Below are positions 1 to 64,000 of a DNA stretch of 64,000 nucleotides, in pieces. The notes below the pieces were generated by a model. That model had not been told where the DNA came from. It saw only the letters and a list, made by a program, of their open reading frames with translations, and made no database searches. Location of the stretch: positions 9,430 through 73,429 of the forward strand of contig DATLWF010000196.1 of the NCBI GenBank assembly GCA_035576605.1, written 5' to 3'. Positions within the stretch are counted from its first letter, which is position 1. Each line of letters begins with the position of its first letter. This stretch comes from Blastocatellia bacterium (GTDB lineage Bacteria; Acidobacteriota; Blastocatellia; UBA7656). The position numbers were made by a program, and so were the translations under genes.

Positions 1-2386
1 CGGTTCCTCCGACAGTCACAGTAGCGCCGTCGACGAAATTCGTTCCCGTGATTGTCACCGATGTCCCGCCGGCGGTAGTCCCAGTATTCGGCGAGACCGA
101 TGTAACGGTGGGTGCGCCACTGCCGCCTCCACCTGATTTCGGCAAAATAGTCGTATCGTTCTTTAGCGCACCGGGCGCCGTGTTCAAGTAGGTCGATGGC
201 GATAGCACTATCTGATCAATAGACAGTCCGTCCTCTCTGACCTGTATTCTAATTGTGTGGGTTCCGCTCCCGGAGAAGTAGATGAGCGGCCCCATGACCC
301 CGACACCCCAACCATTGTCTTGCCACCCCCAACCCTGCAGACCGCATCCCGTGCAATCTTCCAGGTTGATGGCGGAACCTGATGTTGTTCCGATTCTAAA
401 GACAGGTGCTCCGCCGCTGCCATCAAGGCTGTCTGAAAACTGCGCAAATACCGAATCGTTCCCCCAGTAGTCGGCCTGAGCTTTGCCTCTTATCCACAGC
501 CGATAGCCTGTGGATGCGTCCGCCTGAAAGGTCATTTCAAAATAATCTGACGGGTTTGGAAGCGCGTCCGCCAATTTGGGGGCGCCGGCATCTGGATTGG
601 CCAGCCTGAATCCGCCGGCGGCTGACGCATCCGATACGACGTTCCAATTTCCCACTCTAACCGGGGCCTCCGAAGCATACATCACCACGTCGGCCGAAGT
701 CGGCGGAGGTGGAGGCGGAGGAGTTGTGTAGGTGAAGGAATTGGCTAGCGTTCCGTTTTGGCCATCAGTGTTAGTCACAATCACACTAACGGCGCCTGCC
801 GAGTGCGCCGGCGTAACCGCCGTAATTGTAGTGCTGCTGGTCACGTTGATACTGGTCGCCGCCGCGCCGCCAATACTCACGCTTGCGCCTGACAGAAAAT
901 TGGTTCCGGTGATGGTAACAGCCGTTCCACCAGCCGTGCTTCCGGTGTTCGGCGATATAGATGACACAGTAGGCGCAGGGCCGGGCGCCCCCCCTGCCGT
1001 GGTAAAGCTCCAGGTTGGGCCGCTCGCCGTCATGTTGGCCATCGTCTTGCTCACAATACGCCAGTAGTACTTCGTCGCCGCTTGTAGCGATTGCGGCGCA
1101 AACGTTTCCGGGATCGATCCGTTGTCCACCGATCCAATGAACTGATCAGCGGCCAGAAGAGGCGGGTTGGGGTTGGTGCCAAAGTAAATGTCGAATTTTT
1201 GAGCGTATGGTCCGCCTTCCCACGCCAGCGTTACGTTGGTAGCCACGCCAGTAGCATTGTTCGCGGGTGTTTGATAGGAGGGCGGATCGGGCGGAAGAGG
1301 AGTGAATGGTTGCGTCTCAGTCGTTGAATTCCATTTACGCTCGAATTGATTCACAAACCAATTGAAGAACCATGACTTGGTAGTGAAGTAGTTGTTCTCT
1401 GCCTGGCAGTTCGCCGACGGACCGGTCCAGTTTGATGAGCCGAATATTGTGAGCCCCTGCCCATACAGCATCGAAACCTTTTCGTGATTCAACCCCTGAT
1501 GCGCTCGAATCCTTATCTGAACTCCGGCATTGTAGAGTAAATCAACATTATAGGAATCCCACGGCCGGGTTGGATTCCTATATTCGTTTTGCTCGGTGAG
1601 CAGACGGACCGGTATTCCGCGATTCACCGCGGCTATGGTCATGTTGGTAAATCCCAAATTGGTGATGCGATACATAATCACATCGATCTTCCGTGTCTCA
1701 CCATTAAATGCACTGAGGCTGCGATTATAGAAACTCTCCGAACCGTCGGCGCTTGGCGGGAAGTTCAGTTCGGGATCTATCGGATACGTGGGATAGCGGC
1801 GGCTCAAAGCTCCGCTGATATTTGCGTAGTTCCCATAATTGGTTGTATCGGTCCACATATCGTCCATGATGGTCTTGAAACTGTTCAAGACCGACGAAAC
1901 GCTTGTGAAGTAGATTGCTTCATCTATGTAATCCACGTAGGGCTGATTCGGCACGAAGAAGAACGGGCCATAGTTCGCGCCGCTGAATTCGATCTGACCC
2001 TGTCCTACAAACAGCATGAACTTTCGGTGCAGAATACAGTCGGCTACCTTGTACCGCATCGGGATACCGGCAGCTCGAAACTGATCGAGTATCTGCTGAT
2101 TTCCAGCGTAGGTGTCGCTTGCCCTCGGGTCGCACAATATCCGGACCGGAACGCCCGCTTGAAACCGAGCGATTATCTTGTTCGATAGCGATGTGTCCTG
2201 TATGAACCAAAAAGAGACGTCTATACCCACCGTCTCATTGTCAATGAGAGTCCATAAGGGCTGACGGCAGTCCTCAAAGGAGGTGTCGCACAGTCGCTCC
2301 ACCTGAGCAGATGTTTGCCCGGCTGCAAACAGCACTAGTATTGCCGATAAGGGAAGACTAAAGGCGAATCGTTTAATGGACGTCAT
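1..2386 (-). CDS. Secreted multidomain protein, 3'-partial (C-terminus lies beyond the window start): signal peptide, PLD-like (HxK...GSxN x2) region, a conserved ~190-aa cysteine/tryptophan-rich domain shared with CDS 51831..55115, and IPT/TIG-like Ig domains
   Basis: Not in the ORF track because it runs off the window edge. Hand-translating the minus strand from ATG at 2386 (RBS GGAACGAGG upstream) gives MTSIKRFAFSLPLSAILVLFAAGQTSAQ... HRKFMLFVGQG...SGAN and HEKVSMLYGQG...GSSN are HKD-like motifs. The C-terminal stretch ...PNPSDYFEMTF...CTGCGLQGWGWQDNGWGVGVMGPLIYFS...TTILPKS is about 70% identical to part of CDS 51831..55115. Confidence 0.55.
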   Translation of the reverse strand, partial: MTSIKRFAFSLPLSAILVLFAAGQTSAQVERLCDTSFEDCRQPLWTLIDNETVGIDVSFWFIQDTSLSNKIIARFQAGVPVRILCDPRASDTYAGNQQILDQFRAAGIPMRYKVADCILHRKFMLFVGQGQIEFSGANYGPFFFVPNQPYVDYIDEAIYFTSVSSVLNSFKTIMDDMWTDTTNYGNYANISGALSRRYPTYPIDPELNFPPSADGSESFYNRSLSAFNGETRKIDVIMYRITNLGFTNMTIAAVNRGIPVRLLTEQNEYRNPTRPWDSYNVDLLYNAGVQIRIRAHQGLNHEKVSMLYGQGLTIFGSSNWTGPSANCQAENNYFTTKSWFFNWFVNQFERKWNSTTETQPFTPLPPDPPSYQTPANNATGVATNVTLAWEGGPYAQKFDIYFGTNPNPPLLAADQFIGSVDNGSIPETFAPQSLQAATKYYWRIVSKTMANMTASGPTWSFTTAGGAPGPAPTVSSISPNTGSTAGGTAVTITGTNFLSGASVSIGGAAATSINVTSSTTITAVTPAHSAGAVSVIVTNTDGQNGTLANSFTYTTPPPPPPPTSADVVMYASEAPVRVGNWNVVSDASAAGGFRLANPDAGAPKLADALPNPSDYFEMTFQADASTGYRLWIRGKAQADYWGNDSVFAQFSDSLDGSGGAPVFRIGTTSGSAINLEDCTGCGLQGWGWQDNGWGVGVMGPLIYFSGSGTHTIRIQVREDGLSIDQIVLSPSTYLNTAPGALKNDTTILPKSGGGGSGAPTVTSVSPNTGTTAGGTSVTITGTNFVDGATVTVGGT
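130..700. repeat. Protein-coding direct repeat, copy A (about 75% nt identity to 52660..53240)
   Basis: Antisense ORFs 282..470 and 52804..53013 give near-identical peptides (...TPTPQPLSCHPQPC...). Sense translations share ...PNPSDYFEMTF...GCGLQGWGWQDNGWGVGVMGPL...KNDTTILP. Confidence 0.6.
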
Positions 2387-2879
2387 CCTCGTTCCTATGC
2401 GATGTGGTTTCCCGCCAAAACATTTTTCCAGGCAGTCCGTTCTCGCGTTCAGAAAAGCCTCGTCCGCGGCCAAATCTGCGAATTGTATGCCAGAAGCCTA
2501 ATCAAGTTAGGGCTCCTGGGACTTTGAGGCGCTCGGCATGGGGACCTTTCGTTTTGCGAGGACTCCCGCGCTTTTTTGGTAGGAACTGCATCGGAGGTGG
2601 GAGAGCGCTCCGGCGCCTGCGGGTTTCGGATCGCGTTTGCTTTTCAATTCGAGTGTACGAAGATTGGTTCTGGCCGCGTACGCTCGAACGAGAATCGTAC
2701 GTCAAGCTCCGTTCTGCATTTCTTTTCAATGCTGTAACAAGCAGCCACAAGGTCCGTAACCTAAAGTCACCTCTACATGGATTTCTAATAGTTGAAATTG
2801 TGGCACGGATACAAAAACTCGAGTGCGAGAACAACAGTGTTCTTGATAGGAGTTATTAGACTGCAGATTTGCAGGCGGG

Positions 2880-3587
2880 CTAAACCGGTTCCAACCACTC
2901 ACGCTGTCTTACTTGTGAACAGTTCTTGTCGGCGACAAACGCCGCTATGTGCCCAGCCAAACCACGGATCCGGTGCAATGACCACCGGCAGCTTTCCTGC
3001 GGACCTGCTTCTGAGTCAATTAATTCTGGCTTTCCGGTGAACGAGACTTCGAACGAGTTCAATGGACGAGAGAGCCCTTCGCCGGTTGCTTTGACGTATG
3101 CCTCTTTGCAGACCCAGTACGTCAGAAACGCCGTACTCTTTTCACTGGGGTTGAGTCGGCGAATAGAAGCAGCCTCCGCAGGAGAGAAAAAGCGCTCGGC
3201 GAGCTGGTCCACTTCAAGATCCTGGCCTTCGCGCTCAACATCTATGCCAACCTCCACATCCGATGCAATTGCATACAGGACCAGCTCTCGTGACCGAGAC
3301 AGGTTGAACGTCAATGCATTCTCATATGGGTTGGCAAGGACAGGTTTCCCATTCGGCGTAGTCGAGAAACGGATCTCGCGCGGCTCAACGTCAAGATATC
3401 GACCAAGGATGGTTCTGAGTAACGCGCGTGACACGACGAAGCGTGCGAAGTGTTCTCGCACGCGAAGCCGTTCAGCCCTCTCGCGTTCATCGTTCGCAAG
3501 CTGGGTCAACAAGCGGGCGAGCATTGCCGGCCGTCCCAAAGCGGCGCTCCAAACGTGAACTTCACCTTGCTTTAACTGTAAATCCAT
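2880..3587 (-). CDS. 4'-phosphopantetheinyl transferase, Sfp/EntD type
   Basis: Motifs GEVHVW, GKPV, FNLSRS (FNxSHS-like), GIDVE and WVCKEAYVKATG. The ORF-track start at 3614 is TTG. ATG at 3587 (MDLQLKQGEVHVW) is preferred. Lies 26 nt downstream of the NRPS stop. Confidence 0.75.
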   Translation of the reverse strand: MDLQLKQGEVHVWSAALGRPAMLARLLTQLANDERERAERLRVREHFARFVVSRALLRTILGRYLDVEPREIRFSTTPNGKPVLANPYENALTFNLSRSRELVLYAIASDVEVGIDVEREGQDLEVDQLAERFFSPAEAASIRRLNPSEKSTAFLTYWVCKEAYVKATGEGLSRPLNSFEVSFTGKPELIDSEAGPQESCRWSLHRIRGLAGHIAAFVADKNCSQVRQREWLEPV

Positions 3588-3640
3588 CCGCGCCCGGCCC
3601 TCGAGGAAAACCAATACCGCGTCGTTGTTCCAGCGTGCGT

Positions 3641-6600
3641 CTAAGGCAGGTCAGTCAATTCGGACCGTGACTCTTCGAGACACCTCTTCAACGTCTCAGC
3701 CAGCTGGCGCACATGATTCGTCACGCACGTAATATGTCCGCCGGGAACCGTTTGAACGTCCACCGTCGTAGCTACTCTGCTCCATCCCGCAGTTGGATCG
3801 CCGTCTTCCAGCGCCAATTCTGAAGGCCACACGACAGTAACTCGGCCGCGATACGGTGCAGGGACGTATCCCTGGATCGCTCTAGAGTAGGCGGCAGTCG
3901 CACGCTTCCGCCCGTCGACTGGAATCGAGGCGTTGATGTCAGATCCCATCGGCGCGCCTTGCGAATTACCGTTTCTTTGAATGGAGGCAAACGCCACGGC
4001 CAGGTTTGCCGCCGCTGTCCAGCTTTTCTTCTTGATGAAAGCGATTCGCTCATCTGTCTGCAGTCGCAAGAATTCTGTAAGCCGGGCTCTGTAGTAATCC
4101 TTTATCTCCTGAACACGGGTAAGTCGCTCCCGGTATGCAAGGAAGCGATCCAGCCGTTGCTCGCTTCCCAGCTTGTCAAGATCGCTCAAGCGATTAACTA
4201 CCTTGTGGAGAAGCTTGAATCGAAGCGCGTTTCTCACAGAAGCGCAAAGAAGGACAAGCATATCGATCTTCTCACCCTGGGACTGCAATAGTCGCGCGAT
4301 CTCGAACGCCACTGCCGCGCCGTTACAATAACCGCCTAACAAGTACGGCCCTCGCGGCTGAAACTCCCGAAGCGCCGGCAGGTGGCTTTCGGCCATCGCC
4401 TCGATTGTCGAAGGAATCGGGCCCCCATCCAGTCCGTGGGGCTGAATTGCATAGAACGGCTGGTCATCTCCGAGTCCGTGCGCGAGATTTTGGCAATAAA
4501 ACCCGCCGCCGTTGAAATCGCCATGCAGGAAGAAAAACGGCCGCTTTGATCCTCCCTTGCCGATCTTAACAATGGCTGAGTGAGTCCGGGCCGTCTCTTG
4601 CTCGAGTATCGTAGCCGCTAGATGCTCGATGGTCGCCTCTTCGAATAGAGTCGCGAGTGGAAGCTGTCGCCCGGTTACTTGCTCGATCCGCCCCATCATT
4701 CGAACCGATAGGAGCGAATGCCCGCCCAGCTCAAAAAAGTCGTCTCGTATGCCGACCGGAGTTACCTTCAAGATTTCTTCCCAGATCTCGACGAGCTGTC
4801 GCTCAAGCGGATCTCGTGATCGAACATACTTATCGTTCGGAATAATCTGCGTTGAATCCGGCGCCGGCAATCTTGTGCGATCCACCTTTCCACTATTTGA
4901 GATCGGCAACTCATTCAGCGCTACGAACAAAGACGGAACCATGTATCCGGGAAGCTTCTTCTTCAAGAAGCTGCGCAATTGATCTCGGAGCTCGCTTTGC
5001 GCGAATGAATCGGCGCTTCCACGCGGCACAACGTAAGCCACAAGTCGTTTTTCACCGGGTTGGTCCTCTCTGGCGATGACCATGGCATCGTGGACGTCCG
5101 GGCTGGAGCACAGCGCTGTCTCAATCTCTCCCAACTCGATACGGAAGCCGTTTACCTTGACTTGATCGTCTATCCGACCAGCGATTTGAATATTGCCGTC
5201 GGGAAGATACAGTGCAAGATCACCTGTCTTGTATAACCGCGCGAAAGGCTCAGCACTGAACGGATCTGGTATGAATTTCTCTGCGGTGAGGTCAGGATGA
5301 TTCAGATATCCGCGGGCAAGGCCGGCTCCCCCGATGTGCAACTCGCCAATTACACCAACAGGAGCTGGTTGATGATGTCGGTCAAGGATATAAACTCGAG
5401 CATTGGGAATGGGTCGCCCCACCGGCGCATCCGAGACTCCAGCAGTTGATGGCTTCGGTTTCGATAAGTCCGCAATCGTAGCAACGATGGTCGCTTCGGT
5501 TGGCCCGTAGGTGTTCAGGAGCCGCACGCCTGAAGGAATGCGCTCGTGCCAGGCGGCCATTCGCTCGGGGAGGGCTCGCTCTCCTCCGATGATGACCAGC
5601 CGTGTCGTTTGAGGCAACGACAATCCTTCAGCAACAAGGCTGGTAGTCAGTTCGTGCCAAAAAGCCGTCGGCAAATCCAGCACAGTTATGCCCCAGTCTG
5701 TGCACTGCCGCAAGAATCCCGAGATAGACTTCAGCATAGCGTCAGTACGCAAGACAAGGGTTGCGCCTCGCGCGAGGGAGGAATAAATCTCTTCGGCGCT
5801 AGTGTCGAAGCTGCTGGAGGCGAATTGCAATACTCGATCGCCGGGGGTTATGCCGAATTCGTCGCTCGCGAAATCTATGTAGTTAGTTAAAGAGCGATGC
5901 TCTATCAGGACCCCTTTCGGTGTTCCCGTAGAGCCGGAGGTGTAGATCAGGTATGCGAGATTCTCGGGGGTCACACGGCGGGGCGGATTCTCGGTCGAAT
6001 GCCGACCGATCACCTCCCAGTCTGAATCAAGACAGATTACGCGCGCATCGGTTGCGGGTAGTTCCCTGGCGAGTTGCTCCAGGGTCAACAGCACCGGGGC
6101 GCTCGAATCTGCAAGCATCGCCGCCAATCGTTCTGTCGGATAAGCACTATCCAGCGGCACGTAGGCGCCACCGGCCTTCAAAATACCCAGCAAGCCCACG
6201 ATCATCTCAGTCGAACGACCTACCAACAGGCCAACCAGCTTCTCGGGCCCTACGCCGAGCGATGTCAGATAATGCGCCAGTTGATTAGCCCGCCTGTTTA
6301 GTTCGCCATAGGTCAATTGTGCGTTCGCGCAGATGACCGCAACCGCGTCCGGCGCCTTCGCCGCTTGCTCCTCAAACATCCGGTCAACCGAAGTCCGCGG
6401 TGAGTTGATTGAGTTATTGCTGTTCCATTCGACGACGATCTGATGTCGTTCGGCGGCCGTAAGCATCGGCAATGTCGAGACTGGTTCGTGGACGTAGGAC
6501 GACATGCCTTCAAGCATTGTCATCAAGTGTCCGAGCATTCGTCGGACCATTGCTTGGTCAAAACGTTGTCGGTCATATTCGATCTTCAGCAATAAGGTCT

Positions 6601-7825
6601 CGCCCGACCAGCCCGAGAGCGAGAGCGGGTAACTGGTCTCTTCGAAAAGCTGCAAGTCGCGAATCTCCCAGTTGGTCCAATGCGATTGAATCAGCGACTG
6701 AAGGTCGTAATTCTCGAACATCAGAATGCTGTCAAAGAGCGGCCTTCTGCTAATCACTTCAGACCATTCTTGAATTTTGGGCAGCGGAGTGTTTTCGTAT
6801 TCCCGCAGATTCAGATGTTGCGCCCGGAGTTCCTTGAGCCAGGAGCTAAGGGGTTGGTCTTCCGGAACGGTCACACGAATGGGCAGCGTGTTTATGAACA
6901 GACCAACAGATTCAGCGCCGTCGGATGAGCCCCGACACGCCCGTATCCCTCCAAACACAACATCCGCCTCGCCGCTATAGCGGCTGAGGAGCAGCGCCCA
7001 CGCAGCTTCCACCAGGGTGTAAAGCGTGACGCCGTTTTCCAAGGCAAGCGTTTTCAGCGTTGAAGTCAGAGCCGCCGTCAACCGAATCGCCTGCTCGTCG
7101 TGACCGGTCTGATCTCCCGAAATCGCACCGGGGTTCCGGGCCTCCGGAAGCGGAGTGGGACTGGTAAACCCGCTCAATGTGCTGCGCCAGAACCGCTCGG
7201 CTCTACTCATATCGATCTGTTGGAGACTCTCGATATGCTCACGAAACGGACGCGGCGGCTCTAAGCAGAGAGACGCGTCGTCACAAAGCGCCTCATAAAA
7301 CGCGTGAGTCTGACGCAGAACCTCGACAAGCGATCGGCCATCGAGCAACAGGTGATGAAACGTCAATACGAAATGAAAATCGCGCTCGCCGATATGAAAC
7401 AAGCCAATCCTCATCAACGGCGCCCGCGTTAGATCAAACCCCCTTGTACGATCGTTCTGAAGATAATCCTCGAGCCGCGCTTGCTGATCGACAGACCGCA
7501 CGGAACGCCAGTCCTCGTGGTGCAGTTTCAGGTGAGCAAGCGCGTGAACTTCCTGGTGAGGCTCATCGAGACCATCCCAGCGAAAGCTCGTTCTTAGAAT
7601 CGGATGCCGGTCCACAACCTGCCGCCATGCCCTCGCAAAGGCTTCTATGTCGAGATTGGCGTGAATAGTAAAAAGGAATTGCTCGATGTCAACGCCCGGC
7701 TCCCGAGCGTAAAGCGTATGAAAGAGCATCCCCTGTTGAAGCGGCGAGAGTGCATATGAGTCTTCAATTGCGCGGTGCCCCGGCATTCCGATTGGTTTTT
7801 CCGGTTCAACGGCGATGACGGTCAT
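3641..7825 (-). CDS. Single-module nonribosomal peptide synthetase, C-A-T-TE
   Basis: C domain HHLLLDGRS. A-domain core motifs LAYLIYTSGSTGTPKGV, YKTGDLA, GRIDDQVKVNGFRIELGEIE, NSGKVDR. Carrier motif LGGHSLL. C-terminal alpha/beta-hydrolase TE with GGYCNG in place of GxSxG (Cys codon TGT at 4325-4327, minus strand) and a distal GGH. Confidence 0.9.
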   Translation of the reverse strand: MTVIAVEPEKPIGMPGHRAIEDSYALSPLQQGMLFHTLYAREPGVDIEQFLFTIHANLDIEAFARAWRQVVDRHPILRTSFRWDGLDEPHQEVHALAHLKLHHEDWRSVRSVDQQARLEDYLQNDRTRGFDLTRAPLMRIGLFHIGERDFHFVLTFHHLLLDGRSLVEVLRQTHAFYEALCDDASLCLEPPRPFREHIESLQQIDMSRAERFWRSTLSGFTSPTPLPEARNPGAISGDQTGHDEQAIRLTAALTSTLKTLALENGVTLYTLVEAAWALLLSRYSGEADVVFGGIRACRGSSDGAESVGLFINTLPIRVTVPEDQPLSSWLKELRAQHLNLREYENTPLPKIQEWSEVISRRPLFDSILMFENYDLQSLIQSHWTNWEIRDLQLFEETSYPLSLSGWSGETLLLKIEYDRQRFDQAMVRRMLGHLMTMLEGMSSYVHEPVSTLPMLTAAERHQIVVEWNSNNSINSPRTSVDRMFEEQAAKAPDAVAVICANAQLTYGELNRRANQLAHYLTSLGVGPEKLVGLLVGRSTEMIVGLLGILKAGGAYVPLDSAYPTERLAAMLADSSAPVLLTLEQLARELPATDARVICLDSDWEVIGRHSTENPPRRVTPENLAYLIYTSGSTGTPKGVLIEHRSLTNYIDFASDEFGITPGDRVLQFASSSFDTSAEEIYSSLARGATLVLRTDAMLKSISGFLRQCTDWGITVLDLPTAFWHELTTSLVAEGLSLPQTTRLVIIGGERALPERMAAWHERIPSGVRLLNTYGPTEATIVATIADLSKPKPSTAGVSDAPVGRPIPNARVYILDRHHQPAPVGVIGELHIGGAGLARGYLNHPDLTAEKFIPDPFSAEPFARLYKTGDLALYLPDGNIQIAGRIDDQVKVNGFRIELGEIETALCSSPDVHDAMVIAREDQPGEKRLVAYVVPRGSADSFAQSELRDQLRSFLKKKLPGYMVPSLFVALNELPISNSGKVDRTRLPAPDSTQIIPNDKYVRSRDPLERQLVEIWEEILKVTPVGIRDDFFELGGHSLLSVRMMGRIEQVTGRQLPLATLFEEATIEHLAATILEQETARTHSAIVKIGKGGSKRPFFFLHGDFNGGGFYCQNLAHGLGDDQPFYAIQPHGLDGGPIPSTIEAMAESHLPALREFQPRGPYLLGGYCNGAAVAFEIARLLQSQGEKIDMLVLLCASVRNALRFKLLHKVVNRLSDLDKLGSEQRLDRFLAYRERLTRVQEIKDYYRARLTEFLRLQTDERIAFIKKKSWTAAANLAVAFASIQRNGNSQGAPMGSDINASIPVDGRKRATAAYSRAIQGYVPAPYRGRVTVVWPSELALEDGDPTAGWSRVATTVDVQTVPGGHITCVTNHVRQLAETLKRCLEESRSELTDLP

Positions 7826-7832
7826 GGCGTTA

Positions 7833-8996
7833 TCAAGTCAGTCGCGCGGGAGCTACTTCACTGGGTGGATCCAGCTCGATCACGTCGTACAGCTCGCGGA
7901 CCGCGCGCGCGGTCGCCATGCCCGGTTCATAGAAGAGCTCACTGGCCACCGCCCGCCGCGAAGCCGACTGGGAGTACGAATCGCCAAAGCATCTTTCGAC
8001 CGCGGCAATTGTTTCGCCAACATCTCGGACGGTTATCGATGCTTCGCGCAACAAATCTACATATTCAGGGTTGATGTCCGTTCTCGCGATGAGTTCCGGA
8101 ATGTCGATTCGAACAACCGGGCGATCAAGCAAAAGGTATTCGAACCCGACCGAACTGTGATCGGTGATCAATACGTCGGCCGCGGCGAGATAAGGACAGG
8201 CGTCGCTGCCATCAGCCAGCCATCCGCCACCGCGCCGAAGGATCGGTTCGAGGCGCGCCGCCCAGTCGATGCCGCCGGAATGTTTGTATTGCAGATCGCG
8301 GGACCGATCGTGCAGCTTGACGATCACCGCATAACCCGCGGCCACAAGCTTCTGCACCAGAGCTTCTCCCATCACGTTGAGCGATGAGTAAGGAGACCAT
8401 GTTGGCGCATAGAGAACCGTGCGCCTCGCAGGGTCGATGCCAAGCTCATCGAGCACGTCATCTCGACTAAGCGATCCATCGACCAGACAGTCAAGCTTTG
8501 GATAGCCGACCAGTCGCGCCGCCGGGCTATCGGCGTCAATGGCGCCCACACGGATGTAGTTTTCCATCCGTCGACGATTGATGAAAAACAGGCGGTCCCA
8601 GTCGCGCATCGAGCGGTCCGGGGTGTCATAAACGCGGCTGTACTTGCCAGCCACGCCGTGAAACATTTGAATGCGCCGCGTGCCCCTGGGGAGTGTCACC
8701 CATAGCATGTCGGCGACCAGGTACGCGCTGAATTTCATCAGCGCGGCGCGCGCCGGGCTTACGAGGTTGACATTGCCTCCGATCTCGCCATAAATCGTCT
8801 TCGCCGCGGACGGCTGTTCGCTCGCCGTGAAGAAGAACGTCACTCGCGAGTCTTGCATAGCGCGATAAATTGGAACAATGACCGCGGAGTTCATCGCCGT
8901 TCGCGCGTTGACCAGAACGCAGCGACCCGGGTGGATTCGCCGCTGCCATCGCGTATCCGTTTGCTGCACCCATTTCGTGATGTTGCTCAGAGGCAT
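7833..8996 (-). CDS. CDP-alcohol:polymer polyol-phosphate transferase, TagF/TagB/TarL family
   Basis: VLYAPTWSPY and VLITDHSSVGFEYLLLDRP match the TagF catalytic-domain signatures (LYAPTWR ... ITDYSS). ATG at 8996, 7 nt upstream of the NRPS start. Confidence 0.7.
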   Translation of the reverse strand: MPLSNITKWVQQTDTRWQRRIHPGRCVLVNARTAMNSAVIVPIYRAMQDSRVTFFFTASEQPSAAKTIYGEIGGNVNLVSPARAALMKFSAYLVADMLWVTLPRGTRRIQMFHGVAGKYSRVYDTPDRSMRDWDRLFFINRRRMENYIRVGAIDADSPAARLVGYPKLDCLVDGSLSRDDVLDELGIDPARRTVLYAPTWSPYSSLNVMGEALVQKLVAAGYAVIVKLHDRSRDLQYKHSGGIDWAARLEPILRRGGGWLADGSDACPYLAAADVLITDHSSVGFEYLLLDRPVVRIDIPELIARTDINPEYVDLLREASITVRDVGETIAAVERCFGDSYSQSASRRAVASELFYEPGMATARAVRELYDVIELDPPSEVAPARLT

Positions 8997-9008
8997 TCGA
9001 CGTCTCTT

Positions 9009-9791
9009 CTAAAAGCGTTCGCCGATAGCAGTTGTGGCAAAGGCAAGTGGGCGATCGAAAGTCAATTCCGCCTTTTCAATTTCAGGCAAGATCTCGCTAA
9101 TCGCTCGGTCGTAGTCCTCGGGAAAATCAATTTCGATCCAGGGCAATCCGCGCGTGCCGATGGCGTGCAGCGGCCGGACACGAGCAAATTCGCGGAATGC
9201 CCGCGGCGCCCATTCCCGGTCTGTTCCTTTCGCGATCAGCATCCCCATTTGTCTCGTGAGAATCGCGGCGCCGCGCGAACCGAATTTTACAATGCCGACA
9301 TTCTCACCATCTGCCTCATCGGGATTAATCGCTTTGCTTATGTCCACAACCCGTCCCGCTCTAACTTTGACCTTCATTTCTTCGTCTCCAAACCGAGCGG
9401 TTGTCTCGTCTTTATAGGCAATCAACAGCGCGTCCTCATAACGAGCGGTCAGCAGGTCAGTAATCAGTTGTGGGTGATAGAGCACGTCTGAGTTCAGAAC
9501 CACGAACCCATCGACAAGCCGATGTCTTGCAAGCCAGAGCGAGTAGAGGCTGCTTGTGCGGAAGAAGATAGGATTCTCGATATACTCGATATCAGGCCCG
9601 CACTCCCTTCGCACTGTGTCGGCGGAGAACCCGACCACTGCGCTTATGTGGTCGATGCCGGACTCACGAAGCGTCACAATCTGACGCTCGATGAGCGAGA
9701 GCGCTCCGACCCTTGCGAGGCACTTCGGCTTATCGCCGGCGACTCCTCTCAACCGTGATCCTTTGCCTGCTGCAAGAATGATCGCGTTCAT
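9009..9791 (-). CDS. Sugar/polyol-phosphate nucleotidyltransferase (LicC/TarI/IspD-like cytidylyltransferase fold)
   Basis: N-terminal MNAIILAAGKGSRL nucleotide-binding motif. C-terminal LPWIEIDFPEDYDRA. RBS AAGGAG upstream of ATG 9791. Confidence 0.7.
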   Translation of the reverse strand: MNAIILAAGKGSRLRGVAGDKPKCLARVGALSLIERQIVTLRESGIDHISAVVGFSADTVRRECGPDIEYIENPIFFRTSSLYSLWLARHRLVDGFVVLNSDVLYHPQLITDLLTARYEDALLIAYKDETTARFGDEEMKVKVRAGRVVDISKAINPDEADGENVGIVKFGSRGAAILTRQMGMLIAKGTDREWAPRAFREFARVRPLHAIGTRGLPWIEIDFPEDYDRAISEILPEIEKAELTFDRPLAFATTAIGERF

Positions 9792-9806
9792 CTGTGTTCC
9801 AGCTCC

Positions 9807-11384
9807 TTAAGCGGCCGCGGCCGCACTCGCTCGTTTCAAGAGCTCTCTTACCTTCGCGAAATACCACTGTCTCTCTTCGCGATCGATTGCCAGCATTAGA
9901 AATACCGCCAGGTAGATTAATCCAGCGGTTATTGCCTGAAGAGCGATCGCAGGGAGATTCACGCTGATGACGTTTCGGGTGATCGCGAGAAACGACGCCA
10001 TAACGACTAACGGCCAGAGCGGAGGGAAGATTGCGGTCTTCAGGGCCTCACGCGTACTCAACTGCACTCTCCGGCAAGCCGCCGGGAACAGCACGAAGAT
10101 AGATACGGAACCCACCGCGATCAGAGTGCCAAGCGCTACGCCAATCAACCCAAGATGGCGAACCAGAACAATGCTCATGGCCAGGTTTGCAAGGGCGATT
10201 AACAGGTTCGATGTCGCCAGCAGCCTGTGTTGACCGGCGCCTTTCAGCAATGTCGTCGCTGTTGAATTCCCCACGCGGATTGCAACCGCAATAGTCAGAA
10301 TGTGAATGATGGGCACGCTGCCTGCAAAGTCAGGTCCCACCCACGCCAATACCAGAGGCTCGGCAAGCAGGCTCAAACCGGTCGCAATGGGAACAACCAT
10401 CGCCAGCGATATGCGAGTGCCCTGTATGAACAATTGTCGCAGCCGGTCAGCTTGCCCAACGGTGGCGGTATCCACAATGATCGGAAACATGGCTCCGTTC
10501 AATTGGCCGGTGACGATCTGGACTGCCTCAATCAACCGCTGTGCGACTGCCCAAATCGCAATCGAGACGGTGCCCATAAAGGCGCCTATCACTATCGCAT
10601 CTGTTGAGTAGTTAACCTTGTTTGCAAGGTCAATCAATAATATGAAGGCGCTAAACCCGGTGACCTCGCGCAGTCGCGCCAGCCGCACGTTAGACAGGCG
10701 AATTCGCAAACCGGGATAGGCCCGGTAGGCGTTTAACGCATAGCCGATATGACTCAGCGCACGAATCGTTGTAGTTGCAGCGACCAGTTCCACGAGGCCG
10801 TATCCGCCCAGGAGCACCGCTACATTGACACACGCCACCACGATGCTGGTCGAGATGGATACGGAGCCGTTAAGATAGTGGCGCTGAAACCCGTTTACGA
10901 TTCCACCGAACACGCTGACGGGAAAGCCAAGCGCGACGTAGGCGCTGATTATTAGCAGAACCTGTCGGCCGATATCGGCTTGTGCCGGGGTTATGTTGAA
11001 AAACTTTTGCAGATTGAAAGCCAAGAAGGCGCCGATTGCAAAGGCAATCAGTCCTATGACGCAGAATCCCAGAAAGAGACTGCTCACAATTTGATTGAGG
11101 CCTTCACTGTCACGGCGAGCGCGGTACTCCGATGCGAATTTCACCTGAGCGACCCCATACCCGAGGTCTAGCATGGAAAAGTACGCTGTTACGGAGGCGA
11201 CGAGAACCCATAGCCCGTAGGTAGACGGTCCCAGGCGTCCCATATTGAAAGGGAGCATCACCGCGCCGATCAGGACGTCAACCCCAAGGGCAACATAGTC
11301 CATCGAGATGTTTCGGGCGAAGATGTCGAGCTGATTGAACTCGCGCCCCCATACCGGATCGCCTTCGGCTCTGGCCTTGCTCAC
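9807..11384 (-). CDS. Polysaccharide biosynthesis membrane protein, Wzx/PST (MOP superfamily) flippase-like
   Basis: 525 aa, about 12 hydrophobic segments throughout. GTG start at 11384 overlaps the stop of the upstream GT2 (GTGA); an alternative ATG lies 27 codons in. Confidence 0.65.
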   Translation of the reverse strand: MSKARAEGDPVWGREFNQLDIFARNISMDYVALGVDVLIGAVMLPFNMGRLGPSTYGLWVLVASVTAYFSMLDLGYGVAQVKFASEYRARRDSEGLNQIVSSLFLGFCVIGLIAFAIGAFLAFNLQKFFNITPAQADIGRQVLLIISAYVALGFPVSVFGGIVNGFQRHYLNGSVSISTSIVVACVNVAVLLGGYGLVELVAATTTIRALSHIGYALNAYRAYPGLRIRLSNVRLARLREVTGFSAFILLIDLANKVNYSTDAIVIGAFMGTVSIAIWAVAQRLIEAVQIVTGQLNGAMFPIIVDTATVGQADRLRQLFIQGTRISLAMVVPIATGLSLLAEPLVLAWVGPDFAGSVPIIHILTIAVAIRVGNSTATTLLKGAGQHRLLATSNLLIALANLAMSIVLVRHLGLIGVALGTLIAVGSVSIFVLFPAACRRVQLSTREALKTAIFPPLWPLVVMASFLAITRNVISVNLPAIALQAITAGLIYLAVFLMLAIDREERQWYFAKVRELLKRASAAAAA

Positions 11385-12487
11385 TTTGCCCCCGCCCTCT
11401 GCGCTGAAGCACTCGGCTCGATCGATTGTGCTGTTGAGGAGGAGTTTTGCCTGGTCACATATACATCTGGCGGAACCCGGTCACCGCCCGCGAGCGAAAC
11501 ATCGACTGCGTTGCCGGTCGCTCCGTCGCGTTTGCGATCCTTAAATCGCTGCCTGACAATGCCCGCGAAGAACCACAACCAAAGCTCATGCTCGAATGCA
11601 GCCACCCGATCACGATGCACCTCGGCGCTAATCATGCTCTTGAACGCTCGTAGAGAAGACCGATACATATAGCGCGGGACGCCACCTATATGCGGGACTC
11701 TCGAGTAATCGAGACTTGTTTCTTCCGGCGCCTCCATATCGACTCTTGATTGCGCATAAAGCATCGCACGACTTACGCCGTGCCAATAGAACCACCGACG
11801 AAAATACCGTTTAGTCAGTCGGTCTGCCGGGATGATGTGGTGGACTGTCATTTCGGGGGCATAGAAACCCGCGAGGCCGGCCGCCCGCGCTCTCAGTCCC
11901 CACTCGCGCACTTCTTGACCGAGCAAAGTGCCGGCCTTGCGACCTACACGGTTGTCCCACAATCCGGCGCGCTCGAACGCTTCTCGGCGAAAAGCTATGT
12001 TCACGCCGAGGGGCATCAGCCTGCTAAACTCGAATGGCTCGGCGCCATAGTCGAGCAAGGCGATAACCGCCCAGTGGCGTCCGCCGCGGTTAGGAAGCCA
12101 ACGCGGCCGGGGCGCGCCCCAGATCGGCAATACCTTGCCGCCTACATAATCGCAATCGAGGCGCTCCAGTGCTTCACCAGCACGATCAAGCCAGTCCTTT
12201 TCCACGCGAACGTCGTCATCCGTAGTAACGATGATCTCGCCACTTGAAGCGCGAATGCCCGCGTTCAAGGCAGCGCACCGTCCCTGCTCCGGCTCGAAGA
12301 CATACCGCAACGGAACCGGAAACCACTGCTGAGCTTCCCGAACAACCGCGTGGGTGTGGTCCGATGAGTTGTTATCCACGGTTATCACTTCCCACTTGTC
12401 TCGCGTCGACACCGCTGCAATGCTGCGGAGCGTCTGTTCCAGGTCGCTGGCGCGATTGTACGTAGCTATGACAACCGAGAATTTCAT
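11381..12487 (-). CDS. Glycosyltransferase family 2
   Basis: MKFSVVIATYNR...VITVDNNSSD...DDD motif arrangement typical of GT2. Confidence 0.8.
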   Translation of the reverse strand: MKFSVVIATYNRASDLEQTLRSIAAVSTRDKWEVITVDNNSSDHTHAVVREAQQWFPVPLRYVFEPEQGRCAALNAGIRASSGEIIVTTDDDVRVEKDWLDRAGEALERLDCDYVGGKVLPIWGAPRPRWLPNRGGRHWAVIALLDYGAEPFEFSRLMPLGVNIAFRREAFERAGLWDNRVGRKAGTLLGQEVREWGLRARAAGLAGFYAPEMTVHHIIPADRLTKRYFRRWFYWHGVSRAMLYAQSRVDMEAPEETSLDYSRVPHIGGVPRYMYRSSLRAFKSMISAEVHRDRVAAFEHELWLWFFAGIVRQRFKDRKRDGATGNAVDVSLAGGDRVPPDVYVTRQNSSSTAQSIEPSASAQRAGAK

Positions 12488-12554
12488 GATTTTACGCGTC
12501 TTACGAAATCCAATACGGAGGTCGCGCCAGTCTCTTCAAGCTGTGTCCAACCGG

Positions 12555-13742
12555 TTAGGTAAACTGCGTGGCAACGGCCGCCCGAGCTAGTGGATAGCGC
12601 GGGCTGGCGGTTGTTTCGGGCTCTCGTCTGATATTATCGCGGCTCCCCGCAGTCTCACTGATACTCATTTCCAGAGTCCTGCTGAACGCATGGAGAAATG
12701 GTATGTATTGACCGGCTCCGAGCTCTACATCGCGGATGACAGCGTCAAACAGCTGGCGATAGTGGGTCACCAGCGAATTGGAGATTCCAATCCTCCGAGC
12801 GATGGTCGTTTGTGACGGAGATGAGAGATCGAAGTAACAATACCAGGCGACTCGCGCCAGCCGGCTGTATCGACGCGGCTTGTGTCTAACCACTTCTCGC
12901 ATCTTATCCAACAGTTCCACGGCAATCGCCTCGGCCTGCTGGTTAGTTTCGTTTTCGAGAAGTCGCTGCTCAGGCGTTGGTCTCTGGTCAGGAAAATCCA
13001 CCTTGAGTGGTTCCGGGTCCGAGACGGCGTCAGGCGTTACCGCTGCATCAATGGAAACAAACCGCGAATCTTCCACCGGCAGCTTGGACAACGCCAGAGA
13101 TCTTACAATTCGAACATCCAGCGGCGAGTCCACCGCCCTGAATATCTCGACTAAGAGATCAGTCAGATCCCGATTCGAAATAATTATGTGCGAGCTGCCG
13201 CCCCTTCCCGCTCGCCTCCGGTCACGTCCTCTATAAGCAACGTCCTTTAGCAAATCCTCCATGTTTTGATGGGCCCTTGTCGGCTTGTCGTCAGGCCATT
13301 CTCTCAACCCGAAAACCCTCGTGCTTAACTTGCCCTCGGAGTGGTTGGCTCCAAGTGTGCGCCGATATCTGCGAAACTCAGCGCTGGTTTGGACCAGATT
13401 GCTGATGCGGCGCGCCATCCGGTACGCTTCCGGCTGTCGCTCGCGCAACAGCAGCGAAACCAGGTTGGGAACTTCAATATGGTAAAGTTCATGCTCAATA
13501 TTCGCATTCGAATAGCCGGCGTCTACGTAATGCCGCCAGCGATCCTTCCGGTGGAGCTTTAGGAATAGATCTTGAGTCACATCCGCGTTCAGATCCTGTA
13601 GCCGTGCGCGCGCGATTCTGTCTGAGTTGAACAGAGTCCTGATTGACGAATGTCTCGATACTAACTTGAACAGTTTGTCCCACAATGCTGCAGCGTCATT
13701 GTCGGTAAGAATTTCAATCCAGCCCCTTGCTTGCTCGTTCAT
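12555..13742 (-). CDS. Hypothetical regulator: N-terminal sigma-70 region-2-like segment and C-terminal HTH separated by a long insert
   Basis: N-terminus WIEILTDNDAAALWDKLFKLV...DVTQDLFLKL resembles ECF sigma region 2. C-terminus TTIARRIGISNSLVTHYRQ is HTH-like. About 200 aa of basic/low-complexity sequence lie between. Confidence 0.35.
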   Translation of the reverse strand: MNEQARGWIEILTDNDAAALWDKLFKLVSRHSSIRTLFNSDRIARARLQDLNADVTQDLFLKLHRKDRWRHYVDAGYSNANIEHELYHIEVPNLVSLLLRERQPEAYRMARRISNLVQTSAEFRRYRRTLGANHSEGKLSTRVFGLREWPDDKPTRAHQNMEDLLKDVAYRGRDRRRAGRGGSSHIIISNRDLTDLLVEIFRAVDSPLDVRIVRSLALSKLPVEDSRFVSIDAAVTPDAVSDPEPLKVDFPDQRPTPEQRLLENETNQQAEAIAVELLDKMREVVRHKPRRYSRLARVAWYCYFDLSSPSQTTIARRIGISNSLVTHYRQLFDAVIRDVELGAGQYIPFLHAFSRTLEMSISETAGSRDNIRREPETTASPRYPLARAAVATQFT

Positions 13743-14109
13743 TCCTGTTTCCCACTACTATGAGTTGATCTTGAACCGTCCACCATCGATTACTATCCGA
13801 TGTGCTTACGGGTAGGAAGCAAAAGTAGTGCCGTCAAGTTGGCTTACTCCCCCGGGGAAACCTACCGATGTGCCGGTTGAAGTCATCAATTTTTTCAATT
13901 ACAAATTTCTCGGGTGTTGTGCGAGATATGAACAGATACCCTTGCTCCTTACTAAGGAAAAGCTCTCGATCGCAGTTCGGCTCGGCGGAACGTCACGCTC
14001 GACGAAACTAGACTCCAGTGAGACTCCGATGAAGCACCTGCCAAAACAGGAGGCTCGCTCAGGTCCGACCGGCGAACTGTCTTAATTCACTTCGAGGCGG
14101 TGTACTGAA

Positions 14110-14979
14110 TTATGTAATGGAACCGGCCACCTGACCGTAGACAGGAAGGTCGGGGCGCGAGAGATCACTCGGCGTGATGTCCAGAGCTTCGATCACGTCG
14201 GCTATTATGTCGCGGAAAATCGTCGCCTGGCCCGCAGCGTAACCATACAACAGCGCGTTATCGCAGATGTTATTGATCACCCGCGGTATTCCGGCGGACG
14301 CCAGGCCGATCAATTCGATTGAGGACGGATCAAAGATATTGACCCGCCCAGCTCCGGCAATCCTCAGTCTGAAGCGAATGTAGTTATTGATCTCGTACAA
14401 ATATAGCGGCCTGATTGAACAGCGCAGCGATACCCGCTGCTTAAGCTGTCGCAGTCCGGGCTGATTCAGAATCTCCCGAAGCTCGGGCTGGCCGCAAAGA
14501 ACTATTTGCAAGAGCTTTTCGCTGTTTGTCTCAAAATTCGCCAGTAGCCGCACCTCTTCCAGCACGGCCGGCGAGAGCCCGTGCGCCTCATCTATGATCA
14601 GAACAGTGCGCAAACCGCGTGAGTGTCGTTGCGCCAGACAGGCGCCTATTGCATTCAAGAGGTCTGCCTTCGAAGCGGTTGAGCCGAGACCGAGATTGAG
14701 ACCGCCTGAGAGGAGTTGGAAAAACTCTGCGACCGTCACGAACGGATTGAATAAGTACACTGATAGAATGTCTGGACCGAATTGCTGCAGAACCGACCGC
14801 AAGGTGGTCGTCTTACCTGTGCCGACTTCGCCCGTGACGACCGCGAGCCCTTTGCTCTGTGATATACAATATTTCAGATTTGACACTACCTCCAGATGGC
14901 TGTCGGTTTTGTAGATGAACTTTGGATTTGGGGTTAATCCAAACGGTATCTCTTTGAGCCCATAAAACTCCGTGTACAT
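14110..14979 (-). CDS. ExeA/GspA-like AAA ATPase (PEP-CTERM locus secretion-ATPase type)
   Basis: MYTEFYGLKEIPFGLTPNPKFIY N-terminus, Walker A VTGEVGTGKTT, Walker B VLIIDEAH. ATG 14979 directly follows the upstream kinase-like gene's TAG (14980-14982). Confidence 0.8.
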   Translation of the reverse strand: MYTEFYGLKEIPFGLTPNPKFIYKTDSHLEVVSNLKYCISQSKGLAVVTGEVGTGKTTTLRSVLQQFGPDILSVYLFNPFVTVAEFFQLLSGGLNLGLGSTASKADLLNAIGACLAQRHSRGLRTVLIIDEAHGLSPAVLEEVRLLANFETNSEKLLQIVLCGQPELREILNQPGLRQLKQRVSLRCSIRPLYLYEINNYIRFRLRIAGAGRVNIFDPSSIELIGLASAGIPRVINNICDNALLYGYAAGQATIFRDIIADVIEALDITPSDLSRPDLPVYGQVAGSIT

Positions 14980-16653
14980 CTATCGTTCCCCCAGTCGAAA
15001 ATATCTACTGTCGGTATCCCCATACCGGCGCAAATACCGTGTAGGCCGCCGCCATTTGGCCTTGCCCTGGCGAAGGCGCTGCGACGTAGATGACGGTCTC
15101 GCGACAGGTTGCGGACGAACCGCGGCTCTTGCCTGAGTCGTGGCGCCCTGAGCGTTAGCCGGCTTGGCCTCCTGGTGTGTTTCGGCAGGCGGCTGATGGT
15201 CGCCGGCAGGCGGCGGACTGGTGACTACCGGCTTTTCTCCCGTTCCCTTGGAAGAGGGCAGGGCCGCCGTGCGATCGATGCCGGCATCGCTGCCCTCGGC
15301 CGTCGGTTCCGAAACTGTCCGATTTGGGAACCTGGAACGGTCAGCGCGTGCGAGTATTAATATCCCGATTAATGCCGCAATCGCCATCGCTAGGACCAGC
15401 ATCACCGGTCTCCATTGACTGCGTAATGCGAACGTCGAGCTTAGTTCATGGCTTAGCAGCACATCGCGTGGTGTTTCGAGGCGCTCATTCGAAGGCGGAT
15501 CTGGTTCTCTTTCCTCATCTACGGTCTCGGTCCCCAGATCCAGGGTATGAACCTGATCAACCGGCGACTCGATCACCCTGATCGACGGCGGCTCCCACGG
15601 TTCACGGCTCGCGCCATCCAAGAGGCTCTCCAGTTCGATAGGACTTTGGTCGTCTTCGTATCCAATGTCCAACGGTTGCGACTCACAACCATCGCTCCAG
15701 CCCGCCATGGTAGGAGGTTGACTTGTCGAGCGGTCCAGCGCCTCACGGAAGGAAGTCACATCTTGAAATCGTTTGTTGGGGTCTTTTTCAAGCATGCGCG
15801 TGATAATCGCCGACAACGAAAACGGGATATCCGAGCAATAAAGATGTGGTGCCCGGGGCGAATGGGTCACATGCCTTTGCCTGACAGTGTCAGGGTCTTC
15901 CGAATCTACCGGCAGCCGATCGGTGAGCATCTGGTAGAAGACGACTCCCAGGGAATACAGATCGCTGCGCGCATCGAGCGCTTCTCCACGTGCCTGTTCG
16001 GGACTGATATAGTGCAAGGGACAGGCGCTGGCGCGCTCTTTGTGCGCCCAGGCAAGATCGCCACGGGCCTCCACCCCGAAGTCGGATAGCAAGGCTGCGC
16101 CATCCGTGCCAATTAGAACGTTTTCGGGATGAACGCTGAGGTGGAGAACCCCGAGCGAATGGGCATAGTCGAGCGCATCGGCGATCTGTAGAACGATTCC
16201 TAGTGCGAGCCCAAGGTCAAGCCAGCCCCGGCGGTCCAGCAACATTTTTAATGTCTCGACGTCGGGCCGACGCTCCAAAATTGAGAAATGTGTGCCGTTG
16301 ATCTCCTGAGGTCCGCTTGATCTGACAATATTGCGGTGCGATAGCCTTGCGGCCGCTGATGCCTCCAGACGAAACAACTCTAGTCGCCTTAGATCGTCAC
16401 CGTGCGCATGCAGGACCTTTAAGGCTACCGGTCTATCATCGCGCCGATCGCGTCCATGGTAGACGGCAATACCGCCCCGATCGCTCACCAAACTGAGACA
16501 ATCGAATCTACTGGACAAAACCTCGGTAGTATCGCACTCGGTAGTATCGCAGACGCTTCCACCATTGGTAGGCGTTTTTGAGACAGGTGCCAGGGCGCTA
16601 GCCAAGTTCGGATCGTTGGTGCCGGCTGCTTTTTGGAGTTCAAACCCGCTCAT
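14980..16653 (-). CDS. Membrane-anchored Hanks-type Ser/Thr protein kinase-like protein, predicted pseudokinase
   Basis: Kinase subdomains present: ALKVL (beta3 Lys), LSDFG, SPEQ, DLYSLGVVFYQMLT. The catalytic loop reads GVLHLSVHPENVLI instead of HRDLKPEN; Ser codon AGC at 16135-16137 replaces the catalytic Asp. One TM segment PVMLVLAMAIAALIGILILA, then a Pro/Ala-rich C-terminal tail. Confidence 0.75.
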   Translation of the reverse strand: MSGFELQKAAGTNDPNLASALAPVSKTPTNGGSVCDTTECDTTEVLSSRFDCLSLVSDRGGIAVYHGRDRRDDRPVALKVLHAHGDDLRRLELFRLEASAAARLSHRNIVRSSGPQEINGTHFSILERRPDVETLKMLLDRRGWLDLGLALGIVLQIADALDYAHSLGVLHLSVHPENVLIGTDGAALLSDFGVEARGDLAWAHKERASACPLHYISPEQARGEALDARSDLYSLGVVFYQMLTDRLPVDSEDPDTVRQRHVTHSPRAPHLYCSDIPFSLSAIITRMLEKDPNKRFQDVTSFREALDRSTSQPPTMAGWSDGCESQPLDIGYEDDQSPIELESLLDGASREPWEPPSIRVIESPVDQVHTLDLGTETVDEEREPDPPSNERLETPRDVLLSHELSSTFALRSQWRPVMLVLAMAIAALIGILILARADRSRFPNRTVSEPTAEGSDAGIDRTAALPSSKGTGEKPVVTSPPPAGDHQPPAETHQEAKPANAQGATTQARAAVRPQPVARPSSTSQRLRQGKAKWRRPTRYLRRYGDTDSRYFRLGER

Positions 16654-17012
16654 TAGGCGTTCACCTATCGGTCGAACGTGACCGGTACGTGTCGATTGTG
16701 AGACAGCGATAGTTGCTTGAAAAGTCCTATACCTACTGGAATAGCTACCCGACGGTCCAGGACGAAAGATCCGTTTGCTGGTGGGATGTTGCCTTCATAA
16801 TCCCGGACTCGTAGGCTATCTAAACCCATCACCCTTTCTTATATCCGTAATCAACTGAAACCTACAAAAAGCGTACGCGCCGCGTGCACCGGGCGTCGCC
16901 GCACTCGCGGTTCAGCAAGCCGGTTTTTGCGAGCGCTCGCGCGTGCGCTATCGTGTTGACGGCACACATAAACCAGAGGATGTCCGATTATCTTGCACAA
17001 AGGGGCCGGGTT

Positions 17013-19019
17013 CTAGGGTAAGCCTTGAAGAGCCCGCATCGACGCCCTCTCAACCACTTCAAGATCCGCGCCGATATCGCGGCCATTCGTCCCCGCGTTC
17101 TTGTAGGGACTGGTGTTTGCGAGCCGATAGTTTCGACTCCCTTTATCGACGAAGCCTACGTCATCGAGCGTGGCTGGATAGTAGTTCTTCCTGGGATATT
17201 TGGAGCTTTGGCCGCCAACTATCACGTTTCTTTTTAACGATGATGCAGGAAAGTATTTATCAATCGACAAAACTCCGGCGCTCGAACCGTCTCCGATGAT
17301 CCCATAGTCATTGTGAGGAGCAATATTATTGGTGAATACAAATCCTTGATTCGGCACTCCGTAGGCAGTGATGATATTGCCCGTTTGAAGGATCGTATTG
17401 TGATCCACCCTCACATCAACGGTTTCTGTAATTTGCAGGAACCTGCCATTGCCTCCCCACTGGCTGCCCCCGACGTCGTCGAAGACATTGCCGGTGATCT
17501 CGACTCCCGTTACCTGTTCGCTAGGGTGGAGATTATCTCGTCCGAGAATATTGATCCCGGCAGCGGTGTGACGAAGGATGTTGTTGGTAAAGCTGACACC
17601 TTCGACTACCGACCATGGGGCGGCGCCATCCTGATTGCGAACCGTAAACAAGACGCCGAATCCGCTTTGAGCGTCCACCCAGTTATTCTCAAATACATTC
17701 CCGTCAATGCGGACTCGACGCGCATTCTTTAGCTCGAACAAATTCTTAACGGACCATCGTGTGCCTGAGTCGGGCGGAGCCGAATCCTGGCGCGCTGATG
17801 ATGAATCTCCAACATCATTAAATGAAGAAGCGCTGGTGGAATAGTAGACCCAACTCCTGGTCGGCGAACTCGGCGGATCGCTTGTTCTGTAAACGCGAAA
17901 CTCGGTTGCGAAGTCACCTTGCGACCAGGCCAGGTTAGACGCGGTCTGAGCTGGCGTGAGCGTTACCGATGTTTCGTCAGAACCGATAGAGTTGGCTATC
18001 GCAGAGTAACCCGCTCGGCCGCGGGCGCTTATTCGGTAGTAATATGTGCTTCCAGCCACAAGAGCGCCGGCGCTGTCACTTCCCGTGGCGACAACTCCCG
18101 TCGGTTTGGCGAAGATCCCTTCCTTCCACTTAAGTGGCTTAGCGCAGTGATTATTGCGAAACTCGATATCCGCCGGCACAAGGTACGGGATCTTAGGATC
18201 GGAGCCCCCGAAAAGAACGTTCTCTCCGGCAGCTTCGAGATAGTTGTTGATGATATTGAAAGGACCGGGCCCGTTCCACCCCGCAATAGCCTGAGTGTCG
18301 AAACCCAGACCGTGACAATCGGAAATGTAGGAGTTGACAATATCGGTTCTCGCGCTGTTGAGGGCTATGCCGCGCGATACGTCCGACGTCGGGTTCCCGT
18401 GAATGTAGCAGCGGTCAATAACCAGGTCGTGCGGCAACAACGTCGAGTCCGTTTCGGTACCTTCACCGAACCTGATGATTCCATAGTTAAGCATCACGTC
18501 GAGACCGATCGTGAACTCTATACCCTCGAAGCGATAGTGGTGGGCGCCGGACAGGGTCATTAAGACAGGTTGAGAATTAGGGCTCTCCAGCGTAGCCATC
18601 GCCGTCGCATCAGCAGGAGTCACCCGCACGCCTTCCGGTGGCAGCGTCTCGTCGAGAGCCGACGAGCGAATCGTGATCCAGTCCGACCCTGCGCCGGCTT
18701 TTGTCTTCTCGGGCAAAAAGAAATTACCGCGCAGGAGAGCGCCCGCTTGCAACGTAATGACATCCCCGGGATTGGCCAGGATGAGAGACGCTTGAAAGTC
18801 TTCGCTTGTCGCAACATCGTATTTTCGCAGGGACTCGCGTCGCAATGCCGGCTGCGATAATCGGCCTCCTGTACGAGCGAGCGCCGTAGAATAAGGCAGC
18901 GGTTCGAGAACGAAAACAGCTAATGTGACCGCCGCCAGTATGATTGATTTGCCGCGTTTGAGATATCGCCGGCGAACGGCTCTCCCAGGTAACACAAATG
19001 TCCACATTGAAACACCCAA
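17013..19019 (-). CDS. Right-handed parallel beta-helix repeat protein (paralog 1), signal-anchored
   Basis: IDRCYIHGNPTSDVSRGIALNS, AIAGWNGPGPFNIINNYLEAAGENVLFGG and repeated N-x-x-H/N beta-helix rungs. About 55-60% identity to CDS 31351..33132 and to the N-terminal 500 aa of CDS 51831..55115. The track start at 19019 is TTG; alternative ATG at 19007. Confidence 0.7.
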   Translation of the reverse strand: MGVSMWTFVLPGRAVRRRYLKRGKSIILAAVTLAVFVLEPLPYSTALARTGGRLSQPALRRESLRKYDVATSEDFQASLILANPGDVITLQAGALLRGNFFLPEKTKAGAGSDWITIRSSALDETLPPEGVRVTPADATAMATLESPNSQPVLMTLSGAHHYRFEGIEFTIGLDVMLNYGIIRFGEGTETDSTLLPHDLVIDRCYIHGNPTSDVSRGIALNSARTDIVNSYISDCHGLGFDTQAIAGWNGPGPFNIINNYLEAAGENVLFGGSDPKIPYLVPADIEFRNNHCAKPLKWKEGIFAKPTGVVATGSDSAGALVAGSTYYYRISARGRAGYSAIANSIGSDETSVTLTPAQTASNLAWSQGDFATEFRVYRTSDPPSSPTRSWVYYSTSASSFNDVGDSSSARQDSAPPDSGTRWSVKNLFELKNARRVRIDGNVFENNWVDAQSGFGVLFTVRNQDGAAPWSVVEGVSFTNNILRHTAAGINILGRDNLHPSEQVTGVEITGNVFDDVGGSQWGGNGRFLQITETVDVRVDHNTILQTGNIITAYGVPNQGFVFTNNIAPHNDYGIIGDGSSAGVLSIDKYFPASSLKRNVIVGGQSSKYPRKNYYPATLDDVGFVDKGSRNYRLANTSPYKNAGTNGRDIGADLEVVERASMRALQGLP

Positions 19020-19044
19020 CGTTTGAAGCTGACGCTGACGTCGA

Positions 19045-20244
19045 CTAGCTCGCTGCTACGGCAACTTCGTCTCGGAACTTTTCTTCCACTCCGGAGTGCA
19101 TGATCGAACGCAGCCAGTAATCTCTGTACAAACCGGGATCTCCACCATGCCCTTCGACTGCCGCCATAACCATGTTGAACGCCTCTCGGGCGGTCGCGAA
19201 ACGGATGCTGCATTGATCATTTAGTTCCGCCATTTCAAGAAGCTCTCCAAGGAAGCGACGTATCGGCTCGCCGAGAAGTGTTTCTTGATCCGATGGAAAA
19301 AACGCATGGCAGTAGAGCTTGATGAACACCCATTCGGGTCTTCCTTTTACGCCTATATCAGCTCCGCACCAGCGGTCGAACCGTTCAACATTCGGCATGT
19401 AATTCGACGCCAGAACGCCACCATCAACCCGAGGGATGGGTAGCCCACAAATGCGACGCCGCCAATCAAAGACAAGTGGTCCGGTAAATAATACCGGCAA
19501 GATCGGTTTTTCGCCAATACGCAAGGTTTTGCCACAGGAGTGTGGACTTCTTTCATTTAGCGGGCGACCGCATTGGTAGATGGCGTTGATGTGACCTACC
19601 TGGGATTCGTCCGGCCAGGACGGAAGCGTGAAGTCAGCATAACAACCCGTCTCTGCTAAGATCTTCATCTCTGAATCCACGCCGCAAAATCTCCCCCCGG
19701 CCGAGTTCGCCAATGCCAGATTGCCGTGCACGAATGCATACATTGGCGAGGTATCATTGTATCTGCGGGACAGCAATCTGTGCTCTTCCGCAAGGACGTC
19801 TCGAAGATCCTGAAGCGTCTTCCTGAGATTCTCCTCGTTATCCGGCTTTTCTACGCCATGATGCAGATGGATCTCAACGTCGCCGAAGTCATCCATTTGC
19901 AACTCCGCCAACGTATCCAGAAAGCCCGAGTGATACTGTTCGATCGGATAAAAATAAGTGTACCGAAATGACTTTCCGTCGCAGTCGCGAAACGCGTTAC
20001 CAAGCGAGCGAGCCCGTTTACACCAGTTCTCGACTCGAGATGCCACCGTCTTCCAGTCCAGCGTCAGAGCTCTCTCGTTCCATCCCGGTTCGAAGTGATT
20101 GGCTACTACAAAGATGAAGTGTTTCGGACCGGTTTTTTCAGTAATCCGACGCACGACTTCCCGAAGACGCCACATTGGATAGCGTGTAAGCCAGGGCAGC
20201 GACCACCTCAGCTTCAACATCAGTCCCGGGCGATCTGATCTCAT
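19045..20244 (-). CDS. Hypothetical protein (conserved-looking, unassigned)
   Basis: 399-aa ORF with ATG at 20244 and RBS GAAGGA. High coding GC bias. No recognised motif. Confidence 0.4.
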   Translation of the reverse strand: MRSDRPGLMLKLRWSLPWLTRYPMWRLREVVRRITEKTGPKHFIFVVANHFEPGWNERALTLDWKTVASRVENWCKRARSLGNAFRDCDGKSFRYTYFYPIEQYHSGFLDTLAELQMDDFGDVEIHLHHGVEKPDNEENLRKTLQDLRDVLAEEHRLLSRRYNDTSPMYAFVHGNLALANSAGGRFCGVDSEMKILAETGCYADFTLPSWPDESQVGHINAIYQCGRPLNERSPHSCGKTLRIGEKPILPVLFTGPLVFDWRRRICGLPIPRVDGGVLASNYMPNVERFDRWCGADIGVKGRPEWVFIKLYCHAFFPSDQETLLGEPIRRFLGELLEMAELNDQCSIRFATAREAFNMVMAAVEGHGGDPGLYRDYWLRSIMHSGVEEKFRDEVAVAAS

Positions 20245-20310
20245 ACTTGATAGTCCTTCGCTCGCCGAAAATGGGAAGCCGTTGATTAACGTTTTGCTGC
20301 AATGGCCGGG

Positions 20311-21519
20311 TTATTGGAATTCCGTCATCGGGGCTTCACGCCCTACTGCCGCACGATGTGGTGGTTGTCTAAGTTGCCGGCCTGTTTCGGAATAAAGCTT
20401 CAGCCACTCACTTTTGACCGCGTTCCATTGGTACTTCTTGCATTCCTGTCGTGCCTTGCCCGTTATCTTCCACGCCAGCGTTTTGTCCTCGAGCAATCGA
20501 AGGGCGCTCTCGGCCATAGCCTCATAGTCGCCACAGCGCACCATCAGTCCGCTGCGCTTATCGTCCACGATGTAAGGAATGCCGCCGGCGTCCGTCGTCA
20601 CCACCGGGAGACCCGAGGCAAACGCCTCGATTATGGACCCCGGCATATTGTCGATGTTGGGGCTGTTGAGGTAAACATCCGCCACAAGATAGAGCGCATG
20701 CATTTGTTCGGGAGCAACACGCCCGGTGAACTCGACATTACGAAGCTTCAGTTCATTCGCCAGAGCCTCCAACTCACCGCGCTGACTTCCATCGCCCGCA
20801 ACAATCAATTTCGCGTCGGGCCATCGCCGCTGAATGATGGCAAAGGCGCGCAGCGTACATCCTACGTTGTAGAGCGGCTCGAAATTGCGGTTTGACAAGA
20901 ATACCGGTCGCAACGGGTTGCGTTCCCGAAACGAGAAATGATCCGTATCGACAAAGTTGGAAATCGGGCGACTCACAAGCTCAAATTGCGCGAGCACATC
21001 GACCAGATAACCTGAAGGCACAGCGATTTCATCGACTAAACGAATCGTAGGGATCGCGGTTCGACCCCAACGCCGCAAGTGGTCTGCCGCCTCCCCACTT
21101 CGATAGTTGAGTACTATTCGCTTGTCATACAGTTTGGCCACGAGAATGGCCGGTGTTGGAGCAAGCACGAAAGAAAGATAAGACGCAGAAAAAATATGTA
21201 TGATATCGTACCGACGAACTCGCGCGAGCAGTAATCCCCAATAGAGCAAAGACGTCAGGACTGTTCGAAGGTATTTGATTTCCTGAAGCCTTCCGAGCAG
21301 ACCAGGCAATTTCGGATTGACCGGCAGGAAGGCCACGTCGATAGAGGGCTCTTCACGAAGTCTCGCGAGTAGCCGGGCGGCCTGTATAGCCTGACCACCC
21401 AGTATGTCGAGCGACGGAGCTACAATCAGAACCCGCAACGTCTCTGCGGCCTTCCGCGATTTATCAATCGTCGGGAATTCCGGTGCTTTGCTCGTGTTTC
21501 TCTGGAACAAATTAATCAC
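20311..21519 (-). CDS. Glycosyltransferase family 4
   Basis: EAFASGLPVVTTDAGGIPYIVDD (GT4 E-x7-E region). GTG start at 21519. Confidence 0.8.
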   Translation of the reverse strand: MINLFQRNTSKAPEFPTIDKSRKAAETLRVLIVAPSLDILGGQAIQAARLLARLREEPSIDVAFLPVNPKLPGLLGRLQEIKYLRTVLTSLLYWGLLLARVRRYDIIHIFSASYLSFVLAPTPAILVAKLYDKRIVLNYRSGEAADHLRRWGRTAIPTIRLVDEIAVPSGYLVDVLAQFELVSRPISNFVDTDHFSFRERNPLRPVFLSNRNFEPLYNVGCTLRAFAIIQRRWPDAKLIVAGDGSQRGELEALANELKLRNVEFTGRVAPEQMHALYLVADVYLNSPNIDNMPGSIIEAFASGLPVVTTDAGGIPYIVDDKRSGLMVRCGDYEAMAESALRLLEDKTLAWKITGKARQECKKYQWNAVKSEWLKLYSETGRQLRQPPHRAAVGREAPMTEFQ

Positions 21520-21542
21520 TAAGATTCAACCTCGTCCATGGG

Positions 21543-22730
21543 CTATTGGACGCCCTGGTCACCTGCTCCCGCCGTAGCGACCTTGGCGGGTACGGTAATC
21601 TGCTCCGGTTCAGTAATCAAAGAAGTTATCCCGGGAGTTGGTTCGAATTGGCCCTGCGCTAACGTGACCGGAAGACGTTTGCCCCCGAAGATCTTTCTAT
21701 CCAGTCTCTGCCGCAACTTCAATGATGGGCGCTCTATTAAGTAGTACGATGCGATGGACAACAGGATGACCAAAATGATGTTTACAGGGAACTGAGAGGC
21801 TGGAGACGCCGAGCCTCGATTGAGAAATATCTGCTGCCAGAGATAAATTGAATAACTCATCACGCCGACGAAAACCATTGGCGCGGAGTTAAGGAACCTT
21901 CCGAACCGGCCCGCATGATAGGTCACACACCAGTCGATGCACAAAGCCGTCCCGATGATCGTGACTGTGTAGCCCAGGAAAAAATAAATCCTGGGGCGCT
22001 CGTGCAGGGCATTGGCGAAGAGAACCGCCATCGGTATTAAGATGAAAAGCCTGGAGGCCAGCAATCTGTTATAACTCGACTGGCGTTTGAGCCAATCGCG
22101 AGTGCCCGCCAATATGCATCCAATTGCGATCGCGTCTGCAACAGTCTCAAACCTAACGCCGATGCCCGATCGAGTCTCCGGCAAAAACTGCCACATGCCC
22201 AGTCGAATCAATGGGCAAAGGACAATCAATAACGCTGCCCCATATAGTCCTCGACGTTTGCCAGTGATGAGCAGGGCCGCAGGCCACAATAAGTAGAACT
22301 GCTCCTCAACTGCCAACGACCAGGTGTGCCCCAAGTACCAGGATCGATCTGGATTATAGTTCGAAGTGTACGTCAACGCGTGTAATACGTCGCCGTCGTT
22401 TAGTACGATCAAGCCCGCCGATTGCAAAAAGATCAGCGCAAGTATTAGAACATAGTAAGGAGGGAAAATTCTGAAAGTACGCCTGAAATAAAATTTTGGC
22501 AGGTTTATGGTTCCTCCCGTTTCCAGTTCCTGAAGAAGGAGATTGGTAATTAGGAAACCTGAAATCACGAAAAACACTCTAACGCCAAGCTCCCCAAGCC
22601 CCAGAGCATTTGCGAAACTCGCCGGTACAAAAGAGTATTGGGTGCCGGCCAAATGGTGTATCAATACCAGCACTATTGAGATAGCGCGAAGCCCGTCAAG
22701 CGAGGGTACTCGATTGCTCTGAACTTTCAT
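21543..22730 (-). CDS. Acyltransferase family 3 (membrane O-acyltransferase)
   Basis: LDGLRAISIVLVLIHH N-terminal motif and about 10 TM segments. ATG at 22730 with RBS GGGAGG preferred over the track start 22781. Confidence 0.75.
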   Translation of the reverse strand: MKVQSNRVPSLDGLRAISIVLVLIHHLAGTQYSFVPASFANALGLGELGVRVFFVISGFLITNLLLQELETGGTINLPKFYFRRTFRIFPPYYVLILALIFLQSAGLIVLNDGDVLHALTYTSNYNPDRSWYLGHTWSLAVEEQFYLLWPAALLITGKRRGLYGAALLIVLCPLIRLGMWQFLPETRSGIGVRFETVADAIAIGCILAGTRDWLKRQSSYNRLLASRLFILIPMAVLFANALHERPRIYFFLGYTVTIIGTALCIDWCVTYHAGRFGRFLNSAPMVFVGVMSYSIYLWQQIFLNRGSASPASQFPVNIILVILLSIASYYLIERPSLKLRQRLDRKIFGGKRLPVTLAQGQFEPTPGITSLITEPEQITVPAKVATAGAGDQGVQ

Positions 22731-22793
22731 GTCGCCTCCCACGTCGTCAGTTAGTCTCTGCAGGCAGTAAGCAGGACACATAGGCCGAATAAT

Positions 22794-23993
22794 TCATCGC
22801 TGTGCCTCGAATGAAACATTGGAACTCTTCTTCAGGGTTTGCGACGCAATCGAGCGCGCGGTGGTAAGCAGCCAGTCGTACAGCTCTTGAGTTCTTTCAA
22901 GCTGCGCCTCACATGAAAACTTCTCTTCAATTACCTGCCGGCCTCGCTTACCCATCGCGCGTGCTAATGAGGGATCCCGCAGCAGAGCGACGATACGGTC
23001 TGCCATCGCCGCATCATCATCCGACCGCACCAGATAACCGGTCTGCCTATCGACAATCGCTTCGCGAGCCCCTCCAACATCCGTCGCTACGACCGGGCGT
23101 GCGGCAGCCATATATTCGAGAATCGAATTTGAAAATCCTTCAGCTGTCGAAGAGAGCACGCATACATCGGATAAACCGAGCAAATCACCTATGCGATCGC
23201 AGCGTCCGATGAAAAACACTTTGCCGCCTAGTCCAAGACCCTCAACCATCGCGCGCATTGATGTCATCAACTCACCCTCTCCGGCAACAACAAATCTAGT
23301 GCGCGGCAGGGCCTGACTTACAGTGCGTGCGGCTCGCAAGAACATCGAATGGTTCTTTACCGCATGCCTGAGGTTGGCCACAATTGTTACCAAAGGGGTG
23401 TTATCCCCGCAGGGCAGCTTGAAAGAAGCAAGAGCTTCCTCGCGCCTCAGGCACGAGCTTGAACTGACCCGACTGATGTCCAGGCTGTTGTAGATTACTG
23501 TTGTCTTTTCTTTGCGCACACCTTCGCTGATCAGTTGATTGCGCACAGCGTCGGCATTGGCAATCACTTTATGCGAAAGATCGTAGGCACGCCGTTCAAC
23601 AAACCTCTGTACATCAGTGCGCCAACCAGTAGTTTCGCGCCGCGATGCTACACGCGCGGACACGCGTGCGAGCATCGCGGCCGGCATTCCGAATACGTTT
23701 GTGTAGAAGTCGTGCGTATGGACGACGTCGATTTCGCGCTCCCGCAGGAATTGAGCGAAACGGCGAAGCTGCTTGAAAGCGTTGCGATCGTAAAAGCTCG
23801 TCAACCGGAACTCTGGAATTTCTGCAAAGCCGGCCCTCGCCGCCTCGGCTCGCAAAACGCCGCTCGCATCCAGACAAGCGATATGCACACCATAGCTCCC
23901 ATTTTCTTTGAGCAGACGCGCAAGTTGGACAGCCTGACGTTCCGAGCCACCTTCATGAAAGCTTCCGATTAGTTGCAGAACGTTTCGCTTCAT
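22794..23993 (-). CDS. Glycosyltransferase family 4
   Basis: TSTAEGFSNSILEYMAAARPVVATDVGGAREAIVD. ATG 23993 (MKRNVLQLIGSF), 20 nt after the AsnB-like stop, preferred over the upstream in-frame start at 24053. Confidence 0.8.
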   Translation of the reverse strand: MKRNVLQLIGSFHEGGSERQAVQLARLLKENGSYGVHIACLDASGVLRAEAARAGFAEIPEFRLTSFYDRNAFKQLRRFAQFLREREIDVVHTHDFYTNVFGMPAAMLARVSARVASRRETTGWRTDVQRFVERRAYDLSHKVIANADAVRNQLISEGVRKEKTTVIYNSLDISRVSSSSCLRREEALASFKLPCGDNTPLVTIVANLRHAVKNHSMFLRAARTVSQALPRTRFVVAGEGELMTSMRAMVEGLGLGGKVFFIGRCDRIGDLLGLSDVCVLSSTAEGFSNSILEYMAAARPVVATDVGGAREAIVDRQTGYLVRSDDDAAMADRIVALLRDPSLARAMGKRGRQVIEEKFSCEAQLERTQELYDWLLTTARSIASQTLKKSSNVSFEAQR

Positions 23994-24012
23994 TGAACCG
24001 CTTTCACCTCTC

Positions 24013-25950
24013 CTATGCCGCCGGCTGAGATTCACCTCTTTCGCCCGGACCATCCTTTAATGTGAGAACCATTCGCGCACCGCTTGTGGTCGGGTCAATC
24101 CCCTCTCGCTCGCACCTAAGCCATTTCTCAAGCACAAATAGATACCAAAGTTGTTTCGGCGCCGATCCTCGCCGCGCCGCCTCTTCCAACTCAGAGAGTG
24201 CGGCGGTCGAATTTATCCAGCCCTCCGTCGCTAACAACGAATCGGTGAAGCTTTGCTTCACGCGATCGTGCCACCGTCCGACAATCCATCGATGGACGGG
24301 AATGCCAAATCCGCGCTTGCGGCCCTGCGCAACCTGATCGCCGATCCTTCTCCGCGCCAGCTCGCGCAATATCGCCTTCGAGAGGCCGCCACGAAGGCGC
24401 ACATCAAACGGGAGCGACGCTGCAAACTCCCAGAGTCGGTGATCGAGAAAAGGTGACCGCGCCTCCACGGAATGATGCATCGTCGCGCCGTCGACCTTTG
24501 TCAGGTACTCGCCGACAAACCGCATTCGGCGGTCATAGCGCAGGAATTCCGTCAGCAGGTTTCGGGCCGATAGCGGGGACCAGTCGATGCCGCGCTGATC
24601 TATGCTCCTCTCGCGAAGTCTGTCGCCGAGCACTCCACTTCTTTCATAAAAGGGTAGCCCATCATGAATCGTCGTCACTCCACCGAGTCCGCCCGTGGCG
24701 ACGTCCATGAAAGTCGCCGCCCGGCGCAAAGGTCCGATCCTGGGAAAGCTATCTCGAAGGCCCTGCCACAAACCGCTTGCACAATCCGGTAGAGCCCGGG
24801 CTAGTCGCTGGGCCATAAGGAAATGCCGGTGCTCCGGATAACCAAGAAAGACATCGTCACCTCCATCGCCGGTCAGAAGAACCTTGGCGGAGGCTCGGAC
24901 GGCGCGCGAAACGCTGAGCATGCCGAGCGCAGAGGCGCACGCGAATGGTTCGCCGAACGCAGAAGTAAGCTCGCTGACATCAGGTGCAGCCGTCGCGGAC
25001 ACAGGCAGTACGCGATGGCTTAAGTTGAGTGTTTTCGCCGTCGCGCGAGCGTCCTCACTCTCATCCCACGGATCGCCGGGCGTGCCCACGGTAAAGGCCG
25101 TTACATCACCGCCAAGCTTGGCCACGGCCCAACAGACAAGACTTGAATCAACACCGCCGCTAAGGAGCGCCCCGATTGGCACATCAGAACGGAGTCGAAT
25201 CTCTACCGCCTTCAGGAAGATCCTCTCCGTCTCTTCGACCGCTTCATCGAAAGTTAGAGCGCATTGCTGATCAACATCGGGCGGCGCCCAGTACTCTCGC
25301 GTTCGCAAAACGCCGTCGCACCACTCGACGATTGATGCGGCTGGTACTTTGATTGCCCCACGATAGATGGAGCGATCATCCGTCACAAATCCAAACTCGA
25401 GGTATTCTGCAACCGCCTTCTCATCAATGTCGTGGACGAACCCTCCAACACGCAATGCGCGCGCGGTCGAAGCGAAGACTAAACAGCCCTCCTGCACGGC
25501 ATAAAAGAGCGGCTTCACCCCGAGCCGGTCCCGAACAAGGAAAAGCCGACGCTTGTGGTCGTCCCACAACCCAAATGCGAACATCCCCCTCAGCTTCGAC
25601 ACCAAACCGTCGATACCCCATTCCTGATATCCTTGAATCAGCACTTCGGTGTCAGAACTGCTGGTAAAGCGGCAGCCAAGCGCAATCAACTCCTCTCGCA
25701 ACTCAAGATAGTTGTAGATCTCGCCGTTGAACGTGACCCCCACCCATCTATCCGTAGACAGCATCGGCTGCCGGCCCGTGTAGCCCAGATCGATGATTGC
25801 CAATCGCCGGTGACCTAACACCGCTTCGCTCCATACTTCGATTCCCTCGCCATCAGGCCCACGTCCTTCAAGCGAGCGCGTCATCTCAGTAACCGAGCGT
25901 GTCGCACTCTCGCGATCCTCGATTCCTACGTGTCCTGCGATTCCGCACAT
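24013..25950 (-). CDS. Asparagine synthetase-family amidotransferase 1 (glutamine-hydrolysing, AsnB-like)
   Basis: MCGIAGHVG N-terminal nucleophile at ATG 25950 (RBS GAAGG). PP-loop SGGVDSS. Confidence 0.85.
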   Translation of the reverse strand: MCGIAGHVGIEDRESATRSVTEMTRSLEGRGPDGEGIEVWSEAVLGHRRLAIIDLGYTGRQPMLSTDRWVGVTFNGEIYNYLELREELIALGCRFTSSSDTEVLIQGYQEWGIDGLVSKLRGMFAFGLWDDHKRRLFLVRDRLGVKPLFYAVQEGCLVFASTARALRVGGFVHDIDEKAVAEYLEFGFVTDDRSIYRGAIKVPAASIVEWCDGVLRTREYWAPPDVDQQCALTFDEAVEETERIFLKAVEIRLRSDVPIGALLSGGVDSSLVCWAVAKLGGDVTAFTVGTPGDPWDESEDARATAKTLNLSHRVLPVSATAAPDVSELTSAFGEPFACASALGMLSVSRAVRASAKVLLTGDGGDDVFLGYPEHRHFLMAQRLARALPDCASGLWQGLRDSFPRIGPLRRAATFMDVATGGLGGVTTIHDGLPFYERSGVLGDRLRERSIDQRGIDWSPLSARNLLTEFLRYDRRMRFVGEYLTKVDGATMHHSVEARSPFLDHRLWEFAASLPFDVRLRGGLSKAILRELARRRIGDQVAQGRKRGFGIPVHRWIVGRWHDRVKQSFTDSLLATEGWINSTAALSELEEAARRGSAPKQLWYLFVLEKWLRCEREGIDPTTSGARMVLTLKDGPGERGESQPAA

Positions 25951-25955
25951 AGCGA

Positions 25956-27386
25956 CTAACCTTCGGCCTGCTTCACCTTTGATTTCCGCGCGGCGCCCAG
26001 CCATCCGGCCGGATAGTTCCTATCGGTCGAGACTTCCAGCGACTCCAGCACCTGATTGGCCTTACCTTGCCCGAGATCTCCTGTGACTGTTACGTCGTTG
26101 GGGTTAGACAGAGTTATCGGCCAGCGAAACTGGGTGAACGACTCACGCGCGATCGGAATTCGATGAGGGTCGTAGCCGAGCAGGTGCGCTCCAACCCAAT
26201 CCACGGCGGCCGCGTTGTTGCCGCCAAAAATCAATCCCATTGGCAACGGCTTCGGGCAAAGCGGTCCGTCTCCCTGCCCGGCTATTACCGCATCTACGAG
26301 ATGAATAACCCGGCGCTGCAGCGCGTCGTCCAAACTTCCATCCGAACGTCCGTACAGGAGAACCCGATTGAGGTCCAATCCGGTTCGCCAGACGGTGTCG
26401 TTTCCCGACCAGGAGCCTTCAACTCCCAGACGATCTCCGCCGAGCGACGAAATGCGATTGAGATTCGTGGCAAATTCGCCCCACAGGCGAGCGGTAGCGA
26501 ATGACGACGCCATGTTCTGTCGGTCAAGTGTGTACTCGAGCGCGCGCTTGATCGGGTTTACGCCGGGATAACAATCACCACCTGTTTTAGAGCCTCCGAT
26601 GCGGTGATGCGGGAGGTATTCCTTGTTTCCGTTGATGCCGATCAGATTCTTGAGCGCGCAAGTGATGCCGGCTTTCTTATGCGTCTTTAGTTTCGGAAGG
26701 TTGATAATTACGTCTGCGTCTATCACCTCTCTCGCGACCAGATATTGGTGTCGGCGAGGTGAATGTGTCTTTGCCAACAGCCGAGGGTCGTAGCAGGTGA
26801 CCCGGAAGGAGTGCTCTTCATCGGTGACAGGTTCGAGCAAGCTCTCGCTTCCGAGATCGAATAGAAGGAATCGATCTTCCGCGACGAGGTTCTCCGACGC
26901 TAACCTCACGCCATTCACGAATTCGCACGTAGTCCTTCGGAAGTCGCGAACCCCTCGAAACCGCGCCTCCGTACTCATCAACTTGACAGCCCACTCGTCG
27001 AGACCGGTCACCCGTAAGAGTTCATCGAAATGACAACCCTGAACAGGGGCATCACCAACCAGGACTTCTGAGGCGGTTGATTGAAGGACGGCCGCAACTG
27101 TGGCCTGAATAAGAGAGGCGTGGGTAATCAGCGGCTCAATTCCCCACGGTCCTTCATTCTGATGCATTACCAGGTTTGGTTTGACAACCACACGGGCGCC
27201 ATTCGGGATGACCTTGCCGAAAGGGCCGTGCTGTTGATCTGACCAGCCAAGCGATTCTGCCGTCTGAGTAATCGCCCTTTCGGCGTCGGCCTGGGCGTCA
27301 ACCGATGAGTTCCGGTACCCGAGCGTCGAGGTTTTCGCGATCGCCACCCGTAAATCACGCAGAGTTTGCAGGGAAGTAGCGGTCAT
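25956..27386 (-). CDS. DUF362 domain protein
   Basis: VVKPNLV...INLPKLKTHKKAGITCALKNLIG signatures. ATG 27386 overlaps the TGA of the upstream CapK-like gene (ATGA). Confidence 0.6.
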   Translation of the reverse strand: MTATSLQTLRDLRVAIAKTSTLGYRNSSVDAQADAERAITQTAESLGWSDQQHGPFGKVIPNGARVVVKPNLVMHQNEGPWGIEPLITHASLIQATVAAVLQSTASEVLVGDAPVQGCHFDELLRVTGLDEWAVKLMSTEARFRGVRDFRRTTCEFVNGVRLASENLVAEDRFLLFDLGSESLLEPVTDEEHSFRVTCYDPRLLAKTHSPRRHQYLVAREVIDADVIINLPKLKTHKKAGITCALKNLIGINGNKEYLPHHRIGGSKTGGDCYPGVNPIKRALEYTLDRQNMASSFATARLWGEFATNLNRISSLGGDRLGVEGSWSGNDTVWRTGLDLNRVLLYGRSDGSLDDALQRRVIHLVDAVIAGQGDGPLCPKPLPMGLIFGGNNAAAVDWVGAHLLGYDPHRIPIARESFTQFRWPITLSNPNDVTVTGDLGQGKANQVLESLEVSTDRNYPAGWLGAARKSKVKQAEG

Positions 27387-28777
27387 GCTGCGCGCCCTCC
27401 GGATATATCGACCTCGCTCACGACCGGACGCCACTTATTGGCAACCGTTCGTGGAACCTCGTCAACCAGCAGCGTGCTTATACTCAGGCCCGGCAGGTTT
27501 GCGCGTACTATCGCAAGAATCTTTTCGTTCGCATCATCGCTGAAGCCGCTCCTTGGAGCGATCTTGATCTCTACCGAATAGTCCGAGCGTTGAAGGAACA
27601 TATACTCCCGCACTGGATAGTCCTTCATCATATGCGGGATCTGTAGCCCGGTTATCCATCGGCCATCAGGCAGCCAGATTCGGTCAACATCGCGGCCGAC
27701 CACCTCATCGAGGAAGAGAGCGGGATGGCCCGGTTTGCTGCCAGGCAGAAAGCGCCCTACATCGCCTACGCGATAGCGGATCATCGGCATTGCGTCGGCA
27801 TGGAGTTTGGTGATGAGAATGCCTGCTTCCGGCCCGCCGGCTTCGGGTTCGACCATGATGTTGGCCCAGTCGATCTCGTAGGAAAAGGTTCGCTCCGGTT
27901 CCATCTGAAACGCTACGTAACCAACATCACGGCCTCCATAACGCTCGTGAACCGGCCGCCCGAATGCGGCGTGAATTGCTTCGCGATGATGCGGCAGGAG
28001 TTTCTCTGCTCCAGTGATGAAACAGCGCGAAGGATATGTTGGGCGGTGGCCACACTCGAGGACGTGTTCGGCGAGATGGCCAAGCGCGCTCGCATAGGCA
28101 ATTATGCAGTCGGGCTGCCATTGCTGAAATTGATGGTGATATTGTTCGAGCAGGTCGGGTGACAGACGCAGACAATCGAAATAACGGGAGTTCGTTTCAA
28201 ATGCGTGAAACCTTTCCCGCAAACTGTCGTGGGCCCTCGGGTCAAGGTGATGCCCCCAAAGCAACCCGGTGCGCACTCCGGACGGCGCTCCAATTCGCCG
28301 CATGAAATACTCGCCGGCGCTCTCTTTCCACCCTCTCTCTTCGGGCCCGAGCCAGATGTGCGTAGGCGCGCCAGTTGAGCCGCCTGTTGAATCCATAAGC
28401 ATCTCGTTGGCCGGTACGGTTTGCGATAACATTTTGAGAGCGGATTCGCGTATGTCTTCTCGTTCGAGGATTGGAACGCGGGCGAATTCATCGAAACCGA
28501 AATCCGATCCGGGGTTGAATCCGATCCGGTCGAACAGCTCGCGATAGTACTCCGTCTCCCCGTACGCGCGCCGGACCGCAAACCTCAGTCGTTGAAGTAT
28601 CCAATCGAGCTTCCGATCAGAGCTCCAGTTGTTAGCCCGGCGGCGCAGCCGCATACCCTCGTAGTAAGCCCGGATGACTGGGCGACGAGACGGTCGAGCC
28701 AGTCTTTGCAGGCGCGATAGCGGCAGCAAGACGCCGCGTGACAGCGACCGGTGAGCGTTCGCAGCCAACCTGCTCAT
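27383..28777 (-). CDS. Phenylacetate-CoA ligase family (CapK/F390-synthetase-like adenylate-forming enzyme)
   Basis: MDSTGGSTGAPTHI AMP-binding P-loop variant; PaaK-like length. Start uncertain: ATG 28777 chosen because track start 28951 overlaps the upstream gene by about 150 nt. Confidence 0.65.
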   Translation of the reverse strand: MSRLAANAHRSLSRGVLLPLSRLQRLARPSRRPVIRAYYEGMRLRRRANNWSSDRKLDWILQRLRFAVRRAYGETEYYRELFDRIGFNPGSDFGFDEFARVPILEREDIRESALKMLSQTVPANEMLMDSTGGSTGAPTHIWLGPEERGWKESAGEYFMRRIGAPSGVRTGLLWGHHLDPRAHDSLRERFHAFETNSRYFDCLRLSPDLLEQYHHQFQQWQPDCIIAYASALGHLAEHVLECGHRPTYPSRCFITGAEKLLPHHREAIHAAFGRPVHERYGGRDVGYVAFQMEPERTFSYEIDWANIMVEPEAGGPEAGILITKLHADAMPMIRYRVGDVGRFLPGSKPGHPALFLDEVVGRDVDRIWLPDGRWITGLQIPHMMKDYPVREYMFLQRSDYSVEIKIAPRSGFSDDANEKILAIVRANLPGLSISTLLVDEVPRTVANKWRPVVSEVDISGGRAA

Positions 28778-28794
28778 TCTCCTTTCAATGGCGT

Positions 28795-31329
28795 TCAATA
28801 GTCTGCCTCCACCGGCTCCGCAGCCGTTTGCTTCCAATGTTTTCGGCGCATCTGCAGCATCTGCTCCCGAATTGAATTCCTCTCTCTCTGAGTAGGAAAG
28901 CTCAGCATGAGAAGCCCGGCAACGTACAGCAGCGAGAAAACCGCTCCACAAACACTAAGCACAACGAAAGGTTTTGTATCCGACAGGTACAGGCGAGTCA
29001 TTTCTGCTGCCGCTCCCGCAATCGCGGTAGCAAACACCACTTTGCCTACATCTTTGAGCAACAAAATATCTTTCCGGGTCAACCCGAGGATGTGTCCGAC
29101 CTTTATCGAAGTAACCACTCGCTCGATCAGGTTCACGGCTATCACTATCGATATTGTTCCAACCATCCCAAGGTGGTTTGTGCCTAACCATAGAGTAGCC
29201 ACAAGCACTACAAGCACTGCCACCCGAGTCTTGAGCGGAAAGTAGCGATGCTCTGCGTACGCTCGCATTATCGGATCGCAACCGCTTGTGAGAATGGCGA
29301 GCGGCACCAAAATCAGATTGATGGCGAAAATCGGATAGCTCGCAAGGTAGCGCGATGTGAACAACACCGTTATGAACTCACGCCCCAGTAACAGCAGAAA
29401 CAGGAAGAGAGGAAAGTAGATTGCCGACAGCTTGCGCACCATCTTTGCCGTGAGTTCAATGATCTCGCGGGTTCTGCCAAACTTTTGCAGATAGCTGATG
29501 CGCGGAATCATTACCGAGCCAACGGTATCGCTGAGAATAGTCACCAGCGGCAGTTGAAAGCACCCGATGGCGTAGATGGCGTAAGCCGTGGCGCCGAAGC
29601 GATTCGAAACGAAATAATTGTCCAGGTCCGATTGCACTCCTATTATGGCGGCTACGCCGAGCGGCAGCGAATAAGCCAGTTGTCTGCGCATGAGCGACCA
29701 TTTGAAGCTCCTCCAGAAAGCGCCAAAGCGGGAACGCAAATAGAGCATCAAGATGATGGTTTGAAGCAATCCGTGAATGATTGCGGCATAGATCAGCGCC
29801 CAGACTGAAGAAAACCACAGTGCTCCAGCCAACAACAGCCCGGTCTTGGTGAACTGTGAGGCTATGACAAACACCGTGGCCAGCCGGTATTCCTGATGAG
29901 CAACTGCGGCAACCTCCAAAAACGATGAGACTATCCAGAGTAAAATGACAACGCCGATTAGCGGCGCATACTGGACCAGATCTGTGCTATTAAAGATCGC
30001 AATCCAAATCTGGGGCCACAGACACAATGTAAGCGCAGCCGCCCCGCCCATGATCGAATAAAACAGTATGATGTTGAAAACGACCTGGCCTTGCCGCTCC
30101 CGCTCGCGGGGTAGGAAATAAAAAGCGCTCATTCCAACCCCCAGCGGCACTACGCTTAGGGCGGTGCCTACAACCAGAAACACCTGTTTGTAGAGGCCGA
30201 ACTCATTCTGGCTCAAACGGCGCACCAGCAGCAGTGGTAAAGCAAAGCTGAGGAGAAACGCTATAGTCTTTGCAAACAAGTACCAGGCGGCGCGCAATGT
30301 CAGAGAGTCGCCTTTCTCGTAGGAATCGCCTGAACTCTTGGACTGAAACGAGAATGGGGTCGCAAAGTTATAAAGCCGCAGCAAAAGGCGCGGAGAGAAA
30401 CGTAAAAGGTGAAGCGCCAATTGCAACTTCCAACTGTGATAAAAATCGTTCGCGATTCTGACTGCTTTCTCCGCGCCTTTAAAATCACCGCCAGACAACT
30501 TTCGCTTCCCCTGCTCCAACTCCAGAGTAGCTCTCAATTTCTCCGTCTGGTGCATGAGCGACAGGCGTTCGTCTTCGGTTAGGCGGGCGTTCCGTTCATT
30601 TCTCTTTAGAACCTTCAGAGAGTGCTCAAATAGTCTCACCTGGTCGGCGGTCAGACTTTTTGCGTGGATTCTCTTGCAGAGGAGAACCTTGCGCTGGTAC
30701 TCAATCCGTGCTCCAACCCTCGCTAAGCGCAGCCACAAATCGTAGTCCTCTGCGTAACGCAGTTCTTCATCAAATAATCCAACATCCTCTACCGCCAGCC
30801 GTCGGGCGACCGTTGCCGACAGGATGACCGTGCACCGTCCCCCCAGTAAGCTCTCAAATGTGACATCGCCATTTGAGGGCGTTGTTTCCATGAAAGTGCG
30901 GCCGGCAAGCGCCGAATCTCCTACCAGCAATGCATCTGTGTAGACCAAATCGACGGTCGGGTTTTTTTTAAAGAAGGCGATTTGCTCAGCCAGATAGTCT
31001 GCCTCCCAGTAGTCGTCAGCGTCTAGAAATGCAATGTACTCACCGCGCGCCGCTCTTATCGCGGTATTGCGCGCTGCGGAGCAGCCGCGATTGTCCTGCT
31101 TGATGTAAACGATGCGCTCGCGGTAGGGCTCAAGCGCTCGCTCGAGGTCGACCGTATCCGGGGAACCGTCGTTTACGACAATTATTTCGTAATCGGAGAA
31201 TGTCTGCTTGAGGACCGAACTAATAGCTGTGCCGATATATTCAGCGACATGATAAGCCGGCATTACGACGCTGACCGACGGGCCATCGACTGGATTAGAA
31301 GCTTTGCCGGGCGAGTTCTCTACTTGCAT
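28795..31329 (-). CDS. Fusion protein: N-terminal GT2 glycosyltransferase plus C-terminal multi-TM Wzx/PST-like polysaccharide biosynthesis domain
   Basis: VSVVMPAYHVAEYIGTAISSVLKQTFSDYEIIVVNDGSPD...LDADD (GT2) in residues about 20-280. Residues about 340-845 are continuously hydrophobic (at least 12 TM). ATG 31329 with RBS GAGGAA. Confidence 0.7.
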   Translation of the reverse strand: MQVENSPGKASNPVDGPSVSVVMPAYHVAEYIGTAISSVLKQTFSDYEIIVVNDGSPDTVDLERALEPYRERIVYIKQDNRGCSAARNTAIRAARGEYIAFLDADDYWEADYLAEQIAFFKKNPTVDLVYTDALLVGDSALAGRTFMETTPSNGDVTFESLLGGRCTVILSATVARRLAVEDVGLFDEELRYAEDYDLWLRLARVGARIEYQRKVLLCKRIHAKSLTADQVRLFEHSLKVLKRNERNARLTEDERLSLMHQTEKLRATLELEQGKRKLSGGDFKGAEKAVRIANDFYHSWKLQLALHLLRFSPRLLLRLYNFATPFSFQSKSSGDSYEKGDSLTLRAAWYLFAKTIAFLLSFALPLLLVRRLSQNEFGLYKQVFLVVGTALSVVPLGVGMSAFYFLPRERERQGQVVFNIILFYSIMGGAAALTLCLWPQIWIAIFNSTDLVQYAPLIGVVILLWIVSSFLEVAAVAHQEYRLATVFVIASQFTKTGLLLAGALWFSSVWALIYAAIIHGLLQTIILMLYLRSRFGAFWRSFKWSLMRRQLAYSLPLGVAAIIGVQSDLDNYFVSNRFGATAYAIYAIGCFQLPLVTILSDTVGSVMIPRISYLQKFGRTREIIELTAKMVRKLSAIYFPLFLFLLLLGREFITVLFTSRYLASYPIFAINLILVPLAILTSGCDPIMRAYAEHRYFPLKTRVAVLVVLVATLWLGTNHLGMVGTISIVIAVNLIERVVTSIKVGHILGLTRKDILLLKDVGKVVFATAIAGAAAEMTRLYLSDTKPFVVLSVCGAVFSLLYVAGLLMLSFPTQRERNSIREQMLQMRRKHWKQTAAEPVEADY

Positions 31330-31350
31330 CAACAGATTCCTCAGCGAGTC

Positions 31351-33132
31351 TCATCTTCTTTTATCGGCGCGATCTGAAGACCTCGTCGGCCTCGAATCCA
31401 GTGCCGCTTTCAGTGCTTCCATATCACAGCCGATGTTGTGGCCATCAGTAGCCGCGTTTCTGTATGGACTTGATGACTGCAGCGCGTAATTGCCTCCGGC
31501 CCGATCGGCAAACGAGGCTTCATCCAGCACGGCCGGGAAGAAGTTATCGGCCGGATAATTCGAGCTTCGCCCGCCTGCGATTACGTTCTTTCGAAAAACG
31601 CGGCCCGGAAAATATTTATCGAGCGTCGGATTACCGACACTTGCGCCGTCGCCCATCACCCCGTACTCGTTGTGAGGCACAATATTGTTTGTGAAGACGA
31701 ATCCGTTGTTTGCGGCTCCGTAAGCGGTGATCACATTACCGGTATGGAAAATGGTATTGTGATCAATCACGACGTTGTCGGTCTCGGCAATCTGCAAGAA
31801 TCTACCGTTGCCGCCCCACTTTTTGCCTCCGACATCTTCAAACAGATTGTTCCCTATCAACACCCGTTTTACTTGCTCGCTTCGATAGTTGTCGTCTCTA
31901 CCCAGAAAGTTGACCCCCGCCGCGGTATGACGGACGATGTTGTTGGTGAATGCCACATCTTCGACAACTGACCACGGCGCAGAGCCTTCCTGATTTCGGA
32001 CGGTAAAGAGGATCGCAAAGCCACTCTGTCCATCTACCCAGTTGTTTTCGAAAAGATTCCCGTCGATGAGAACGCGCCGCGCATTCTTCAACTCGAACAG
32101 GTTTTTGACGGACCAATGCTTGCCCGCATACGACGGGTTCTGACTCATCCAGGAGAGAGGCTTCGAACAATGATTAGCGCGAAGCTCGATGTCTGAGGGA
32201 ACCAGGCTTGGGATGCGAGGATCGGCGCCTCCGAACATTACGTTCTCGCCTGCCGCTTCGAGATAGTTGTTGACAATCTTGAACGGTCCCGGGCCGTTCC
32301 ATCCACAGATTGCCTGCGAATCAGCGCCTACTTCGTGCACATCCGAGATGTAAGAATCGACGATGGCTGTTGACGCGCTATTGAGCGCAACCGCCCGACG
32401 CAGATTCACATCCGCGTTACCGTGAATATAACAGCGGTCAAGAATCAAATTGTGAGGGATTGTGGCCAGTGAGTTTTGCGCGCTCCCGCCATCGCCGAAC
32501 AATATGAGACCGTGATTCTGAGCCCATCCCGGTTGGATCGTGAATTCTATGCCGACGAATCGATAATGGTGCGCGCCGGGCGCGGTCCTGATCACCGGAT
32601 CCGCGTTAGGCGTGGCAAGTTTCGGCATCATTGAAGCATCAGCCGGTTTTGCGCGCGTGCCGGCTGGCGGCAGCTTGTCGTCTCCGGCAGACGAACGAAT
32701 GACGGTCCAACTGTCGCCTTGCCTGTCAGGCAGCACGAAATTGCCTTTAACGATTGAGCCCGGCTCTATTGCGATAACGTCGCCCGACCGCGCCGAATCG
32801 AGCGCCGACTGAAATGCGCGCGCCGCCTCCTCGCCGGTTCCGTTCACTGAAATCGTGCGACCAGTCGGGCGCACGTAGTTCGTGTCAAGAATAGTCGCCG
32901 GCGGCGACGGCTTTCTCGTTCCGGCGTTTGATGCAGCCGATTGACTTTCGGGAGTCGGTCTCGCGGCGTCACTCGCTTCACGCGCGCAAGCCGTTATGCA
33001 GACCACGGCGCATGACGACAGCAAAATCGTCAGAACCGAGATCAAAACACCGGAAGGCACCGCAAAGAACCCTCCGCGCGTCTGGCCATTCCTGTCGGAA
33101 GTCTTGAAGTGGATTGTTCTGTTCACCAGCAC
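31351..33132 (-). CDS. Right-handed parallel beta-helix repeat protein (paralog 2), signal-anchored
   Basis: LDRCYIHGNADVNLRRAVALNS, ICGWNGPGPFKIVNNYLEAAGENVMFGGADP. N-terminal TM LISVLTILLSSCAVVCITA. GTG start at 33132. Confidence 0.7.
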   Translation of the reverse strand: MLVNRTIHFKTSDRNGQTRGGFFAVPSGVLISVLTILLSSCAVVCITACAREASDAARPTPESQSAASNAGTRKPSPPATILDTNYVRPTGRTISVNGTGEEAARAFQSALDSARSGDVIAIEPGSIVKGNFVLPDRQGDSWTVIRSSAGDDKLPPAGTRAKPADASMMPKLATPNADPVIRTAPGAHHYRFVGIEFTIQPGWAQNHGLILFGDGGSAQNSLATIPHNLILDRCYIHGNADVNLRRAVALNSASTAIVDSYISDVHEVGADSQAICGWNGPGPFKIVNNYLEAAGENVMFGGADPRIPSLVPSDIELRANHCSKPLSWMSQNPSYAGKHWSVKNLFELKNARRVLIDGNLFENNWVDGQSGFAILFTVRNQEGSAPWSVVEDVAFTNNIVRHTAAGVNFLGRDDNYRSEQVKRVLIGNNLFEDVGGKKWGGNGRFLQIAETDNVVIDHNTIFHTGNVITAYGAANNGFVFTNNIVPHNEYGVMGDGASVGNPTLDKYFPGRVFRKNVIAGGRSSNYPADNFFPAVLDEASFADRAGGNYALQSSSPYRNAATDGHNIGCDMEALKAALDSRPTRSSDRADKRR

Positions 33133-34436
33133 ACCCCTTGATAGCTCTTTTCGTTATTCGAGACATCCAGCAGCCTGACCAGGTCGATGATCACACGGCC
33201 GTTGCTCAACTTGTCGGACAACACACGGAATTCATCCTGATGTTTCCCGATGATCACGACCTCCGAGGAATCAATCACCTCGTTCAGATCCGATTTCATC
33301 AGCGATGAAATGTGGGGAATCTCTTGCTCGATGTACTGTTTATTCGCGCCGAACAGCTGAGCAAGTTCAACATCACGGTCATAGATCGCCAGCTTAAGAC
33401 CCTTTCCGATCAGCGTCTCGATCAGCGTCACCATCGGACTCTCGCGCAGATCATCCGTCCCCGCCTTAAAGCTCATCCCGAGGACGCCTACCTTCTTGCG
33501 CTGCGTCCGAAGCACCATATCGACCGCGCGATCCACCTGCTGCCGGTTGCTGAGCATGATTGAACTCAGCAGCGGCGTTTCCACATCAACCTCTCTGGCT
33601 CTGTAGGTGATCGCTCGGAGGTCTTTTGGTAGGCACGAGCCTCCGAACGCAAATCCCGGTTTGAGGTAATAAGGGGACAAGTTCAACTTCGTGTCTTTAC
33701 AGAAGGCCTTCATAACCTCGTGGCTATCTACGCCGAGCGCCTTGCAGATATTGCCCATCTCATTCGCAAAGGTGATCTTCAACGCATGAAAACAATTCGA
33801 TGCGTACTTGACCATCTCGGCTTCCTTAATGCCGAGCTTGATAATCGGCGCTTCGAGACCCGCGTAGAGGCGGGCTACCGGGCCGGCCGCGTCTTCGTCA
33901 TTCGCCCCGATAATTGTGAACGGCGGGTTGTTGAAGTCATTGATCGAGGAGCCTTCTCGCAGGAATTCAGGGTTGATCACAACACCGAAGTCGCGCCCGG
34001 CGCGCTTGCCGGAATAGACTTCAAGCGTGGGAATGAGGAACGTTTCAACAGTGCCCGGAAGCATAGTAGACCGCACCACGACTATGTGATAGCTGCGCTT
34101 TGCGGCGAGAGCCTCGCCAATTTGCTGGCAGGCTCTTTTGACGTGGGAGATATCCAGGCTGCCGTTGTGGTTGCTCGGCGTGCCGACACACACAAGCGAT
34201 ATGTCTGAACCTTGAACAGCGTCGCTTGCGTCGTCGGTCGCGCGAAGCCTTCTCGCGGTAACTGAAGCGCGGATCAATTGCTCGATTCCCGGCTCGACTA
34301 TTGGACTGCGGGAGTCATTTATGATCCCGACTTTTGTCTTGTTAACGTCTACGCCTATCACTTCGTGACCTGCTTCCCCGAAGCAAGCGGCGGAAACGCA
34401 GCCAACATATCCCAATCCGAAAATGCTCAATCTCAT
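33123..34436 (-). CDS. NDP-sugar 6-dehydrogenase (UDP-glucose/GDP-mannose dehydrogenase family)
   Basis: MRLSIFGLGYVGCVSAACF Rossmann N-terminus at ATG 34436. Catalytic GGSCLPKD. Confidence 0.8.
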   Translation of the reverse strand: MRLSIFGLGYVGCVSAACFGEAGHEVIGVDVNKTKVGIINDSRSPIVEPGIEQLIRASVTARRLRATDDASDAVQGSDISLVCVGTPSNHNGSLDISHVKRACQQIGEALAAKRSYHIVVVRSTMLPGTVETFLIPTLEVYSGKRAGRDFGVVINPEFLREGSSINDFNNPPFTIIGANDEDAAGPVARLYAGLEAPIIKLGIKEAEMVKYASNCFHALKITFANEMGNICKALGVDSHEVMKAFCKDTKLNLSPYYLKPGFAFGGSCLPKDLRAITYRAREVDVETPLLSSIMLSNRQQVDRAVDMVLRTQRKKVGVLGMSFKAGTDDLRESPMVTLIETLIGKGLKLAIYDRDVELAQLFGANKQYIEQEIPHISSLMKSDLNEVIDSSEVVIIGKHQDEFRVLSDKLSNGRVIIDLVRLLDVSNNEKSYQGVCW

Positions 34437-34479
34437 AATTTCGGCTCGCTCATTCAAATTTCTGTTCGCTCGACACTCA

Positions 34480-35706
34480 TCATGCGACAAGACGACGTGC
34501 TCGTTGTCCTGCTGCCCGCTCGCAGATCTCGGCAAAGCTACGTGCGGCGCGCTCCCAACCGAACTTCTCGCAGACGACCGCGCGCGCTCGCTCCCCAAGG
34601 CTTTTCGCAAGCGCCGGCTCACAAAGAAGGCGGATCACCGTTTGAGCAAACTCCTCCGGCTGGTCAGCAATCATCAGCTCTTCTCCGTCGCGGACCGGCA
34701 GGCCTTCGGCGCCGACGCTGGTAGAGACGACCGGTTTCCCCATCGCCATTGCTTCGTAGATCTTTAGCCGCGTCCCCCCGCCGATTCTTATCGGGACAAC
34801 GTACGCCGCCGCCCGGCTGACATATTCCCGGATGTCATCGACGCGACCCATAATGTTGATTCGCGGATTGGACCGACCGAGCTGCAACAGTGCCGGGCTG
34901 GGATTGCGGCCCACAACCCTGAGAGTGCATTCGGGAATCTTCCGCGAGATGGCCGGAAGAATCTTGTCCGCGAAAAACAGGATGGCATCTTCGTTGGGAA
35001 TCCAGTCCATCGAACCCGTGAACACCAGCTCGAAGGGATTCGCGGTAGCCCCGCGGGGGCTAAAGTACGCGGTGTCTACTCCGGTCGGCACATCGTAGAC
35101 CTGCCCGATGCCAAACTCCGTTCGCATTCGCTCACGATCCACCTCGGACACTGCAACCACCGCGTCGAATCCACGGCAAGTCTCACGTTCGTACGGGAGC
35201 ATCTTTCGCCACTGAGTCTTGAGGAACGCTCGCTTCAAGCCGTTCTTTTGAGTTTCGAAATGACGCCGCCAGATCATGTGCTCGACGTTGTGTTGAAACA
35301 GGACGGCTGCACAGCCAGGGGAGGGCGGTAGATTAATGCTGGCGACCAGGAAGTCGCAGACCACTACATCGTAATCTCGCTCGCGCATCTCACTCTCGAT
35401 GGCGCTTCGCATTGCTCTCGAGCCATACTTTCGAATGGCATACGGGAGGGGAGAGACGAGACTTGAAGTAAGGTCATAGTAAAAACGCGCGCCGAACTTT
35501 CGAGGCTCGCGCCAGGGGATGGTGACCAGCCGATGGCAATACTCCGCAGAAAGCTCGAACGCCGCGCGTGGATCATCCGGCCTCGCAAAAGAAAGATATG
35601 TGACCTCGTGCTCGCGCTTGAGGTGCCTGAGCATCTGGTATGTCCGTATCTTTCCACCCTTGTCCAACGGGTGTAACAATTCGCTTTTTAGCCAGAGTAT
35701 TCGCAT
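34480..35706 (-). CDS. Glycosyltransferase family 4 (PEP-CTERM locus-associated sugar transferase type)
   Basis: MRILWLKSELLHPLDKGGKIRTYQMLRHL N-terminus. C-terminal YEAMAMGKPVVSTSVGAEGL. Confidence 0.75.
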   Translation of the reverse strand: MRILWLKSELLHPLDKGGKIRTYQMLRHLKREHEVTYLSFARPDDPRAAFELSAEYCHRLVTIPWREPRKFGARFYYDLTSSLVSPLPYAIRKYGSRAMRSAIESEMRERDYDVVVCDFLVASINLPPSPGCAAVLFQHNVEHMIWRRHFETQKNGLKRAFLKTQWRKMLPYERETCRGFDAVVAVSEVDRERMRTEFGIGQVYDVPTGVDTAYFSPRGATANPFELVFTGSMDWIPNEDAILFFADKILPAISRKIPECTLRVVGRNPSPALLQLGRSNPRINIMGRVDDIREYVSRAAAYVVPIRIGGGTRLKIYEAMAMGKPVVSTSVGAEGLPVRDGEELMIADQPEEFAQTVIRLLCEPALAKSLGERARAVVCEKFGWERAARSFAEICERAAGQRARRLVA

Positions 35707-35721
35707 CTTATCTTCGGCTGC

Positions 35722-36507
35722 TCACGATGCCGCCTCCGTACAAGCATGAACGCGATTTCGTGGCACCAATCGACAACGCACGATCGAGGTGAAGAACTCT
35801 TTCGTAAGCGCATTTGCAAGCACTCTGGCGCGTTTGATTGGCGCTGTCTCGAAGGTCTCAAATGCAAACTCGCTTTCCGAGACAAGCTTCTTGAAGCGGC
35901 GAATAGTCATTCGGTTTAACCCGCCTTCGATTTCTGAAAAACGAGTAGCTCCGTCCGATTTGAAATCGGAACGCCATCGGATAAGACAGCCCTCCGTAAA
36001 CAGAAGATGAGCCCAGGGAAACACCGAAAACAAATGACCGCCGAGTGGGTGATACCACGGTGGACCAAACGCTATGATTAGCACTCCGTCATCTTTCACA
36101 AGCGTGCGCATCACGCGCAGAATGCCAACCGGATCATCAAAGTGCTCGAACGCGTCTATTGACAGTATTACGTCGGCCTTCTCGGAGGTTTCAGCAGCAA
36201 AGACGCAGCGATCTGAAACACCCGCTTGCTGAGCTCGATGTCGTGCATTGCACAAAATGTGTGCCCGCTTGTCGAGCCCAATGATTTTTCGAGCGCCGTG
36301 CTGAGCTATCTCAGAGACTTCGACGCCTGATCCACAACCAAAGTCGATCACTACTTTCCCTTCAAACTCATTCCAGATCTGCGGTCCGAACAGGACCTCA
36401 ATCTTGCTGCGGCCCTTGTACGCGCTCCCGTCGCAATAGCCAGTCTCACCCTGTGCGCTCAAAGATTTGAGCAGCTTGTATCCGATTGTTCCGCCTATTA
36501 ATCCCAT
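35722..36507 (-). CDS. Class I SAM-dependent methyltransferase
   Basis: VIDFGCGSGVEVSEIA motif I. ATG 36507 sits 2 nt after the AsnB-like-2 TAG. The track's longer GTG start at 36549 would overlap that gene. Confidence 0.65.
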   Translation of the reverse strand: MGLIGGTIGYKLLKSLSAQGETGYCDGSAYKGRSKIEVLFGPQIWNEFEGKVVIDFGCGSGVEVSEIAQHGARKIIGLDKRAHILCNARHRAQQAGVSDRCVFAAETSEKADVILSIDAFEHFDDPVGILRVMRTLVKDDGVLIIAFGPPWYHPLGGHLFSVFPWAHLLFTEGCLIRWRSDFKSDGATRFSEIEGGLNRMTIRRFKKLVSESEFAFETFETAPIKRARVLANALTKEFFTSIVRCRLVPRNRVHACTEAAS

Positions 36508-36509
36508 CC

Positions 36510-38468
36510 CTATACCGCAACTCCGCTTGTGCTGATCGCATATGAGCACGTTTCAGCGCCAAAACTATGCTCTTCGCGATCGAAAAAGCGCCGCTGCCAG
36601 ATTTCAAAGTTGATCAGCGCCCAGACACGCTCCGAATGGTCTTCGCCAGCCCTGTGCCGGCCCACCAGCTCCCTGACAAACTCCTCATCGAAAATCCTTC
36701 GCCTTCTCGCTCGTTCTCCTAAGACGTACTCGTCTACGATGTAACTGAATTCACCTCGCAGCCATCGGCCTATGGGAACTGGAAATCCCATCTTTTTCCG
36801 TGTGACTATTTCCTTAGGTAGAACTCCATTGGTAATGCGGCGCAGGATGTACTTCGTCGTAATCCCCCGAAGCTTCATTGCGACCGGAAGACGCGCCGCA
36901 AACTCGACTAGCTTGTGATCCAGGAAGGGGACGCGGCTCTCAATAGAAGCCGCCATGCTCATTTGGTCCTGCTTCATCAATAGCTCGTGCAGATAGGTCT
37001 TCAAATCAACTGCGAGCAACTGATCAAGCAAGGATTTTGAGTCGCACTCGCCCATGCGATCGAGCCCAACGCGATAGGGATCGCTCGGGCCCATTTTCTC
37101 TCTTGCTTGTGGTGTAAATAATCGCTGCTGCATCGACCGCGAAAAAACGGAGAAATTATCAAAATAGATATCTTCAATGTCGGGATTCAGGCATAGAAAT
37201 GTTCGGCTGAGCTTTCCTCTGACATGCGATGTGGCGCTCATGTTTTCGATTGCATTTTTGACATGATCGCGAAGGCTCTCAGGCGCCGCTCGGTTGTAAG
37301 CCCGGCCGAGCGCGACGTTAAAGATGGTCCGCCGGTACTTCTCGTACCCGCCAAGCAACTCGTCGCTCCCCTCGCCGGTCAGCACCACCTTTACGTGTTC
37401 CGCGGCAAGCTTGGAAACGAAATAGAGCGGCACGCTTGAAGGATGAGCAATCGGCTCATCCTCTTGATAGACGAGGCCCGGGAGCGCTTCGAAGAACTGA
37501 GCCGGACTCACGATGATTTCATAATGTTGGGTTGCAAACGCACGGGAGACTGCGCGCGCATAAACCAGCTCGTTTGCTTCTCGCTCAGCAAAAGCTACAG
37601 AAAAAGTTTTTATCGGCTCCAGCACCATCCTGCTCATCGCCGCCGCGATGGCGCTCGAATCGATGCCGCCCGACAGGAACATTCCAAGCGGCACGTCAGC
37701 CATCAGTCTAAGATTTACTGACTCGTAAAACAGTTCTCTGAATCGCTCAATGTATTCAGATTCACTTAAAGGCGCGGCATCCTTGGCGAAGCTCACCTCC
37801 CAGTACGGGTTAATTTCGACCTGTCCATCTTGCCAGGTCAAAGTGTGGCCCGGCGGCAATCGCTTCACGTGCCGAAACAATGTGTCTTCACCGGAGGTCG
37901 AACGATTCGCCGCGTAATCTGCCAGTGCGTCGTATTGGAGTTCAGGCTTAACTGCGCCGGATTCGATGATCGACTTAATTTCAGACGCGAAGTAGATCGC
38001 GCCGTCCGCGGTGATCGTGTAATACAGCGGCTTGATTCCCAGGCGGTCACGTGCCAGGAGAAGCCGGCTGCGAGCGGAATCCCAAATAGCAAATGCAAAC
38101 ATTCCGCGCAGGTGTTCGACTGCGCGAGCGCCGTGCTCTTCGTAGAGATGAATGATCGTCTCCGTGTCGCACGTGGTTCGATACGTGTGCCCGCGCTGCT
38201 TCAAACCGGGCCGAAGATCTCGATGGTTATAGACTTCACCGTTGTAACTGATCCAAATAGTCTGATCTTCATTGGGCATTGGTTGATGCCCGGCGGCTAT
38301 ATCGACGATCGAAAGGCGACGATGGCCAAGTCCCGCCTGAGAATCCATGAATAGCCCGGCGTCGTCCGGCCCGCGATGTGCCAGAGCGTCCCGCATACGA
38401 ATGAGCAACGATTCACCGATGCGGCGGTCTGAATTCTTTGGTACGGCGACGCCGCAGATTCCGCACAT
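36510..38468 (-). CDS. Asparagine synthetase-family amidotransferase 2 (AsnB-like)
   Basis: MCGICGVAV N-terminus, SGGIDSS PP-loop. ATG 38468 overlaps the TGA of the upstream gene (ATGA). Confidence 0.85.
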   Translation of the reverse strand: MCGICGVAVPKNSDRRIGESLLIRMRDALAHRGPDDAGLFMDSQAGLGHRRLSIVDIAAGHQPMPNEDQTIWISYNGEVYNHRDLRPGLKQRGHTYRTTCDTETIIHLYEEHGARAVEHLRGMFAFAIWDSARSRLLLARDRLGIKPLYYTITADGAIYFASEIKSIIESGAVKPELQYDALADYAANRSTSGEDTLFRHVKRLPPGHTLTWQDGQVEINPYWEVSFAKDAAPLSESEYIERFRELFYESVNLRLMADVPLGMFLSGGIDSSAIAAAMSRMVLEPIKTFSVAFAEREANELVYARAVSRAFATQHYEIIVSPAQFFEALPGLVYQEDEPIAHPSSVPLYFVSKLAAEHVKVVLTGEGSDELLGGYEKYRRTIFNVALGRAYNRAAPESLRDHVKNAIENMSATSHVRGKLSRTFLCLNPDIEDIYFDNFSVFSRSMQQRLFTPQAREKMGPSDPYRVGLDRMGECDSKSLLDQLLAVDLKTYLHELLMKQDQMSMAASIESRVPFLDHKLVEFAARLPVAMKLRGITTKYILRRITNGVLPKEIVTRKKMGFPVPIGRWLRGEFSYIVDEYVLGERARRRRIFDEEFVRELVGRHRAGEDHSERVWALINFEIWQRRFFDREEHSFGAETCSYAISTSGVAV

Positions 38469-41038
38469 CAGTTGATCGCCTCGTTCGCGTTATTGACCAA
38501 ATTCCAACTTGACTCAGCGCCGGCTAATAGAGAAGCGGGCTGGGATACTTCGAAGGCCGCGCCGTTGATTAGTCCCTTTCGGACGTGCTCGCCAACCCCT
38601 ATGTCAAAAGCTCCCCCGTTAATTGAGCCCACAAGTCGATCCGGCGTGCGACGTAGTGAGCAATGATCGACGGGAGCTGCAGCGCGAAATGCGAATCCAT
38701 CGCTTGTTTCGAATCTGTGCCCGCGTATTATGAATCCGCGTGCGAAGGCGTCATTCTCGAATCGCCCCCAGGCGAACTCACACGCAGCAGCGATCGGCCC
38801 GCATTTGACTTGTCTTCCATCGGTATTAATCAGCACAACATCACCCGTAGCACCGGAGACAACTTGAAAACCGCGAGCCGCTGCGAAATCAACCGGCTGG
38901 CGGCCTATGGTGATTGATTGGGCGGCGTCGTAAGCGGGAACGATGAAAGTCGTAAATTCCTGGGGGCCCTTCTCCCGGGCTTCGAAGGCGACGACCAGCG
39001 ACGGCTCGCGCTGACCGTACGCGCGTGACGACCAGCACCTGGTTATCTGCGCCCTTATCATCGAGGGTCCGAAGACAGCGATGTTCAATCTAGCCCCTCC
39101 TGGCTGGGTCACTGTCACCTGGTTCTCGATCGCAAACGCCGAACAACCGGGCGTTAGGTGATACCTGATAACGTACTCATGCAGTCCCGATGCGATGAAT
39201 GTATCGCGCACGATCAAATATGACGGCAGCAAATCAGACGAGTCGCGGCGTGCACCCGTTTTTGGATTTATGACTACGCGAGTGTGCGTGACCGGATCAG
39301 GCAGTCGCTTGTAACCGTCGTGTGAAGCCTCGAGGTAGTCGAAGCCCTCTCCGATGATGAAATCACTCAGGTATGTGTTGGCGATATGCTTCCACGAAAA
39401 AGGCCCGGCGGTAACTGATTGAGACTTGCCGTCAACTGTCGCCGTGTTGTGTGCTTGAGTTGAACGAAACCAGTCCCGTAAATCGGGGTCCGCGGTGTAG
39501 GTGAACGTTCCTGGATCTTTGATCCAGGTCTTACCGAGCGCGCTAAACTCGATCGACAGAGCGTCTGCGTGAGCATGAGCGCATGCGAGCGAGCCGTGAG
39601 GTCCGCAATCAATTAACGCATAGCTTGAATCGTCCGACCATCCGTCGCGCATGACTGCGTAGCCGCTCTCTCGAAAAATGCGTGATGACGTGCGCGGCTC
39701 TGCGATTTGAATCTCATCATAGCGAGTCAATCCATCAGGGCCGAGAAGCCAAAGCATTTCGACCGCCGCAGGCCCGGCGACTCGCTTCCAATCGCTCCGG
39801 CCGTATACAGCGGCTGCGGTCGCCAGGGTATCGCGGAAATCGTCCGGCTCGCGCACCCCCAGAATCAGCAGCCGCCCCCCGTCGTCGTCGCCCACCAGCG
39901 GCGATGAACCATCCGGCCGCGTGATCCACATCAGGTGCGTAATCACTTTCGCGAGGTTCTCTTCTATTTCCGCAGGAAGATCAATGTTGCTGGCGCGAGC
40001 GAGGATCAGCAAATGGGTGTAAAAATCCGCCGTGTAGCGGTGATAGTAAGTCGCTTGCTCGAAGTAGACACCATCGCTGCGGATCTGACGCGAGAATTCG
40101 TCCAGCATTATCCCGAGGCCAACATTTCTCCAGATCTCGGCGCATTGCAGGTCCTGCAGCACGATCCCAAGATAAAACAACCCCAGCGCCTCGCCCGTGA
40201 GGTGGGTGTTTGGGCTGAAGTAGTGCGATAGGTAGGCCTGAAGATGAAGCCCGTGCGCAAGAAGATTCTTGAGCAACCGCAATTCGAATTGCGCCGTTAG
40301 ACGCGATGACCCTGCAAAAAGGTGAAGTGCCCACAGCCACGCGATCGATCGAAACGCCAATTCGAGACTGCTCACCCAATTGATGCCGCGTTTCGGAGGG
40401 TTGGCGTCCATCCACGATGTGGCCTGAGCGATAAACGATTCGGCGTACCTCTCGTCATTAGTCAGCCAATACGCCTGGCCGAGCGTCACGAAATGCTGAT
40501 GCCGGTTCAACTCCCAGGTTATCTTCTTGTCGCCAGCCACCGCCGGATCGAGATAATTGATTTTGCTCCAATGAACGAGCGGGCCACGCTTGCTTGAAAT
40601 CGGCTCCAGAAGCCAATCTGGAGGGTCCCCGAAGCTGAGGTCCTTGAATCCCAGGAGGTCGAAGCGCCCCTGGATTGCGCTTTCGGCCCGATCGATTATG
40701 TCTTGTCGCTCCTGTTGGAATCGCCGCTGCATTATGGCGACCGTCTCCTCCCGGCGACGGAGCGACCGGAAGAAAGACTGGGAAATCGAATCGGCATCAG
40801 AATCAATGGGGGTATAAGCTCGATCTACGATCGAAGCGGCGGTCGCTTCAACAGAGCCCAGGACCTTGTCCGGTTTGATGTGACCAAGAAATGTCCGGTC
40901 GCTCATCTCGCCTTCCGACAACCCGAAGAGACGCTCGCCGAGCTTCGAGAGTTCTTGCCGGCCGCGAACCCGCAGCTCCCTCATGCTCTTTCCGCGTAGC
41001 CTCTTCAGTTGTGCAAGTCCTGATGGCATGTGCTGCAT
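38468..41038 (-). CDS. Heparinase II/III-like (alginate-lyase-fold) protein with about 250-aa C-terminal extension
   Basis: WELNRHQHFVTLGQAYWLTNDERY and surrounding alpha/alpha-toroid region, then a beta-rich region. 856 aa is longer than typical family members. Confidence 0.55.
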   Translation of the reverse strand: MQHMPSGLAQLKRLRGKSMRELRVRGRQELSKLGERLFGLSEGEMSDRTFLGHIKPDKVLGSVEATAASIVDRAYTPIDSDADSISQSFFRSLRRREETVAIMQRRFQQERQDIIDRAESAIQGRFDLLGFKDLSFGDPPDWLLEPISSKRGPLVHWSKINYLDPAVAGDKKITWELNRHQHFVTLGQAYWLTNDERYAESFIAQATSWMDANPPKRGINWVSSLELAFRSIAWLWALHLFAGSSRLTAQFELRLLKNLLAHGLHLQAYLSHYFSPNTHLTGEALGLFYLGIVLQDLQCAEIWRNVGLGIMLDEFSRQIRSDGVYFEQATYYHRYTADFYTHLLILARASNIDLPAEIEENLAKVITHLMWITRPDGSSPLVGDDDGGRLLILGVREPDDFRDTLATAAAVYGRSDWKRVAGPAAVEMLWLLGPDGLTRYDEIQIAEPRTSSRIFRESGYAVMRDGWSDDSSYALIDCGPHGSLACAHAHADALSIEFSALGKTWIKDPGTFTYTADPDLRDWFRSTQAHNTATVDGKSQSVTAGPFSWKHIANTYLSDFIIGEGFDYLEASHDGYKRLPDPVTHTRVVINPKTGARRDSSDLLPSYLIVRDTFIASGLHEYVIRYHLTPGCSAFAIENQVTVTQPGGARLNIAVFGPSMIRAQITRCWSSRAYGQREPSLVVAFEAREKGPQEFTTFIVPAYDAAQSITIGRQPVDFAAARGFQVVSGATGDVVLINTDGRQVKCGPIAAACEFAWGRFENDAFARGFIIRGHRFETSDGFAFRAAAPVDHCSLRRTPDRLVGSINGGAFDIGVGEHVRKGLINGAAFEVSQPASLLAGAESSWNLVNNANEAIN

Positions 41039-41053
41039 CGCTCCCGCGAAACG

Positions 41054-42256
41054 TCAGTTGATATCTCCACTTCCCGCTCTGGCCGCCGCCATTTGATCGT
41101 TGGATTGATTTTCACGTAAGGGCTCCCAGACGACGTGGGACTCGCCGCGGATGCGCTTCAAGAAAGCTACGATGATCGCGGCGTTAGCCAGCACGAAGTA
41201 ATACGGGAGCCCCAACGGCCCGACCTTTGCGCCAACGCTCTCGAGCATCCAACCGGCCACCGCCGAAGCGTAGAACGCGGCCTGCAACGCCATCGTGATT
41301 TGATAAAGCCCTGATTGATTCACGATCACCAGATTTGCAATCAACGCCACGAGCAGAAGCGCGGAGACCGAATATCGCAGAACCTTGTGCGAGAGCATTT
41401 GAAACGCAAACATCCCGTGGCGGCGAATGTTGAGCACTTCGCGATATCGACTCAGAGCGCTCATCGTCTGTTCCATTATTCTCACCCGCATCCGAAATTC
41501 GTCGCGGCTCCGATTGTTTGTGTCCTCAATGGCGACTGCCTCACGCTCATCGACCGTTCTGAGCCCCTTGATATGAATCTCCGACGCAATCACGAAGTCG
41601 CTGCACATATCTTGTTCGAGCGGCGTGTAGCTGGTTCGGCGGACTGCGTACAGACAACCAGTGACGCCTATTAGCGAGCCGAGCCGGCTCTCCGATTCGC
41701 GAAGGAATTCTTCATAACTCCAGTAGGAACGGCAGCCGCCCCCAACCGATGTCTTCGAGCGATCAACGTAGACGAGTTGACTGCTGACGCAGCCGACCTC
41801 CGGGTCTGCGAAGGAGCGAACGATCTTGAGCAGCGCGTCGCGACGATAACGGGTCGTTGCATCGGTGAAGACCAGAACATCCCCTGATGAGGCCTCCACC
41901 GCGCTGTTTTGAGCCATCGTCTTGCCTAGCCGCTCGTGCTGGCGATGCAGTATTACGCCGCGGTGCGCGTATCCGCGGACGATGTCATCCGTGCCGTCAG
42001 TGGACCCATCGCTCGCAACGATGATCTCCAGGTTCTCTGCGGGATAATCCAGCGCGAGGGTGTCTTCGATCTTCATCGCGATATCGCGTGCCTCGTTATA
42101 GGCGGCGATGATGATCGATACCCTGGGGGTAATATCACGCTTGCAAACAGGCCGCGCGCGCAGATGGCTCAGAAGGAAGATGGCTGCAGGATACCCGACG
42201 CAAGCGTAAGCGATCAGCCCCAGCGACAAAATGAAGATTATCTCGACCTGAGTCAC
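41054..42256 (-). CDS. Membrane-bound glycosyltransferase family 2
   Basis: IIIAAYNEARDIAMKIEDTLALDYP...ASDGSTDGT...DAT. N- and C-terminal TM helices. GTG start. Confidence 0.75.
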   Translation of the reverse strand: MTQVEIIFILSLGLIAYACVGYPAAIFLLSHLRARPVCKRDITPRVSIIIAAYNEARDIAMKIEDTLALDYPAENLEIIVASDGSTDGTDDIVRGYAHRGVILHRQHERLGKTMAQNSAVEASSGDVLVFTDATTRYRRDALLKIVRSFADPEVGCVSSQLVYVDRSKTSVGGGCRSYWSYEEFLRESESRLGSLIGVTGCLYAVRRTSYTPLEQDMCSDFVIASEIHIKGLRTVDEREAVAIEDTNNRSRDEFRMRVRIMEQTMSALSRYREVLNIRRHGMFAFQMLSHKVLRYSVSALLLVALIANLVIVNQSGLYQITMALQAAFYASAVAGWMLESVGAKVGPLGLPYYFVLANAAIIVAFLKRIRGESHVVWEPLRENQSNDQMAAARAGSGDIN

Positions 42257-42276
42257 TTACTCACCCAACCTCTCGG

Positions 42277-43794
42277 TTACGATCTCGCCCGGGCCGGCAT
42301 GGTCTTCGCGGAAACCCGTGGTTTATCTCTCCAAATAATGCCGCGCGGCCGGGCCGGTTTGTTCGGCGACGCGGTTATGCGCTCGGCTGCGGTAACGGAA
42401 TTCACCTGCTCCGCGGCGTATATCCGACGGAGCACAATCGCGTAGGCGACAGGATAGTAAAGAAACCATTGATACTGAATTGACCCAAAGAAACTGCAAA
42501 CGATGTAGGCGAAAAGCACCCCTTGCATCGCGATGCACAGGAAATAAGTCTCGCGTGAGCGGTTCCGACGGGGATCGTTAGCCCCGACGCTCGAGCCTTG
42601 ATCTGCTATTTCGCGCTCAATCTTTCGCAAGGACCGCAACGGCGCAAAGATGAGCAGCAGATAGGCCGCCAGGCCAGCCAGCCCCAGCTCCGCAGCTATC
42701 TCGAGGTAAGAGTTATGAGCCACTTGTTCGTGAATCGAATAGATGTGAAAATTGCCCATTCCGATTCCGATTAACGGGTGATGAATTGCGACATCCACTG
42801 CTCGATCAAGCAAATCGCGACGCGCCTGACTTGAACCGGTGGGGTCTTCTCCGATGTTGAACATCGAAGTTATCCGGCCGGCATACCCGCCCGGCATTGC
42901 TAGAACAAATACGCCGAAGATCACGGCGAACGCCAAAGCGGCTACCGCCCGATTCTGACGGCCGGCTTTCCATAACAGCACGCCGCCCATCGCAGCGAGC
43001 CCCAGAAAGCCGCCGCGCGAAAACGTAACAATCACGCCCGCCACCAGGATTGCGCCGCATCCGAAATAGAGCGCGCGCTTGAGTCCTTTGCTCGTCAAGG
43101 CCAGCGCGACCGCGAGCGGCAGCAGCAAATCGAGGCTCGTCGCCAGATCATTCGGATTACCAAAGAAGCCCCCGACCGCTCCAGCTATCCTCAACCCGAC
43201 GACGCCCACATCCTTCTTCTCGACTACCGTGAAATCTCCTACCAGGTAACTCTTAATCGCCAGAGCAGCGAATATAGTCCCGCATACGACCACGAGATTC
43301 ATCATCGAACGCAACCGCTCTCGGGTTGTTACTACATTCACCATAAGCACGAAGATAATCACCACCTTGATGAACATATCGAGGAGCAAGTCAACGCTAT
43401 CCATCGGCGCGGCCGCCACCGGCGCGAACAACACCCCCAGCAATGTAATGACTCCCAGCAGCTTTAGCTCAGTCGGCAGAATCGTCAGGCGTTCGCCGCT
43501 TCCGAGTTGCGACACCAGATAAGCGAGCACTGCTACGACAGCGACGATTCTCGAAAGCGGAAACGTTCCCAGCACCTCAGGAAACATCTCATTTGGCCGA
43601 ACGTAGAGCAGCAGCGTGAACAGAAACAAACCGGCGAACGCAATCCGATGCGCACTGCGCGATTTGTTAATCGGGCCCGCCATCAGACCGGTTCTCAAAC
43701 GCCGCGCTCCAATTGAGCGTGCGTCCGCATCGTCAGCGATTTGCTGCCTGCTAACTGAGGGGATCGGGTTAATGGGCTTGCTCATGTCGCTCAT
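42277..43794 (-). CDS. O-antigen ligase/Wzy-like polymerase family membrane protein
   Basis: TFSRGGFLGL and HNSYLEIAAELGLAGL (Wzy_C signatures), multiple TM. ATG 43794 preferred over the TTG at 43848, which overlaps the deacetylase gene. Confidence 0.7.
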   Translation of the reverse strand: MSDMSKPINPIPSVSRQQIADDADARSIGARRLRTGLMAGPINKSRSAHRIAFAGLFLFTLLLYVRPNEMFPEVLGTFPLSRIVAVVAVLAYLVSQLGSGERLTILPTELKLLGVITLLGVLFAPVAAAPMDSVDLLLDMFIKVVIIFVLMVNVVTTRERLRSMMNLVVVCGTIFAALAIKSYLVGDFTVVEKKDVGVVGLRIAGAVGGFFGNPNDLATSLDLLLPLAVALALTSKGLKRALYFGCGAILVAGVIVTFSRGGFLGLAAMGGVLLWKAGRQNRAVAALAFAVIFGVFVLAMPGGYAGRITSMFNIGEDPTGSSQARRDLLDRAVDVAIHHPLIGIGMGNFHIYSIHEQVAHNSYLEIAAELGLAGLAAYLLLIFAPLRSLRKIEREIADQGSSVGANDPRRNRSRETYFLCIAMQGVLFAYIVCSFFGSIQYQWFLYYPVAYAIVLRRIYAAEQVNSVTAAERITASPNKPARPRGIIWRDKPRVSAKTMPARARS

Positions 43795-43804
43795 GACTGC
43801 ATTC

Positions 43805-44821
43805 TCAATTAGAGGCTCCGGCCGCCACTCTTCTACCAGCAATGACAAGGCGATTCTTTACTTGCTCGAATCCGCTGGTGGATTGAAGAAAGCGGGCGAA
43901 ATTGTTGTCTGTGTGCACTCGGCGCAGCCTTAACAGATCGCTGTCAATTCCGTTAAGACCAGCTTCGACCGTTACCGCGCATCTGTAACCGGCGGCGCGG
44001 ACCGCGCGCGCGACGCGCTCGTCGTAATCGCCGTTTGGATAGCAGAAAAGATCGACTTCGCGGTTAAGCATCGCTTCCAGCCGCGAGCGTGAATCACAAA
44101 CTTCCATTCGCAGGCGCCCATCGCTCACTCTGGTCAGTATGGGATGAGTGGCGGTGTGCGAGCCGATTTGCACTCCGGCGGCATCCATCTCGCGCGCCTG
44201 CGCCCAGGAAATCGGCCCAAACTCGGCGGGCGGCGTGCCCGGCAGACGAACGCCGAGCAACGTCGCAATTTCGAAGATGACGTGATCCTTCAGGTCATCG
44301 GGCGCCAGTTTCAGCGCGGAGTTGATCCGTGCCGCAGCTTCCAGACGCAAGGCGGGCCCGTCCAGCTTCAAGCTCAACACGCGATTGTTTATCGTTATGT
44401 CAAGGTTCTCAGTCTTCGAGTGAGTTACCAGAAAGCGCACTTTGTCAGTCCACAGCCATACCTTTCGATCGACAAAATCGGTCACGACAAAAAGCGTGGC
44501 CGGCGCGTTGAACTTGCGAAGAATGGGAAAAGCAATCTCATAAGCATCCCGGTAGCCGTCATCGATCGCGATCGCAGCGATGCCTGCCGGCAGAGCCTGG
44601 CCACGCGACAAATGCTCAGCGACCGTGGCGAGAGGAACAATCCTGTAGCGGGTCGTCAGGTAACGCAGTTGCTCGTCGAATGCGCGGGCGGAAGTTGTCT
44701 CTCCCTCGCCGGAGCGACTGAACCGATGGTAGGTCAGTATCAGCGCCTTGTCCCGATTGGCTATCCGAAAGGGAGTAAAAGCACCCGCAACTCGCATCAG
44801 ATGTAGCATTGTTTTCTTCAT
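43805..44821 (-). CDS. Polysaccharide deacetylase (CE4 family)
   Basis: AIDDGYRDAY...LFVVTD...GSHTATHP motifs. ATG 44821 shares its A with the TGA of the upstream formyltransferase gene (TGATG). Confidence 0.8.
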   Translation of the reverse strand: MKKTMLHLMRVAGAFTPFRIANRDKALILTYHRFSRSGEGETTSARAFDEQLRYLTTRYRIVPLATVAEHLSRGQALPAGIAAIAIDDGYRDAYEIAFPILRKFNAPATLFVVTDFVDRKVWLWTDKVRFLVTHSKTENLDITINNRVLSLKLDGPALRLEAAARINSALKLAPDDLKDHVIFEIATLLGVRLPGTPPAEFGPISWAQAREMDAAGVQIGSHTATHPILTRVSDGRLRMEVCDSRSRLEAMLNREVDLFCYPNGDYDERVARAVRAAGYRCAVTVEAGLNGIDSDLLRLRRVHTDNNFARFLQSTSGFEQVKNRLVIAGRRVAAGASN

Positions 44822-45681
44822 CAATCTCCGCTGTTCGCCCTGTGGGGAAGAGCGTATCCAGCCTGAACTCGACGCCGCTCGCGCAGGCGGCGTCGCAGTT
44901 CATCTTTCTCTCTTTTTGTTGGCAACTTGTATCGCTTGCCGAGGGTGGTGTCTTGCGGGCGCGGTGAGGCCGTACCTTCGGCTATCATTCGCACCGCCTC
45001 GGCCACGAGGTCGGCGCTCGGCGCAGTCAGCTTCTGACGATATTCGTCGATGAATGCTTCGTAATCGAGTTGATGCGAATAGTCATATTCAAGCGGCACT
45101 GTCCGCTGCACGATGATGTCGCCGGTATCAACTTTCGACGCGACGAAGTGCACCGTTAATCCAACTTCGCGCTCTCCGTTGGTTAATTCCCAGAAGACGG
45201 ACGGGCCGCCGCGATAATAAGGCGCAAGACCCTGGTGTAAGTTGATTGAACCGAGCCGCGGAATTTTGAACACCGATTCCCTGAGGATGTTTGTTCCAAG
45301 GACTATTCCCAGATCAGAATTGGCGGCCCGCATCAGGGCTATCGAGTGTTCGTCATGATAATTGGCGACGAAATGCACCGGTATGCCATTCTCATTTGCC
45401 ATTTCTCGCAGTTGATTGCGGCCGTGTGTAAGCGCCCTGATGCCCTCATCATACAGGCCGCTCATTCCGAGCATCTTGCGCGCGAACTTTCCGGCGGTGG
45501 CGGCATAACCGTCGTAGCGGATTGATCGAGCGATTTTTTGACGCAGGCTTCGGTGGCGGAGAATATCGGTTTCGATGAATATGGATGAAAGTTCCGCGCA
45601 ATCAAGGTCCAGCAGCCTTCTGATTGCGAGCTCGCATCCCCCCTGAGTCAACACGATCAAGCGCAGCCTTTCCCGGTTCAT
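44821..45681 (-). CDS. Formyltransferase-family protein (Fmt/PurN-like N-terminal domain)
   Basis: SINLHQGLAPYYRGGPSVFWELTNGE...TVHFVASKVDTGDII. ATG 45681 with RBS GGAGG, overlapping the TGA of the upstream HTH gene (ATGA). Confidence 0.7.
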   Translation of the reverse strand: MNRERLRLIVLTQGGCELAIRRLLDLDCAELSSIFIETDILRHRSLRQKIARSIRYDGYAATAGKFARKMLGMSGLYDEGIRALTHGRNQLREMANENGIPVHFVANYHDEHSIALMRAANSDLGIVLGTNILRESVFKIPRLGSINLHQGLAPYYRGGPSVFWELTNGEREVGLTVHFVASKVDTGDIIVQRTVPLEYDYSHQLDYEAFIDEYRQKLTAPSADLVAEAVRMIAEGTASPRPQDTTLGKRYKLPTKREKDELRRRLRERRRVQAGYALPHRANSGD

Positions 45682-46157
45682 AACCCGTAAGCCTCCGCTA
45701 TTTGCGCGCTCGATTCTTGTCTCTCTTTCGACCCGCGCCGAACCGCGGTCAAGTGGCACAAAATGGCGTAAGCAGGGGCAAGGCTTCGGCCCATCGAGTA
45801 AGCACAGAACGCCAGGCTCGCTATTTCGAACACGGGTCCGGGAATATCGCCGCCGTCCATCTTGCTCAGTTCTGGAAAGAACTCAAACGCATAAGCCCTC
45901 ATCACCAGATCCTGCAGGTCGAATCGATCCATCAGGCCGAACAAGACCTTTGGTGCGACACTCAGTCCGAGCGCAAGTCTAAGCGTGCTTTCAAGGCTCA
46001 AACTGGTGATGATGGAGTTCTGTATCTTCGACAGCAGGCCCTGGTCGAACCCGGTCAACCTGCAAAAGTCCGACTGCTTGAGTTCCAGTTCTTCGAGCCG
46101 GCGGCGTACGAAAATCGCAAGCGGCGTCGGCTTGCTCGCATTTCTCTCATTTCTCAT
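45678..46157 (-). CDS. Small helix-turn-helix protein (XRE-like)
   Basis: LKQSDFCRLTGFDQGLLSKIQN resembles an XRE HTH. ATG 46157. Confidence 0.45.
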   Translation of the reverse strand: MRNERNASKPTPLAIFVRRRLEELELKQSDFCRLTGFDQGLLSKIQNSIITSLSLESTLRLALGLSVAPKVLFGLMDRFDLQDLVMRAYAFEFFPELSKMDGGDIPGPVFEIASLAFCAYSMGRSLAPAYAILCHLTAVRRGSKERQESSAQIAEAYGL

Positions 46158-46262
46158 GGGCCCTCCCACACTGAGCGCTGCATCGAGTTGCGCCGCCAGC
46201 GGCGAGAAATGCGGTTCGCCCACGGCTCCGCTGGTTTGACGATTGCTTCTAATAAACATAGA

Positions 46263-47054
46263 TCAAAGTCCTCGAACGAATCCCAGGAAACTGCCGAAGC
46301 CCAGCAATGAGGTGACATTGGCAATCTTCTTCCGAGTGTTGCCGTGCACGATGATCGTGTCTCCGGCTTGAATCGCAAGGTTCTCTTCCGGTTCGCCCTT
46401 GCCCTCGAGGATCCGCTTGAGGTTGACCTTTCTTATTAGCGATCGCCCCCCGCCAATCTGGCGCAGCACAGTTACATCGGACTTACTGCCGGTATCGGAG
46501 ACCCCGCCCGACGCTGCTATTGCGTCCAGTACGGTCATCGGCCTGGCCATCACGATAACGCCGGGATGAGTGACATCGCCGAGCACGCCTATCTTGGCGC
46601 TATTGGCGGCAATGAGCGACAGGCTTACCTTCGGATCGATGACGTACTGGCTAAGTTCAATCGTCAGTCTTTCTGTCAGCTTGGGTACGGTCATACCCGC
46701 TACGTCGAGGTCGCCAAGCAGCGGGTGATATATTCGGCCTACCGGAGAAATCGTCACCAGCTCGATCGAATAATCCGGCTGCCCCTGAACCCGCAACGCC
46801 AGCTGATCCTCAGGACCGAGCTTGTAGTTGTTATAAAAATCGCGATAGATTGCAGCGAAATAGGCGTCGCCTGGATCGGAAGGCAACAGGGATCCGGTAT
46901 GCGACGCTGCCCCAAACTGTGAAGCCTTGATCGGTGAAGCTGTCTGAGATTGGCTCTGAGATTGGCCCGCTGTCAGCGAAGGGCTTGCCGCGAGCACACA
47001 TATGGCGACCATCGCGGAACTGATCGCGCGCACTATAAGAGAGTTGGTTCTCAT
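46263..47054 (-). CDS. Polysaccharide export protein, Wza/SLBB family (short PEP-CTERM-locus type)
   Basis: Signal peptide; YKLGPEDQLALRVQGQPDYS and GDTIIV motifs. RBS GGAGGAA upstream of ATG 47054. Confidence 0.7.
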   Translation of the reverse strand: MRTNSLIVRAISSAMVAICVLAASPSLTAGQSQSQSQTASPIKASQFGAASHTGSLLPSDPGDAYFAAIYRDFYNNYKLGPEDQLALRVQGQPDYSIELVTISPVGRIYHPLLGDLDVAGMTVPKLTERLTIELSQYVIDPKVSLSLIAANSAKIGVLGDVTHPGVIVMARPMTVLDAIAASGGVSDTGSKSDVTVLRQIGGGRSLIRKVNLKRILEGKGEPEENLAIQAGDTIIVHGNTRKKIANVTSLLGFGSFLGFVRGL

Positions 47055-47160
47055 GATTCCTCCGGTTCAAACGGTTCAGACTGAACGATGAAAACGATGC
47101 CGTCTATGCGTAACGGAACGATCGAGCTTTCGTCCTTCAGCCGTGATTCTTTCACCTGCG

Positions 47161-48543
47161 TTACCGTGCTCCTCTGCCGAAAAGAACTATCCGCACGGTC
47201 TCAAAAAGAGTAATCACGTCCAGCAGCAGCGACTGATTCTTGATGTAGTAGAGATCGTATTGGAGCTTCTGAATAGCGTCCTCGACCGATGCGCAATAGG
47301 GATAGCGAACCTGCGCCCAACCGGTAAGACCGGGTTTCACCAAATGCCGCTGCGAATAGTACGGGATCTCACGCTCGAGCCGGGAAACGAACTCAGGACG
47401 CTCGGGCCTGGGACCGACGAAGGTCATCTCGCCGCGAATGATGTTGATGAACTGTGGCAGTTCATCGATTCGCAGTTTACGAATGACGCGGCCTACCCGC
47501 GTGACGCGCGGGTCGTCCTCCTCAGCCCACACGGGACCTCCGGGCTCTGCATCGATACGCATGGAGCGAAACTTCATGATAGTGAAGGTTCGATTGCGCT
47601 GGCCGACGCGCGTCTGTCGATAGAGGATTGGCCCGCGCGAATCGAGCCTGATTGCGACGGCAGTGAACATCATTATGGGCAATGATAGAACAAGCCCTAC
47701 GACTGACAGCAAAACGTCCAGCAGTCTTCGAAGCTGGCGATAAAAGATCATTCTCCGCGAAGGCCCCGAGAAGATAAGCCAGCTGGGCCGTAGCGTTCCC
47801 GTGCTGACTTTTCCGGTTAGCCGTTCGTAAAACGAATCCGATTCTTCGATCGCCAGGCCATCACGCAGCTTCATCTCAATCAACGAACCGAGCGGCATGC
47901 GCCCGCGTCGCTCATTGATGGCGAGCACGATACGGTTGATGTGATAGCGATTCACTATTTGCTGAAGATCGTCGGTCAATCCGAGGACCCGTGGATTGAT
48001 CAAGCTCTGACCAACCAACTGCGGGTCATCGCCCACAAATCCGACTATCTTGTATCCCTGTTCGGGCCGATCAAGCGCTTCACGGGCCAGGTCGATGGCA
48101 TTCCTCTCGGTTCCCAGTATCAGCACTCGTTCGGCAAGTCTGGGATGGCCAAGCAGCCACATAACAAAAACTCGCCACAGAATCATCGTGCTCAGCATGA
48201 ACAGCAAGCTGATCAGGAACACGCCTCGCCCAAAGAGCATCTGCGGATACGTGTAGAAGATTACCGCCATGACAATCGAGGCGAGTCCGAGCGCCTGAAG
48301 CGTGCGTACGTAAAGGACGCCCGGTTTTCGTATCTCACTGAAATCGTAGAGATCCAACAGATAAAAGGAAGCTTGCGTAACGACGATCATCAGTAAGATC
48401 TTCAACAAGCCCCGCCCGGCGACCAGCACCTCTGGCGCTTCCGAACCGAAACGCACATAGACCGCCACGATGCCGCAACAGCACGTGAGTATGCTTTCAA
48501 GGATCAAAAGCGAAAGCGTGCGGGAATGATTCCTGGACAACAT
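47161..48543 (-). CDS. Polyprenyl-phosphate sugar phosphotransferase (bacterial sugar transferase, WbaP/EpsB-like initiating enzyme)
   Basis: KFRSMRIDAEPGGPVWAEEDDPRVTRVGRVIRKLRIDELPQFINIIRGEMTFVGPRPERPEF. N-terminal TM bundle. Confidence 0.85.
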   Translation of the reverse strand: MLSRNHSRTLSLLILESILTCCCGIVAVYVRFGSEAPEVLVAGRGLLKILLMIVVTQASFYLLDLYDFSEIRKPGVLYVRTLQALGLASIVMAVIFYTYPQMLFGRGVFLISLLFMLSTMILWRVFVMWLLGHPRLAERVLILGTERNAIDLAREALDRPEQGYKIVGFVGDDPQLVGQSLINPRVLGLTDDLQQIVNRYHINRIVLAINERRGRMPLGSLIEMKLRDGLAIEESDSFYERLTGKVSTGTLRPSWLIFSGPSRRMIFYRQLRRLLDVLLSVVGLVLSLPIMMFTAVAIRLDSRGPILYRQTRVGQRNRTFTIMKFRSMRIDAEPGGPVWAEEDDPRVTRVGRVIRKLRIDELPQFINIIRGEMTFVGPRPERPEFVSRLEREIPYYSQRHLVKPGLTGWAQVRYPYCASVEDAIQKLQYDLYYIKNQSLLLDVITLFETVRIVLFGRGAR

Positions 48544-48630
48544 CGTGCAACCTTTTCGCTGACGGCGTTTTCTATCGGTGAACTGATCAACACATTTGCC
48601 CTCGACTTGCGCGACCGTTGGAACGAAACC

Positions 48631-49497
48631 TTAAGCCGCTCGATTGAGCACTACTCCCAGGATTTTTTCCTGCGCCAGTGGCGCAACGGCCCTTCCTATT
48701 TGCCCTGAGGTAGTTTTGCCGGAGCGGATGACCAACAAAGTCGCGTCAGTGTGGCGAATCAGCAGGCTGGAATCGGCTACGGTCAGAAGCGGGGGAGAGT
48801 CGAACAATATGAAGTCATAGTTTGGTTCTAACAGCTCCAGCATCTCTCCAAAGGAGACTGACGATAATAGCTCTGCCGGGTTCTTAACCTGTTCGCGAGT
48901 AGGCAGCAGGTCAAACCCAAACGGCTGGATGCGAATGACCGCCGAGCCAGCGGGTAGCCCATTCTTGAGCGCATCGGCCAATCCGACGTCCGCGCTCAAT
49001 CCCAAAAATCGGAGAAGCGAGGGCCGGTGCAGATCCGTGTCGATCACAAGGATTCGACGTTGCGCGCGCGCAAGCGAGCACGCCAGGTTTAACGTGATCG
49101 AGGTACGACCTTCGCCGTGCTGCGCCGACGCCACCAACACGCGTTTGAGGGGTCTCTCCCCTGCCGTCGCAATCAGCGTGACTGCGAGCCGATTGTATTC
49201 CTCGCCTGCATCAGTGTGGAACGCGGTTAAGGGCGGCGCGATGAGCGCCGTATCGACCGTTACTTCTCGCGACGGTTTTGTGAGTGACTTGCGCTCAGCT
49301 TGCGCAGCGGCAATCTCACGATTGCGCTCCTCGATCTCGACTGCGTCGAGCGCGTTAAGCGAATAATCGATGAACTCATCTTTGTGTCCGTTGCCATTCG
49401 ACGCCGACGTTAGCGTATGTTCAACGGCAAAGGACGACCATCCTGCCGAGTGACCCTCTGCTTCTGCCTTCCTCAGAGCTTCGTATACTTTCCCCAT
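48631..49497 (-). CDS. BY-kinase-like ParA/MinD-fold ATPase with Lys-to-Arg Walker A and no C-terminal Tyr cluster
   Basis: ASAQHGEGRTSITLNLA (Arg codon CGT at 49105-49107 where GEGKS/T is expected). Walker A' ILVIDTDLHRP. Walker B FILFDSPP. C-terminus ...GVVLNRAA has no tyrosines. Confidence 0.7.
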   Translation of the reverse strand: MGKVYEALRKAEAEGHSAGWSSFAVEHTLTSASNGNGHKDEFIDYSLNALDAVEIEERNREIAAAQAERKSLTKPSREVTVDTALIAPPLTAFHTDAGEEYNRLAVTLIATAGERPLKRVLVASAQHGEGRTSITLNLACSLARAQRRILVIDTDLHRPSLLRFLGLSADVGLADALKNGLPAGSAVIRIQPFGFDLLPTREQVKNPAELLSSVSFGEMLELLEPNYDFILFDSPPLLTVADSSLLIRHTDATLLVIRSGKTTSGQIGRAVAPLAQEKILGVVLNRAA

Positions 49498-49558
49498 ATG
49501 TTCCTCTATCTTTTTCGTCAGTACATCGCTTTTAGAGACTCAATCCGCATGAAACTCC

Positions 49559-51133
49559 TCAGCGCAACAACGCGGCAATATGCGCAAAAAGGTTCAGGCT
49601 GGTCATTAGAAAGATCGCAACAGACGCCAGCACCGCGATAAGCAATGCCCCGAGGGCGCGACCAAGCAGTAGCCGACGTGATCGGCCTTCGGCCGGATTG
49701 GCGGTCTCGGGAATCAAAGCGATTACAGGCACGCCGAGGTAATACTCGACGTCACGATCGTCGGTGACGGCGTATAGCTTTGGTATCTCCAGCGCGAACG
49801 CCACAAGCAACGCCACCCCAAGAGCCAGGGCCAGACTGAACATTCTGTACTTGAATCGGTTCGGTCCGACTGGCATTCGAGGTTGCGCGGGCATATCTAC
49901 GAGCTGAAATACACCGGGGTCGAGACCTGCCGTGGCCATCTGTGCCCTTCCCAACTGGTCCTGCTTTGTCAACAGCGCATCGTAGCGCTTGCGCAGACTT
50001 TCGTAGTCTGTCTGCATTTCACCGTCGGCTTCGCCGCCCGTGTTGGCGGCTACAGTCGGAATGAATGCGGAGATCGCCTTCTCGCCTGTCGAGTTTGGGG
50101 CGCCTTGTTTCTTACGGTCGAGTTCACGCTGAGTGATGGACAGCTCAGTCTGCATTCGAGCCAGTTCTCGCTGCATCGAGCGGAGTTCACGGCCTTCGGC
50201 TGAATTCAAGGACGCTGAATCCTGATTGCCGCCGCCGGCGTTGAGTTGGGCGATCTGATGATTGATCTCGCCGAGTTGATTGCGCGCTTGAATGACCTTT
50301 GGATTCTTGTCGGTGTACTGGACGCCGTAGTCTTTAAGCTGCGCCTCGAGTTCAGCTTTTCGGACGAGCAGCACGCCATAGGAGCTACTGGCCTTTGCGT
50401 CACTCGGAGCCAGTTTGGCGATTTTCTGCTGCTCCTCGATCTGTCGCTTCTGCTCGCCAATTTGCTGCTCGAGGGCGAACTGTTTATCGGTGAGCGTCTC
50501 GATCGAAGACGCCGACGCAATCCGCTGCGCGCGTTCGGCGCCCATAGCGCCCGCAGCGCGTCCAGCCGCTTTCTGTCGCGCCGCCGTGGCAGCACGAAGC
50601 TTACCCATCTCGCGCAACCGGTTCTCGACATCGCCTATTTGCGACGCTAGATTACTTAAGTCCTCAGCGGTCTGTTTCTCCACAGCCTCATTCATTTTGC
50701 CGAACACAGAAACCAGGTCCGTGGCCACGTCTTTTGCTAATGCGGGATCGGTGTGGCGGTAAGCGATCGTAAGTCGTTCCGGAAAGTCGGAGCGATAGGT
50801 GGTCTCGACTTTCAAGTCCTGGCGCATTTCAGCTACGGCGGCGTCAATGTTCCCGCCACTGTCATAGGGATCGTATCGGTTGATAATCGGCTCCAGGAAA
50901 GCTCGGCTTGTGAGTCGTTCCGTAGCAGCGGCGACGCGGGCATTAACTGCCTGCCTATCACTTGACGCCCCGGAAGTGACGACGGTCGCGCGTGACTCGT
51001 AGATGTTCGGCAGCCGATCAATTACAAGAAATGTTGAGATCAACATTCCCGTCGCTAATAAAAAAATGAGCAGTTTCCTGCGCCAAATGATTTGAAAGTA
51101 TTCTGTAAGGGTTCGCGATCTGAAGCTTGTCAT
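49559..51133 (-). CDS. Polysaccharide chain-length determinant (Wzz/GumC/ExoP N-terminal-type) protein
   Basis: YFQIIWRRK N-terminal motif. Two TM segments flank a long coiled-coil periplasmic region. RBS GAGGAGGTGA. Confidence 0.75.
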   Translation of the reverse strand: MTSFRSRTLTEYFQIIWRRKLLIFLLATGMLISTFLVIDRLPNIYESRATVVTSGASSDRQAVNARVAAATERLTSRAFLEPIINRYDPYDSGGNIDAAVAEMRQDLKVETTYRSDFPERLTIAYRHTDPALAKDVATDLVSVFGKMNEAVEKQTAEDLSNLASQIGDVENRLREMGKLRAATAARQKAAGRAAGAMGAERAQRIASASSIETLTDKQFALEQQIGEQKRQIEEQQKIAKLAPSDAKASSSYGVLLVRKAELEAQLKDYGVQYTDKNPKVIQARNQLGEINHQIAQLNAGGGNQDSASLNSAEGRELRSMQRELARMQTELSITQRELDRKKQGAPNSTGEKAISAFIPTVAANTGGEADGEMQTDYESLRKRYDALLTKQDQLGRAQMATAGLDPGVFQLVDMPAQPRMPVGPNRFKYRMFSLALALGVALLVAFALEIPKLYAVTDDRDVEYYLGVPVIALIPETANPAEGRSRRLLLGRALGALLIAVLASVAIFLMTSLNLFAHIAALLR

Positions 51134-51159
51134 CGATCACCTCCTCGAACGACCCAGTC

Positions 51160-51498
51160 TTAGTATTTGCTGGTATTGTGGGCCTGGCGGTTTCCGTGTC
51201 GCATCCCTAAGGACTTCGGGTTGAGTTTTCGCGAGAGTACCAGTTTCATTGCAGTACCTATGGAAATTAGCGTTGATCCCAGCAGCAATAACAACAGCGG
51301 CTCAAAACGCAGCGAGGTGTTAGAATGGTTTTCTTGCGACGGCGTAAGACTGGTTGGACTTTGCGTATTTGCCGCGCTTGCCCGCTCGACGACCCCCTCA
51401 GATTTGTCGCTTGCATGTATTCTCGCTTTTCGCACTTCATTGAACGAAGTACAGACGGACACAAACGCGATCAGAATTATGGCAGCTCTGATTTTCAT
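51160..51498 (-). CDS. Small secreted/bitopic protein with PEP-CTERM-like C-terminal architecture
   Basis: Signal peptide MKIRAAIILIAFVSVCTSF. Ser/Thr-rich middle. ...RFEPLLLLLLGSTLISIGTAMKLVLSRK then a 20-aa basic tail. Strong RBS AGAGGAGA 9 nt upstream of ATG 51498. Confidence 0.4.
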   Translation of the reverse strand: MKIRAAIILIAFVSVCTSFNEVRKARIHASDKSEGVVERASAANTQSPTSLTPSQENHSNTSLRFEPLLLLLLGSTLISIGTAMKLVLSRKLNPKSLGMRHGNRQAHNTSKY

Positions 51499-51830
51499 TA
51501 GGGCGCGTCTCCTCTTTCCTGCTAAAAGTACAGCGCCAGCTTAGCTCTCTCATTTTTATTACAATCGGAACCGAGTATCGCTTGCAAAAAGAAGCGATGA
51601 TGCTTAGCCGCAAAACACTTCCGGAACGTCATAGCGTTATCGCTATCAATTGAAAATGGGCGAAAATGGCCAGGAAAAATGGCCATCCGGCGCGGGTTCG
51701 AGCAGTTATTCCTTAAGTCAGCTGAAGATGGTTGGATTCGAACAGACAGTTGCCGATCCCAGAAACAACTATTCTGGAATCGGCGCAACGGTTCGGCCGC
51801 CAGGAATCATTCGCCTGGAGAGAACTGTCG

Positions 51831-54800
51831 CTATCTCAGTTTCTTTTGAATCGCAAAGTCATGGTCGCTTATGTCGTCAACAAACGCTCCGCTGACGTTC
51901 CAAACCCGAACTCGAATTCGCGCCGAGGCGGTTGCAGACCTTGGCACGCGCCAGCTAAAGCTGTTGGCCGCAGGAGGTAACCCCGACACCAGGACTGTCC
52001 AGGTCGAGCCGCCATTGAGCGACAAAAAAATGTCCTGCCGCGTGGGAATGCCGCCAGTCACAGACCATCTGACATTGCACGTCGAGTCAAATAGAAGTGT
52101 TTCGCCACCGTTTGGGGAGAGCACTCTCACCACCAGCGGCGGAGCGGAAATCGTGATTGTGACTGAGGCGTTAGCAGTAGCTCCCAGGTTATCCGTCACC
52201 GTCACCTGAGCCGTGAACGCACCCGGCGTCTGGTAGATATGAGACGTAACGGCTAGCGTCGATGTCTGTCCGTCACCAAAGTCCCACTGGTATGCGACGA
52301 TCGACCCGTCGGGATCCGACGCATTTGCGGTTAGTCCAACGGTCACCGGAGCGATACCTGATGTTGTAGATGCGGTGATGTTCACCTGCGGCGGCTGGTT
52401 ACGCGCAACATAGGTATAGCCATTCAAGAGGCTGCCGCTTCCGCCGTCGGCGTTGGTGACTACGACGTCGAATGTTCCCGCCGCGTGAGATGGGGTTACT
52501 GCGGTAATCGAAGTAGCGCTCTGGACCTGGACTGACGTTGGCGCGACGCCGCCTATGGTCACCGTTGCTCCTGACGCGAATCCACCACCACTAATTACAA
52601 TGCTGCTTCCCCCAACCGTCGGTCCAGGGCTCGGCGCAACCGCCGAGACGGTGATCGCCGGTAAGCCACTCGACTCAGGAAGAATCGTGACGTCGTTCTT
52701 CAACGCCCCTGGTGAGGCGTTCAGGTAGGCCTGCGGAGATAGCGATATCTGATCAATCTGGAGTCCATCTTCACGCACTTGAACTCGAAGAGTCTGCGTT
52801 CCGGTGCTTGAGAAATACACCAGCGGACCCATCACTCCAACTCCCCAGCCGTTATCCTGCCATCCCCATCCTTGCAGTCCACATCCAGCGCAATCCTCCA
52901 GATTAAAGGTGGTTGCATCGGTAGTGCCGATTCGAAAAACCGGCGCTCCGGCGCCGTCAACGCTCCCTGAGAATTGGACGAAAACGGAGTCATTGTATGG
53001 AGAGTCGTTCTGAGCTTTCCCGCGCATCCATAATCGATAGGCGCGGCCCGCGACCGCATAAAAGGTCATCTCGAAGTAATCCGAAGGGTTGGCAAGCGGC
53101 AGCGTAAGCTTCGGGGCGCCGGCATCGGGATTCCACAAGCAGGCGCCTCCAGCTGCCGTAAGATCGGACAACAGACTCCAGCGTCCCACTCGCAACGGCG
53201 CTCCTGAAGGGTACAACACTATTTCACTTCCCGGCGGTAACGGCGGATTGGTAGCCGAGATCACGACCGAGGCCGTCGCGCTGGCGCCCAGGTTATCAGT
53301 GACAGTGACGCGAGCAGTGAAAGTTCCAACAGTCTGATAGGAATGCGACACCGAAGGCAGATTAGATCCCTGCCCGTCTCCGAAGTCCCAGCTGTAAGAG
53401 GCGATTGTGCCGTCGGGATCAGACGCGTTCGCAGTGAAGAAGACGCTAAGCGGCGCGGCTCCAGCTGTAGCGGACGCCGTGATGTTGACCTGGGGGGGTT
53501 GATTAGCCGGCGGCGGTGATTGTCCGTCTCCAATTGCAGCGAGAATGGCGTCCTGGTCGGCGCCGATATCCCGACCATCTGTCCCGGCGTTCTTGTACGG
53601 GCTAGCGACTGCGAGACGATAGTTGTCATTTAGAAGATCTACAAAACCCACATCATTGATGAAAGCAGGAAAAAAGTTGCCGGAAGGGTACACACTGCCT
53701 GGGCCCGAAATGATGACGTTTTTGCTGAAGTAGCATCCTGGAAAGTAATAATTGAGCGAATCGTTTCCGATGCTGTGTCCTGAACCCATAACGCCATAGT
53801 CGTTGTGTGGCGTGATGTTGTTGGTATAAACGAACCCCGTGTGCGCGGTTCCATCTGCGGTCACTATGTTCGACGTTTGTATTCCGGTGTTGTGGTCGAT
53901 GTGAACGTCTGCGGTCCCGTCTACCAGTTGAAATAGTCTCCCATTACCACCCCAAACCGTTCCGCCTATATCGTGGAAGAGATTATTCCTTACCTTGATG
54001 CGTTGTTCTTGCTGGCTCGGAAAGTTGTTGTCGTGCCCAAGAAACTGTATGCCCGCGGCCGCGTGTCTGCAGATATTGTTTGTAAACGTCACGTCCTGGA
54101 CCACCGACCATGGAGCAGTCCCGTCCTGATTGCGCGGCGTGAAGACGATGATGAACCCCGTTTGCCCATCCACCCAACAGTGCTCGAACACATTGCCATC
54201 AATGAGCACGCGTTGAGCGTTCTTTAACTCGAAGAGGTTCTTAACCGACCAATGAACACCAGCATAGCCTGGGTCTGCTGGATTCCATGAAATAGGCTTG
54301 AAGCAATTGTTGCGGCGAAACTCAATGTCCGATGGTACGAGATTAGGGACGTGAGGGTCGGCCCCACCGAACATTACGTTTTCGCCTGCCGCCTCCAGAT
54401 AGTTATTGACGATCTTGAAAGGGCCAGGGCCGTTCCACCCGGCTATGGCCTGCGTATCGAAGCCGAGGCCGTGACAGCCGGATATGTTGGAGTCGATTAC
54501 CGCCGAATAAGCGCTGTTAAGCGCGACGCCGCGCGATACGTCTCCTGTCGAATTGCCATGAATATAACATCGGTCGATAACGAGATCGTGCGGGGTCAGA
54601 GACAGGCTGGTCTGACTGCCATCACCGAAAGCTACAATGCCGTAGTTGGTTCCGACCGTTGCGGCGATTCCAATTTCAAGCCCGACGAGCCGGTAATTGT
54701 GGGCGCCGGGTGCAGTGGCAAGCGCCGGCGCTGCGTTCGCCGTAACGATCCTGGGCATCGCACCCGCCTGGCCCGGAGCCACCCGTGTGCCTTCGATCGG

Positions 54801-55115
54801 AACGCCCGCCAGGTTTGAAGTGCGGATAATTATCCACTCGCTTCCGGTCTTACCTGGGAGGACAAAGTTGCCTGTAAAGACAGCTCCGGCTTGAAGGACT
54901 ATTGTGTCGCCCGGCTGTGCAGTGTCAAGTGCGGCTTGAAAGTTTCCGCCCGCGGGAACATTGATTACCGCTCCGGCGGTTGCCGGGTATGAAGTCGATA
55001 GGAGGATTCTTGGCAACTCGGGCTCGCCGGAGATCTGAGCTCGGGCGATGTAAGGATTAGGTCCACCAACAAATAGAAGGATAATCGTTGCATAGAATAT
55101 AAGGAATCTATTCAC
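51831..55115 (-). CDS. Large secreted multidomain protein: beta-helix (paralog 3), PKD domains, the conserved shared domain, IPT/TIG domain, further PKD and a C-terminal Ig-like domain
   Basis: Signal peptide MNRFLIFYATIILLFVGG. IDRCYIHGNSTGDVSRGVALNS. PKD signatures WDFGDGQ x2. Shared domain ...CAGCGLQGWGWQDNGWGVGVMGPLVYFS.... GTG start 55115 with RBS AAAGAGAGG; an in-frame TAA lies 12 codons upstream. Confidence 0.8.
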   Translation of the reverse strand: MNRFLIFYATIILLFVGGPNPYIARAQISGEPELPRILLSTSYPATAGAVINVPAGGNFQAALDTAQPGDTIVLQAGAVFTGNFVLPGKTGSEWIIIRTSNLAGVPIEGTRVAPGQAGAMPRIVTANAAPALATAPGAHNYRLVGLEIGIAATVGTNYGIVAFGDGSQTSLSLTPHDLVIDRCYIHGNSTGDVSRGVALNSAYSAVIDSNISGCHGLGFDTQAIAGWNGPGPFKIVNNYLEAAGENVMFGGADPHVPNLVPSDIEFRRNNCFKPISWNPADPGYAGVHWSVKNLFELKNAQRVLIDGNVFEHCWVDGQTGFIIVFTPRNQDGTAPWSVVQDVTFTNNICRHAAAGIQFLGHDNNFPSQQEQRIKVRNNLFHDIGGTVWGGNGRLFQLVDGTADVHIDHNTGIQTSNIVTADGTAHTGFVYTNNITPHNDYGVMGSGHSIGNDSLNYYFPGCYFSKNVIISGPGSVYPSGNFFPAFINDVGFVDLLNDNYRLAVASPYKNAGTDGRDIGADQDAILAAIGDGQSPPPANQPPQVNITASATAGAAPLSVFFTANASDPDGTIASYSWDFGDGQGSNLPSVSHSYQTVGTFTARVTVTDNLGASATASVVISATNPPLPPGSEIVLYPSGAPLRVGRWSLLSDLTAAGGACLWNPDAGAPKLTLPLANPSDYFEMTFYAVAGRAYRLWMRGKAQNDSPYNDSVFVQFSGSVDGAGAPVFRIGTTDATTFNLEDCAGCGLQGWGWQDNGWGVGVMGPLVYFSSTGTQTLRVQVREDGLQIDQISLSPQAYLNASPGALKNDVTILPESSGLPAITVSAVAPSPGPTVGGSSIVISGGGFASGATVTIGGVAPTSVQVQSATSITAVTPSHAAGTFDVVVTNADGGSGSLLNGYTYVARNQPPQVNITASTTSGIAPVTVGLTANASDPDGSIVAYQWDFGDGQTSTLAVTSHIYQTPGAFTAQVTVTDNLGATANASVTITISAPPLVVRVLSPNGGETLLFDSTCNVRWSVTGGIPTRQDIFLSLNGGSTWTVLVSGLPPAANSFSWRVPRSATASARIRVRVWNVSGAFVDDISDHDFAIQKKLR
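52660..53240. repeat. Protein-coding direct repeat, copy B (same orientation as copy A, about 52 kb away)
   Basis: As for copy A. Lies inside CDS 51831..55115 between the PKD and IPT/TIG domains. Confidence 0.6.
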
Positions 55116-56071
55116 AGCCGCCTCTCTTTCAGAGCCGTCTTGACTGGGCGTTTAGGACGCACCGGTTACGTCAAATGGGCGGAGGCATACCTGATCGGTG
55201 AACCAAGGGCAGTTAGATTTCGGAACGACGCCGCGAGGGAGATTCCGTGCGGTCTCGGTCTTGGTAGGGCTGGAGCGCTAGGGGCCTAGAGCGAAGCCCA
55301 CAAAGAATTGATAGTAAACACAGCAAAACTACAGCGATTTCCAGCTATAAGGGGCCAGGAGGTGATTAGATTTCGTCGATTGCCAGGGGGCCACCTAACA
55401 ACCGCCAAGGTATCACGGGCCGATATCAGTGTCAATAATCTTTTCCGTGCATAATCTCTTCCGTGCAAGATTTTGTCCCCGCTCTTCTTGCCTGATCTTT
55501 CCTTCAAGCGCGGTTCTAACACGAGAGCAAAGCTGTTTAGTCGGCACCACCTGTCCAACTGAGTGCTTGTCAGTCAGCAACGGACGAATCTCAAGTTCCG
55601 GCCGACACACTATCGGCCGAGATTGACGGCGACATTGATGTTAATTACACTCGACGATCATCAACTTCCCGGAGATGGCTTGATGTATCTGGGAGAGGTT
55701 GATGCGCTTGCCGCTTCATATGAAAAGCGCGGACGAAAAGCTTAAGAAGATAGCTAGATTGGTCGAATCGCTGGACGATGAATTGAATATCCTGGAGTCT
55801 GCACACCACGTGCAGTTTGAGACGAAGGCTAGCCTGCAAGACAAGCTTTCCGCAGCAACCCGGACAAGATCCGCATTAACTAGAGCACGCCGTCTCAGAG
55901 ACCTTATAGCGCAAACTCTGATCGAGCCCAAGGAGTAAAGCTTACGGTTAGCATCGAGAGTCCATTTTCGGCGCCGCTGGCGAAAATTGGACAAAACTTG
56001 CAAAGCGAGGCTGATTCGGACTTTCTGAAGTCAAGAAAGTTTCTAGCATTATGCTTGAAGGCGGTACCGCG

Positions 56072-56413
56072 ATGTCCGATGGCATGGGATCCTCGAACCG
56101 TCCCATCGACCGTAGGAGAGCGCGCAGATACTCACTAAGCTGGGTCGCCAAAGTCATACTCGAAGACTCCGCCGACGAGGGTGAGCAAGTCGCAACTCTA
56201 CGGAATCTGAGCTCCACAGGGGCGCTTGCCTGTCTGAAGACAAGTCCTCGACTCGGGCAAAGGATGCTTGTCTCTTTCAAGCTCCCATTTGAAATTGAAA
56301 CCTGGATGCGTTATTCGGCGATTGTCGTCCGAGTAAAAGAAGCGACTGCAGGAGCGGACGTCGCCGTCAAGTTCGATCAATCGCGACCTGAGTTTGTAAA
56401 ACCCCAGTTTTAG
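56072..56413 (+). CDS. PilZ domain protein (c-di-GMP receptor type)
   Basis: RRRARRY...(about 25 aa)...NLSSTGAL matches the RxxxR / (D/N)xSxxG PilZ signature. ATG 56072 with RBS GAAGGCGG. Confidence 0.65.
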   Translation: MSDGMGSSNRPIDRRRARRYSLSWVAKVILEDSADEGEQVATLRNLSSTGALACLKTSPRLGQRMLVSFKLPFEIETWMRYSAIVVRVKEATAGADVAVKFDQSRPEFVKPQF

Positions 56414-56812
56414 TTCTTATCGGACTGCAACGTTCGCAATCCATCACAATGAACCAATCTCTAGCTCAACGGGTTTCAGGTCGAGGCGTTCTCGCTAATC
56501 AAACTTCTTTGAGAACTGAGTGATGATGCCCTCGCTGAGCATGTCCGCCATGTGAAGTATCCGCCCGTGGACTCTTTCGCTCGCGGGTTCGCTACGGCAC
56601 ACCGAATGCAATCCTACAAGGAGCAAGTTCCGCATTAATGCGGAAGGGCTAGAACCTGTCGAGGTTCGCAGTACGATGTGTTCGCGCACGTTACACTTTC
56701 GGCGAGCGCAGTACGGTTGCATCGTGCAGGATCTTTGCATCAATAGGGAATCCGCGGGATTGCGGAACTTGACCAGGGTTCAAAAGAAAATGGATAGATG
56801 GAGGTTTCCGTT

Positions 56813-57304
56813 ATGGCAAGTCCAGCAAGCATCGCTAAACATCCGATCCATCCGATGCTCGCAGCGCTTCCGATTGGACTGTGGATCTTCTCGCTGGTCA
56901 GCGACGTGATCTATGTTATGAAATGGGGCAGCTCGATCTGGAACGATGTCGCTTTCTACACGATGGCAGGCGGTATCGTCGGCGCGCTGCTCGCAGCAGT
57001 ACCGGGATTTGTAGATTTACTTTCCATGTCAAAGGGAAAAATCAAGACGATCGCGCTCTGGCATATGAGCATCAATCTCACCATAGTTGTGCTGTATGGG
57101 GCGAATCTCTGGCTGAGAACTACGAACATTCCCGGCGCCCGTCTGCCGACCGCGCTCTCATTAGTTGGGGTCATAATGCTAGGCATCTCCGGCTGGCTAG
57201 GCGGCGAAATGGTATACGTTCACGGCATGGCGGTAGAACCACAGCAACACATTTTACCGGATGCAGCGCCCCAGGGTCGGGCGACTCCGAGGCGCGTAGC
57301 TTGA
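56813..57304 (+). CDS. DUF2231-family membrane protein
   Basis: HPIHPMLAALPIGLW N-terminal signature, four TM helices. RBS GGAGG 9 nt upstream of ATG 56813. Confidence 0.6.
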   Translation: MASPASIAKHPIHPMLAALPIGLWIFSLVSDVIYVMKWGSSIWNDVAFYTMAGGIVGALLAAVPGFVDLLSMSKGKIKTIALWHMSINLTIVVLYGANLWLRTTNIPGARLPTALSLVGVIMLGISGWLGGEMVYVHGMAVEPQQHILPDAAPQGRATPRRVA

Positions 57305-57581
57305 ACCATTTTTAGGCTGCTACGCTGTAAAGAAAGGCGGAAAGACAGACAAAAGAAACCCGCACATATTGCGCAGGCTACTCTAGAAAAGCCCTTGGCT
57401 CGAAGGAAGAGAGCCAGAGAATTGGAGACCTTGATTTATTGCGAACCAGATCCTGAATAAGGCTAACAAGCGGTCCACATGCTGGCTAGTGATGCTGGCT
57501 CGCGATGCAAAACCTGCTGTCCTCTTATCTGCATACCCCTTATCTGCGTAGATGTTCGGTCTGCGAGCCGCCCACCTATTC

Positions 57582-57610
57582 TTGACTGTTCGTTCCAGAA
57601 TGGGTATACT
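57582..57610 (+). promoter_or_regulatory. Sigma-70-type promoter for the TetR gene (TTGACT, 17-nt spacer, TATACT)
   Basis: TTGACT at 57582-57587 and TATACT at 57605-57610 with exactly 17 nt between. The spacer contains CGTTCCAGAA, identical to one half of the palindrome at 58229-58250. Confidence 0.5.
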
Positions 57611-57633
57611 ATGTCTTGAGGTAAGACTCTCGA

Positions 57634-58215
57634 ATGGCGCGGCACAAAGAGTTTGATTCGGCTGAGGCCCTCCATCAGGCGATGGAGGTCTTCTGGTCGC
57701 GCGGCTATGAGGCGGCATCCATCCAGGAATTAGTCAAGCACATGGGAATCAATCGCCAGAGTCTCTATGACACCTTCGGAGATAAGCATGCGCTTTATCT
57801 ACAGACGCTCGACTGTTACCGCGAAGTCGAGGGCCGCAGGATGTTTGAGCTCCTTGGGCGGGCGGGCCCGGTAAAGAAAACCCTGCGGCTGTTGTTCGAG
57901 GGCGTCATTGAAAGAGCGCTCTGCGACCCGCAACGGCGCGGCTGCTTCATGGGTAACGCGGTGTCGGAGTTAGCTGGGCGCTGCAAGGAGACGGCGGCCA
58001 GGACCGGCAGCAACATGACAACGACAGAGGAGGCTTTCTACCGCGCGCTGCTGCGGGGCAAGAAGGATGGGGAACTCAAGCACGTCCGCGACCTCCGCGC
58101 AGTCGCACGATTTCTTTGCAGCAGCATGCACGGTCTGGTGCTGACCGCAAAGGCCATACAGGATCGCAAAACGCTGGAAGACGTTGTAAAGGTCACTCTT
58201 TCGGTGTTGGACTAA
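57634..58215 (+). CDS. TetR/AcrR-family transcriptional regulator
   Basis: ASIQELVKHMGINRQSLYDTFGDKHALY HTH. Confidence 0.85.
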   Translation: MARHKEFDSAEALHQAMEVFWSRGYEAASIQELVKHMGINRQSLYDTFGDKHALYLQTLDCYREVEGRRMFELLGRAGPVKKTLRLLFEGVIERALCDPQRRGCFMGNAVSELAGRCKETAARTGSNMTTTEEAFYRALLRGKKDGELKHVRDLRAVARFLCSSMHGLVLTAKAIQDRKTLEDVVKVTLSVLD

Positions 58216-58228
58216 ATTTTTTGTGTTG

Positions 58229-58250
58229 TTCTGGAACGTACGTTCCAGAA
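58229..58250. promoter_or_regulatory. Perfect 22-bp palindrome TTCTGGAACGTACGTTCCAGAA, candidate TetR operator
   Basis: Read directly from the sequence. Sits between the tetR stop (58215) and the downstream small ORF/htrA-like/trx genes. A half-site copy lies inside the tetR promoter spacer. Confidence 0.5.
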
Positions 58251-58289
58251 CAGGCGCCGTCGCCCAGCTCTTAACTACAACGGAGAAGA

Positions 58290-58514
58290 ATGCTGATGCG
58301 TACTGAAAAACAGATCAAGATCATCAAGCGTGCGAAGCACAACGACTACAAAGCAGTTGGCTCAGATAAGAGACGAACCAGCGACCGGAATCATCCTGCA
58401 GAGACCAAGCGCGATGCGGTCGCAATCATCACGGAATGGGTAAGCGAATTGCGCCGGAAGAAGACTCAGGAAGCGGTACAAGGATTCCAGAGCCTGTTCG
58501 GCAATTCAGGCTGA
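58290..58514 (+). CDS. Small basic hypothetical protein
   Basis: 74-aa ORF with RBS GGAGAAGA 5 nt upstream. Confidence 0.3.
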   Translation: MLMRTEKQIKIIKRAKHNDYKAVGSDKRRTSDRNHPAETKRDAVAIITEWVSELRRKKTQEAVQGFQSLFGNSG

Positions 58515-58533
58515 CAACTAGAGAAAGGACTCT

Positions 58534-59598
58534 ATGAGACCGGAAATTGAATTACTCAGCGACGAACGGTTTGGGTCTGCCGACGCACGAACGACCAGAG
58601 ACGATTTGCCGCACTCGGAGCCGCCAGAAGACCTAATGGATGCCTATTCGCGGGCTGTCATCACGGCGGCGGAAAAGGTCAGCCCGTCTGTTGTCTATAT
58701 AGAAGTTCAGCAACCGGTGAGGAGCGGAAGAAGGAACGCTCCACGAATGCCGCAGGAAGCTCGGGGCAGCGGCTCGGGTTTCATCTTCACGCCAGACGGT
58801 TTCATTCTGACGAACAGTCACGTGGTGCACGGCGCTAAGCGAATCGAAGTGACTGTCTCAGATGGGCACAAGCATCAGGCGGATTTGATCGGAGACGATC
58901 CTGACACTGACCTCGCGGTGATCAGAATCAATGCGCCCAATCTGGTTCCCGCACATCTGGGCGAGGCGCAAAAGATTCGGGTCGGGCAATTAGCGGTGGC
59001 CATCGGCAATCCGTACGGCTTTCAATACAGTGTTACAGCGGGAGTCGTCAGCGCGCTTGGGCGCTCGCTGCGCGCCCAATCAGGCCGATTGATGGACGAT
59101 GTGATTCAAACGGACGCCGCGCTCAACCCCGGCAATTCCGGTGGACCGCTGGTTAACTCTCGCGGAGAAGTCATTGGCGTTAACACGGCGATGATTCTGC
59201 CGGCCCAGGGAATCTCCTTTGCTACTTCGATTGACACTGCCAAGTTTGTCGCGAGCCGTCTAATTCGCGACGGTAAAGTCAGTCGCAGTTATATAGGCCT
59301 GGCCGGTCAGAACGTCCCGCTTCCACGCCGAATCGTGCGCTACTATGACCTGGCCGTCGAGAGCGGAATCCTGGTTGTGTCTTTCGAGGCCAACAGCCCG
59401 GCAAGGAATGCTGGGCTGCGCGAAGGGGACATCATCGTTGGCTTTGACGATCACACGACCGCCGGCATCGATGATCTTCATAAGCTGCTGTCGGAGGATC
59501 GCATCGGACACAAATCATCTCTGGTGGTCATTAGAGGCACGGAGAAATTGACCCTCGAGGTTATACCTCAGGAGTCTCAGAAAGGAACGAGCAATTAA
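58534..59598 (+). CDS. HtrA/DegP-family trypsin-like serine protease with PDZ domain
   Basis: Catalytic triad contexts TNSHVV, DLAVIRI, NPGNSGGPLVN. C-terminal PDZ (GILVVSFEANSPARNAGLREGDIIV). Confidence 0.85.
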   Translation: MRPEIELLSDERFGSADARTTRDDLPHSEPPEDLMDAYSRAVITAAEKVSPSVVYIEVQQPVRSGRRNAPRMPQEARGSGSGFIFTPDGFILTNSHVVHGAKRIEVTVSDGHKHQADLIGDDPDTDLAVIRINAPNLVPAHLGEAQKIRVGQLAVAIGNPYGFQYSVTAGVVSALGRSLRAQSGRLMDDVIQTDAALNPGNSGGPLVNSRGEVIGVNTAMILPAQGISFATSIDTAKFVASRLIRDGKVSRSYIGLAGQNVPLPRRIVRYYDLAVESGILVVSFEANSPARNAGLREGDIIVGFDDHTTAGIDDLHKLLSEDRIGHKSSLVVIRGTEKLTLEVIPQESQKGTSN

Positions 59599-59721
59599 GC
59601 TCTCGGTCCTGGAAAAAGAGAAGCCGGAAGGCAGAAGGCAGAAGGCAGACGGCCTGGTTTAAGAGACTTCCGATTTTTCGCCAAACATGAATTAGAATGC
59701 AGTAAAAAGGAGCTACAAGAA

Positions 59722-60078
59722 ATGAATGAGAGCATTAAAGAAGTAAGCGACGGTTCTTTCAAGCACGAAGTTCTGGAATCCGAAAAACCAGTGTTGGTTG
59801 ATTTTTGGGCTTCATGGTGTGGGCCTTGCCGAATGCTGGCTCCGACGCTCGAGGCGATCGCCGAACAGTACTCGGACAGCGCGGCAGTAGTAAAGCTGAA
59901 TGTGGATGATAATTCGTCTACAGCGCAAGCGTATGGAATCAGAGGCATTCCCACCTTGATTCTCTTCAGCGCGGGAAAGGAGGTTGAACGGGTGATTGGC
60001 GCAACCAGCAAAGAGTCGATTTCACAAATGATTGAGAAGTACAGCGGCTTGCCGAGCAGCCAGTCCCAGCCTGCGTAG
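59722..60078 (+). CDS. trxA: Thioredoxin
   Basis: WASWCGPCRMLAP active site, 118 aa. RBS AAGGAG. Confidence 0.9.
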   Translation: MNESIKEVSDGSFKHEVLESEKPVLVDFWASWCGPCRMLAPTLEAIAEQYSDSAAVVKLNVDDNSSTAQAYGIRGIPTLILFSAGKEVERVIGATSKESISQMIEKYSGLPSSQSQPA

Positions 60079-60145
60079 CTGGTCTGAGCTGAACCAACAC
60101 CGGTATACCTCGGGCAAAAGAGAATACGTTGGAAATGGGGGTGAG

Positions 60146-61096
60146 TCACTTCCTTGTTACGTCCAGGTTAAAATCACTTATGACTTCGTACTCTCTTTTG
60201 TCGTTGGTACCGCTAAGAGTTAGTTTGTACTCGCCGGTAACAAACAGCCGGGAAGGCAATCTCACGACGACTGCTTTGCCTCTTTCAGCCTTTGTGGCTT
60301 GCAACAAGCCTCTCCAAATATCGTGCTGCTGTGCGTTTTCCACTACTACCAAATAGTTTTCGTATTGATCTTTTAACAGGTCCAGCCGGAGCTTGATGAC
60401 CTCGGCGCCGTGCGGCACGGTGAGCTTCATCGCCTGCGGCGGGCCGCCTTTACTTCTCTCAATCTCGCCAAACCCGAGCGCGAATGTGGGAGGAGGGGCC
60501 TGCTGTTCTCTCAGCCTCGCTACCTCTTGCTGCAATTCCCCGCGCTCAGCTCGCTCGCGGTTGATAGCCTGATTCAACTCATCGTTCTGTTGCTTCTGCT
60601 GAGCGACCAATTTGTCCAACTCTTTCTCTCTTTGGTTCTGGGCCAGTTGTTCCGATTGCAGCCCTTTCAGATCCGAGCGCAGCTTGCTCATCTGAATTAC
60701 CACCAGCGGAACGCCGACGATTAACATCATGAATCCCGTTGCCAAAACAAAACCCATCGCCGGCGACTCGAGCTTGAACGCTGACCGAACGCGCCGCAAC
60801 CACGAGACACGGGGGCTTGCGGCGTGCATATCGGCAAACTCCATCAATGCCCGCGAGGACTTCACCCTCTCACGGCGCGCCGTCGAGGTGAGGAAGTTTT
60901 GCTCGAATAACTCGCGATCCTTGCGCGAAAGTTTTCCCCGAACACAATCGTCAATCAACTCGTCTTCGGCAACCACAAGCTCGTCAAAAAACTCTCCGTT
61001 CGATAGATACCTATCTTCAATTTCAATCCGCTCCTGTTCGGCCAAATCTCCCAGAAGGTATCGCGTGAGCTTTTTGTCTAGTTCAATTGTTGGCAT
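60146..61096 (-). CDS. Anti-sigma factor-like membrane protein
   Basis: Immediately downstream of the ECF sigma gene. N-terminal acidic domain, single TM (FVLATGFMMLIVGVPLVVI), coiled-coil periplasmic part. ATG 61096 with RBS GGAGG. Confidence 0.55.
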   Translation of the reverse strand: MPTIELDKKLTRYLLGDLAEQERIEIEDRYLSNGEFFDELVVAEDELIDDCVRGKLSRKDRELFEQNFLTSTARRERVKSSRALMEFADMHAASPRVSWLRRVRSAFKLESPAMGFVLATGFMMLIVGVPLVVIQMSKLRSDLKGLQSEQLAQNQREKELDKLVAQQKQQNDELNQAINRERAERGELQQEVARLREQQAPPPTFALGFGEIERSKGGPPQAMKLTVPHGAEVIKLRLDLLKDQYENYLVVVENAQQHDIWRGLLQATKAERGKAVVVRLPSRLFVTGEYKLTLSGTNDKREYEVISDFNLDVTRK

Positions 61097-61136
61097 CACG
61101 CCTCCGGCAGCCGTCTCATGACTTAGTGGCGCAACC

Positions 61137-61757
61137 TCAAATCCGTTTCTTGTTACTCAGGCAATCCAGGATGCACTCTTCCAATCGCTCCCTTGTGCGG
61201 TGCATTCTAACTCTGAGATTGCCTAAGGTTATCCTCAGTTCGGCTGCCATTCGTTTCCTCTTATCAATCTTTGCCCGCCCCTGTTCATAATAATAGTCGA
61301 TCACCCGCTGGCGTTCGACGGGCACAAGCTTGCCGGAGCACTTCTCGAGACATTCAAGACGCGCCTCCTGTTCCTCTTTCTCGTCCGGGGCGTCGTCCAC
61401 CATTGGCGCCACCAGAAGGCTACCGGATCCCTCGTCTTCAATCTCGTCCATTTTAGTTTGAGGCGATGCCCAGTGCTCCTTCAGGACAAACCGAGCTATC
61501 TGAGTGAGATAGCTGGGAAGTTCGCGCACCTGCACTCCTTCATCAATTCTCCGCGCTCCCCGGTCTATGGTCATATCGACAAGCTCGTCCGGGTCAGGAC
61601 AACGATTGCACTCGAAGAACTTCTGCAGCTTCCTGCGTATGTCTAACAGCTTACGCCCGGCCTCATTCAAGTCTGAGTCCAGACAGGCGAGCAGCTTGTC
61701 AAACGCCGGTCCGGTTAGCACCCAGTCTTTCTTGTACACCGGCTGATCTCCCATCAT
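61137..61757 (-). CDS. ECF-type RNA polymerase sigma-70 family factor
   Basis: Region-2-like AGRKLLDIRRKLQKFFE...DPDELVDMTI and region-4 HTH AAELRITLGNLRVRMHRTRERL. Confidence 0.75.
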   Translation of the reverse strand: MMGDQPVYKKDWVLTGPAFDKLLACLDSDLNEAGRKLLDIRRKLQKFFECNRCPDPDELVDMTIDRGARRIDEGVQVRELPSYLTQIARFVLKEHWASPQTKMDEIEDEGSGSLLVAPMVDDAPDEKEEQEARLECLEKCSGKLVPVERQRVIDYYYEQGRAKIDKRKRMAAELRITLGNLRVRMHRTRERLEECILDCLSNKKRI

Positions 61758-64000
61758 CTATCTTGAGTTACCAATCAATATGAAAGGGGACCAGTAGTAG
61801 GGATGAGCGAACGGTTTCTTGTCATCTCGCTTGAAAGCCGGCGCGTTCTTCTCGGACACGCGCACAACCGCACCGCGCGTATCTGCGCTAGCGCCTTTCC
61901 CGTCATCCGGCGCGATCACGATCTTGACCGATGAAGAAGAAGCGCGTTTCTGCTCCTCCGGCAAGGGCTTCGTCTGCGCAGTGCCGTTAAGTAACGCGAG
62001 CTGCGCCCGCCGAAACGCTTCAGCTTTGCTCAGACCATTGCCGTTCTGGCGCGTTTGATAGAACTCACGCATCAGCCAGGGGGTGCTATTGTCGGCTACC
62101 GGCCAGAGCGTAGCCATTACCGACCCGGCGCCGAGTCGCTGCGCCAGTTCGGCAAAGCCATCGATCTCGCGTCCATTTGCGCCCGGTCGTTGTGCTGCCG
62201 TGTTGCATGCCGAAAGCGTCAGAAGTTCCACGCCTGCGAACAGGTCTGTGTGTTGCTTCATCTCCTCCAGCGTCATCGCAGTCCCGTCGCCCAGCAGCAA
62301 GAACGAACGCGCTTCATCGCCCGGACGAAAGTTGAAATGGCTCGAGATATGAACGAGCGGTCGCTTCCGCTTCAACGCAGCTAGCATTGTTGTTTTCGTG
62401 AACCTGGCGTCGGGCAGAACTTCACCATCAAGTACTCCGCCTGGCGATCCCTCTTGACGGAAGAGGGTGCGCAATTCTTCGGTGACGCCAGGCAATGAAT
62501 CAAAAGCGAGTTTCTCACCCATTAGTTCGACCGTGTGAGCCTGCGAGCTACCAAGGCCCAGTCCCGTCCATCGAGGGCTGACTGGTCGAAGCAACCGCTC
62601 GCTATCGGCGCGGGTAAATGCTATGGAATTGTAGCGTTCAACCAGGTATTGGTTCCCGTCATACAACGCCGCCATCGGAACGTAGCGTAGATTGCCATCC
62701 AGCGACCACAGAATAGTGGCTGTGTCCTTGGGGAGCTGGGATTCGATGGGCTTGAAGACAATGGAATACAATTCTTGTGCGAGCGGCCTCGGATCATATC
62801 TGTCGCTCTGCAGCAGTCCCCAAAGTTGCAGGGCTTTCTGGTTGAGAGCATCGCCTCGGATTGGTTGTGAGGCAACAGTGATGTTGTCTGCTGTGATCAC
62901 CAGAGCGCAGAATCTCTCGTCGCCTACAAACGTGTAAACAGCAACCGCCTTCTGACCGGTCGCCTGGCTCAGTTGGCGTAGCGCACTCTGCAGTTCGCGC
63001 GTGTCGGCAATCTCGCTAACCTTGTCTCTTTCCCGATTTGCCTGGGTAAACTCTAATTCAGCCTGTTTGAGAAGCACGACGAACTCGTCCAAGGCGGTTT
63101 TCATTTTGGCTTGAAGGTCCTGCAGTTGCGTCGCTTCCTCCGTGCTCGGTTGACGCCCTCCGACTTTGCGTGTCACTTCAGACAACTGCCGATCGACGAC
63201 TTCGACGCGCCTGGTTGTCAGTTCGTAGCGTTCAGCAATCTGCGCTTCGCGCGCGGAGAGTGTGAGCACCGACGCTGTTTTGTGCAGATTCCTGTTGAAG
63301 TCAAAGTATTGCTGGTCCTTGAAAAGATTGAGAACCTGCTGCGCCTCCTGGAGGCGACCCAGGGCCATTAACAGGTAGGCGAGTTCGCGATAAGTAATTC
63401 CCTTTGTTCTCACAAAGGTTTTCTGTACCTCTTTATCGAGCTCAGCGATGTTCGCCCGGAGTTGCTGCAAGACGTTGACTGCTTGCTTGCCGTAGTAGAC
63501 CGCCAGCGAGGAGTTGTTAACCTCCCATAGCCGCATCAGGTTGCGAAGCGTGTCCGCCTCTCCGCTGCGATCACCGGCGGCCCTTCGCATTGGCAGTGCT
63601 CGGTTGTAATACTCCAGGGCCTTCTGCTTCTCTCCTAGTGAGTAGTAGACAGAACCGATGTTATTGAGCACCGCGGCCTGGCCGGCGCGATCACCCACCG
63701 CCTTGTGAACTGGCAGCGCCTGGCCGTAGTACTCGAGCGCCTTCTGCAACTCGCCAACCGAGTAGTAGACAGCCCCGATATTGTTGAGCGTGGTCGCTTC
63801 ACCTCGGCGGTCACCCGTAGCCCTGCGAATTGCCAGTGCAAGCTGGTGATACTCCACCGCCTTCTGCATCGCTCCGAGAGATCTGTAGACGCTCCCGATG
63901 CTGCTAAACAATTCGCCTGCGAGGCGTGTGCGATCGCCGAGCGCGCTTAGAATTCGCGCAGCCTGGCTGTAATAGTCCAGCGCCTTCTGATTGTCGCCGA
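61758..64000 (-). CDS. TPR-repeat plus CHAT (caspase-like) domain protein, 5'-partial (N-terminus beyond window end)
   Basis: Repeated LNNIG.VYYS.GE.QKALEYY TPR units continue in frame upstream of the track's TTG at 63911. C-terminal CHAT signatures HISSHFNF and LLTLSACNTA. Confidence 0.75.
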   Translation of the reverse strand, partial: GDNQKALDYYSQAARILSALGDRTRLAGELFSSIGSVYRSLGAMQKAVEYHQLALAIRRATGDRRGEATTLNNIGAVYYSVGELQKALEYYGQALPVHKAVGDRAGQAAVLNNIGSVYYSLGEKQKALEYYNRALPMRRAAGDRSGEADTLRNLMRLWEVNNSSLAVYYGKQAVNVLQQLRANIAELDKEVQKTFVRTKGITYRELAYLLMALGRLQEAQQVLNLFKDQQYFDFNRNLHKTASVLTLSAREAQIAERYELTTRRVEVVDRQLSEVTRKVGGRQPSTEEATQLQDLQAKMKTALDEFVVLLKQAELEFTQANRERDKVSEIADTRELQSALRQLSQATGQKAVAVYTFVGDERFCALVITADNITVASQPIRGDALNQKALQLWGLLQSDRYDPRPLAQELYSIVFKPIESQLPKDTATILWSLDGNLRYVPMAALYDGNQYLVERYNSIAFTRADSERLLRPVSPRWTGLGLGSSQAHTVELMGEKLAFDSLPGVTEELRTLFRQEGSPGGVLDGEVLPDARFTKTTMLAALKRKRPLVHISSHFNFRPGDEARSFLLLGDGTAMTLEEMKQHTDLFAGVELLTLSACNTAAQRPGANGREIDGFAELAQRLGAGSVMATLWPVADNSTPWLMREFYQTRQNGNGLSKAEAFRRAQLALLNGTAQTKPLPEEQKRASSSSVKIVIAPDDGKGASADTRGAVVRVSEKNAPAFKRDDKKPFAHPYYWSPFILIGNSR

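Follow-up and report, generated by a model that had tools for sequence, protein, structure and literature searches.

The described systems closest to the domain reported here are the CBM6 and CBM35 carbohydrate-binding modules, domain III of the Bacillus thuringiensis Cry toxins, and the C-terminal domain of the GH115 glucuronidases. For the status of a carbohydrate-binding module (CBM) family, CAZy asks that carbohydrate binding be demonstrated. Cry toxin domain III is a lectin-like binding domain. The C-terminal domain of GH115 enzymes is a beta-sandwich; its inter-chain contacts lead to dimerisation, and the xylan-binding cleft of one protomer is lined by the domain of the other (PMC3879575). 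A domain with a predicted fold of this type occurs twice in the window, i.e. the whole 64,000-nucleotide stretch of Blastocatellia DNA, from an uncultured soil acidobacterium, that was analysed; the two host genes mark the ends of a polysaccharide gene cluster.

The domain and its host proteins

Two otherwise different secreted proteins encoded in the window share a conserved domain of about 185-189 aa, as the initial annotation had proposed. Copy A (128..694, minus strand; residues 565-753 of gene A), recognized by alignment, tblastn, AF2, and Foldseek as a beta-jelly-roll module resembling CBM6, CBM35, and GH115_C, and copy B (52665..53228, minus strand; residues 630-817 of gene B) are 70.4% identical over 189 aa (tblastn E 2e-88, blastp E 5e-99) and score 319 and 311 bits, respectively, with the family HMM. 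They lie in direct orientation about 52 kb apart, which agrees with the earlier description, and a six-frame HMM scan of the window found these two copies only. The identity of about 70% previously given for the proteins holds, whereas the value of about 75% given for the DNA was too high, with 66% in a codon alignment and 69% across the 443 nt aligned by blastn. When a seed-based repeat finder was run over the window (seed 11, minimum 40 nt), the pair was missed, its DNA similarity being too low.

Gene A (1..2386, minus strand), defined by translation and Pfam, is cut by the start of the window. The complete gene (positions 15440-19126 of locus L003) encodes on the source contig a protein of 1228 aa comprising a signal peptide, two PLDc_2 stretches, one TIG domain, the domain itself, three further TIG domains, and a 188-aa C-terminal domain for which no Pfam match was obtained. 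PLDc_2, present in two stretches, scores 86-88 bits against a Pfam cutoff of 27 and places the protein in the PLD superfamily; HxK motifs (HRK and HEK) are visible in its sequence. The best-scoring stretch corresponds to residues 231-352 (1331..1696, minus strand), with the second one located upstream. Copy A is preceded by an IPT/TIG domain (728..973, minus strand) and followed by another (residues 759-840 of the full gene A product), of which the beginning lies at 1..112 (minus strand) and the rest runs off the window.

Gene B (51831..55115, minus strand) was defined from its ORF and Pfam matches; it encodes a protein of 1094 aa that is present in identical form on two ENA contigs. From the N-terminus, a signal peptide and a right-handed beta-helix are followed by a PKD domain, the shared domain, a TIG, a second PKD, and an Ig-like C-terminus of 105 aa. 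The Pfam Beta_helix profile does not match gene B itself, and the assignment of the region at 53511..55115 (minus strand) to the right-handed parallel beta-helices comes from an AF2 model (pLDDT 92.2), whose Foldseek matches include the GH136 lacto-N-biosidase, PL9 and PL6 lyases, and phage tailspikes, a fold like that of glycan-active enzymes. This region has at least 7988 homologues, many with PF13229. Two paralogues of gene B in the window score 24.3 and 21.2 bits against Beta_helix (cutoff 25.9), and the repeat finder mentioned above picked up three beta-helix paralogues in the window. Copy B is preceded by a PKD domain (53262..53489, minus strand; residues 543-618) and followed by an IPT/TIG domain (52410..52652, minus strand; residues 822-902), then by a second PKD (PKD_4; 52152..52400, minus strand; residues 906-988). 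Pfam and the AF2 model thus agree with the hosts originally named, PLD-like for copy A and beta-helix/PKD for copy B, and Pfam also finds the IPT/TIG domain that had been noted after each copy, the two being 57% identical to each other.

The picture of a unique pair bracketing the locus does not hold beyond the window. The source contig (ENA ERZ27256713 k141_244214, 80.4 kb) extends 9.5 kb beyond window position 1, where gene N, adjoining gene A, carries two more copies, bringing the total to four copies in three genes. The bracketing arrangement is thus in part an effect of the window edge. Three neighbouring genes of this contig encode secreted phosphoesterases (PLD, PF04185, and Exo_endo_phos), and the first two hold three of the four copies. 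Besides the PLD-type phosphodiesterase and the beta-helix protein, the domain-bearing hosts on the contig include a PLC/AcpA-type phosphoesterase. At both domain-bearing ends of the locus, synteny with EPS genes is conserved in other genomes: the order TagF-NRPS-PPTase-A-N is kept in four related loci (L004, L029, L020, and L045), and the order B-Wzz-Wzc-WbaP-Wza in three (L077, L048, and L054). A TagF-like glycerophosphotransferase is linked to the PLD gene in 20 of 79 related loci.

Divergence of the copies at the DNA level

The direct orientation of copies A and B at both ends of the minus-strand cluster had led to the proposal that they are DNA repeats between which homologous recombination could delete or excise the cluster of about 52 kb. 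RecA-type recombination calls for perfect identity over roughly 25 nt or more, and drops steeply as the sequences diverge. The longest exact run shared by A and B is 14 nt, a length equalled against copy A by 2 of 300 random unrelated segments of the window (mean longest match 9 nt, maximum 14). No 50-nt stretch of the alignment exceeds 80% identity, and perfect or near-perfect tracts of about 25 nt or more are absent from the pair. The 66% identity of the codon alignment argues in the same direction. Only 41% of third codon positions are identical and dS is saturated, with a dN of 0.23. Moreover, orthologues in other genomes are closer to each copy (79-85% identity) than the paralogues are to each other (70-78%), and the contig carries four copies rather than two. 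A gene-conversion tract between A and B was also considered and rejected, as no patch of high identity was found.

Related genomes point the same way. In a second species (contig CAVSKO010000003.1; L029, L038), a locus of the same kind has an A-like copy and a beta-helix-linked copy in direct orientation, with about 40 kb between them, although the gene order differs and the beta-helix gene there may match an internal paralogue instead of gene B. One relative considered as a deletion junction is L080, a single gene combining a beta-helix, the domain, a TIG, and a C-terminus of the gene A type, which is the architecture that an exchange between B and A would yield. However, its identity to either gene is only about 60%, and it has no flanking genes in common with the window. 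It was rejected as a junction for these reasons and, judging from its sequence, is an old shuffled paralogue. Excision of the cluster by recombination between the copies is thus extremely improbable. The window copies are ancient paralogues held similar by purifying selection on the protein, and not functional repeats at the DNA level. As the proposed recombination route is not viable, the domain is not relevant to genome instability at the EPS locus.

Fold, family, and conservation

The AF2 model of the domain (pLDDT 90.7, pTM 0.89) is a beta-jelly-roll of 11 strands, in which the conserved Trp-rich loop is the part of lowest confidence (pLDDT 60-75). Its best Foldseek matches in the PDB are CBM6, CBM35, CBM6-containing xylanases, and GH115 C-terminal domains, the top one being the CBM6 2cdp_B (E 4e-6, TMt 0.78, rmsd 3.4). 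At E<=1e-3 the PDB gave 54 matches, of which those listed come mainly from chains with CBM6/35 and from the C-terminal domains of GH115 enzymes, with Cry toxin domain III among them as well. The predicted jelly-roll is thus superposable on solved CBM6 and CBM35 modules. Such a link is not seen at the sequence level: Pfam CBM_6, CBM_35, and related models do not match copies A and B even at E<=10, and searching PDB sequences with profiles from a close (A1) and a diverse (A6) alignment gave best E values of 0.4-0.7, with no connection to a solved structure.

The domain had been called unassigned. This stands insofar as scanning the domain by itself against Pfam and NCBIfam returned no dedicated model, with the structure prediction that had been suggested yielding a fold of the CBM type. 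It does not stand entirely, since a single Pfam family, GH115_C (PF17829), is touched: copy A reaches 12 bits (E 0.19) and the gene N copy 22.9 bits, both below the gathering score of 24.1, while copy B has no match. Among 107 more distant representatives of the family, 31 match GH115_C at E<=1e-5, colinearly within the domain and over the C-terminal strands. On these profile scores, the window copies are sub-threshold relatives of GH115_C that fall short of membership. The GH115 catalytic family itself is absent from genes A and B and from the families listed for the 107 representatives. Literature searches on the WGWQDNG motif, and on Blastocatellia combined with CBM and phosphatase, retrieved no papers.

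The family comprises 1714 clusters at 50% identity, and all close relatives come from Blastocatellia/Pyrinomonadaceae. Usually 1-3 copies sit at a terminus of a secreted protein, which is often a phosphoesterase or a beta-helix enzyme. The last copy lies at most 12 aa from the C-terminus in 99 of 147 representatives, and the first one directly follows the N-terminus in 32; two copies are present in 115 of the 147, with a median linker of 12 aa. Copies A, B, and N1 are internal in their proteins. Across 270 copies (mean pairwise identity 47%), the W, N-D-S, W-G-W, R-E-D-G, and D-Q positions are at least 95% conserved. A CxxC pair is complete in 172 of these copies, absent in 85, and reduced to one member in 13, a co-occurrence that fits a disulfide in an exported protein. 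Partner domains in the 107 representatives include at least 34 phosphoesterase matches (Exo_endo_phos 14, PLDc_2 12, Metallophos 6, and Phosphoesterase 2), which are raw counts, not relative to the background of secreted Blastocatellia proteins, as well as 5 Pur_ac_phosph_N. The right-handed beta-helix is the polysaccharide-active fold that recurs among them (6 of 107), and SBBP/DUF7948 proteins also carry the domain. In neither scan does a glycoside-hydrolase catalytic family appear among the 25 most frequent partner families listed for these representatives.

Possible roles and comparison with known modules

The reading that we favour, with a probability of about 0.6, is that the domain is a non-catalytic accessory module of the CBM6/CBM35/GH115-C-terminal jelly-roll type that tethers secreted enzymes through probable glycan binding. 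A divergent module of some 185 residues, expanded in Blastocatellia (Acidobacteriota), would be exported as part of secreted multidomain enzymes such as the PLD-type phosphodiesterase, the PLC/AcpA-type phosphoesterase, and the beta-helix glycanase- or lyase-like protein. Binding, most likely of a polymeric glycan, would involve its Trp-rich loop and polar cluster (NDS, WGW, REDG, and DQ), which are strongly conserved. The attached enzymes would thereby be held on, or directed to, this polymer, which could be the exopolysaccharide or envelope of the cell itself or a substrate in the environment. Where terminal copies stand in tandem, avidity would be higher. The earlier suggestion of a mobile carbohydrate-binding or cell-surface-anchoring module is a reasonable one, because the predicted fold is that of carbohydrate-binding modules, and the domain is indeed reused in different secreted multidomain proteins.

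The ligand may nevertheless not be a plain carbohydrate, given the many phosphoesterase partner matches and the lack of a listed glycoside-hydrolase catalytic family. Carried further, this leads to a module binding a phosphorylated, non-classical ligand (a teichoic-acid-like glycerol-phosphate polymer, extracellular DNA, phospholipid, or phosphate-bearing mineral or organic matter) and keeping secreted phosphoesterases in place on their substrate so that phosphorus can be scavenged. The partner counts, Pur_ac_phosph_N included, the adjacent phosphoesterase genes of the contig, and the linkage of the PLD gene to TagF all speak for such a role, but it is unlikely on present evidence: the fold neighbours are carbohydrate binders, the counts are raw, and the module is also borne by beta-helix glycanase-like enzymes and SBBP/DUF7948 proteins. 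About equally doubtful is a structural, spacer, or oligomerisation domain devoid of its own ligand. The dimerisation through the GH115 C-terminal domain (PMC3879575) and the setting among TIG and PKD spacers make it conceivable, yet at least 95% conservation of WGW, NDS, REDG, and DQ on copies joined to unrelated enzymes is unusual for a spacer, and tandem terminal placement is typical of binding modules. Finally, the frequent position within 12 aa of the C-terminus recalls a sorting or secretion signal of a lineage-specific export or anchoring system. This is very unlikely, as copies A, B, and N1 are internal, others directly follow the N-terminus, tandem copies are common, and 185 aa with a CBM-like fold differ from known sorting tags.

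A broader form of the glycan-binding tether can be proposed tentatively: the domain could be a new CBM family, expanded in Blastocatellia, that recognizes one conserved and possibly phosphate-containing (teichoic-acid-like) exopolysaccharide or envelope glycan, and through which this lineage would generally keep its secreted phosphoesterases, and the beta-helix enzymes that process EPS, attached to the matrix of the cell itself. Should a defined polymer be its ligand, the module would represent a new CBM-type family and help to annotate more than 1000 'hypothetical' regions in proteins of soil Acidobacteriota. It could also explain how these slow-growing oligotrophs retain phosphatases, phosphodiesterases, and glycan-active enzymes close to the cell after secretion.

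A number of differences from the known systems can be noted. GH115_C resembles the domain in Foldseek matches to the GH115 structures 6nps, 4c90, 4zmh, and 7pxq (TMq about 0.53-0.55). However, GH115_C sits C-terminal to the GH115 catalytic TIM barrel and a helical bundle, whereas the partners of the domain are phosphoesterases, beta-helix enzymes, and beta-propeller proteins; the domain is also found in tandem and at either terminus, and has a distinctive conserved WGWQDNGWG loop. Cry toxin domain III (1w99, 4moa, and 4arx; E about 4e-5) shares the jelly-roll at the level of the fold only, the domain being found outside any toxin context and without other toxin domains. With CBM6 (2cdp) and CBM35 (2wz8, 2w1w, and 2vzp), it shares both structural likeness and a common pattern of use, as terminal and often tandem accessory modules on secreted enzymes, but it is about 50 residues longer, with extra loops, a TMq of only about 0.5, and 9-16% sequence identity in structural alignments.

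Domain copies in the window and on the source contig

The secreted PLD-type gene at the left edge of the window (gene A) starts at 2386 on the minus strand and is still open at the window start (translation of window 1-2400), and its N-terminus, MTSIKRFAFSLPLSAILVLFAAGQTSAQ, is signal-peptide-like. Gene B (51831..55115, minus strand), which encodes a beta-helix/PKD protein of 1094 aa, has a signal-peptide-like N-terminus as well. Local protein alignment pairs residues ~565-753 of gene A (copy A, 128..694) with residues 630-817 of gene B (copy B, 52665..53228), both on the minus strand. By tblastn these copies share 70.4% aa identity over 189 aa (E 2e-88), so that the coordinates and the ~70% aa identity of the initial annotation are borne out. 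Its nucleotide identity of ~75% was too high: codon-based alignment gives 66.3% (71%, 86% and 41% at codon positions 1, 2 and 3), and blastn 69.3% over the only 443 nt that it aligned. The pair is absent from the output of a seed-based repeat finder run on the window, and a six-frame search of the window with the family HMM detects only these two copies.

The window belongs to the 80,401-bp contig k141_244214 of ENA ERZ27256713, its position 1 being record position 9469. The left flank completes gene A as a 1228-aa protein with two PLDc_2 domains, TIG, the shared domain, three TIG domains and a 188-aa C-terminal domain. Directly beyond lies gene N (1370 aa, identical to the family representative P0124), in which a 535-aa N-terminal region precedes domain, TIG, Phosphoesterase (PF04185), TIG and a second domain copy (together, N1 and N2), followed by a convergent PKD and Exo_endo_phos gene. 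The contig thus carries four domain copies in three genes, with pairwise identities of 70-78%. The bracketing pair initially described does exist in the window, but it is not unique on the contig, and the appearance of two repeats framing a locus is partly due to where the window was cut. At E<=1 Pfam still gives nothing for the 188-aa C-terminal domain (18560-19123 of L003, on the source contig left of the window), which tblastn finds in 49 of 79 related loci, including the beta-helix protein of locus L080. The 535-aa region of gene N (L003 19281-20885), also without a Pfam match, stands before the domain-TIG-Phosphoesterase-TIG-domain order and is kept in 7 related loci.

Copy divergence and recombination

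RecA-dependent recombination requires ~25 nt of identical sequence and drops off log-linearly as sequences diverge. Copies A and B share no exact run longer than 14 nt, and copy A compared with 300 random 564-nt window segments gave longest matches of 9 nt on average and 14 nt at most; the best 50-nt and 100-nt windows of the pair are 80% and 76% identical. The copies are therefore not viable RecA substrates. Synonymous divergence is saturated (pS 0.78, dN 0.23), and every copy is closer to an orthologue from a different genome (A 79% and N1 82%, both in locus L004; B 85% in L077; N2 85% in L018) than to its paralogues on the same contig (70-78%). Together, the 14-nt longest match, the pS and these closer orthologues refute the earlier proposal that recombination between the copies could excise or delete the locus; the copies resemble each other because the old protein module that they encode is under purifying selection. 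Locus L080 encodes a single protein joining beta-helix, domain, TIG and a gene-A-type C-terminal domain. Considered as a deletion junction, it was rejected: its identity to each of the two window genes is only ~60%, and the flanks are not shared. What it records is the shuffling of domains on an evolutionary time scale.

Fold, family and proposed role of the domain

In Pfam and NCBIfam no model reaches threshold for the domain, the sole trace being GH115_C on copy A (E 0.19). The AlphaFold2 model, built from 50 sequences, is a confident 11-strand beta-sandwich (pLDDT 90.7, pTM 0.89). Foldseek against the PDB ranks CBM6 at the top (2cdp, E 4e-6, TM 0.78 normalised on the CBM), followed by CBM35 modules, CBM6-bearing xylanases, GH115 C-terminal domains and Cry-toxin domain III. 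PF17829 (GH115_C) is matched by 31 of 107 family representatives (E<=1e-5), colinear with and inside the domain in the cases inspected. No relative turned up when the complete set of PDB sequences was searched with profiles (best E 0.4-0.7), and the family has no member of solved structure. A word-indexed search matches 1241 proteins, and the family comprises 1714 clusters at 50% identity (E<=1e-3; 678 at E<=1e-30). Species-representative genomes hold at least 511 confirmed stretches. The best 80 all come from Acidobacteriota MAGs that are labelled as Blastocatellia or as Pyrinomonadaceae, and a single MAG frequently has several loci. Given the fold matches, the GH115_C link and this taxonomy, the domain is a divergent jelly-roll branch of the CBM6/35/GH115_C type that has expanded in this lineage: real, widespread and uncharacterised, yet of a familiar fold and role class.

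Among the 147 best representatives, 115 carry two copies and 7 carry three, with a median linker of 12 aa between successive copies; in 99 no more than 12 aa separate the end of the last copy from the C-terminus, and in 32 the first copy directly follows the N-terminus. Across 270 copies (mean pairwise identity 47%), the positions conserved at >=95% are W16, P47, Y63, W66, R68, A71, N78-D79-S80, Q84, W121-G122-W123, F139, R148, Q150, R152-E153-D154-G155, D159-Q160, P173-G174 and D179 (trimmed alignment; add 1 for the 189-residue copy A). The CxxC pair of the Trp-rich loop, the least confident part of the model (pLDDT 60-75), is complete in 172 copies, missing in 85 and reduced to one cysteine in 13. 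Because the cysteines are present or absent together, their pattern suggests a disulfide and an extracytoplasmic location. Three copies also occur in 23 of 79 related loci (L005-L030 and others). In those inspected, such as L005-L008, the PLD-type gene is followed ~4 kb downstream by a convergent gene with two tandem copies at its end (for example L005 11839-13029), an arrangement that looks like a conserved gene pair in Pyrinomonadaceae.

Partner families in 107 scanned representatives (Pfam) are SBBP (19), DUF7948 (15), Exo_endo_phos (14), PLDc_2 (12), Metallophos and Beta_helix (6 each), Pur_ac_phosph_N (5) and Phosphoesterase (2), with PKD, Big and TIG as common spacers; the top families include no catalytic family of glycoside hydrolases. 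In GH115 a related domain lines the xylan cleft (PMC3879575). From this relative, the fold class, the terminal and tandem placement and the strongly conserved aromatic/polar cluster, we infer glycan binding: the domain is most likely a non-catalytic module that would tether secreted enzymes to a polymer. In copies on unrelated enzymes the putative site hardly varies, which suggests a single common ligand, possibly a phosphate-containing glycan, since phosphoesterase partners are frequent and the linked cluster contains a TagF-like gene.

The linked polysaccharide cluster and its beta-helix proteins

The interval between copies A and B is a Wzx/Wzy-type polysaccharide cluster. It encodes Wzz and a Wzc-like ATPase (48631..51133), a WbaP-like Bac_transf, Wza, Wzy and two Wzx, one fused to a GT2 glycosyltransferase in a single 845-aa ORF (28795..31332, minus strand) and one separate (9807..11384). 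GT2 and GT4 glycosyltransferases, UDP-glucose dehydrogenase, two AsnB-like amidotransferases, an acyltransferase, a deacetylase, a formyltransferase, heparinase II/III, and a Ser/Thr protein kinase and an AAA_22 ATPase (14110..16653, minus strand) are also encoded. At 2880..8996 (minus strand), a one-module NRPS (C-A-T-TE, 1394 aa) with its own PPTase directly adjoins a TagF-like CDP-glycerol glycerophosphotransferase and a nucleotidyltransferase, a set that might aminoacylate a glycerol-phosphate-bearing polymer. Pfam yields nothing, even at E<=1, for four sizeable ORFs of 206-522 aa (12555..13742, 19045..20244, 27383..28951 and 61137..61757, all minus strand), of which the cluster contains three and its right flank the other. 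The three tandem 120-nt units at 63556..63915 (69-71% identity), inside the TPR region of a TPR and CHAT-domain protein (61758..63911), are ordinary TPR repeats.

Other genomes keep parts of this arrangement. The order TagF-NRPS-(PPTase)-A-N recurs in L004, L029, L020 and L045, the PPTase being matched in L004 only, and B-Wzz-Wzc-WbaP-Wza in L077, L048 and L054. Of 79 related loci, 53 contain a PLD orthologue, 20 contain TagF and 13 heparinase II/III. On the 3.2-Mb contig CAVSKO010000003.1, ~40 kb separate an A-like copy (L029) from a beta-helix gene with the domain (L038); the two share a strand and are part of a polysaccharide cluster of this type.

The N-terminal 535 aa of gene B have no Pfam match; their family counts at least 7988 proteins, many of which bear the annotation PF13229, and they are modelled as a right-handed beta-helix (pLDDT 92.2). 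Two paralogues lie within the cluster (17013..19019 and 31351..33132, minus strand), sharing with the gene B region (53511..55115, minus strand) patches of 60-81% nt identity (repeat families D1-D6); gene B alone among the three bears the PKD/domain/TIG tail. All three may be EPS-processing enzymes, because their fold is like that of polysaccharide lyases, glycosidases and tailspikes, the gene B model being similar to GH136 lacto-N-biosidase, PL9 and PL6 lyases and phage tailspike glycanases.

Follow-up and report, generated by a model that had tools for sequence, protein, structure and literature searches.

In DltABCD, which places D-alanine on teichoic acids, and in AlmEFG, which places glycine on Vibrio lipid A, an adenylation (A) domain loads the amino acid on a phosphopantetheinyl carrier. 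The thioesterase (TE) of Pks13, a polyketide synthase of Mycobacterium tuberculosis, uses trehalose, not water, as the acceptor of its acyl chain. Class I-IV PHA synthases (PhaC) are α/β-hydrolases with a G-x-C-x-G elbow and a Cys-His-Asp triad, and pass through a thioester enzyme intermediate that serves acyl transfer and polymerisation instead of hydrolysis. Among nonribosomal peptide synthetases (NRPSs), the literature consulted describes only three structurally characterised TEs with a cysteine nucleophile: ObiF (β-lactone), SulM (β-lactam) and AB3403 (PMC11298585, PMC6668435); a search for surveys of such domains returned only ObiF/SulM papers and reviews. ObiF and SulM carry an Asp after strand β7, and the residue that follows β6 in ObiF is Gly (PMC11298585, PMC6668435), and AB3403 has its Asp at “position I,” directly after β6 (PMC11298585). 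AB3403 (ABBFA_003403, Acinetobacter baumannii; 4ZXH/4ZXI) receives its donor from a free-standing A domain and carrier, and its product is not known (PMC10510592).

The DNA analysed here, a 64,000-nt stretch from a Blastocatellia bacterium (GCA_035576605.1 DATLWF010000196.1:9430-73429; “the window”), encodes an NRPS with the layout of AB3403: condensation (C), A, carrier (T) and TE domains in one protein of ~1,300-1,400 aa. Its features are:

3641..7825, minus strand: NRPS gene, 1394 aa, one C-A-T-TE module (ORF list and translation)
6437..7765, minus strand: C domain (Pfam)
4886..6376, minus strand: A domain, code DTEDIGTIVK, predicted L-Lys (code read from motif anchors)
4607..4798, minus strand: carrier (T/PCP) domain (Pfam PP-binding)
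3644..4594, minus strand: TE domain, residues 1078-1394 (Pfam PF00975 and AF2 model)
4325..4327, minus strand: Cys1167 (TGT), very probable nucleophile in GGYCNG (translation, alignment, AF2 model, conservation)
4244..4246, minus strand: Cys1194 (TGC), position I, directly after strand β6 (offset and AF2 strand)
3818..3820, minus strand: Glu1336 (GAA), possible triad acid, second residue beyond strand β7 (“position II”; AF2 and conservation)
3734..3736, minus strand: His1364 (CAT), triad histidine in VPGGHITC, loop after strand β8 (translation and AF2 model)

The same 1394-aa gene is called on the source metagenome contig. Pfam places Condensation at residues 21-463, AMP-binding at 484-841, AMP-binding_C at 900-980, PP-binding at 1010-1073 and Thioesterase at 1111-1221; the C-domain motif HHLLLDG is intact (residues 157-163, 7337..7357), and Ser1037, in GGHSL (codon 4715..4717), is the attachment point for phosphopantetheine. 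AB3403 was crystallised with glycine in its A domain, whereas the code here predicts lysine: it is identical at 8 of 10 positions, with two conservative V-to-I changes, to the ScoA code DTEDVGTVVK, itself predicted to activate Lys (bioRxiv 10.1101/121228). Going by this code, the A domain probably activates lysine. It matches TIGR03098 far below cut-off and the DltA models at 294 bits against a cut-off of 476, and the C-A region as a whole is nearer to modules of LgrA, McyB, TycB and PvdL than to AB3403.

Probable catalytic residues of the thioesterase

A sequence-only reading of this DNA had proposed that Cys replaces the nucleophilic Ser in GYCNG, giving its codon as TGT at 4325-4327 on the minus strand, and that a distal GGH histidine is retained. 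All three points stand. The translation of 3641..7825 (minus strand) contains PRGPYLLGGYCNGAAVAFEIA around the TE elbow, encoded by tat-tgt-aac at 4330..4322, with GYCNG where a canonical TE has the Ser of GxSxG; the codon position is exact on re-reading, and the histidine is His1364 in PGGH (codon 3734-3736; context VPGGHITCVT). The range given for the domain, 3641-4500, does fall on the TE, but it starts at the gene's stop codon and omits the first ~30 TE residues.

The domain lies C-terminal to the carrier and matches PF00975 at 79.1 bits (cut-off 26.4), although over only profile positions 16-130 of 226, because its lid is divergent. Exosortase-associated families of hydrolases or ligases were considered for it and rejected, since NCBIfam yielded no specific family, only weak Pks13 and EntF matches. 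In pairwise HMMER alignments with solved TEs, Cys1167 shares its column with the nucleophilic Ser in the TE of PksA (3ils) and in the bifunctional TE 7crn, and with the AB3403 Cys (GGWCFGG). The AF2 model (pLDDT 92.1, pTM 0.89) shows an α/β-hydrolase core and, above it, an extended helical lid (~120 residues; 121-241 in TE numbering, used for the model throughout), and its elbow agrees with the alignments: strand 84-89, Cys90 and helix 91-105 form a strand-turn-helix, and His287 follows the last core strand (275-283). That Cys1167 is the catalytic nucleophile is very probable.

AB3403 is both the top sequence match of the TE (E 4e-14) and its top Foldseek match (4zxh, E 1.1e-14), at ~20% identity over the Foldseek alignment and with a shorter lid than the window's. 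It is followed by the TEs of Pks13, 7crn, FAS and NocB and by EntF, the Foldseek probability being 1.00 for AB3403, Pks13, FAS, NocB and EntF. The Pks13 TE, second-best in fold, accounts for most of the matches ranked 2-27 (E ~1e-13); it is also the best NCBIfam match, at 37.9 bits far below the family cut-off, with 16-18% identity. With its Ser nucleophile, an Asp at the usual place and a PKS rather than an NRPS context, it serves as a mechanistic analogy only.

The sequence-only reading was right about Cys and His but overlooked a second substitution, that of the canonical triad Asp by Cys1194. This residue, in LVLLCAS, follows the nucleophile by 27 residues, the offset at which most relatives keeping an acid have Asp, and in the model strand 110-116 ends just before it; AB3403, in contrast, keeps its triad Asp here. 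Ten of the 11 closest homologues have Cys at position I, with Gly in P0005 and P0111. Across the wider set of relatives the column is mixed (D 76, A 33, E 20, G 19, C 17, H 11), with D or E in only 96 of the 227 aligned. Where the acid might have gone is suggested by the end of β7: strand 248-257 is followed in the model by S258-E259, the latter being Glu1336, and the motif WP[SDT]E is invariant across the 11 closest homologues. An acid occurs at 258-260 in 92 of 105 relatives lacking one at position I and in 40 of 79 having one (Fisher p=5e-8, uncorrected for relatedness); AB3403 has an acid at the position II spot while retaining its position I Asp. Since the usual Asp site is Cys1194, Glu1336 is the probable choice for triad acid, and relocation of the acid to position II is given about an even chance. 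The details new here are Cys1194 at the triad Asp site and the enrichment of a Glu1336-type acid where the position I Asp is absent; an acid after β7 recalls the arrangement in ObiF and SulM.

That likeness raises the possibility of a ring-forming TE of the ObiF/SulM type, which would release a β-lactone or β-lactam formed in a 4-exo-trig ring closure; β-lactone formation or transfer reactions were what the sequence-only reading associated with Cys-type TEs. The literature on ObiF and SulM bears out the association, and the Cys nucleophile, the non-acidic position I and an Asn directly after Cys as in SulM are shared, with the conserved acid after β7 a candidate for a further likeness. This Asn occurs in 158 of 242 relatives. 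It is the only residue shared between the window's Tyr-Cys-Asn and the Gln-Cys-Asn motif used, along with a positively charged pocket, in mining for SulM-like TEs (PMC11298585), the residue before Cys being Tyr rather than Gln. The obafluorin and sulfazecin enzymes (ObiF1 and SulM) act on a β-OH amino acid and a Dap sulfamate; the A-domain code here predicts Lys, and β-lactone or β-lactam chemistry is unlikely because such a substrate offers no β-nucleophile, neither a β-hydroxyl nor a β-amine. Neither enzyme appears among matches to the TE alone (E<=1) or in the Foldseek top 50, and A-domain codes in the TE's clade are very diverse. Assignment of the TE to the ObiF/SulM family was rejected for want of a sequence match, a place among the top fold matches and a suitable predicted substrate; the TE is nearer to AB3403 and the Pks13 TE than to either, and ring closure of this kind is very improbable.

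A widespread clade of cysteine thioesterases

Could the cysteine be an error, TGT having been called where the true codon is a serine codon, TCT or AGT? A single-base change would be enough. The nucleophile column is nevertheless Cys in 232 of 242 homologues (Ser in 8), from independent assemblies and including a syntenic Blastocatellia locus whose TE is 69% identical, and the identical window protein is recorded on two contigs. Conservation on this scale means that the Cys is not a sequencing error, and the chance of an artefact is negligible.

A degenerate, inactive TE retained as a scaffold or docking module, its Ser and position I Asp both lost, is a further possibility, to which a slim probability is given. 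Two of the three canonical triad residues do depart from the NRPS TE consensus, and some stand-alone relatives lack the triad His, having Gln in that column. On the other side, Cys (97%), His (90%; present in 197 of 219 aligned relatives) and the elbow glycines are among the clade's most conserved columns, confidence in the predicted fold is very high, and ObiF and SulM are proven cases of Cys-His chemistry (PMC11298585, PMC6668435).

A Cys nucleophile is conserved throughout the large, uncharacterised clade of AB3403-like release domains to which the window's TE belongs. This clade comprises at least 752 clusters at 50% identity (E<=1e-30), with 222 confirmed loci in species-representative genomes, mostly of soil phyla (Acidobacteriota, Chloroflexota, Methylomirabilota, Verrucomicrobiota). 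The earlier description of Cys-type TEs as rare therefore holds for characterised enzymes and not for nature.

The Cys-TE was also considered as a general marker of association with glycan genes, and rejected: four clade TEs (P0016, P0113, P0139, P0148) end ordinary multi-module NRPSs with no glycan genes, and A-domain codes vary widely. The Cys is therefore a trait of the clade, not a marker of polymer transfer.

The exopolysaccharide locus and its relatives

Glycan genes are not mentioned in the literature consulted on AB3403, whereas the window NRPS sits among them. Its neighbors, identified by Pfam/NCBIfam matches, are:

2880..3614, minus strand: Sfp/HetI-type 4'-phosphopantetheinyl transferase (PPTase; Pfam ACPS and AASDHPPT_N, NCBIfam HetI-like at 186.8 bits)
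7833..8996, minus strand: TagF-like (Glyphos_transf) transferase
9009..9791, minus strand: MobA-like nucleotidyltransferase
9807..11384, minus strand: Wzx/MOP flippase
11381..12487, minus strand: GT2

The genes at 7833..12487 lie upstream of the NRPS and are co-directional with it, with gaps of at most 15 nt or overlaps; downstream, 26 nt separate the NRPS stop from the PPTase (annotated in the source with a start at window 3587, giving 235 aa), so that from GT2 to PPTase genes are separated by no more than 26 nt or overlap. At least 16 related loci likewise have a PPTase after the TE.

The locus encodes an EpsB_2 priming glycosyltransferase (TIGR03013, 500.5 bits against a cut-off of 393). 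Other XrtA/PEP-CTERM markers were also sought (chain-length determinant, tyrosine autokinase, PEP-CTERM ATPase, Wzy-like ligase); TIGR03007, TIGR03018, TIGR03015 (245.9 against 324.5) and TIGR03097 matched below cut-off, and no exosortase gene was found in the window. By these family matches, the NRPS gene lies in an XrtA/PEP-CTERM-type exopolysaccharide (EPS) locus. A literature search for NRPSs with PEP-CTERM exopolysaccharide found nothing relevant. The product of unk395 (12555..13742) was considered as a membrane acceptor or transferase and set aside, having no evident hydrophobic segments and a faint ECF-sigma-like match; a regulatory role is more likely from its sequence.

Lysine-type NRPSs stand beside glycan genes in three related contigs besides the window. 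In the syntenic Blastocatellia MAG locus mentioned above (L001) the full order unk395-GT2-Wzx-NTP-TagF-NRPS-PPTase is kept, with 73-85% identity for the genes from GT2 to TagF. A second locus (L002) retains kinase, ATPase, the unk395 homologue and GT2, followed by an A-T-TE protein with the lysine code but no C domain. The third (P0111), the closest full-length homologue at 53% identity, adjoins DUF362-CapK-GT2-β-helix-Ugd-GT4, the same gene families as are found in the window at 25956..35706. The A-domain code is identical in the first two and DAEDIGTIVK in P0111.

Related arrangements occur further afield. On one contig (P0020) the TE and PPTase are followed by ABC2/ABC-transporter genes and several glycosyltransferases. 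Eight Ktedonobacteria/Chloroflexia loci have, directly after the TE, a subset of polysaccharide deacetylase, GT2, Wzx-like and 9-10-TM protein genes, and four of the eight have all of them.

Possible fates of the lysyl group

The sequence-only reading took the Cys-TE to fit transfer onto a polymer. The operon context and its recurrence are consistent with this; the analysis identified neither an acceptor nor an acyl donor for such a transfer, nor a transferase step dedicated to it. Pfam/NCBIfam matches of window ORFs include no DltB (MBOAT), DltD or AlmG-type transferase, the sole acyltransferase among them being an Acyl_transf_3 protein at 21543..22781. No membrane segments are predicted in the NRPS, so that any transfer would need a cytoplasmic or lipid-linked intermediate. 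The C domain implies a second substrate, and the ORFs scanned yielded no free-standing carrier.

The course of events preferred here is as follows. The A domain would adenylate L-lysine and load it on the phosphopantetheine of Ser1037, the carrier having been primed by the co-encoded PPTase, and the intact C domain would probably N-acylate the lysine from a donor provided by another protein (in trans). The carrier thioester would then pass to Cys1167 by energy-neutral transthioesterification, with His1364 as base and probably Glu1336 as acid, and some nucleophile, not bulk water, would resolve the acyl-S-enzyme. Most likely this would be an intermediate made by the GT2, TagF-like, nucleotidyltransferase and Wzx proteins, either a lipid-linked sugar or a phospho-alcohol, accepting the acyl group on an amine or a hydroxyl; the outcome would be an exopolysaccharide with a lysyl or N-acyl-lysyl substituent. 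A glycan-borne acceptor is suggested tentatively, the gene context making it conceivable at a little under an even chance, and the chain as a whole, acceptor included, is put forward with the same reserve.

In having an A domain and carrier beside genes for a phospho-alcohol or glycan polymer (here the TagF-like transferase and nucleotidyltransferase), the locus resembles the Dlt and Alm systems; transfer here would differ in using an in-cis Cys-TE and an additional C domain, and the analogy is functional only. The Pks13 TE, in passing its product to a sugar, carries out a reaction of the type envisaged for the window's TE. PhaC offers a comparable elbow in a different family, which uses CoA substrates and has no carrier domain.

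Another possibility, given appreciable weight but thought somewhat improbable, is ordinary small-molecule release, by hydrolysis or by attack of the ε-amine to form a caprolactam: the product would be a diffusible compound of the N-acyl-lysine type, and the gene's position in an EPS locus a matter of co-regulation or chance, with no covalent bond to the glycan. Lysine carries its own ε-amine nucleophile, and TEs of the clade end many multi-module NRPSs lacking glycan genes. The C domain points the same way: among solved C domains its nearest matches are McyB C (360 bits), PvdL C (chain residues 557-1007; 266 bits) and, at ~226 bits, TycB C1, SrfA-C and the 461-aa surfactin synthetase C domain 8f7f, against only 81-123 bits for LgrA C2, Txo1/2 and TycC (2jgp), so that it groups with the McyB, PvdL, TycB and surfactin type. 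The first C domains of PvdL and SrfA-A accept fatty-acyl donors, which fits an N-acyl-amino-acid product. AB3403 itself belongs to a lipopeptide-like pathway, its C domain being supplied by the free-standing A domain and carrier (PMC10510592). A donor pair of that type was, however, not found among the scanned window ORFs: the ORFs of at least 150 aa that were scanned with Pfam or NCBIfam include no second PP-binding protein or NRPS, no pair of acyl-CoA ligase and carrier adjoins the NRPS, and a PaaK/CapK-like ligase lies ~20 kb away (27383..28951). Also against small-molecule release are the positions of the four lysine-type orthologues (window, L001, L002, P0111), which sit among glycan genes in three arrangements, the gaps of at most 26 nt or overlaps between the window genes, and the locus that has no C domain yet keeps GT2 beside its A-T-TE.

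Returning to glycan transfer, a more specific form is that the lysine-type subgroup represents an undescribed NRPS-glycan hybrid, in which the Cys-TE would transfer lysine or N-acyl-lysine to a side group of lipid-linked sugar or glycerol-phosphate type, for Wzx to flip before polymerisation; in this full form the proposal is rather unlikely. If the hybrid reading holds, the Ktedonobacteria cassettes that follow Cys-TE NRPSs (polysaccharide deacetylase, GT2, flippase and a GT-C-like membrane protein) would work on the same principle with a peptide in place of lysine.

Release domains decide the final product of an NRPS, and two of the three structurally studied Cys-type TEs carry out unusual ring closures. 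The clade described here is widespread in little-studied soil phyla, has AB3403 as its sole solved member and has in many cases lost the position I acid; its members are concrete targets for learning the role of the Cys. The lysine-specific single-module enzymes in polysaccharide operons offer a simple test case for NRPS-dependent aminoacylation of glycans. If it occurs, NRPS chemistry would have a new application, and bacteria a new way to decorate and charge-tune their exopolysaccharides, the cationic lysine adding positive charge to an anionic polymer; the Acidobacteriota would then possess a functional counterpart of the D-alanylation of teichoic acids.

Nucleophile of the thioesterase domain

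The ORF at 3641..7825 (minus strand) translates to a 1394-aa protein which, from its Pfam matches, is a single C-A-T-TE termination-type NRPS module:

Residues 21-463, minus strand: Condensation domain
Residues 484-841, minus strand: AMP-binding, with a C-terminal subdomain at residues 900-980
Residues 1010-1073, minus strand: PP-binding
Residues 1111-1221, minus strand: Thioesterase (79.1 bits against a cut-off of 26.4)

The condensation-domain motif HHLLLDG is intact (residues 157-163), and the carrier-domain motif is GGHSL, with its serine at Ser1037. In the thioesterase (TE; residues 1078-1394), the minus-strand codons ggc ggt tat tgt aac ggc read G-G-Y-C-N-G, so that the read and its translation confirm the TGT-encoded Cys at 4325-4327 (Cys1167) reported in the sequence-only reading; the distal GGH His is also kept, encoded by cat at 3734-3736 (minus strand) within VPGGHITCVT (His1364). 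Searched alone against all PDB sequences, the TE retrieves NRPS, PKS and FAS thioesterases. In the printed alignments its Cys occupies the column of the catalytic Ser in the 7crn bifunctional TE and the PksA TE (3ils), and the top match, AB3403 of Acinetobacter baumannii (4zxh; GPYFLGGWCFGGAIAYEI), has Cys in the same column. An AlphaFold model built on a 95-sequence alignment, of very high confidence (mean pLDDT 92.1, pTM 0.89), has a classical nucleophile elbow (strand 84-89, Cys90, helix 91-105, in TE numbering) and places His287, equivalent to His1364, on a loop past the last core strand (275-283). Alignments and predicted fold therefore favor the observation: it is the Cys, not another residue, that stands in the nucleophile column. 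Foldseek against the PDB also ranks AB3403 first (E 1.1e-14), followed by the Pks13 TE, the 7crn TE, human FAS TE, NocB TE and EntF. Beta-lactone or beta-lactam chemistry, to which the Cys had invited comparison, is unlikely; it is AB3403, rather than the ring-forming TEs, that stands nearest.

The window comes from an 80-kb metagenome contig (ENA ERZ27256713). A sequencing artefact at the Cys is very unlikely, given the nucleophile column of the relatives retrieved (Cys in 232/242, Ser in 8/242) and the recording of an identical NRPS protein on two contigs; on the same grounds, the Cys is a selected feature of a large clade, of which AB3403 is the sole solved member. Cys-type TEs are indeed rare among characterised enzymes, but their rarity in nature had been overstated. 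With the TE as query, a word-indexed search retrieved 108 relatives, nearly all with GGYCxG and with Ser-bearing matches confined to the weak end of the list; an HMMER scan run exhaustively over 1.84 billion cluster representatives yielded at least 752 proteins at E<=1e-30; and 222 loci were confirmed in a scan that took one genome for each prokaryotic species. The top 80 of the 222 come largely from soil MAGs, representing Acidobacteriota (Blastocatellia, Terriglobia), Ktedonobacteria/Chloroflexia, Methylomirabilota, Verrucomicrobiota (Chthoniobacterales) and Binatia.

Remaining catalytic residues

In NRPS TEs the triad Asp usually follows strand β6 (position I), while ObiF and SulM carry it after β7 (position II), position I of ObiF being Gly (PMC11298585, PMC6668435). 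Here position I, directly after strand 110-116 and 27 residues past the nucleophile, is Cys1194 (LVLLCAS). It is also Cys in 10/11 of the closest homologues, and Gly in two proteins, P0005 and P0111, the latter being the full-length homologue nearest to this NRPS; overall, only 96/227 relatives have Asp or Glu there. Two residues past β7 (248-257) lies Glu1336, in a WP[SDT]E motif invariant across the 11 closest homologues. Among relatives having both Cys and His, an acid is present at 258-260 in 92/105 of those without a position-I acid, vs. 40/79 of those with one (Fisher p=5e-8, a value that ignores kinship). From this enrichment and the conservation of Glu1336 we infer, with about even confidence, that the triad acid has shifted to position II, the ObiF/SulM arrangement; the alternative is a Cys-His dyad. 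Even with a non-acidic position I, an inactive TE domain is unlikely: the His column holds His in 197/219 aligned relatives.

Asn directly follows the Cys in 158/242 relatives; SulM was the only TE previously noted to have this arrangement (PMC11298585). Three further cysteines of the TE, Cys34, Cys290 and Cys305 (window about 4493, 3725 and 3680), show moderate conservation across the clade (74%, 49% and 57%), one of them three residues past the catalytic His (GGHxTC). Some stand-alone TE homologues, about 310-370 aa long (P0027, P0039, P0045, P0048, P0054, P0056, P0057), form a subgroup that keeps the Cys and a position-I Asp, but has Gln in the His column (Arg in P0057) and a Trp three residues on; these may work differently or be inactive. 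The N-termini of P0027 and relatives P0029, P0041 and P0052, those aligned there, open with a common ELSE(A/T)KRALLEKYLRGD-type segment, and the related P0036 has a TubC_N docking domain.

Substrate and gene neighborhood

The ten-residue specificity code of the A domain is DTEDIGTIVK; lysine has been assigned to DTEDVGTVVK (ScoA) and DIEDVGSVVK (Rv0101, MmaA) (bioRxiv 10.1101/121228). The acidic residues at positions 239 and 278 would suit a cationic side chain. The code is the same in two syntenic relatives, L001 and L002, and reads DAEDIGTIVK in P0111. The C domain scores best against McyB C (360 bits), a PvdL C domain (chain residues 557-1007; 266 bits), and TycB C1, SrfA-C and the 461-aa surfactin synthetase C domain 8f7f (about 226 bits), and far lower against LgrA C2, Txo1/2 and TycC (2jgp; 81-123 bits). 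The former group contains D-donor and fatty-acyl-donor C domains, and the latter L-donor elongation domains. This C domain is thus probably of a type that accepts a D-aminoacyl or acyl group, which suggests an acyl donor in trans; the scanned window ORFs of at least 150 aa include neither such a donor nor a carrier.

The NRPS stands second to last in a close-set run of co-directional genes:

11381..12487, minus strand: GT2, with a 4-nt overlap with the next gene
9807..11384, minus strand: Wzx/MOP flippase
9009..9791, minus strand: MobA-like nucleotidyltransferase (NTP)
7833..8996, minus strand: TagF-like Glyphos_transf, with a 7-nt gap to the NRPS
2880..3614, minus strand: HetI/Sfp-type PPTase, 26 nt downstream of the NRPS

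Right after the PPTase comes a PLD-like/TIG gene (1..2386, minus strand) that extends past the window start. On the source contig its large, secreted-type product has 1228 aa, with two PLD-like (PLDc_2) domains plus IPT/TIG repeats. The gene may be part of this operon, since it likewise follows the PPTase in L001 (11871..15665), and to find a PLD-type phosphotransferase beside a TagF-like enzyme is suggestive.

An XrtA/PEP-CTERM-type EPS locus occupies the upstream side, as far as about 51 kb. It includes a TIGR03013 priming transferase (above cut-off), a chain-length determinant, tyrosine autokinase, PEP-CTERM ATPase, Wzy-like ligase and Poly_export protein, Ugd, two AsnB-like amidotransferases, a heparinase II/III-like protein, several GT2 and GT4 glycosyltransferases, a polysaccharide deacetylase and a formyltransferase, the last two adjoining (43805..45759, minus strand; an ArnD/ArnA-like pairing). 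An 845-aa fusion (28795..31332, minus strand) joins a GT2 glycosyltransferase to a Polysacc_synt (flippase-type) membrane domain. Also encoded within the EPS locus (25956..28951, minus strand) are a DUF362 protein and a PaaK/CapK-like adenylate-forming enzyme of 522 aa, the latter with weak NCBIfam matches and no Pfam match; they could add to the pathway a second step of carboxylate activation. The 395-aa product of 12555..13742 (minus strand), here unk395, matches no Pfam family and only faintly resembles an ECF sigma factor; it is conserved in L001 (72% identity) and L002 (50%), always between a PEP-CTERM-type AAA ATPase + Ser/Thr kinase pair (window 14110..14979 and 14980..16653) and the GT2-NRPS genes, and is possibly a dedicated regulator.

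L001, a Blastocatellia MAG, retains the full order unk395-GT2-Wzx-NTP-TagF-NRPS-PPTase-PLD/TIG at 55-85% identity. L002, also from Blastocatellia, has kinase-ATPase-unk395-GT2 and then, directly after GT2, a Lys-code A-T-TE lacking the C domain (6612..9620); the core unit kept with glycan genes is therefore A-T-TE(Cys), not the C domain. P0111 (53% identity) directly adjoins DUF362-CapK-GT2-β-helix-Ugd-GT4, the families of window 25956..35706 in another arrangement, and on the P0020 contig an A-T-TE is followed by PPTase, ABC2/ABC transporter, methyltransferase, GT2, GT-D-like and GT4 genes. In eight Ktedonobacteria/Chloroflexia loci (L047, L055, L058, L062, L073, L075, L076, L080) the Cys-TE is directly followed by some or all of a cassette of polysaccharide deacetylase, GT2, Wzx-like flippase and an unannotated 9-10-TM protein (about 630-670 aa), complete in L055, L073, L075 and L080. 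It lies at about 10.8-18 kb in loci whose TE ends near 10.8 kb, and its layout is reminiscent of Arn-type lipid-linked amino-sugar pathways. In L085 (10001..18407) two clade C-A-T-TE genes (1386 and 1343 aa) stand in tandem on a single contig, each with its own TE.

Possible role of the Cys-TE

In the proposed mechanism, Lys-S-carrier, possibly N-acylated by the C domain, would be passed to Cys1167 as a thioester, a transfer described for ObiF as energy-neutral transthioesterification (PMC6668435). His1364 would act as base, probably oriented by Glu1336, and the acyl-S-enzyme would give up its acyl group to an amine or hydroxyl on a lipid-linked sugar or phospho-alcohol intermediate from the co-encoded pathway. 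The Pks13 TE, a close fold match, moves an acyl chain to trehalose, so the fold is capable of sugar acylation; in Dlt and Alm systems, carrier-bound amino acids decorate envelope polymers. The main rival, to which we give appreciable but minority weight, is that the TE simply frees a small metabolite, an N-acyl-lysine or a lysine lactam. A-domain codes are very diverse across the clade and some members (P0016, P0113, P0139, P0148) lie in ordinary multi-module NRPS loci without glycan genes. The Cys-TE is therefore a general release domain, and the glycan association is a trait of particular subgroups, among them the Lys-type group of this NRPS.

The sequence-only observation thus holds, and its interpretation is borne out in part: the Cys is both right and meaningful. 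From its sequence and setting, the domain is best described as a Cys-TE of the AB3403 type whose position I is non-acidic, in a predicted Lys-specific single module inside an EPS operon, and the proposed transfer onto a polymer is a reasonable hypothesis with some backing from the comparative context.

Follow-up and report, generated by a model that had tools for sequence, protein, structure and literature searches.

A teichoic-acid-like pair of genes, encoding a nucleotidyltransferase and a TagF-like phosphotransferase, was found to be conserved in more than 200 acidobacterial genomes. In the DNA analysed here, a window of 64,000 nucleotides from a Blastocatellia MAG representing an uncultured soil acidobacterium, the pair lies inside the EPS locus. 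It forms part of a conserved module composed of a GT2 glycosyltransferase, an optional Wzx, the nucleotidyltransferase, the TagF-like gene and a secreted PLD/TIG phosphodiesterase. On balance, the pair is likely to be the donor-synthesis and transfer machinery by which CDP-X is made and X-phosphate is placed on an EPS unit, which would then be flipped by Wzx and exported. Few soil bacteria are more abundant than the Acidobacteriota, and their EPS chemistry is almost wholly undescribed. If the assignment is correct, acidobacterial EPS would bear groups that are linked by phosphodiesters and possibly aminoacylated, through a module found in over 200 species genomes; these groups would alter the charge of the matrix, its binding of metals and minerals, and the water that it retains.

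The open reading frame at 7833-8996 (minus strand) had been assigned to the TagF/TarL transferase family in the first-pass annotation on account of its LYAPTW and ITDHSSV motifs, and this assignment was borne out: by profile, fold and motifs, the 387-aa product is a genuine TagF-family enzyme. Its Pfam match to PF04464 (Glyphos_transf) reached 77.9 bits (E 9.5e-22; gathering cutoff 22.1) and spanned residues 36-367, corresponding to positions 29-363 of the 367-position model, with the two motifs falling at residues 195-200 and 277-283, respectively. Among PDB sequences, TagF and Cps3D were matched, the identity to TagF being 16-18%. The AF2 model (pLDDT 84.2) showed a two-Rossmann, GT-B-like fold superimposable on TagF, and the top 12 Foldseek matches were all TagF chains (E 3e-12, TM 0.60-0.67), followed by Cps3D, TarL and Bcs3. 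Two histidines were invariant in all 21 homologues compared, namely H113 (in Q-M-F-H-G, after the strand at 107-110) and H229 (in V-I-V-K-L-H-D, after the strand at 223-226), and a sister subfamily carries both motifs as Q-I-F-H-G and K-P-H-D. The catalytic pair of TagF is H444 and H584 (PMC5974469, citing Schertzer 2005 and Lovering 2010). H113 and H229 were mapped onto these residues by motif, the HMMER pairwise alignment having put H584 six residues downstream of H229; a short-peptide PDB search for aligning the H113 region with TagF H444 returned one irrelevant match. The protein has thousands of homologues, and both of its signature peptides are carried by 213 species genomes, while a tblastn search against plasmids gave remote Firmicutes and Bacteroides matches (25-28% identity) with no useful context. 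In the predicted reaction, CDP-X gives up X-phosphate to a lipid-linked glycan, at one of its hydroxyls, and CMP is released.

The partner gene (9009-9791, minus strand), whose open reading frame begins MNAIILAAGKGSRL and is preceded by an AAGGAG ribosome-binding site, encodes a 260-aa nucleotidyltransferase. It had been proposed to be a cytidylyltransferase of the IspD/TarI/LicC fold, of which the LicC portion was upheld by PDB profiles and Foldseek and the TarI/IspD portion was not. Pfam matches were obtained to PF12804 (E 2.8e-13) and PF00483 (E 1.4e-06); like the PF04464 match of its partner, these go far past what chance would give. In the PDB profile search, LicC was matched at 9e-23, PntC at 5e-19 over the full length and IPCT at about 1e-11 to 2e-11; sugar-1-phosphate enzymes were matched at 1e-10 or weaker, in the N-terminal part only. 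The AF2 model (pLDDT 86) was closest in Foldseek to PntC (TM 0.82), then to IPCT-DIPPS and LicC. The clade signature G-x-G-x-R-L ... K and the Mg-binding Asp are present, and the LAAGKGSRL signature (G9, G11, R13), K23, D102, E220 and D222 are all invariant; R13, K23 and D102 correspond to R16, K26 and D112 of IMPCT/CpgD. The family-invariant residues G9, R13 and K23 are joined by N100-S-D102, M139, K153 and W194-A-P196. The protein is thus a member of the LicC/PntC/IPCT/CpgD clade, within a large uncharacterised subfamily of 1161 clusters (50% identity, E<=1e-30). The characterised members of the clade (LicC, PntC, IPCT, Cj1416 and CpgD) are all CTP-dependent and act on non-sugar phospho-alcohols, phosphonates or phospho-acids, and the use of CTP to make CDP-X is likewise predicted for the window protein. 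A TarI/IspD type was rejected, there being no PF01128 match at E<=0.01 (weak precomputed PF01128 matches were seen in some homologues only), as was a TagD-type donor synthase (PF01467, HIGH motif), no such domain being present in the scanned window ORFs of at least 150 aa and no such gene among the called genes of related loci.

Both reading frames were recovered at the positions originally assigned to them, but not in the back-to-back arrangement that had been described: they form a co-directional tandem on the minus strand, with the nucleotidyltransferase gene first and 12 nt between the two. In 69 of 73 acidobacterial genomes the TagF-like gene is directly preceded by the nucleotidyltransferase gene, and natural nucleotidyltransferase::TagF-like fusions were seen in five protein clusters (P0283, P0382, P0357, P0385 and P0370), the last of which, a related metagenomic protein, joins the nucleotidyltransferase and TagF-like domains to two GT2 domains and TPR. 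As adjacency is near-universal and natural fusions occur, the two enzymes were concluded to be functionally coupled. The two genes also neighbour each other in Planctomycetota and in one cyanobacterium. The constant GT2 member (11381-12487, minus strand; PF00535 at 2.4e-29, best NCBIfam match HpsE-like) has an orthologue upstream in all 60 loci with enough flank, and one cluster, P0246, is a natural GT2::nucleotidyltransferase fusion. The module-dedicated Wzx/MOP-family flippase (9807-11384, minus strand; PF01943 and PF13440, best NCBIfam match O-glycosylation flippase Wzx) was found in 35 of 60 related loci. In the window, the GT2 gene overlaps the start of Wzx by 4 nt, and the gaps from Wzx through the nucleotidyltransferase and TagF-like genes to an NRPS gene are 15, 12 and 7 nt. 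In a promoter and terminator scan of 2200-14200, sites were fewer than in shuffled controls; this is compatible with a single transcription unit but otherwise uninformative. The GT2, the dedicated Wzx, the lysine-type NRPS with its PPTase and the secreted PLD-type phosphodiesterase had all been missed in the first-pass annotation.

The surroundings had also been described as Gram-negative in style (Wza, Wzz, BY-kinase-like and PEP-CTERM-type genes), and the family scans agreed. The core EPS genes (42277-51133, minus strand; Pfam and NCBIfam) encode a Wzz-like protein, a BY-kinase-like ATPase, a priming phosphoglycosyl transferase, Wza and a Wzy/O-antigen-ligase-like protein. The priming transferase scored 500.5 against the TIGR03013 cutoff of 393.35 in NCBIfam, while the best matches of the Wzz-like protein (TIGR03007), the BY-kinase-like ATPase (TIGR03018) and Wza (TIGR03027) were each below their cutoffs, as were TIGR03097 and TIGR03015 (ATPase), the best matches for their genes. 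Upstream of the module (12555-16653, minus strand; Pfam and NCBIfam) lie genes for a 395-aa protein, a TIGR03015-like AAA ATPase and a Ser/Thr kinase, and this trio is kept with the module, in the same order, in several Blastocatellia loci (L004, L007, L008, L086 and L087). In Pyrinomonadaceae the module lies amid the same EPS genes, and in Acidobacteriota EPS genes are found on both sides of the pair in two different gene orders. No exosortase (PF09721) turned up in the ORFs scanned across the 64 kb, and Pfam scans of the window gave no TagO/TagA/TagB-type primers or TagGH ABC exporter; priming is by the Bac_transf/TIGR03013 enzyme, and the export genes are Wzx/Wzy/Wza. Judged from its genes, the locus is best read as a Wzx/Wzy, XrtA/PEP-CTERM-type EPS locus of a diderm.

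As the transferase belongs to the TagF family and its partner to a CTP-using clade, and as the two are coupled within an EPS locus, CDP-activated X-phosphate transfer was taken as the best reading. The proposal that a CDP-activated alcohol phosphate is involved was supported to this extent, but glycerol-P or ribitol-P was not established, since the module contains no supply genes for either. Working at the inner membrane, on its cytoplasmic side, the nucleotidyltransferase would join CTP and the phosphate of a small metabolite X to give CDP-X, and the TagF-like enzyme, via its two conserved histidines, would move X-phosphate to a sugar hydroxyl with release of CMP. The likeliest acceptor would be the undecaprenyl-diphosphate-linked EPS repeat unit, built with the help of the adjacent GT2, the genomic context favouring this unit over other lipid-linked molecules. 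The product would resemble a teichoic acid in carrying an anionic group joined by a phosphodiester, either as a substituent or within the chain. The module's own Wzx would flip the modified unit, and the putatively XrtA-type Wzy/Wzz/Wza proteins would polymerise and export it.

The transferase shares its family, fold and histidine motifs with the Firmicutes wall teichoic acid systems (TagD/TarIJ with TagB/TagF/TarF/TarL), and the logic would be the same, a CDP donor being made beside a transferase that delivers polyol-phosphate to a lipid-linked acceptor at the cytoplasmic face. The donor synthase of the module, however, is of the LicC/PntC/IPCT/CpgD clade and not of the TagD (PF01467) or TarI/IspD type, which are non-homologous or distant; TagO, TagA and TagGH are absent from the window by Pfam scan, export is of the Wzx/Wzy/Wza kind and the host is a diderm. 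The functionally nearest precedent is found in the pneumococcal Wzy-dependent capsules carrying glycerol-1-P (gct) or glycerol-2-P (gtp1-3 with wchX), where a dedicated phosphotransferase puts a phospho-polyol side group on the Und-PP repeat unit and the donor genes lie in the locus (PMC1391919). Unlike the module, these capsules are Gram-positive, have the precursor genes gtp1/gtp2 in the locus and involve no NRPS or PLD partners. The description of such an EPS decoration as uncommon is fair, but phospho-polyols are known in Gram-negative and in Wzy-dependent capsules (PMC5974469, PMC11924219, PMC1391919).

It was also considered that the TagF-like enzyme might not add one substituent per repeat unit but build a true teichoic-acid-like polymer, either poly(X-phosphate) or poly(glycosyl-X-phosphate), by itself or in turn with the GT2. 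The nearest folds are those of the polymerases TagF, Cps3D and TarL, a GT2 is always adjacent, and the architecture of P0370 is like that of the TagF-like capsule polymerases (PMC5974469), with which it shares multiple domains and TPR. In Cps3D, Cps7D, C. jejuni HS1.09 and Hib Bcs3, a TagF-like domain and a glycosyltransferase make a teichoic-acid-like surface glycan in a diderm (PMC5974469, PMC11924219, PMC10299916). These capsule polymerases, however, are large multi-domain proteins of ABC-transporter-dependent group 2 capsules with a TagD-type supply, whereas the module enzyme is a stand-alone protein of 387 aa, the catalytic domain only, without TPR or N-terminal extension, and has a different donor synthase in a probable XrtA-type locus. 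Moreover, the locus uses Wzx/Wzy block polymerisation with a module-specific Wzx, and has no ABC exporter of the TagGH/KpsMT type, which is normally needed by processive cytoplasmic polymerases. Repeated addition was judged unlikely in comparison with a single X-phosphate substituent per repeat unit.

The pair might instead modify a membrane lipid, a lipid-linked primer or an LPS-like molecule, the EPS genes being merely neighbours. In the Planctomycetota sister modules, the nucleotidyltransferase and TagF-like genes are accompanied solely by an MsbA/CydC-type ABC exporter; given this MsbA-type partner and the lack of a glycosyltransferase, some lineages may have a lipid as the acceptor class. 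Fusions to ABC_membrane are seen in some TagF-like relatives, CpgD of the same clade serves a sphingolipid head group, and secreted PLD/PLC-type enzymes are classical lipid phosphodiesterases. In Acidobacteriota, however, the pair is always flanked by the GT2, often by Wzx, and by EPS genes on both sides in either gene order, and the PLD bears TIG domains together with a stretch that looks like a carbohydrate-binding module by eye, with no family-library match. A lipid acceptor was therefore judged rather improbable for the acidobacterial module, and the EPS repeat unit was retained as the preferred acceptor.

A small C3 unit, neutral or acidic, is the most probable identity of X: sn-glycerol-3-P or perhaps, on the model of CpgD, 2- or 3-phosphoglycerate. 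This unit was favoured because the nucleotidyltransferase has CpgD-like residues and the donors of characterised PF04464 enzymes are all CDP-polyols; the 387-aa size of the TagF-like enzyme, equal to a bare catalytic domain, was also counted toward it. Caulobacter CpgD is a CTP:phosphoglycerate cytidylyltransferase with reported glycerate contacts at N90, N110, M147 and K161 (PMC12275187, PMC13228409). By the residue numbers quoted in those papers, CpgD N110-G-D112, M147, K161 and W201 are mirrored by N100-x-D102, M139, K153 (14 apart) and W194, and the counterpart of N90 is N80 in most family members and S80 in the window protein. The CpgD substrate is a central metabolite for which no dedicated supply gene is needed. 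When the CpgD fingerprint was compared with the best 150 representative clusters, CpgD was not among them and the top match agreed at 5 of 11 positions. CpgD feeds the PgsA-like CpgA for a sphingolipid, as opposed to a TagF-like enzyme predicted to act on a glycan here (PMC9393093); the idea that CpgA might be TagF-like was rejected on this description, and, CpgA being PgsA-like, CpgD/CpgA provides no direct precedent for the present pairing. Known Gram-negative systems employ TagD-type glycerol-3-P cytidylyltransferases, none being characterised within the LicC/PntC/IPCT/CpgD clade. If the assignment holds, the LicC-fold subfamily partnered with TagF-like enzymes would supply either CDP-glycerol, by a route other than the known one, or a CDP-donor not described before.

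X is probably not choline, aminoethylphosphonate or ethanolamine. LicC and PntC are the best solved relatives of the nucleotidyltransferase, which shares their fold and catalytic signature (PntC TM 0.82; PMC6697681), its homologues are named 'phosphocholine cytidylyltransferase family' or 'choline kinase' by NCBI/JGI, and its nearest annotated plasmid relatives (30-36% identity) are located in AEP or LicD clusters, all of which would suit an enzyme making CDP-choline, CMP-2-aminoethylphosphonate or CDP-ethanolamine from which the TagF-like enzyme installs a zwitterionic head group on the glycan. The substrate amine, however, is bound by acidic residues in LicC (D105 and D192) and PntC (E104 and E196) (PMC6697681), whereas these columns hold N100 and P196 (W-A-P) in all family members; relatives from LicD/AEP contexts keep D and E-Y-E or H-E. 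As N100 and W194-A-P196 replace the D/E of LicC, PntC and the plasmid relatives, an amine head group was disfavoured. Furthermore, the enzyme is paired with a TagF-like protein instead of LicD or a CDP-alcohol phosphatidyltransferase, no known TagF-family enzyme has choline, AEP or ethanolamine donors, and genes supplying choline or phosphonate are lacking from the module: LicD, choline kinase or transporter, Ppm, Ppd and AEPT were absent from the window and 85 loci. A phosphonate route in the neighbourhood was rejected as well; in the search of the window and 85 loci, a Ppm fusion matched through its nucleotidyltransferase-like C-terminal domain and nothing else did. A Lic- or Pnt-type function was thus considered quite improbable.

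The cyanobacterial sister operon, which includes a GDPD (GlpQ-family) gene, has a protein-kinase-fold kinase gene between the nucleotidyltransferase and TagF-like genes. NCBIfam gave this kinase a weak LxmK-like protein-kinase-fold match only, which does not reveal the alcohol, and the anomeric sugar kinases AmgK and NahK use the same fold. The inserted kinase hints that X-OH is possibly something needing a dedicated kinase; no kinase of this kind is present in the acidobacterial module. Stealth-like transfer of a hexose or hexosamine 1-phosphate, activated by the nucleotidyltransferase, would accommodate the kinase and the weak NCBIfam matches to archaeal GlmU-type, MurU and AglF enzymes, but is very improbable, as these matches are far below cutoffs and lie mainly in the N-terminal, nucleotide-binding third, the full-length sequence and fold are nearest to non-sugar CTP enzymes, the base-recognition segment T-N/S-S-L-Y-S-L is LicC-like, in contrast to the P-L-G-T-A-G of UTP/dTTP enzymes, and no known PF04464 enzyme transfers sugar-1-P.

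A wider proposal, advanced only tentatively, extends CDP-activated X-phosphate transfer to a cross-phylum system of Acidobacteriota, Planctomycetota, Cyanobacteria and Deltaproteobacteria, in which a non-classical head group, such as phosphoglycerate or some other unit distinct from both glycerol-P and ribitol-P, would be placed on lipid-linked glycans; in Blastocatellia it would be lysylated by a dedicated cysteine-thioesterase NRPS, giving a zwitterionic, teichoic-acid-like EPS decoration in a diderm, and a co-inherited secreted PLD-AcpA would remodel the polymer or mine it for phosphate. A literature search on Acidobacteria and glycerophosphotransferase found nothing relevant.

The NRPS (3641-7825, minus strand; 1394 aa) starts 7 nt past the TagF-like stop codon and is a single C-A-T-TE module by its Pfam domains, specificity code and motifs. 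Its A-domain code, DTEDIGTIVK, is of the lysine type (compare ScoA DTEDVGTVVK, Lys) and is conserved in orthologues, as are the motifs HHLLLDG, GGHSL and GYCNG, the last of which places a cysteine as the TE nucleophile. The NRPS was found in 10 of 50 related loci (~20%), and variant NRPSs of relatives comprise A-T-TE only, with a glycine-type code. These variants suggest an NRPS whose core function is to activate an amino acid and off-load it through the TE; the C domain is of the elongation type with no visible donor. The Sfp-type 4'-phosphopantetheinyl transferase (2880-3614, minus strand; PF01648 at 3.3e-19, PF22624), whose orthologue follows the NRPS in locus L007, presumably primes the T domain. 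In this lineage the translationally coupled NRPS would probably attach lysine close to the phosphate through an ester or amide bond, as a functional analogue of teichoic-acid D-alanylation, its link to the phosphodiester being proposed from the 7-nt spacing; the NRPS module would then tailor a polysaccharide and not make a peptide. In DltABCD and AlmEFG (glycine to Vibrio lipid A), too, adenylation and a carrier activate an amino acid that could neutralise an anionic phosphate polymer (PMC4278540), and the glycine-type A-T-TE variants echo the glycine addition of AlmEFG. The module differs in having a full C-A-T-TE NRPS with a cysteine TE, a lysine code and predicted off-loading by the TE; DltB/DltD, an MBOAT or an AlmG-like transferase was not present alongside it.

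The secreted PLD-superfamily phosphodiesterase (1-2386, minus strand), a translated open frame running off the window start, has PLDc_2 (7.6e-25) and TIG (5.4e-26) matches, two HxK motifs, IPT/TIG domains and an N-terminal signal peptide. An orthologue lies at most 10 kb away in all 33 loci having both flanks, and in relatives it is fused to an AcpA/PLC-type Phosphoesterase. The enzyme would probably trim or recycle the phosphodiester outside the cell. GlpQ and PhoD of B. subtilis are extracellular teichoic-acid phosphodiesterases, and the acidobacterial enzyme resembles them as an extracellular phosphodiesterase tied to a surface polymer predicted to contain phosphodiesters, from which phosphate could be recovered; it differs in being of the PLD superfamily with TIG, often fused to the AcpA/PLC-type phosphoesterase. 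If this is so, the EPS matrix may be a phosphorus reservoir, a reading encouraged by the constant linkage of the secreted phosphodiesterase. The sole hint of glycan binding by the PLD is its carbohydrate-binding-module-like stretch.

Both open reading frames of the pair were found at 7833-8996 and 9009-9791 on the minus strand, as a tandem: the nucleotidyltransferase gene (9009-9791, 260 aa, N-terminus MNAIILAAGKGSRL, with an AAGGAG ribosome-binding site ahead of its start) lies upstream of the TagF-like gene (7833-8996, 387 aa) and is co-directional with it across a gap of 12 nt, and not back-to-back, as the first-pass annotation had described it. The assignment of the TagF-like protein to the TagF family was borne out, and an identical protein is on record from a MAG of Blastocatellia (Acidobacteriota). 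The protein carries LYAPTW at aa 195-200 and ITDHSSV at aa 277-283, and matched PF04464 (CDP-glycerol:poly(glycerophosphate) glycerophosphotransferase) over nearly the whole Pfam model (E 9.5e-22; 77.9 bits against a cutoff of 22.1). A sequence search among solved structures recovered TagF, the TagF-like domain of Cps3D and, weakly, TarL, and the AlphaFold model (pLDDT 84) was nearest in fold to TagF (TM 0.65-0.67, E ~3e-12), followed by Cps3D, TarL and Bcs3, with generic GT-B enzymes ranking below these. The catalytic histidines of the family are H444 and H584 of TagF (PMC5974469). Two invariant motifs of the window protein, Q-M-F-H113-G and K-L-H229-D, both retained in a sister subfamily of 32-35% identity, are their plausible counterparts in a mapping made at motif level; the pairwise HMMER alignment to TagF gave a histidine offset of six residues. 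Capsule polymerases carry TPR or other extra domains, whereas the 387-aa window protein is the bare catalytic domain, with these absent.

The nucleotidyltransferase had been described as a cytidylyltransferase of the IspD/TarI/LicC fold, of which the LicC part held. It matched PF12804 and PF00483 in Pfam, while a TarI or IspD identity was rejected, as PF01128 gave no match; a TagD identity was likewise rejected. The family profile matched LicC at 9e-23, PntC at 5e-19 over the full length and inositol-1-P cytidylyltransferases at about 1e-11, and sugar-1-P enzymes solely via the N-terminal nucleotide-binding part. The structural model (pLDDT 86) was nearest to PntC (TM 0.82), then IPCT-DIPPS and LicC. 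Characterised members of this clade act on phosphocholine, AEP, inositol-1-P, phosphoglutamine or phosphoglycerate, the last being the substrate of CpgD (CCNA_01210; PMC12275187), and all use CTP. The substrate amine is bound by D105 and D192 in LicC and by E104 and E196 in PntC (PMC6697681), and these columns are occupied by N100 and P196 in every member of the present family. The nearest annotated plasmid relatives (30-36% identity) adjoin Ppm/Ppd/AEP-transaminase genes or a LicD gene, and those in such AEP or LicD contexts keep D or E at the amine-binding columns. When 1.84 billion representative proteins were searched with the profile, 1161 clusters scored at E<=1e-30, and nearly all of the best 150 of these share the signature N80, N100-x-D102, E-x-M139-K, K153, E-N and W194; IPCTs deviate at signature columns (M/T in the A. 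fulgidus enzyme, C/S in that of T. maritima). Residues of CpgD that reportedly contact or cap the glycerate moiety (N90, N110, M147, K161 and W201; PMC13228409) fit this signature at matching spacing, a lead obtained by comparing published residue numbers rather than by alignment. CpgD was not among the best 150 of the 1161 clusters.

Scanning of one genome per species for TagF-like signature peptides identified 213 genomes, the best 80 of which belonged without exception to Acidobacteriota (Blastocatellia and Pyrinomonadaceae, plus a few with Terriglobales or Vicinamibacterales as their label). Among the loci with enough flank for each count, the nucleotidyltransferase lay directly upstream of the TagF-like gene in 69 of 73 and no more than 10 kb away in all 73. 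A GT2 orthologue was present in 60/60 loci, with a Wzx gene between it and the nucleotidyltransferase in 35 of the 60; a secreted PLD/TIG orthologue lay within 10 kb in 33/33, and an NRPS gene followed downstream in 10/50. Natural fusions of the nucleotidyltransferase to a TagF-like domain were seen in 5 of the best 150 nucleotidyltransferase clusters. The TagF parts of two (P0283 and P0382) share 30-32% identity with the window protein (E 1e-32 to 1e-36), P0357 and P0385 are further examples, and P0370 is a 1773-aa protein that combines both with TPR domains and two GT2 domains; in P0246, a GT2 is joined to the nucleotidyltransferase. The pair is also adjacent in Planctomycetota, behind an MsbA/CydC-type ABC exporter. 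Because of these Rosetta-stone fusions and the synteny across phyla, it is very likely that enzymes of this nucleotidyltransferase subfamily make the donor used by their TagF-like partners.

In two of the Planctomycetota loci (L092, 7133-10980; L094, 6476-10128), the exporter, the nucleotidyltransferase and the TagF-like gene make up a minimal set. The latter two are fused as one 659-aa protein in L092, where exosortase EpsH and EpsI genes lie about 8 kb upstream, and in some TagF-like proteins of this subfamily an ABC membrane domain forms part of the same polypeptide (P0434, P0442, P0466 and P0473).

The nucleotidyltransferase would make CDP-X, X being a small group, and the TagF-like enzyme would transfer X-phosphate; the earlier expectation of a CDP-activated alcohol phosphate was right in kind, if imprecise as to enzyme type. 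Neither the window nor the flanks of 85 loci contained a gene for supply of X-P (TagD, TarI/J, GpsA, kinase, Ppm or LicD), which makes it probable that X-P is either a common metabolite or the product of genes elsewhere in the genome. The donors of all characterised PF04464 enzymes are CDP-glycerol or CDP-ribitol, the closest folds to the TagF-like protein are glycerol-P enzymes, and the pocket residues of the nucleotidyltransferase speak against amines and are similar to those of CpgD. On these grounds, together with the missing supply genes, glycerol-3-P or a phosphoglycerate-like C3 unit is tentatively favoured. A cyanobacterial (Xenococcaceae) locus, L095 (5881-11207), gives a warning: its gene order is nucleotidyltransferase, protein-kinase-fold APH kinase, TagF-like and second TagF-like, with divergent GDPD (glycerophosphodiester phosphodiesterase) and MFS transporter genes upstream. 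The kinase of this operon implies a dedicated step from X-OH to X-P, so that X may be something other than a C3 unit.

Next to the TagF-like gene, and unmentioned in the first-pass annotation, lies an NRPS gene (3641-7825, minus strand), which starts 7 nt after the TagF-like stop codon, is translationally coupled to that gene and encodes a lone C-A-T-TE module of 1394 aa; a gene for an Sfp-type PPTase follows (2880-3614, minus strand). Code extraction from A domains was validated on a GrsA sequence, for which it gave DAWTIAAICK. The Stachelhaus code of the window NRPS, DTEDIGTIVK, differs by two conservative V-to-I changes from the lysine code of ScoA (DTEDVGTVVK; bioRxiv 10.1101/121228) and is otherwise identical. 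In orthologues the code reads D[AT]EDIGT[IV]VK, the HHxxxDG and GGxSL motifs are intact, and the nucleophile motif of the TE, GxCxG (GYCNG in the window NRPS), has a cysteine; cysteine TEs are rare, examples being ObiF1 and SulM (PMC6668435, PMC11298585). The C domain resembles an ordinary elongation C domain, and no upstream or donor module for it was visible in the window. Two related Blastocatellia loci (L010, ~10939-13836; L016, ~1518-4400) encode an A-T-TE form of about 965 aa that is without the C domain and has the TE motif GFCNG and the code DILQ[IF][CG]LIWK, which we take to be glycine-type. By analogy with Dlt and AlmEFG (PMC4278540), the NRPS would tailor the phosphate-bearing glycan with an amino acid.

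The secreted PLD/TIG protein (1-2386, minus strand) is partial, its reading frame running past the window start. It has a signal peptide, two HxK...GSxN motifs, a PLDc_2 match (7.6e-25) and TIG domains, and one stretch looks carbohydrate-binding-like by eye. Its relatives often carry an AcpA/PLC-type Phosphoesterase domain as a fusion and often adjoin an endonuclease/exonuclease/phosphatase (EEP)-family protein (L004, L030, L086 and L087), and linkage to the module is kept in two arrangements, downstream co-directional or upstream divergent. An attractive candidate role is that the enzyme would trim the phosphodiester or recover its phosphate.

From about 51.1 kb to position 1 of the window, all genes are on the minus strand, and the stretch reads as a single long EPS locus. 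Its core assembly and export genes encode a Wzz-like protein, a BY-kinase-like ATPase, a priming phosphoglycosyl transferase, Wza and a Wzy/O-antigen-ligase-like protein; several GT2 and GT4 enzymes, two AsnB-type amidotransferases, a UDP-sugar dehydrogenase, an acyltransferase, a methyltransferase and a heparinase II/III-like protein serve tailoring and sugar supply. There follow a Ser/Thr kinase, an AAA ATPase and an unknown protein, then the GT2 (11381-12487) and, between it and the nucleotidyltransferase, Wzx (9807-11384), all on the minus strand. The best NCBIfam matches of the core genes were XrtA/PEP-CTERM-associated models, with TIGR03013 above its cutoff; no exosortase gene was found within the 64-kb window. 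Given this gene content and these matches, the surroundings had been rightly described as Gram-negative in style.

Group 2 capsules of diderms are established carriers of teichoic-acid-like units (PMC5974469, PMC8262930, PMC10299916, PMC11924219), and Wzy-dependent capsules of pneumococci are established carriers of phospho-polyol side groups (PMC1391919); the principle therefore has precedents. What is new is the subfamily to which the donor synthase belongs, a TagF-like enzyme that stands alone within an XrtA-type Wzx/Wzy locus in Acidobacteriota, the constancy of GT2 and PLD as partners, and the lysine NRPS. No literature on this module was found; it is well-defined, conserved and experimentally tractable.

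Several further features of the locus were observed, all on the minus strand. In an 845-aa protein (28795-31332), a GT2 glycosyltransferase is joined to a flippase domain of the Wzx/polysaccharide-biosynthesis (MOP) type, which gives the locus a second flippase. A PaaK/DVU_1553-like AMP-dependent ligase (27383-28951), a DUF362 protein (25956-27434) and an AsnB paralogue (24013-26004) form a possible acyl- or amide-tailoring sub-cluster, which recurs in the related locus L003. The Ser/Thr protein kinase, the TIGR03015-like AAA ATPase and the unknown 395-aa protein (12555-16653) are a conserved trio, found directly upstream of GT2 in several Blastocatellia loci (L004, L007, L008, L086 and L087). 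The heparinase II/III-like protein (38468-41038, 856 aa) is encoded within the biosynthetic locus, and its orthologue directly follows the TagF-like gene in a Pyrinomonadaceae locus (L030, 11140-13026). A 1094-aa PKD/TIG repeat protein (51831-55115) just upstream of the EPS genes and a TPR-CHAT protein (61758-63911) at the far end of the window are unrelated to the module.
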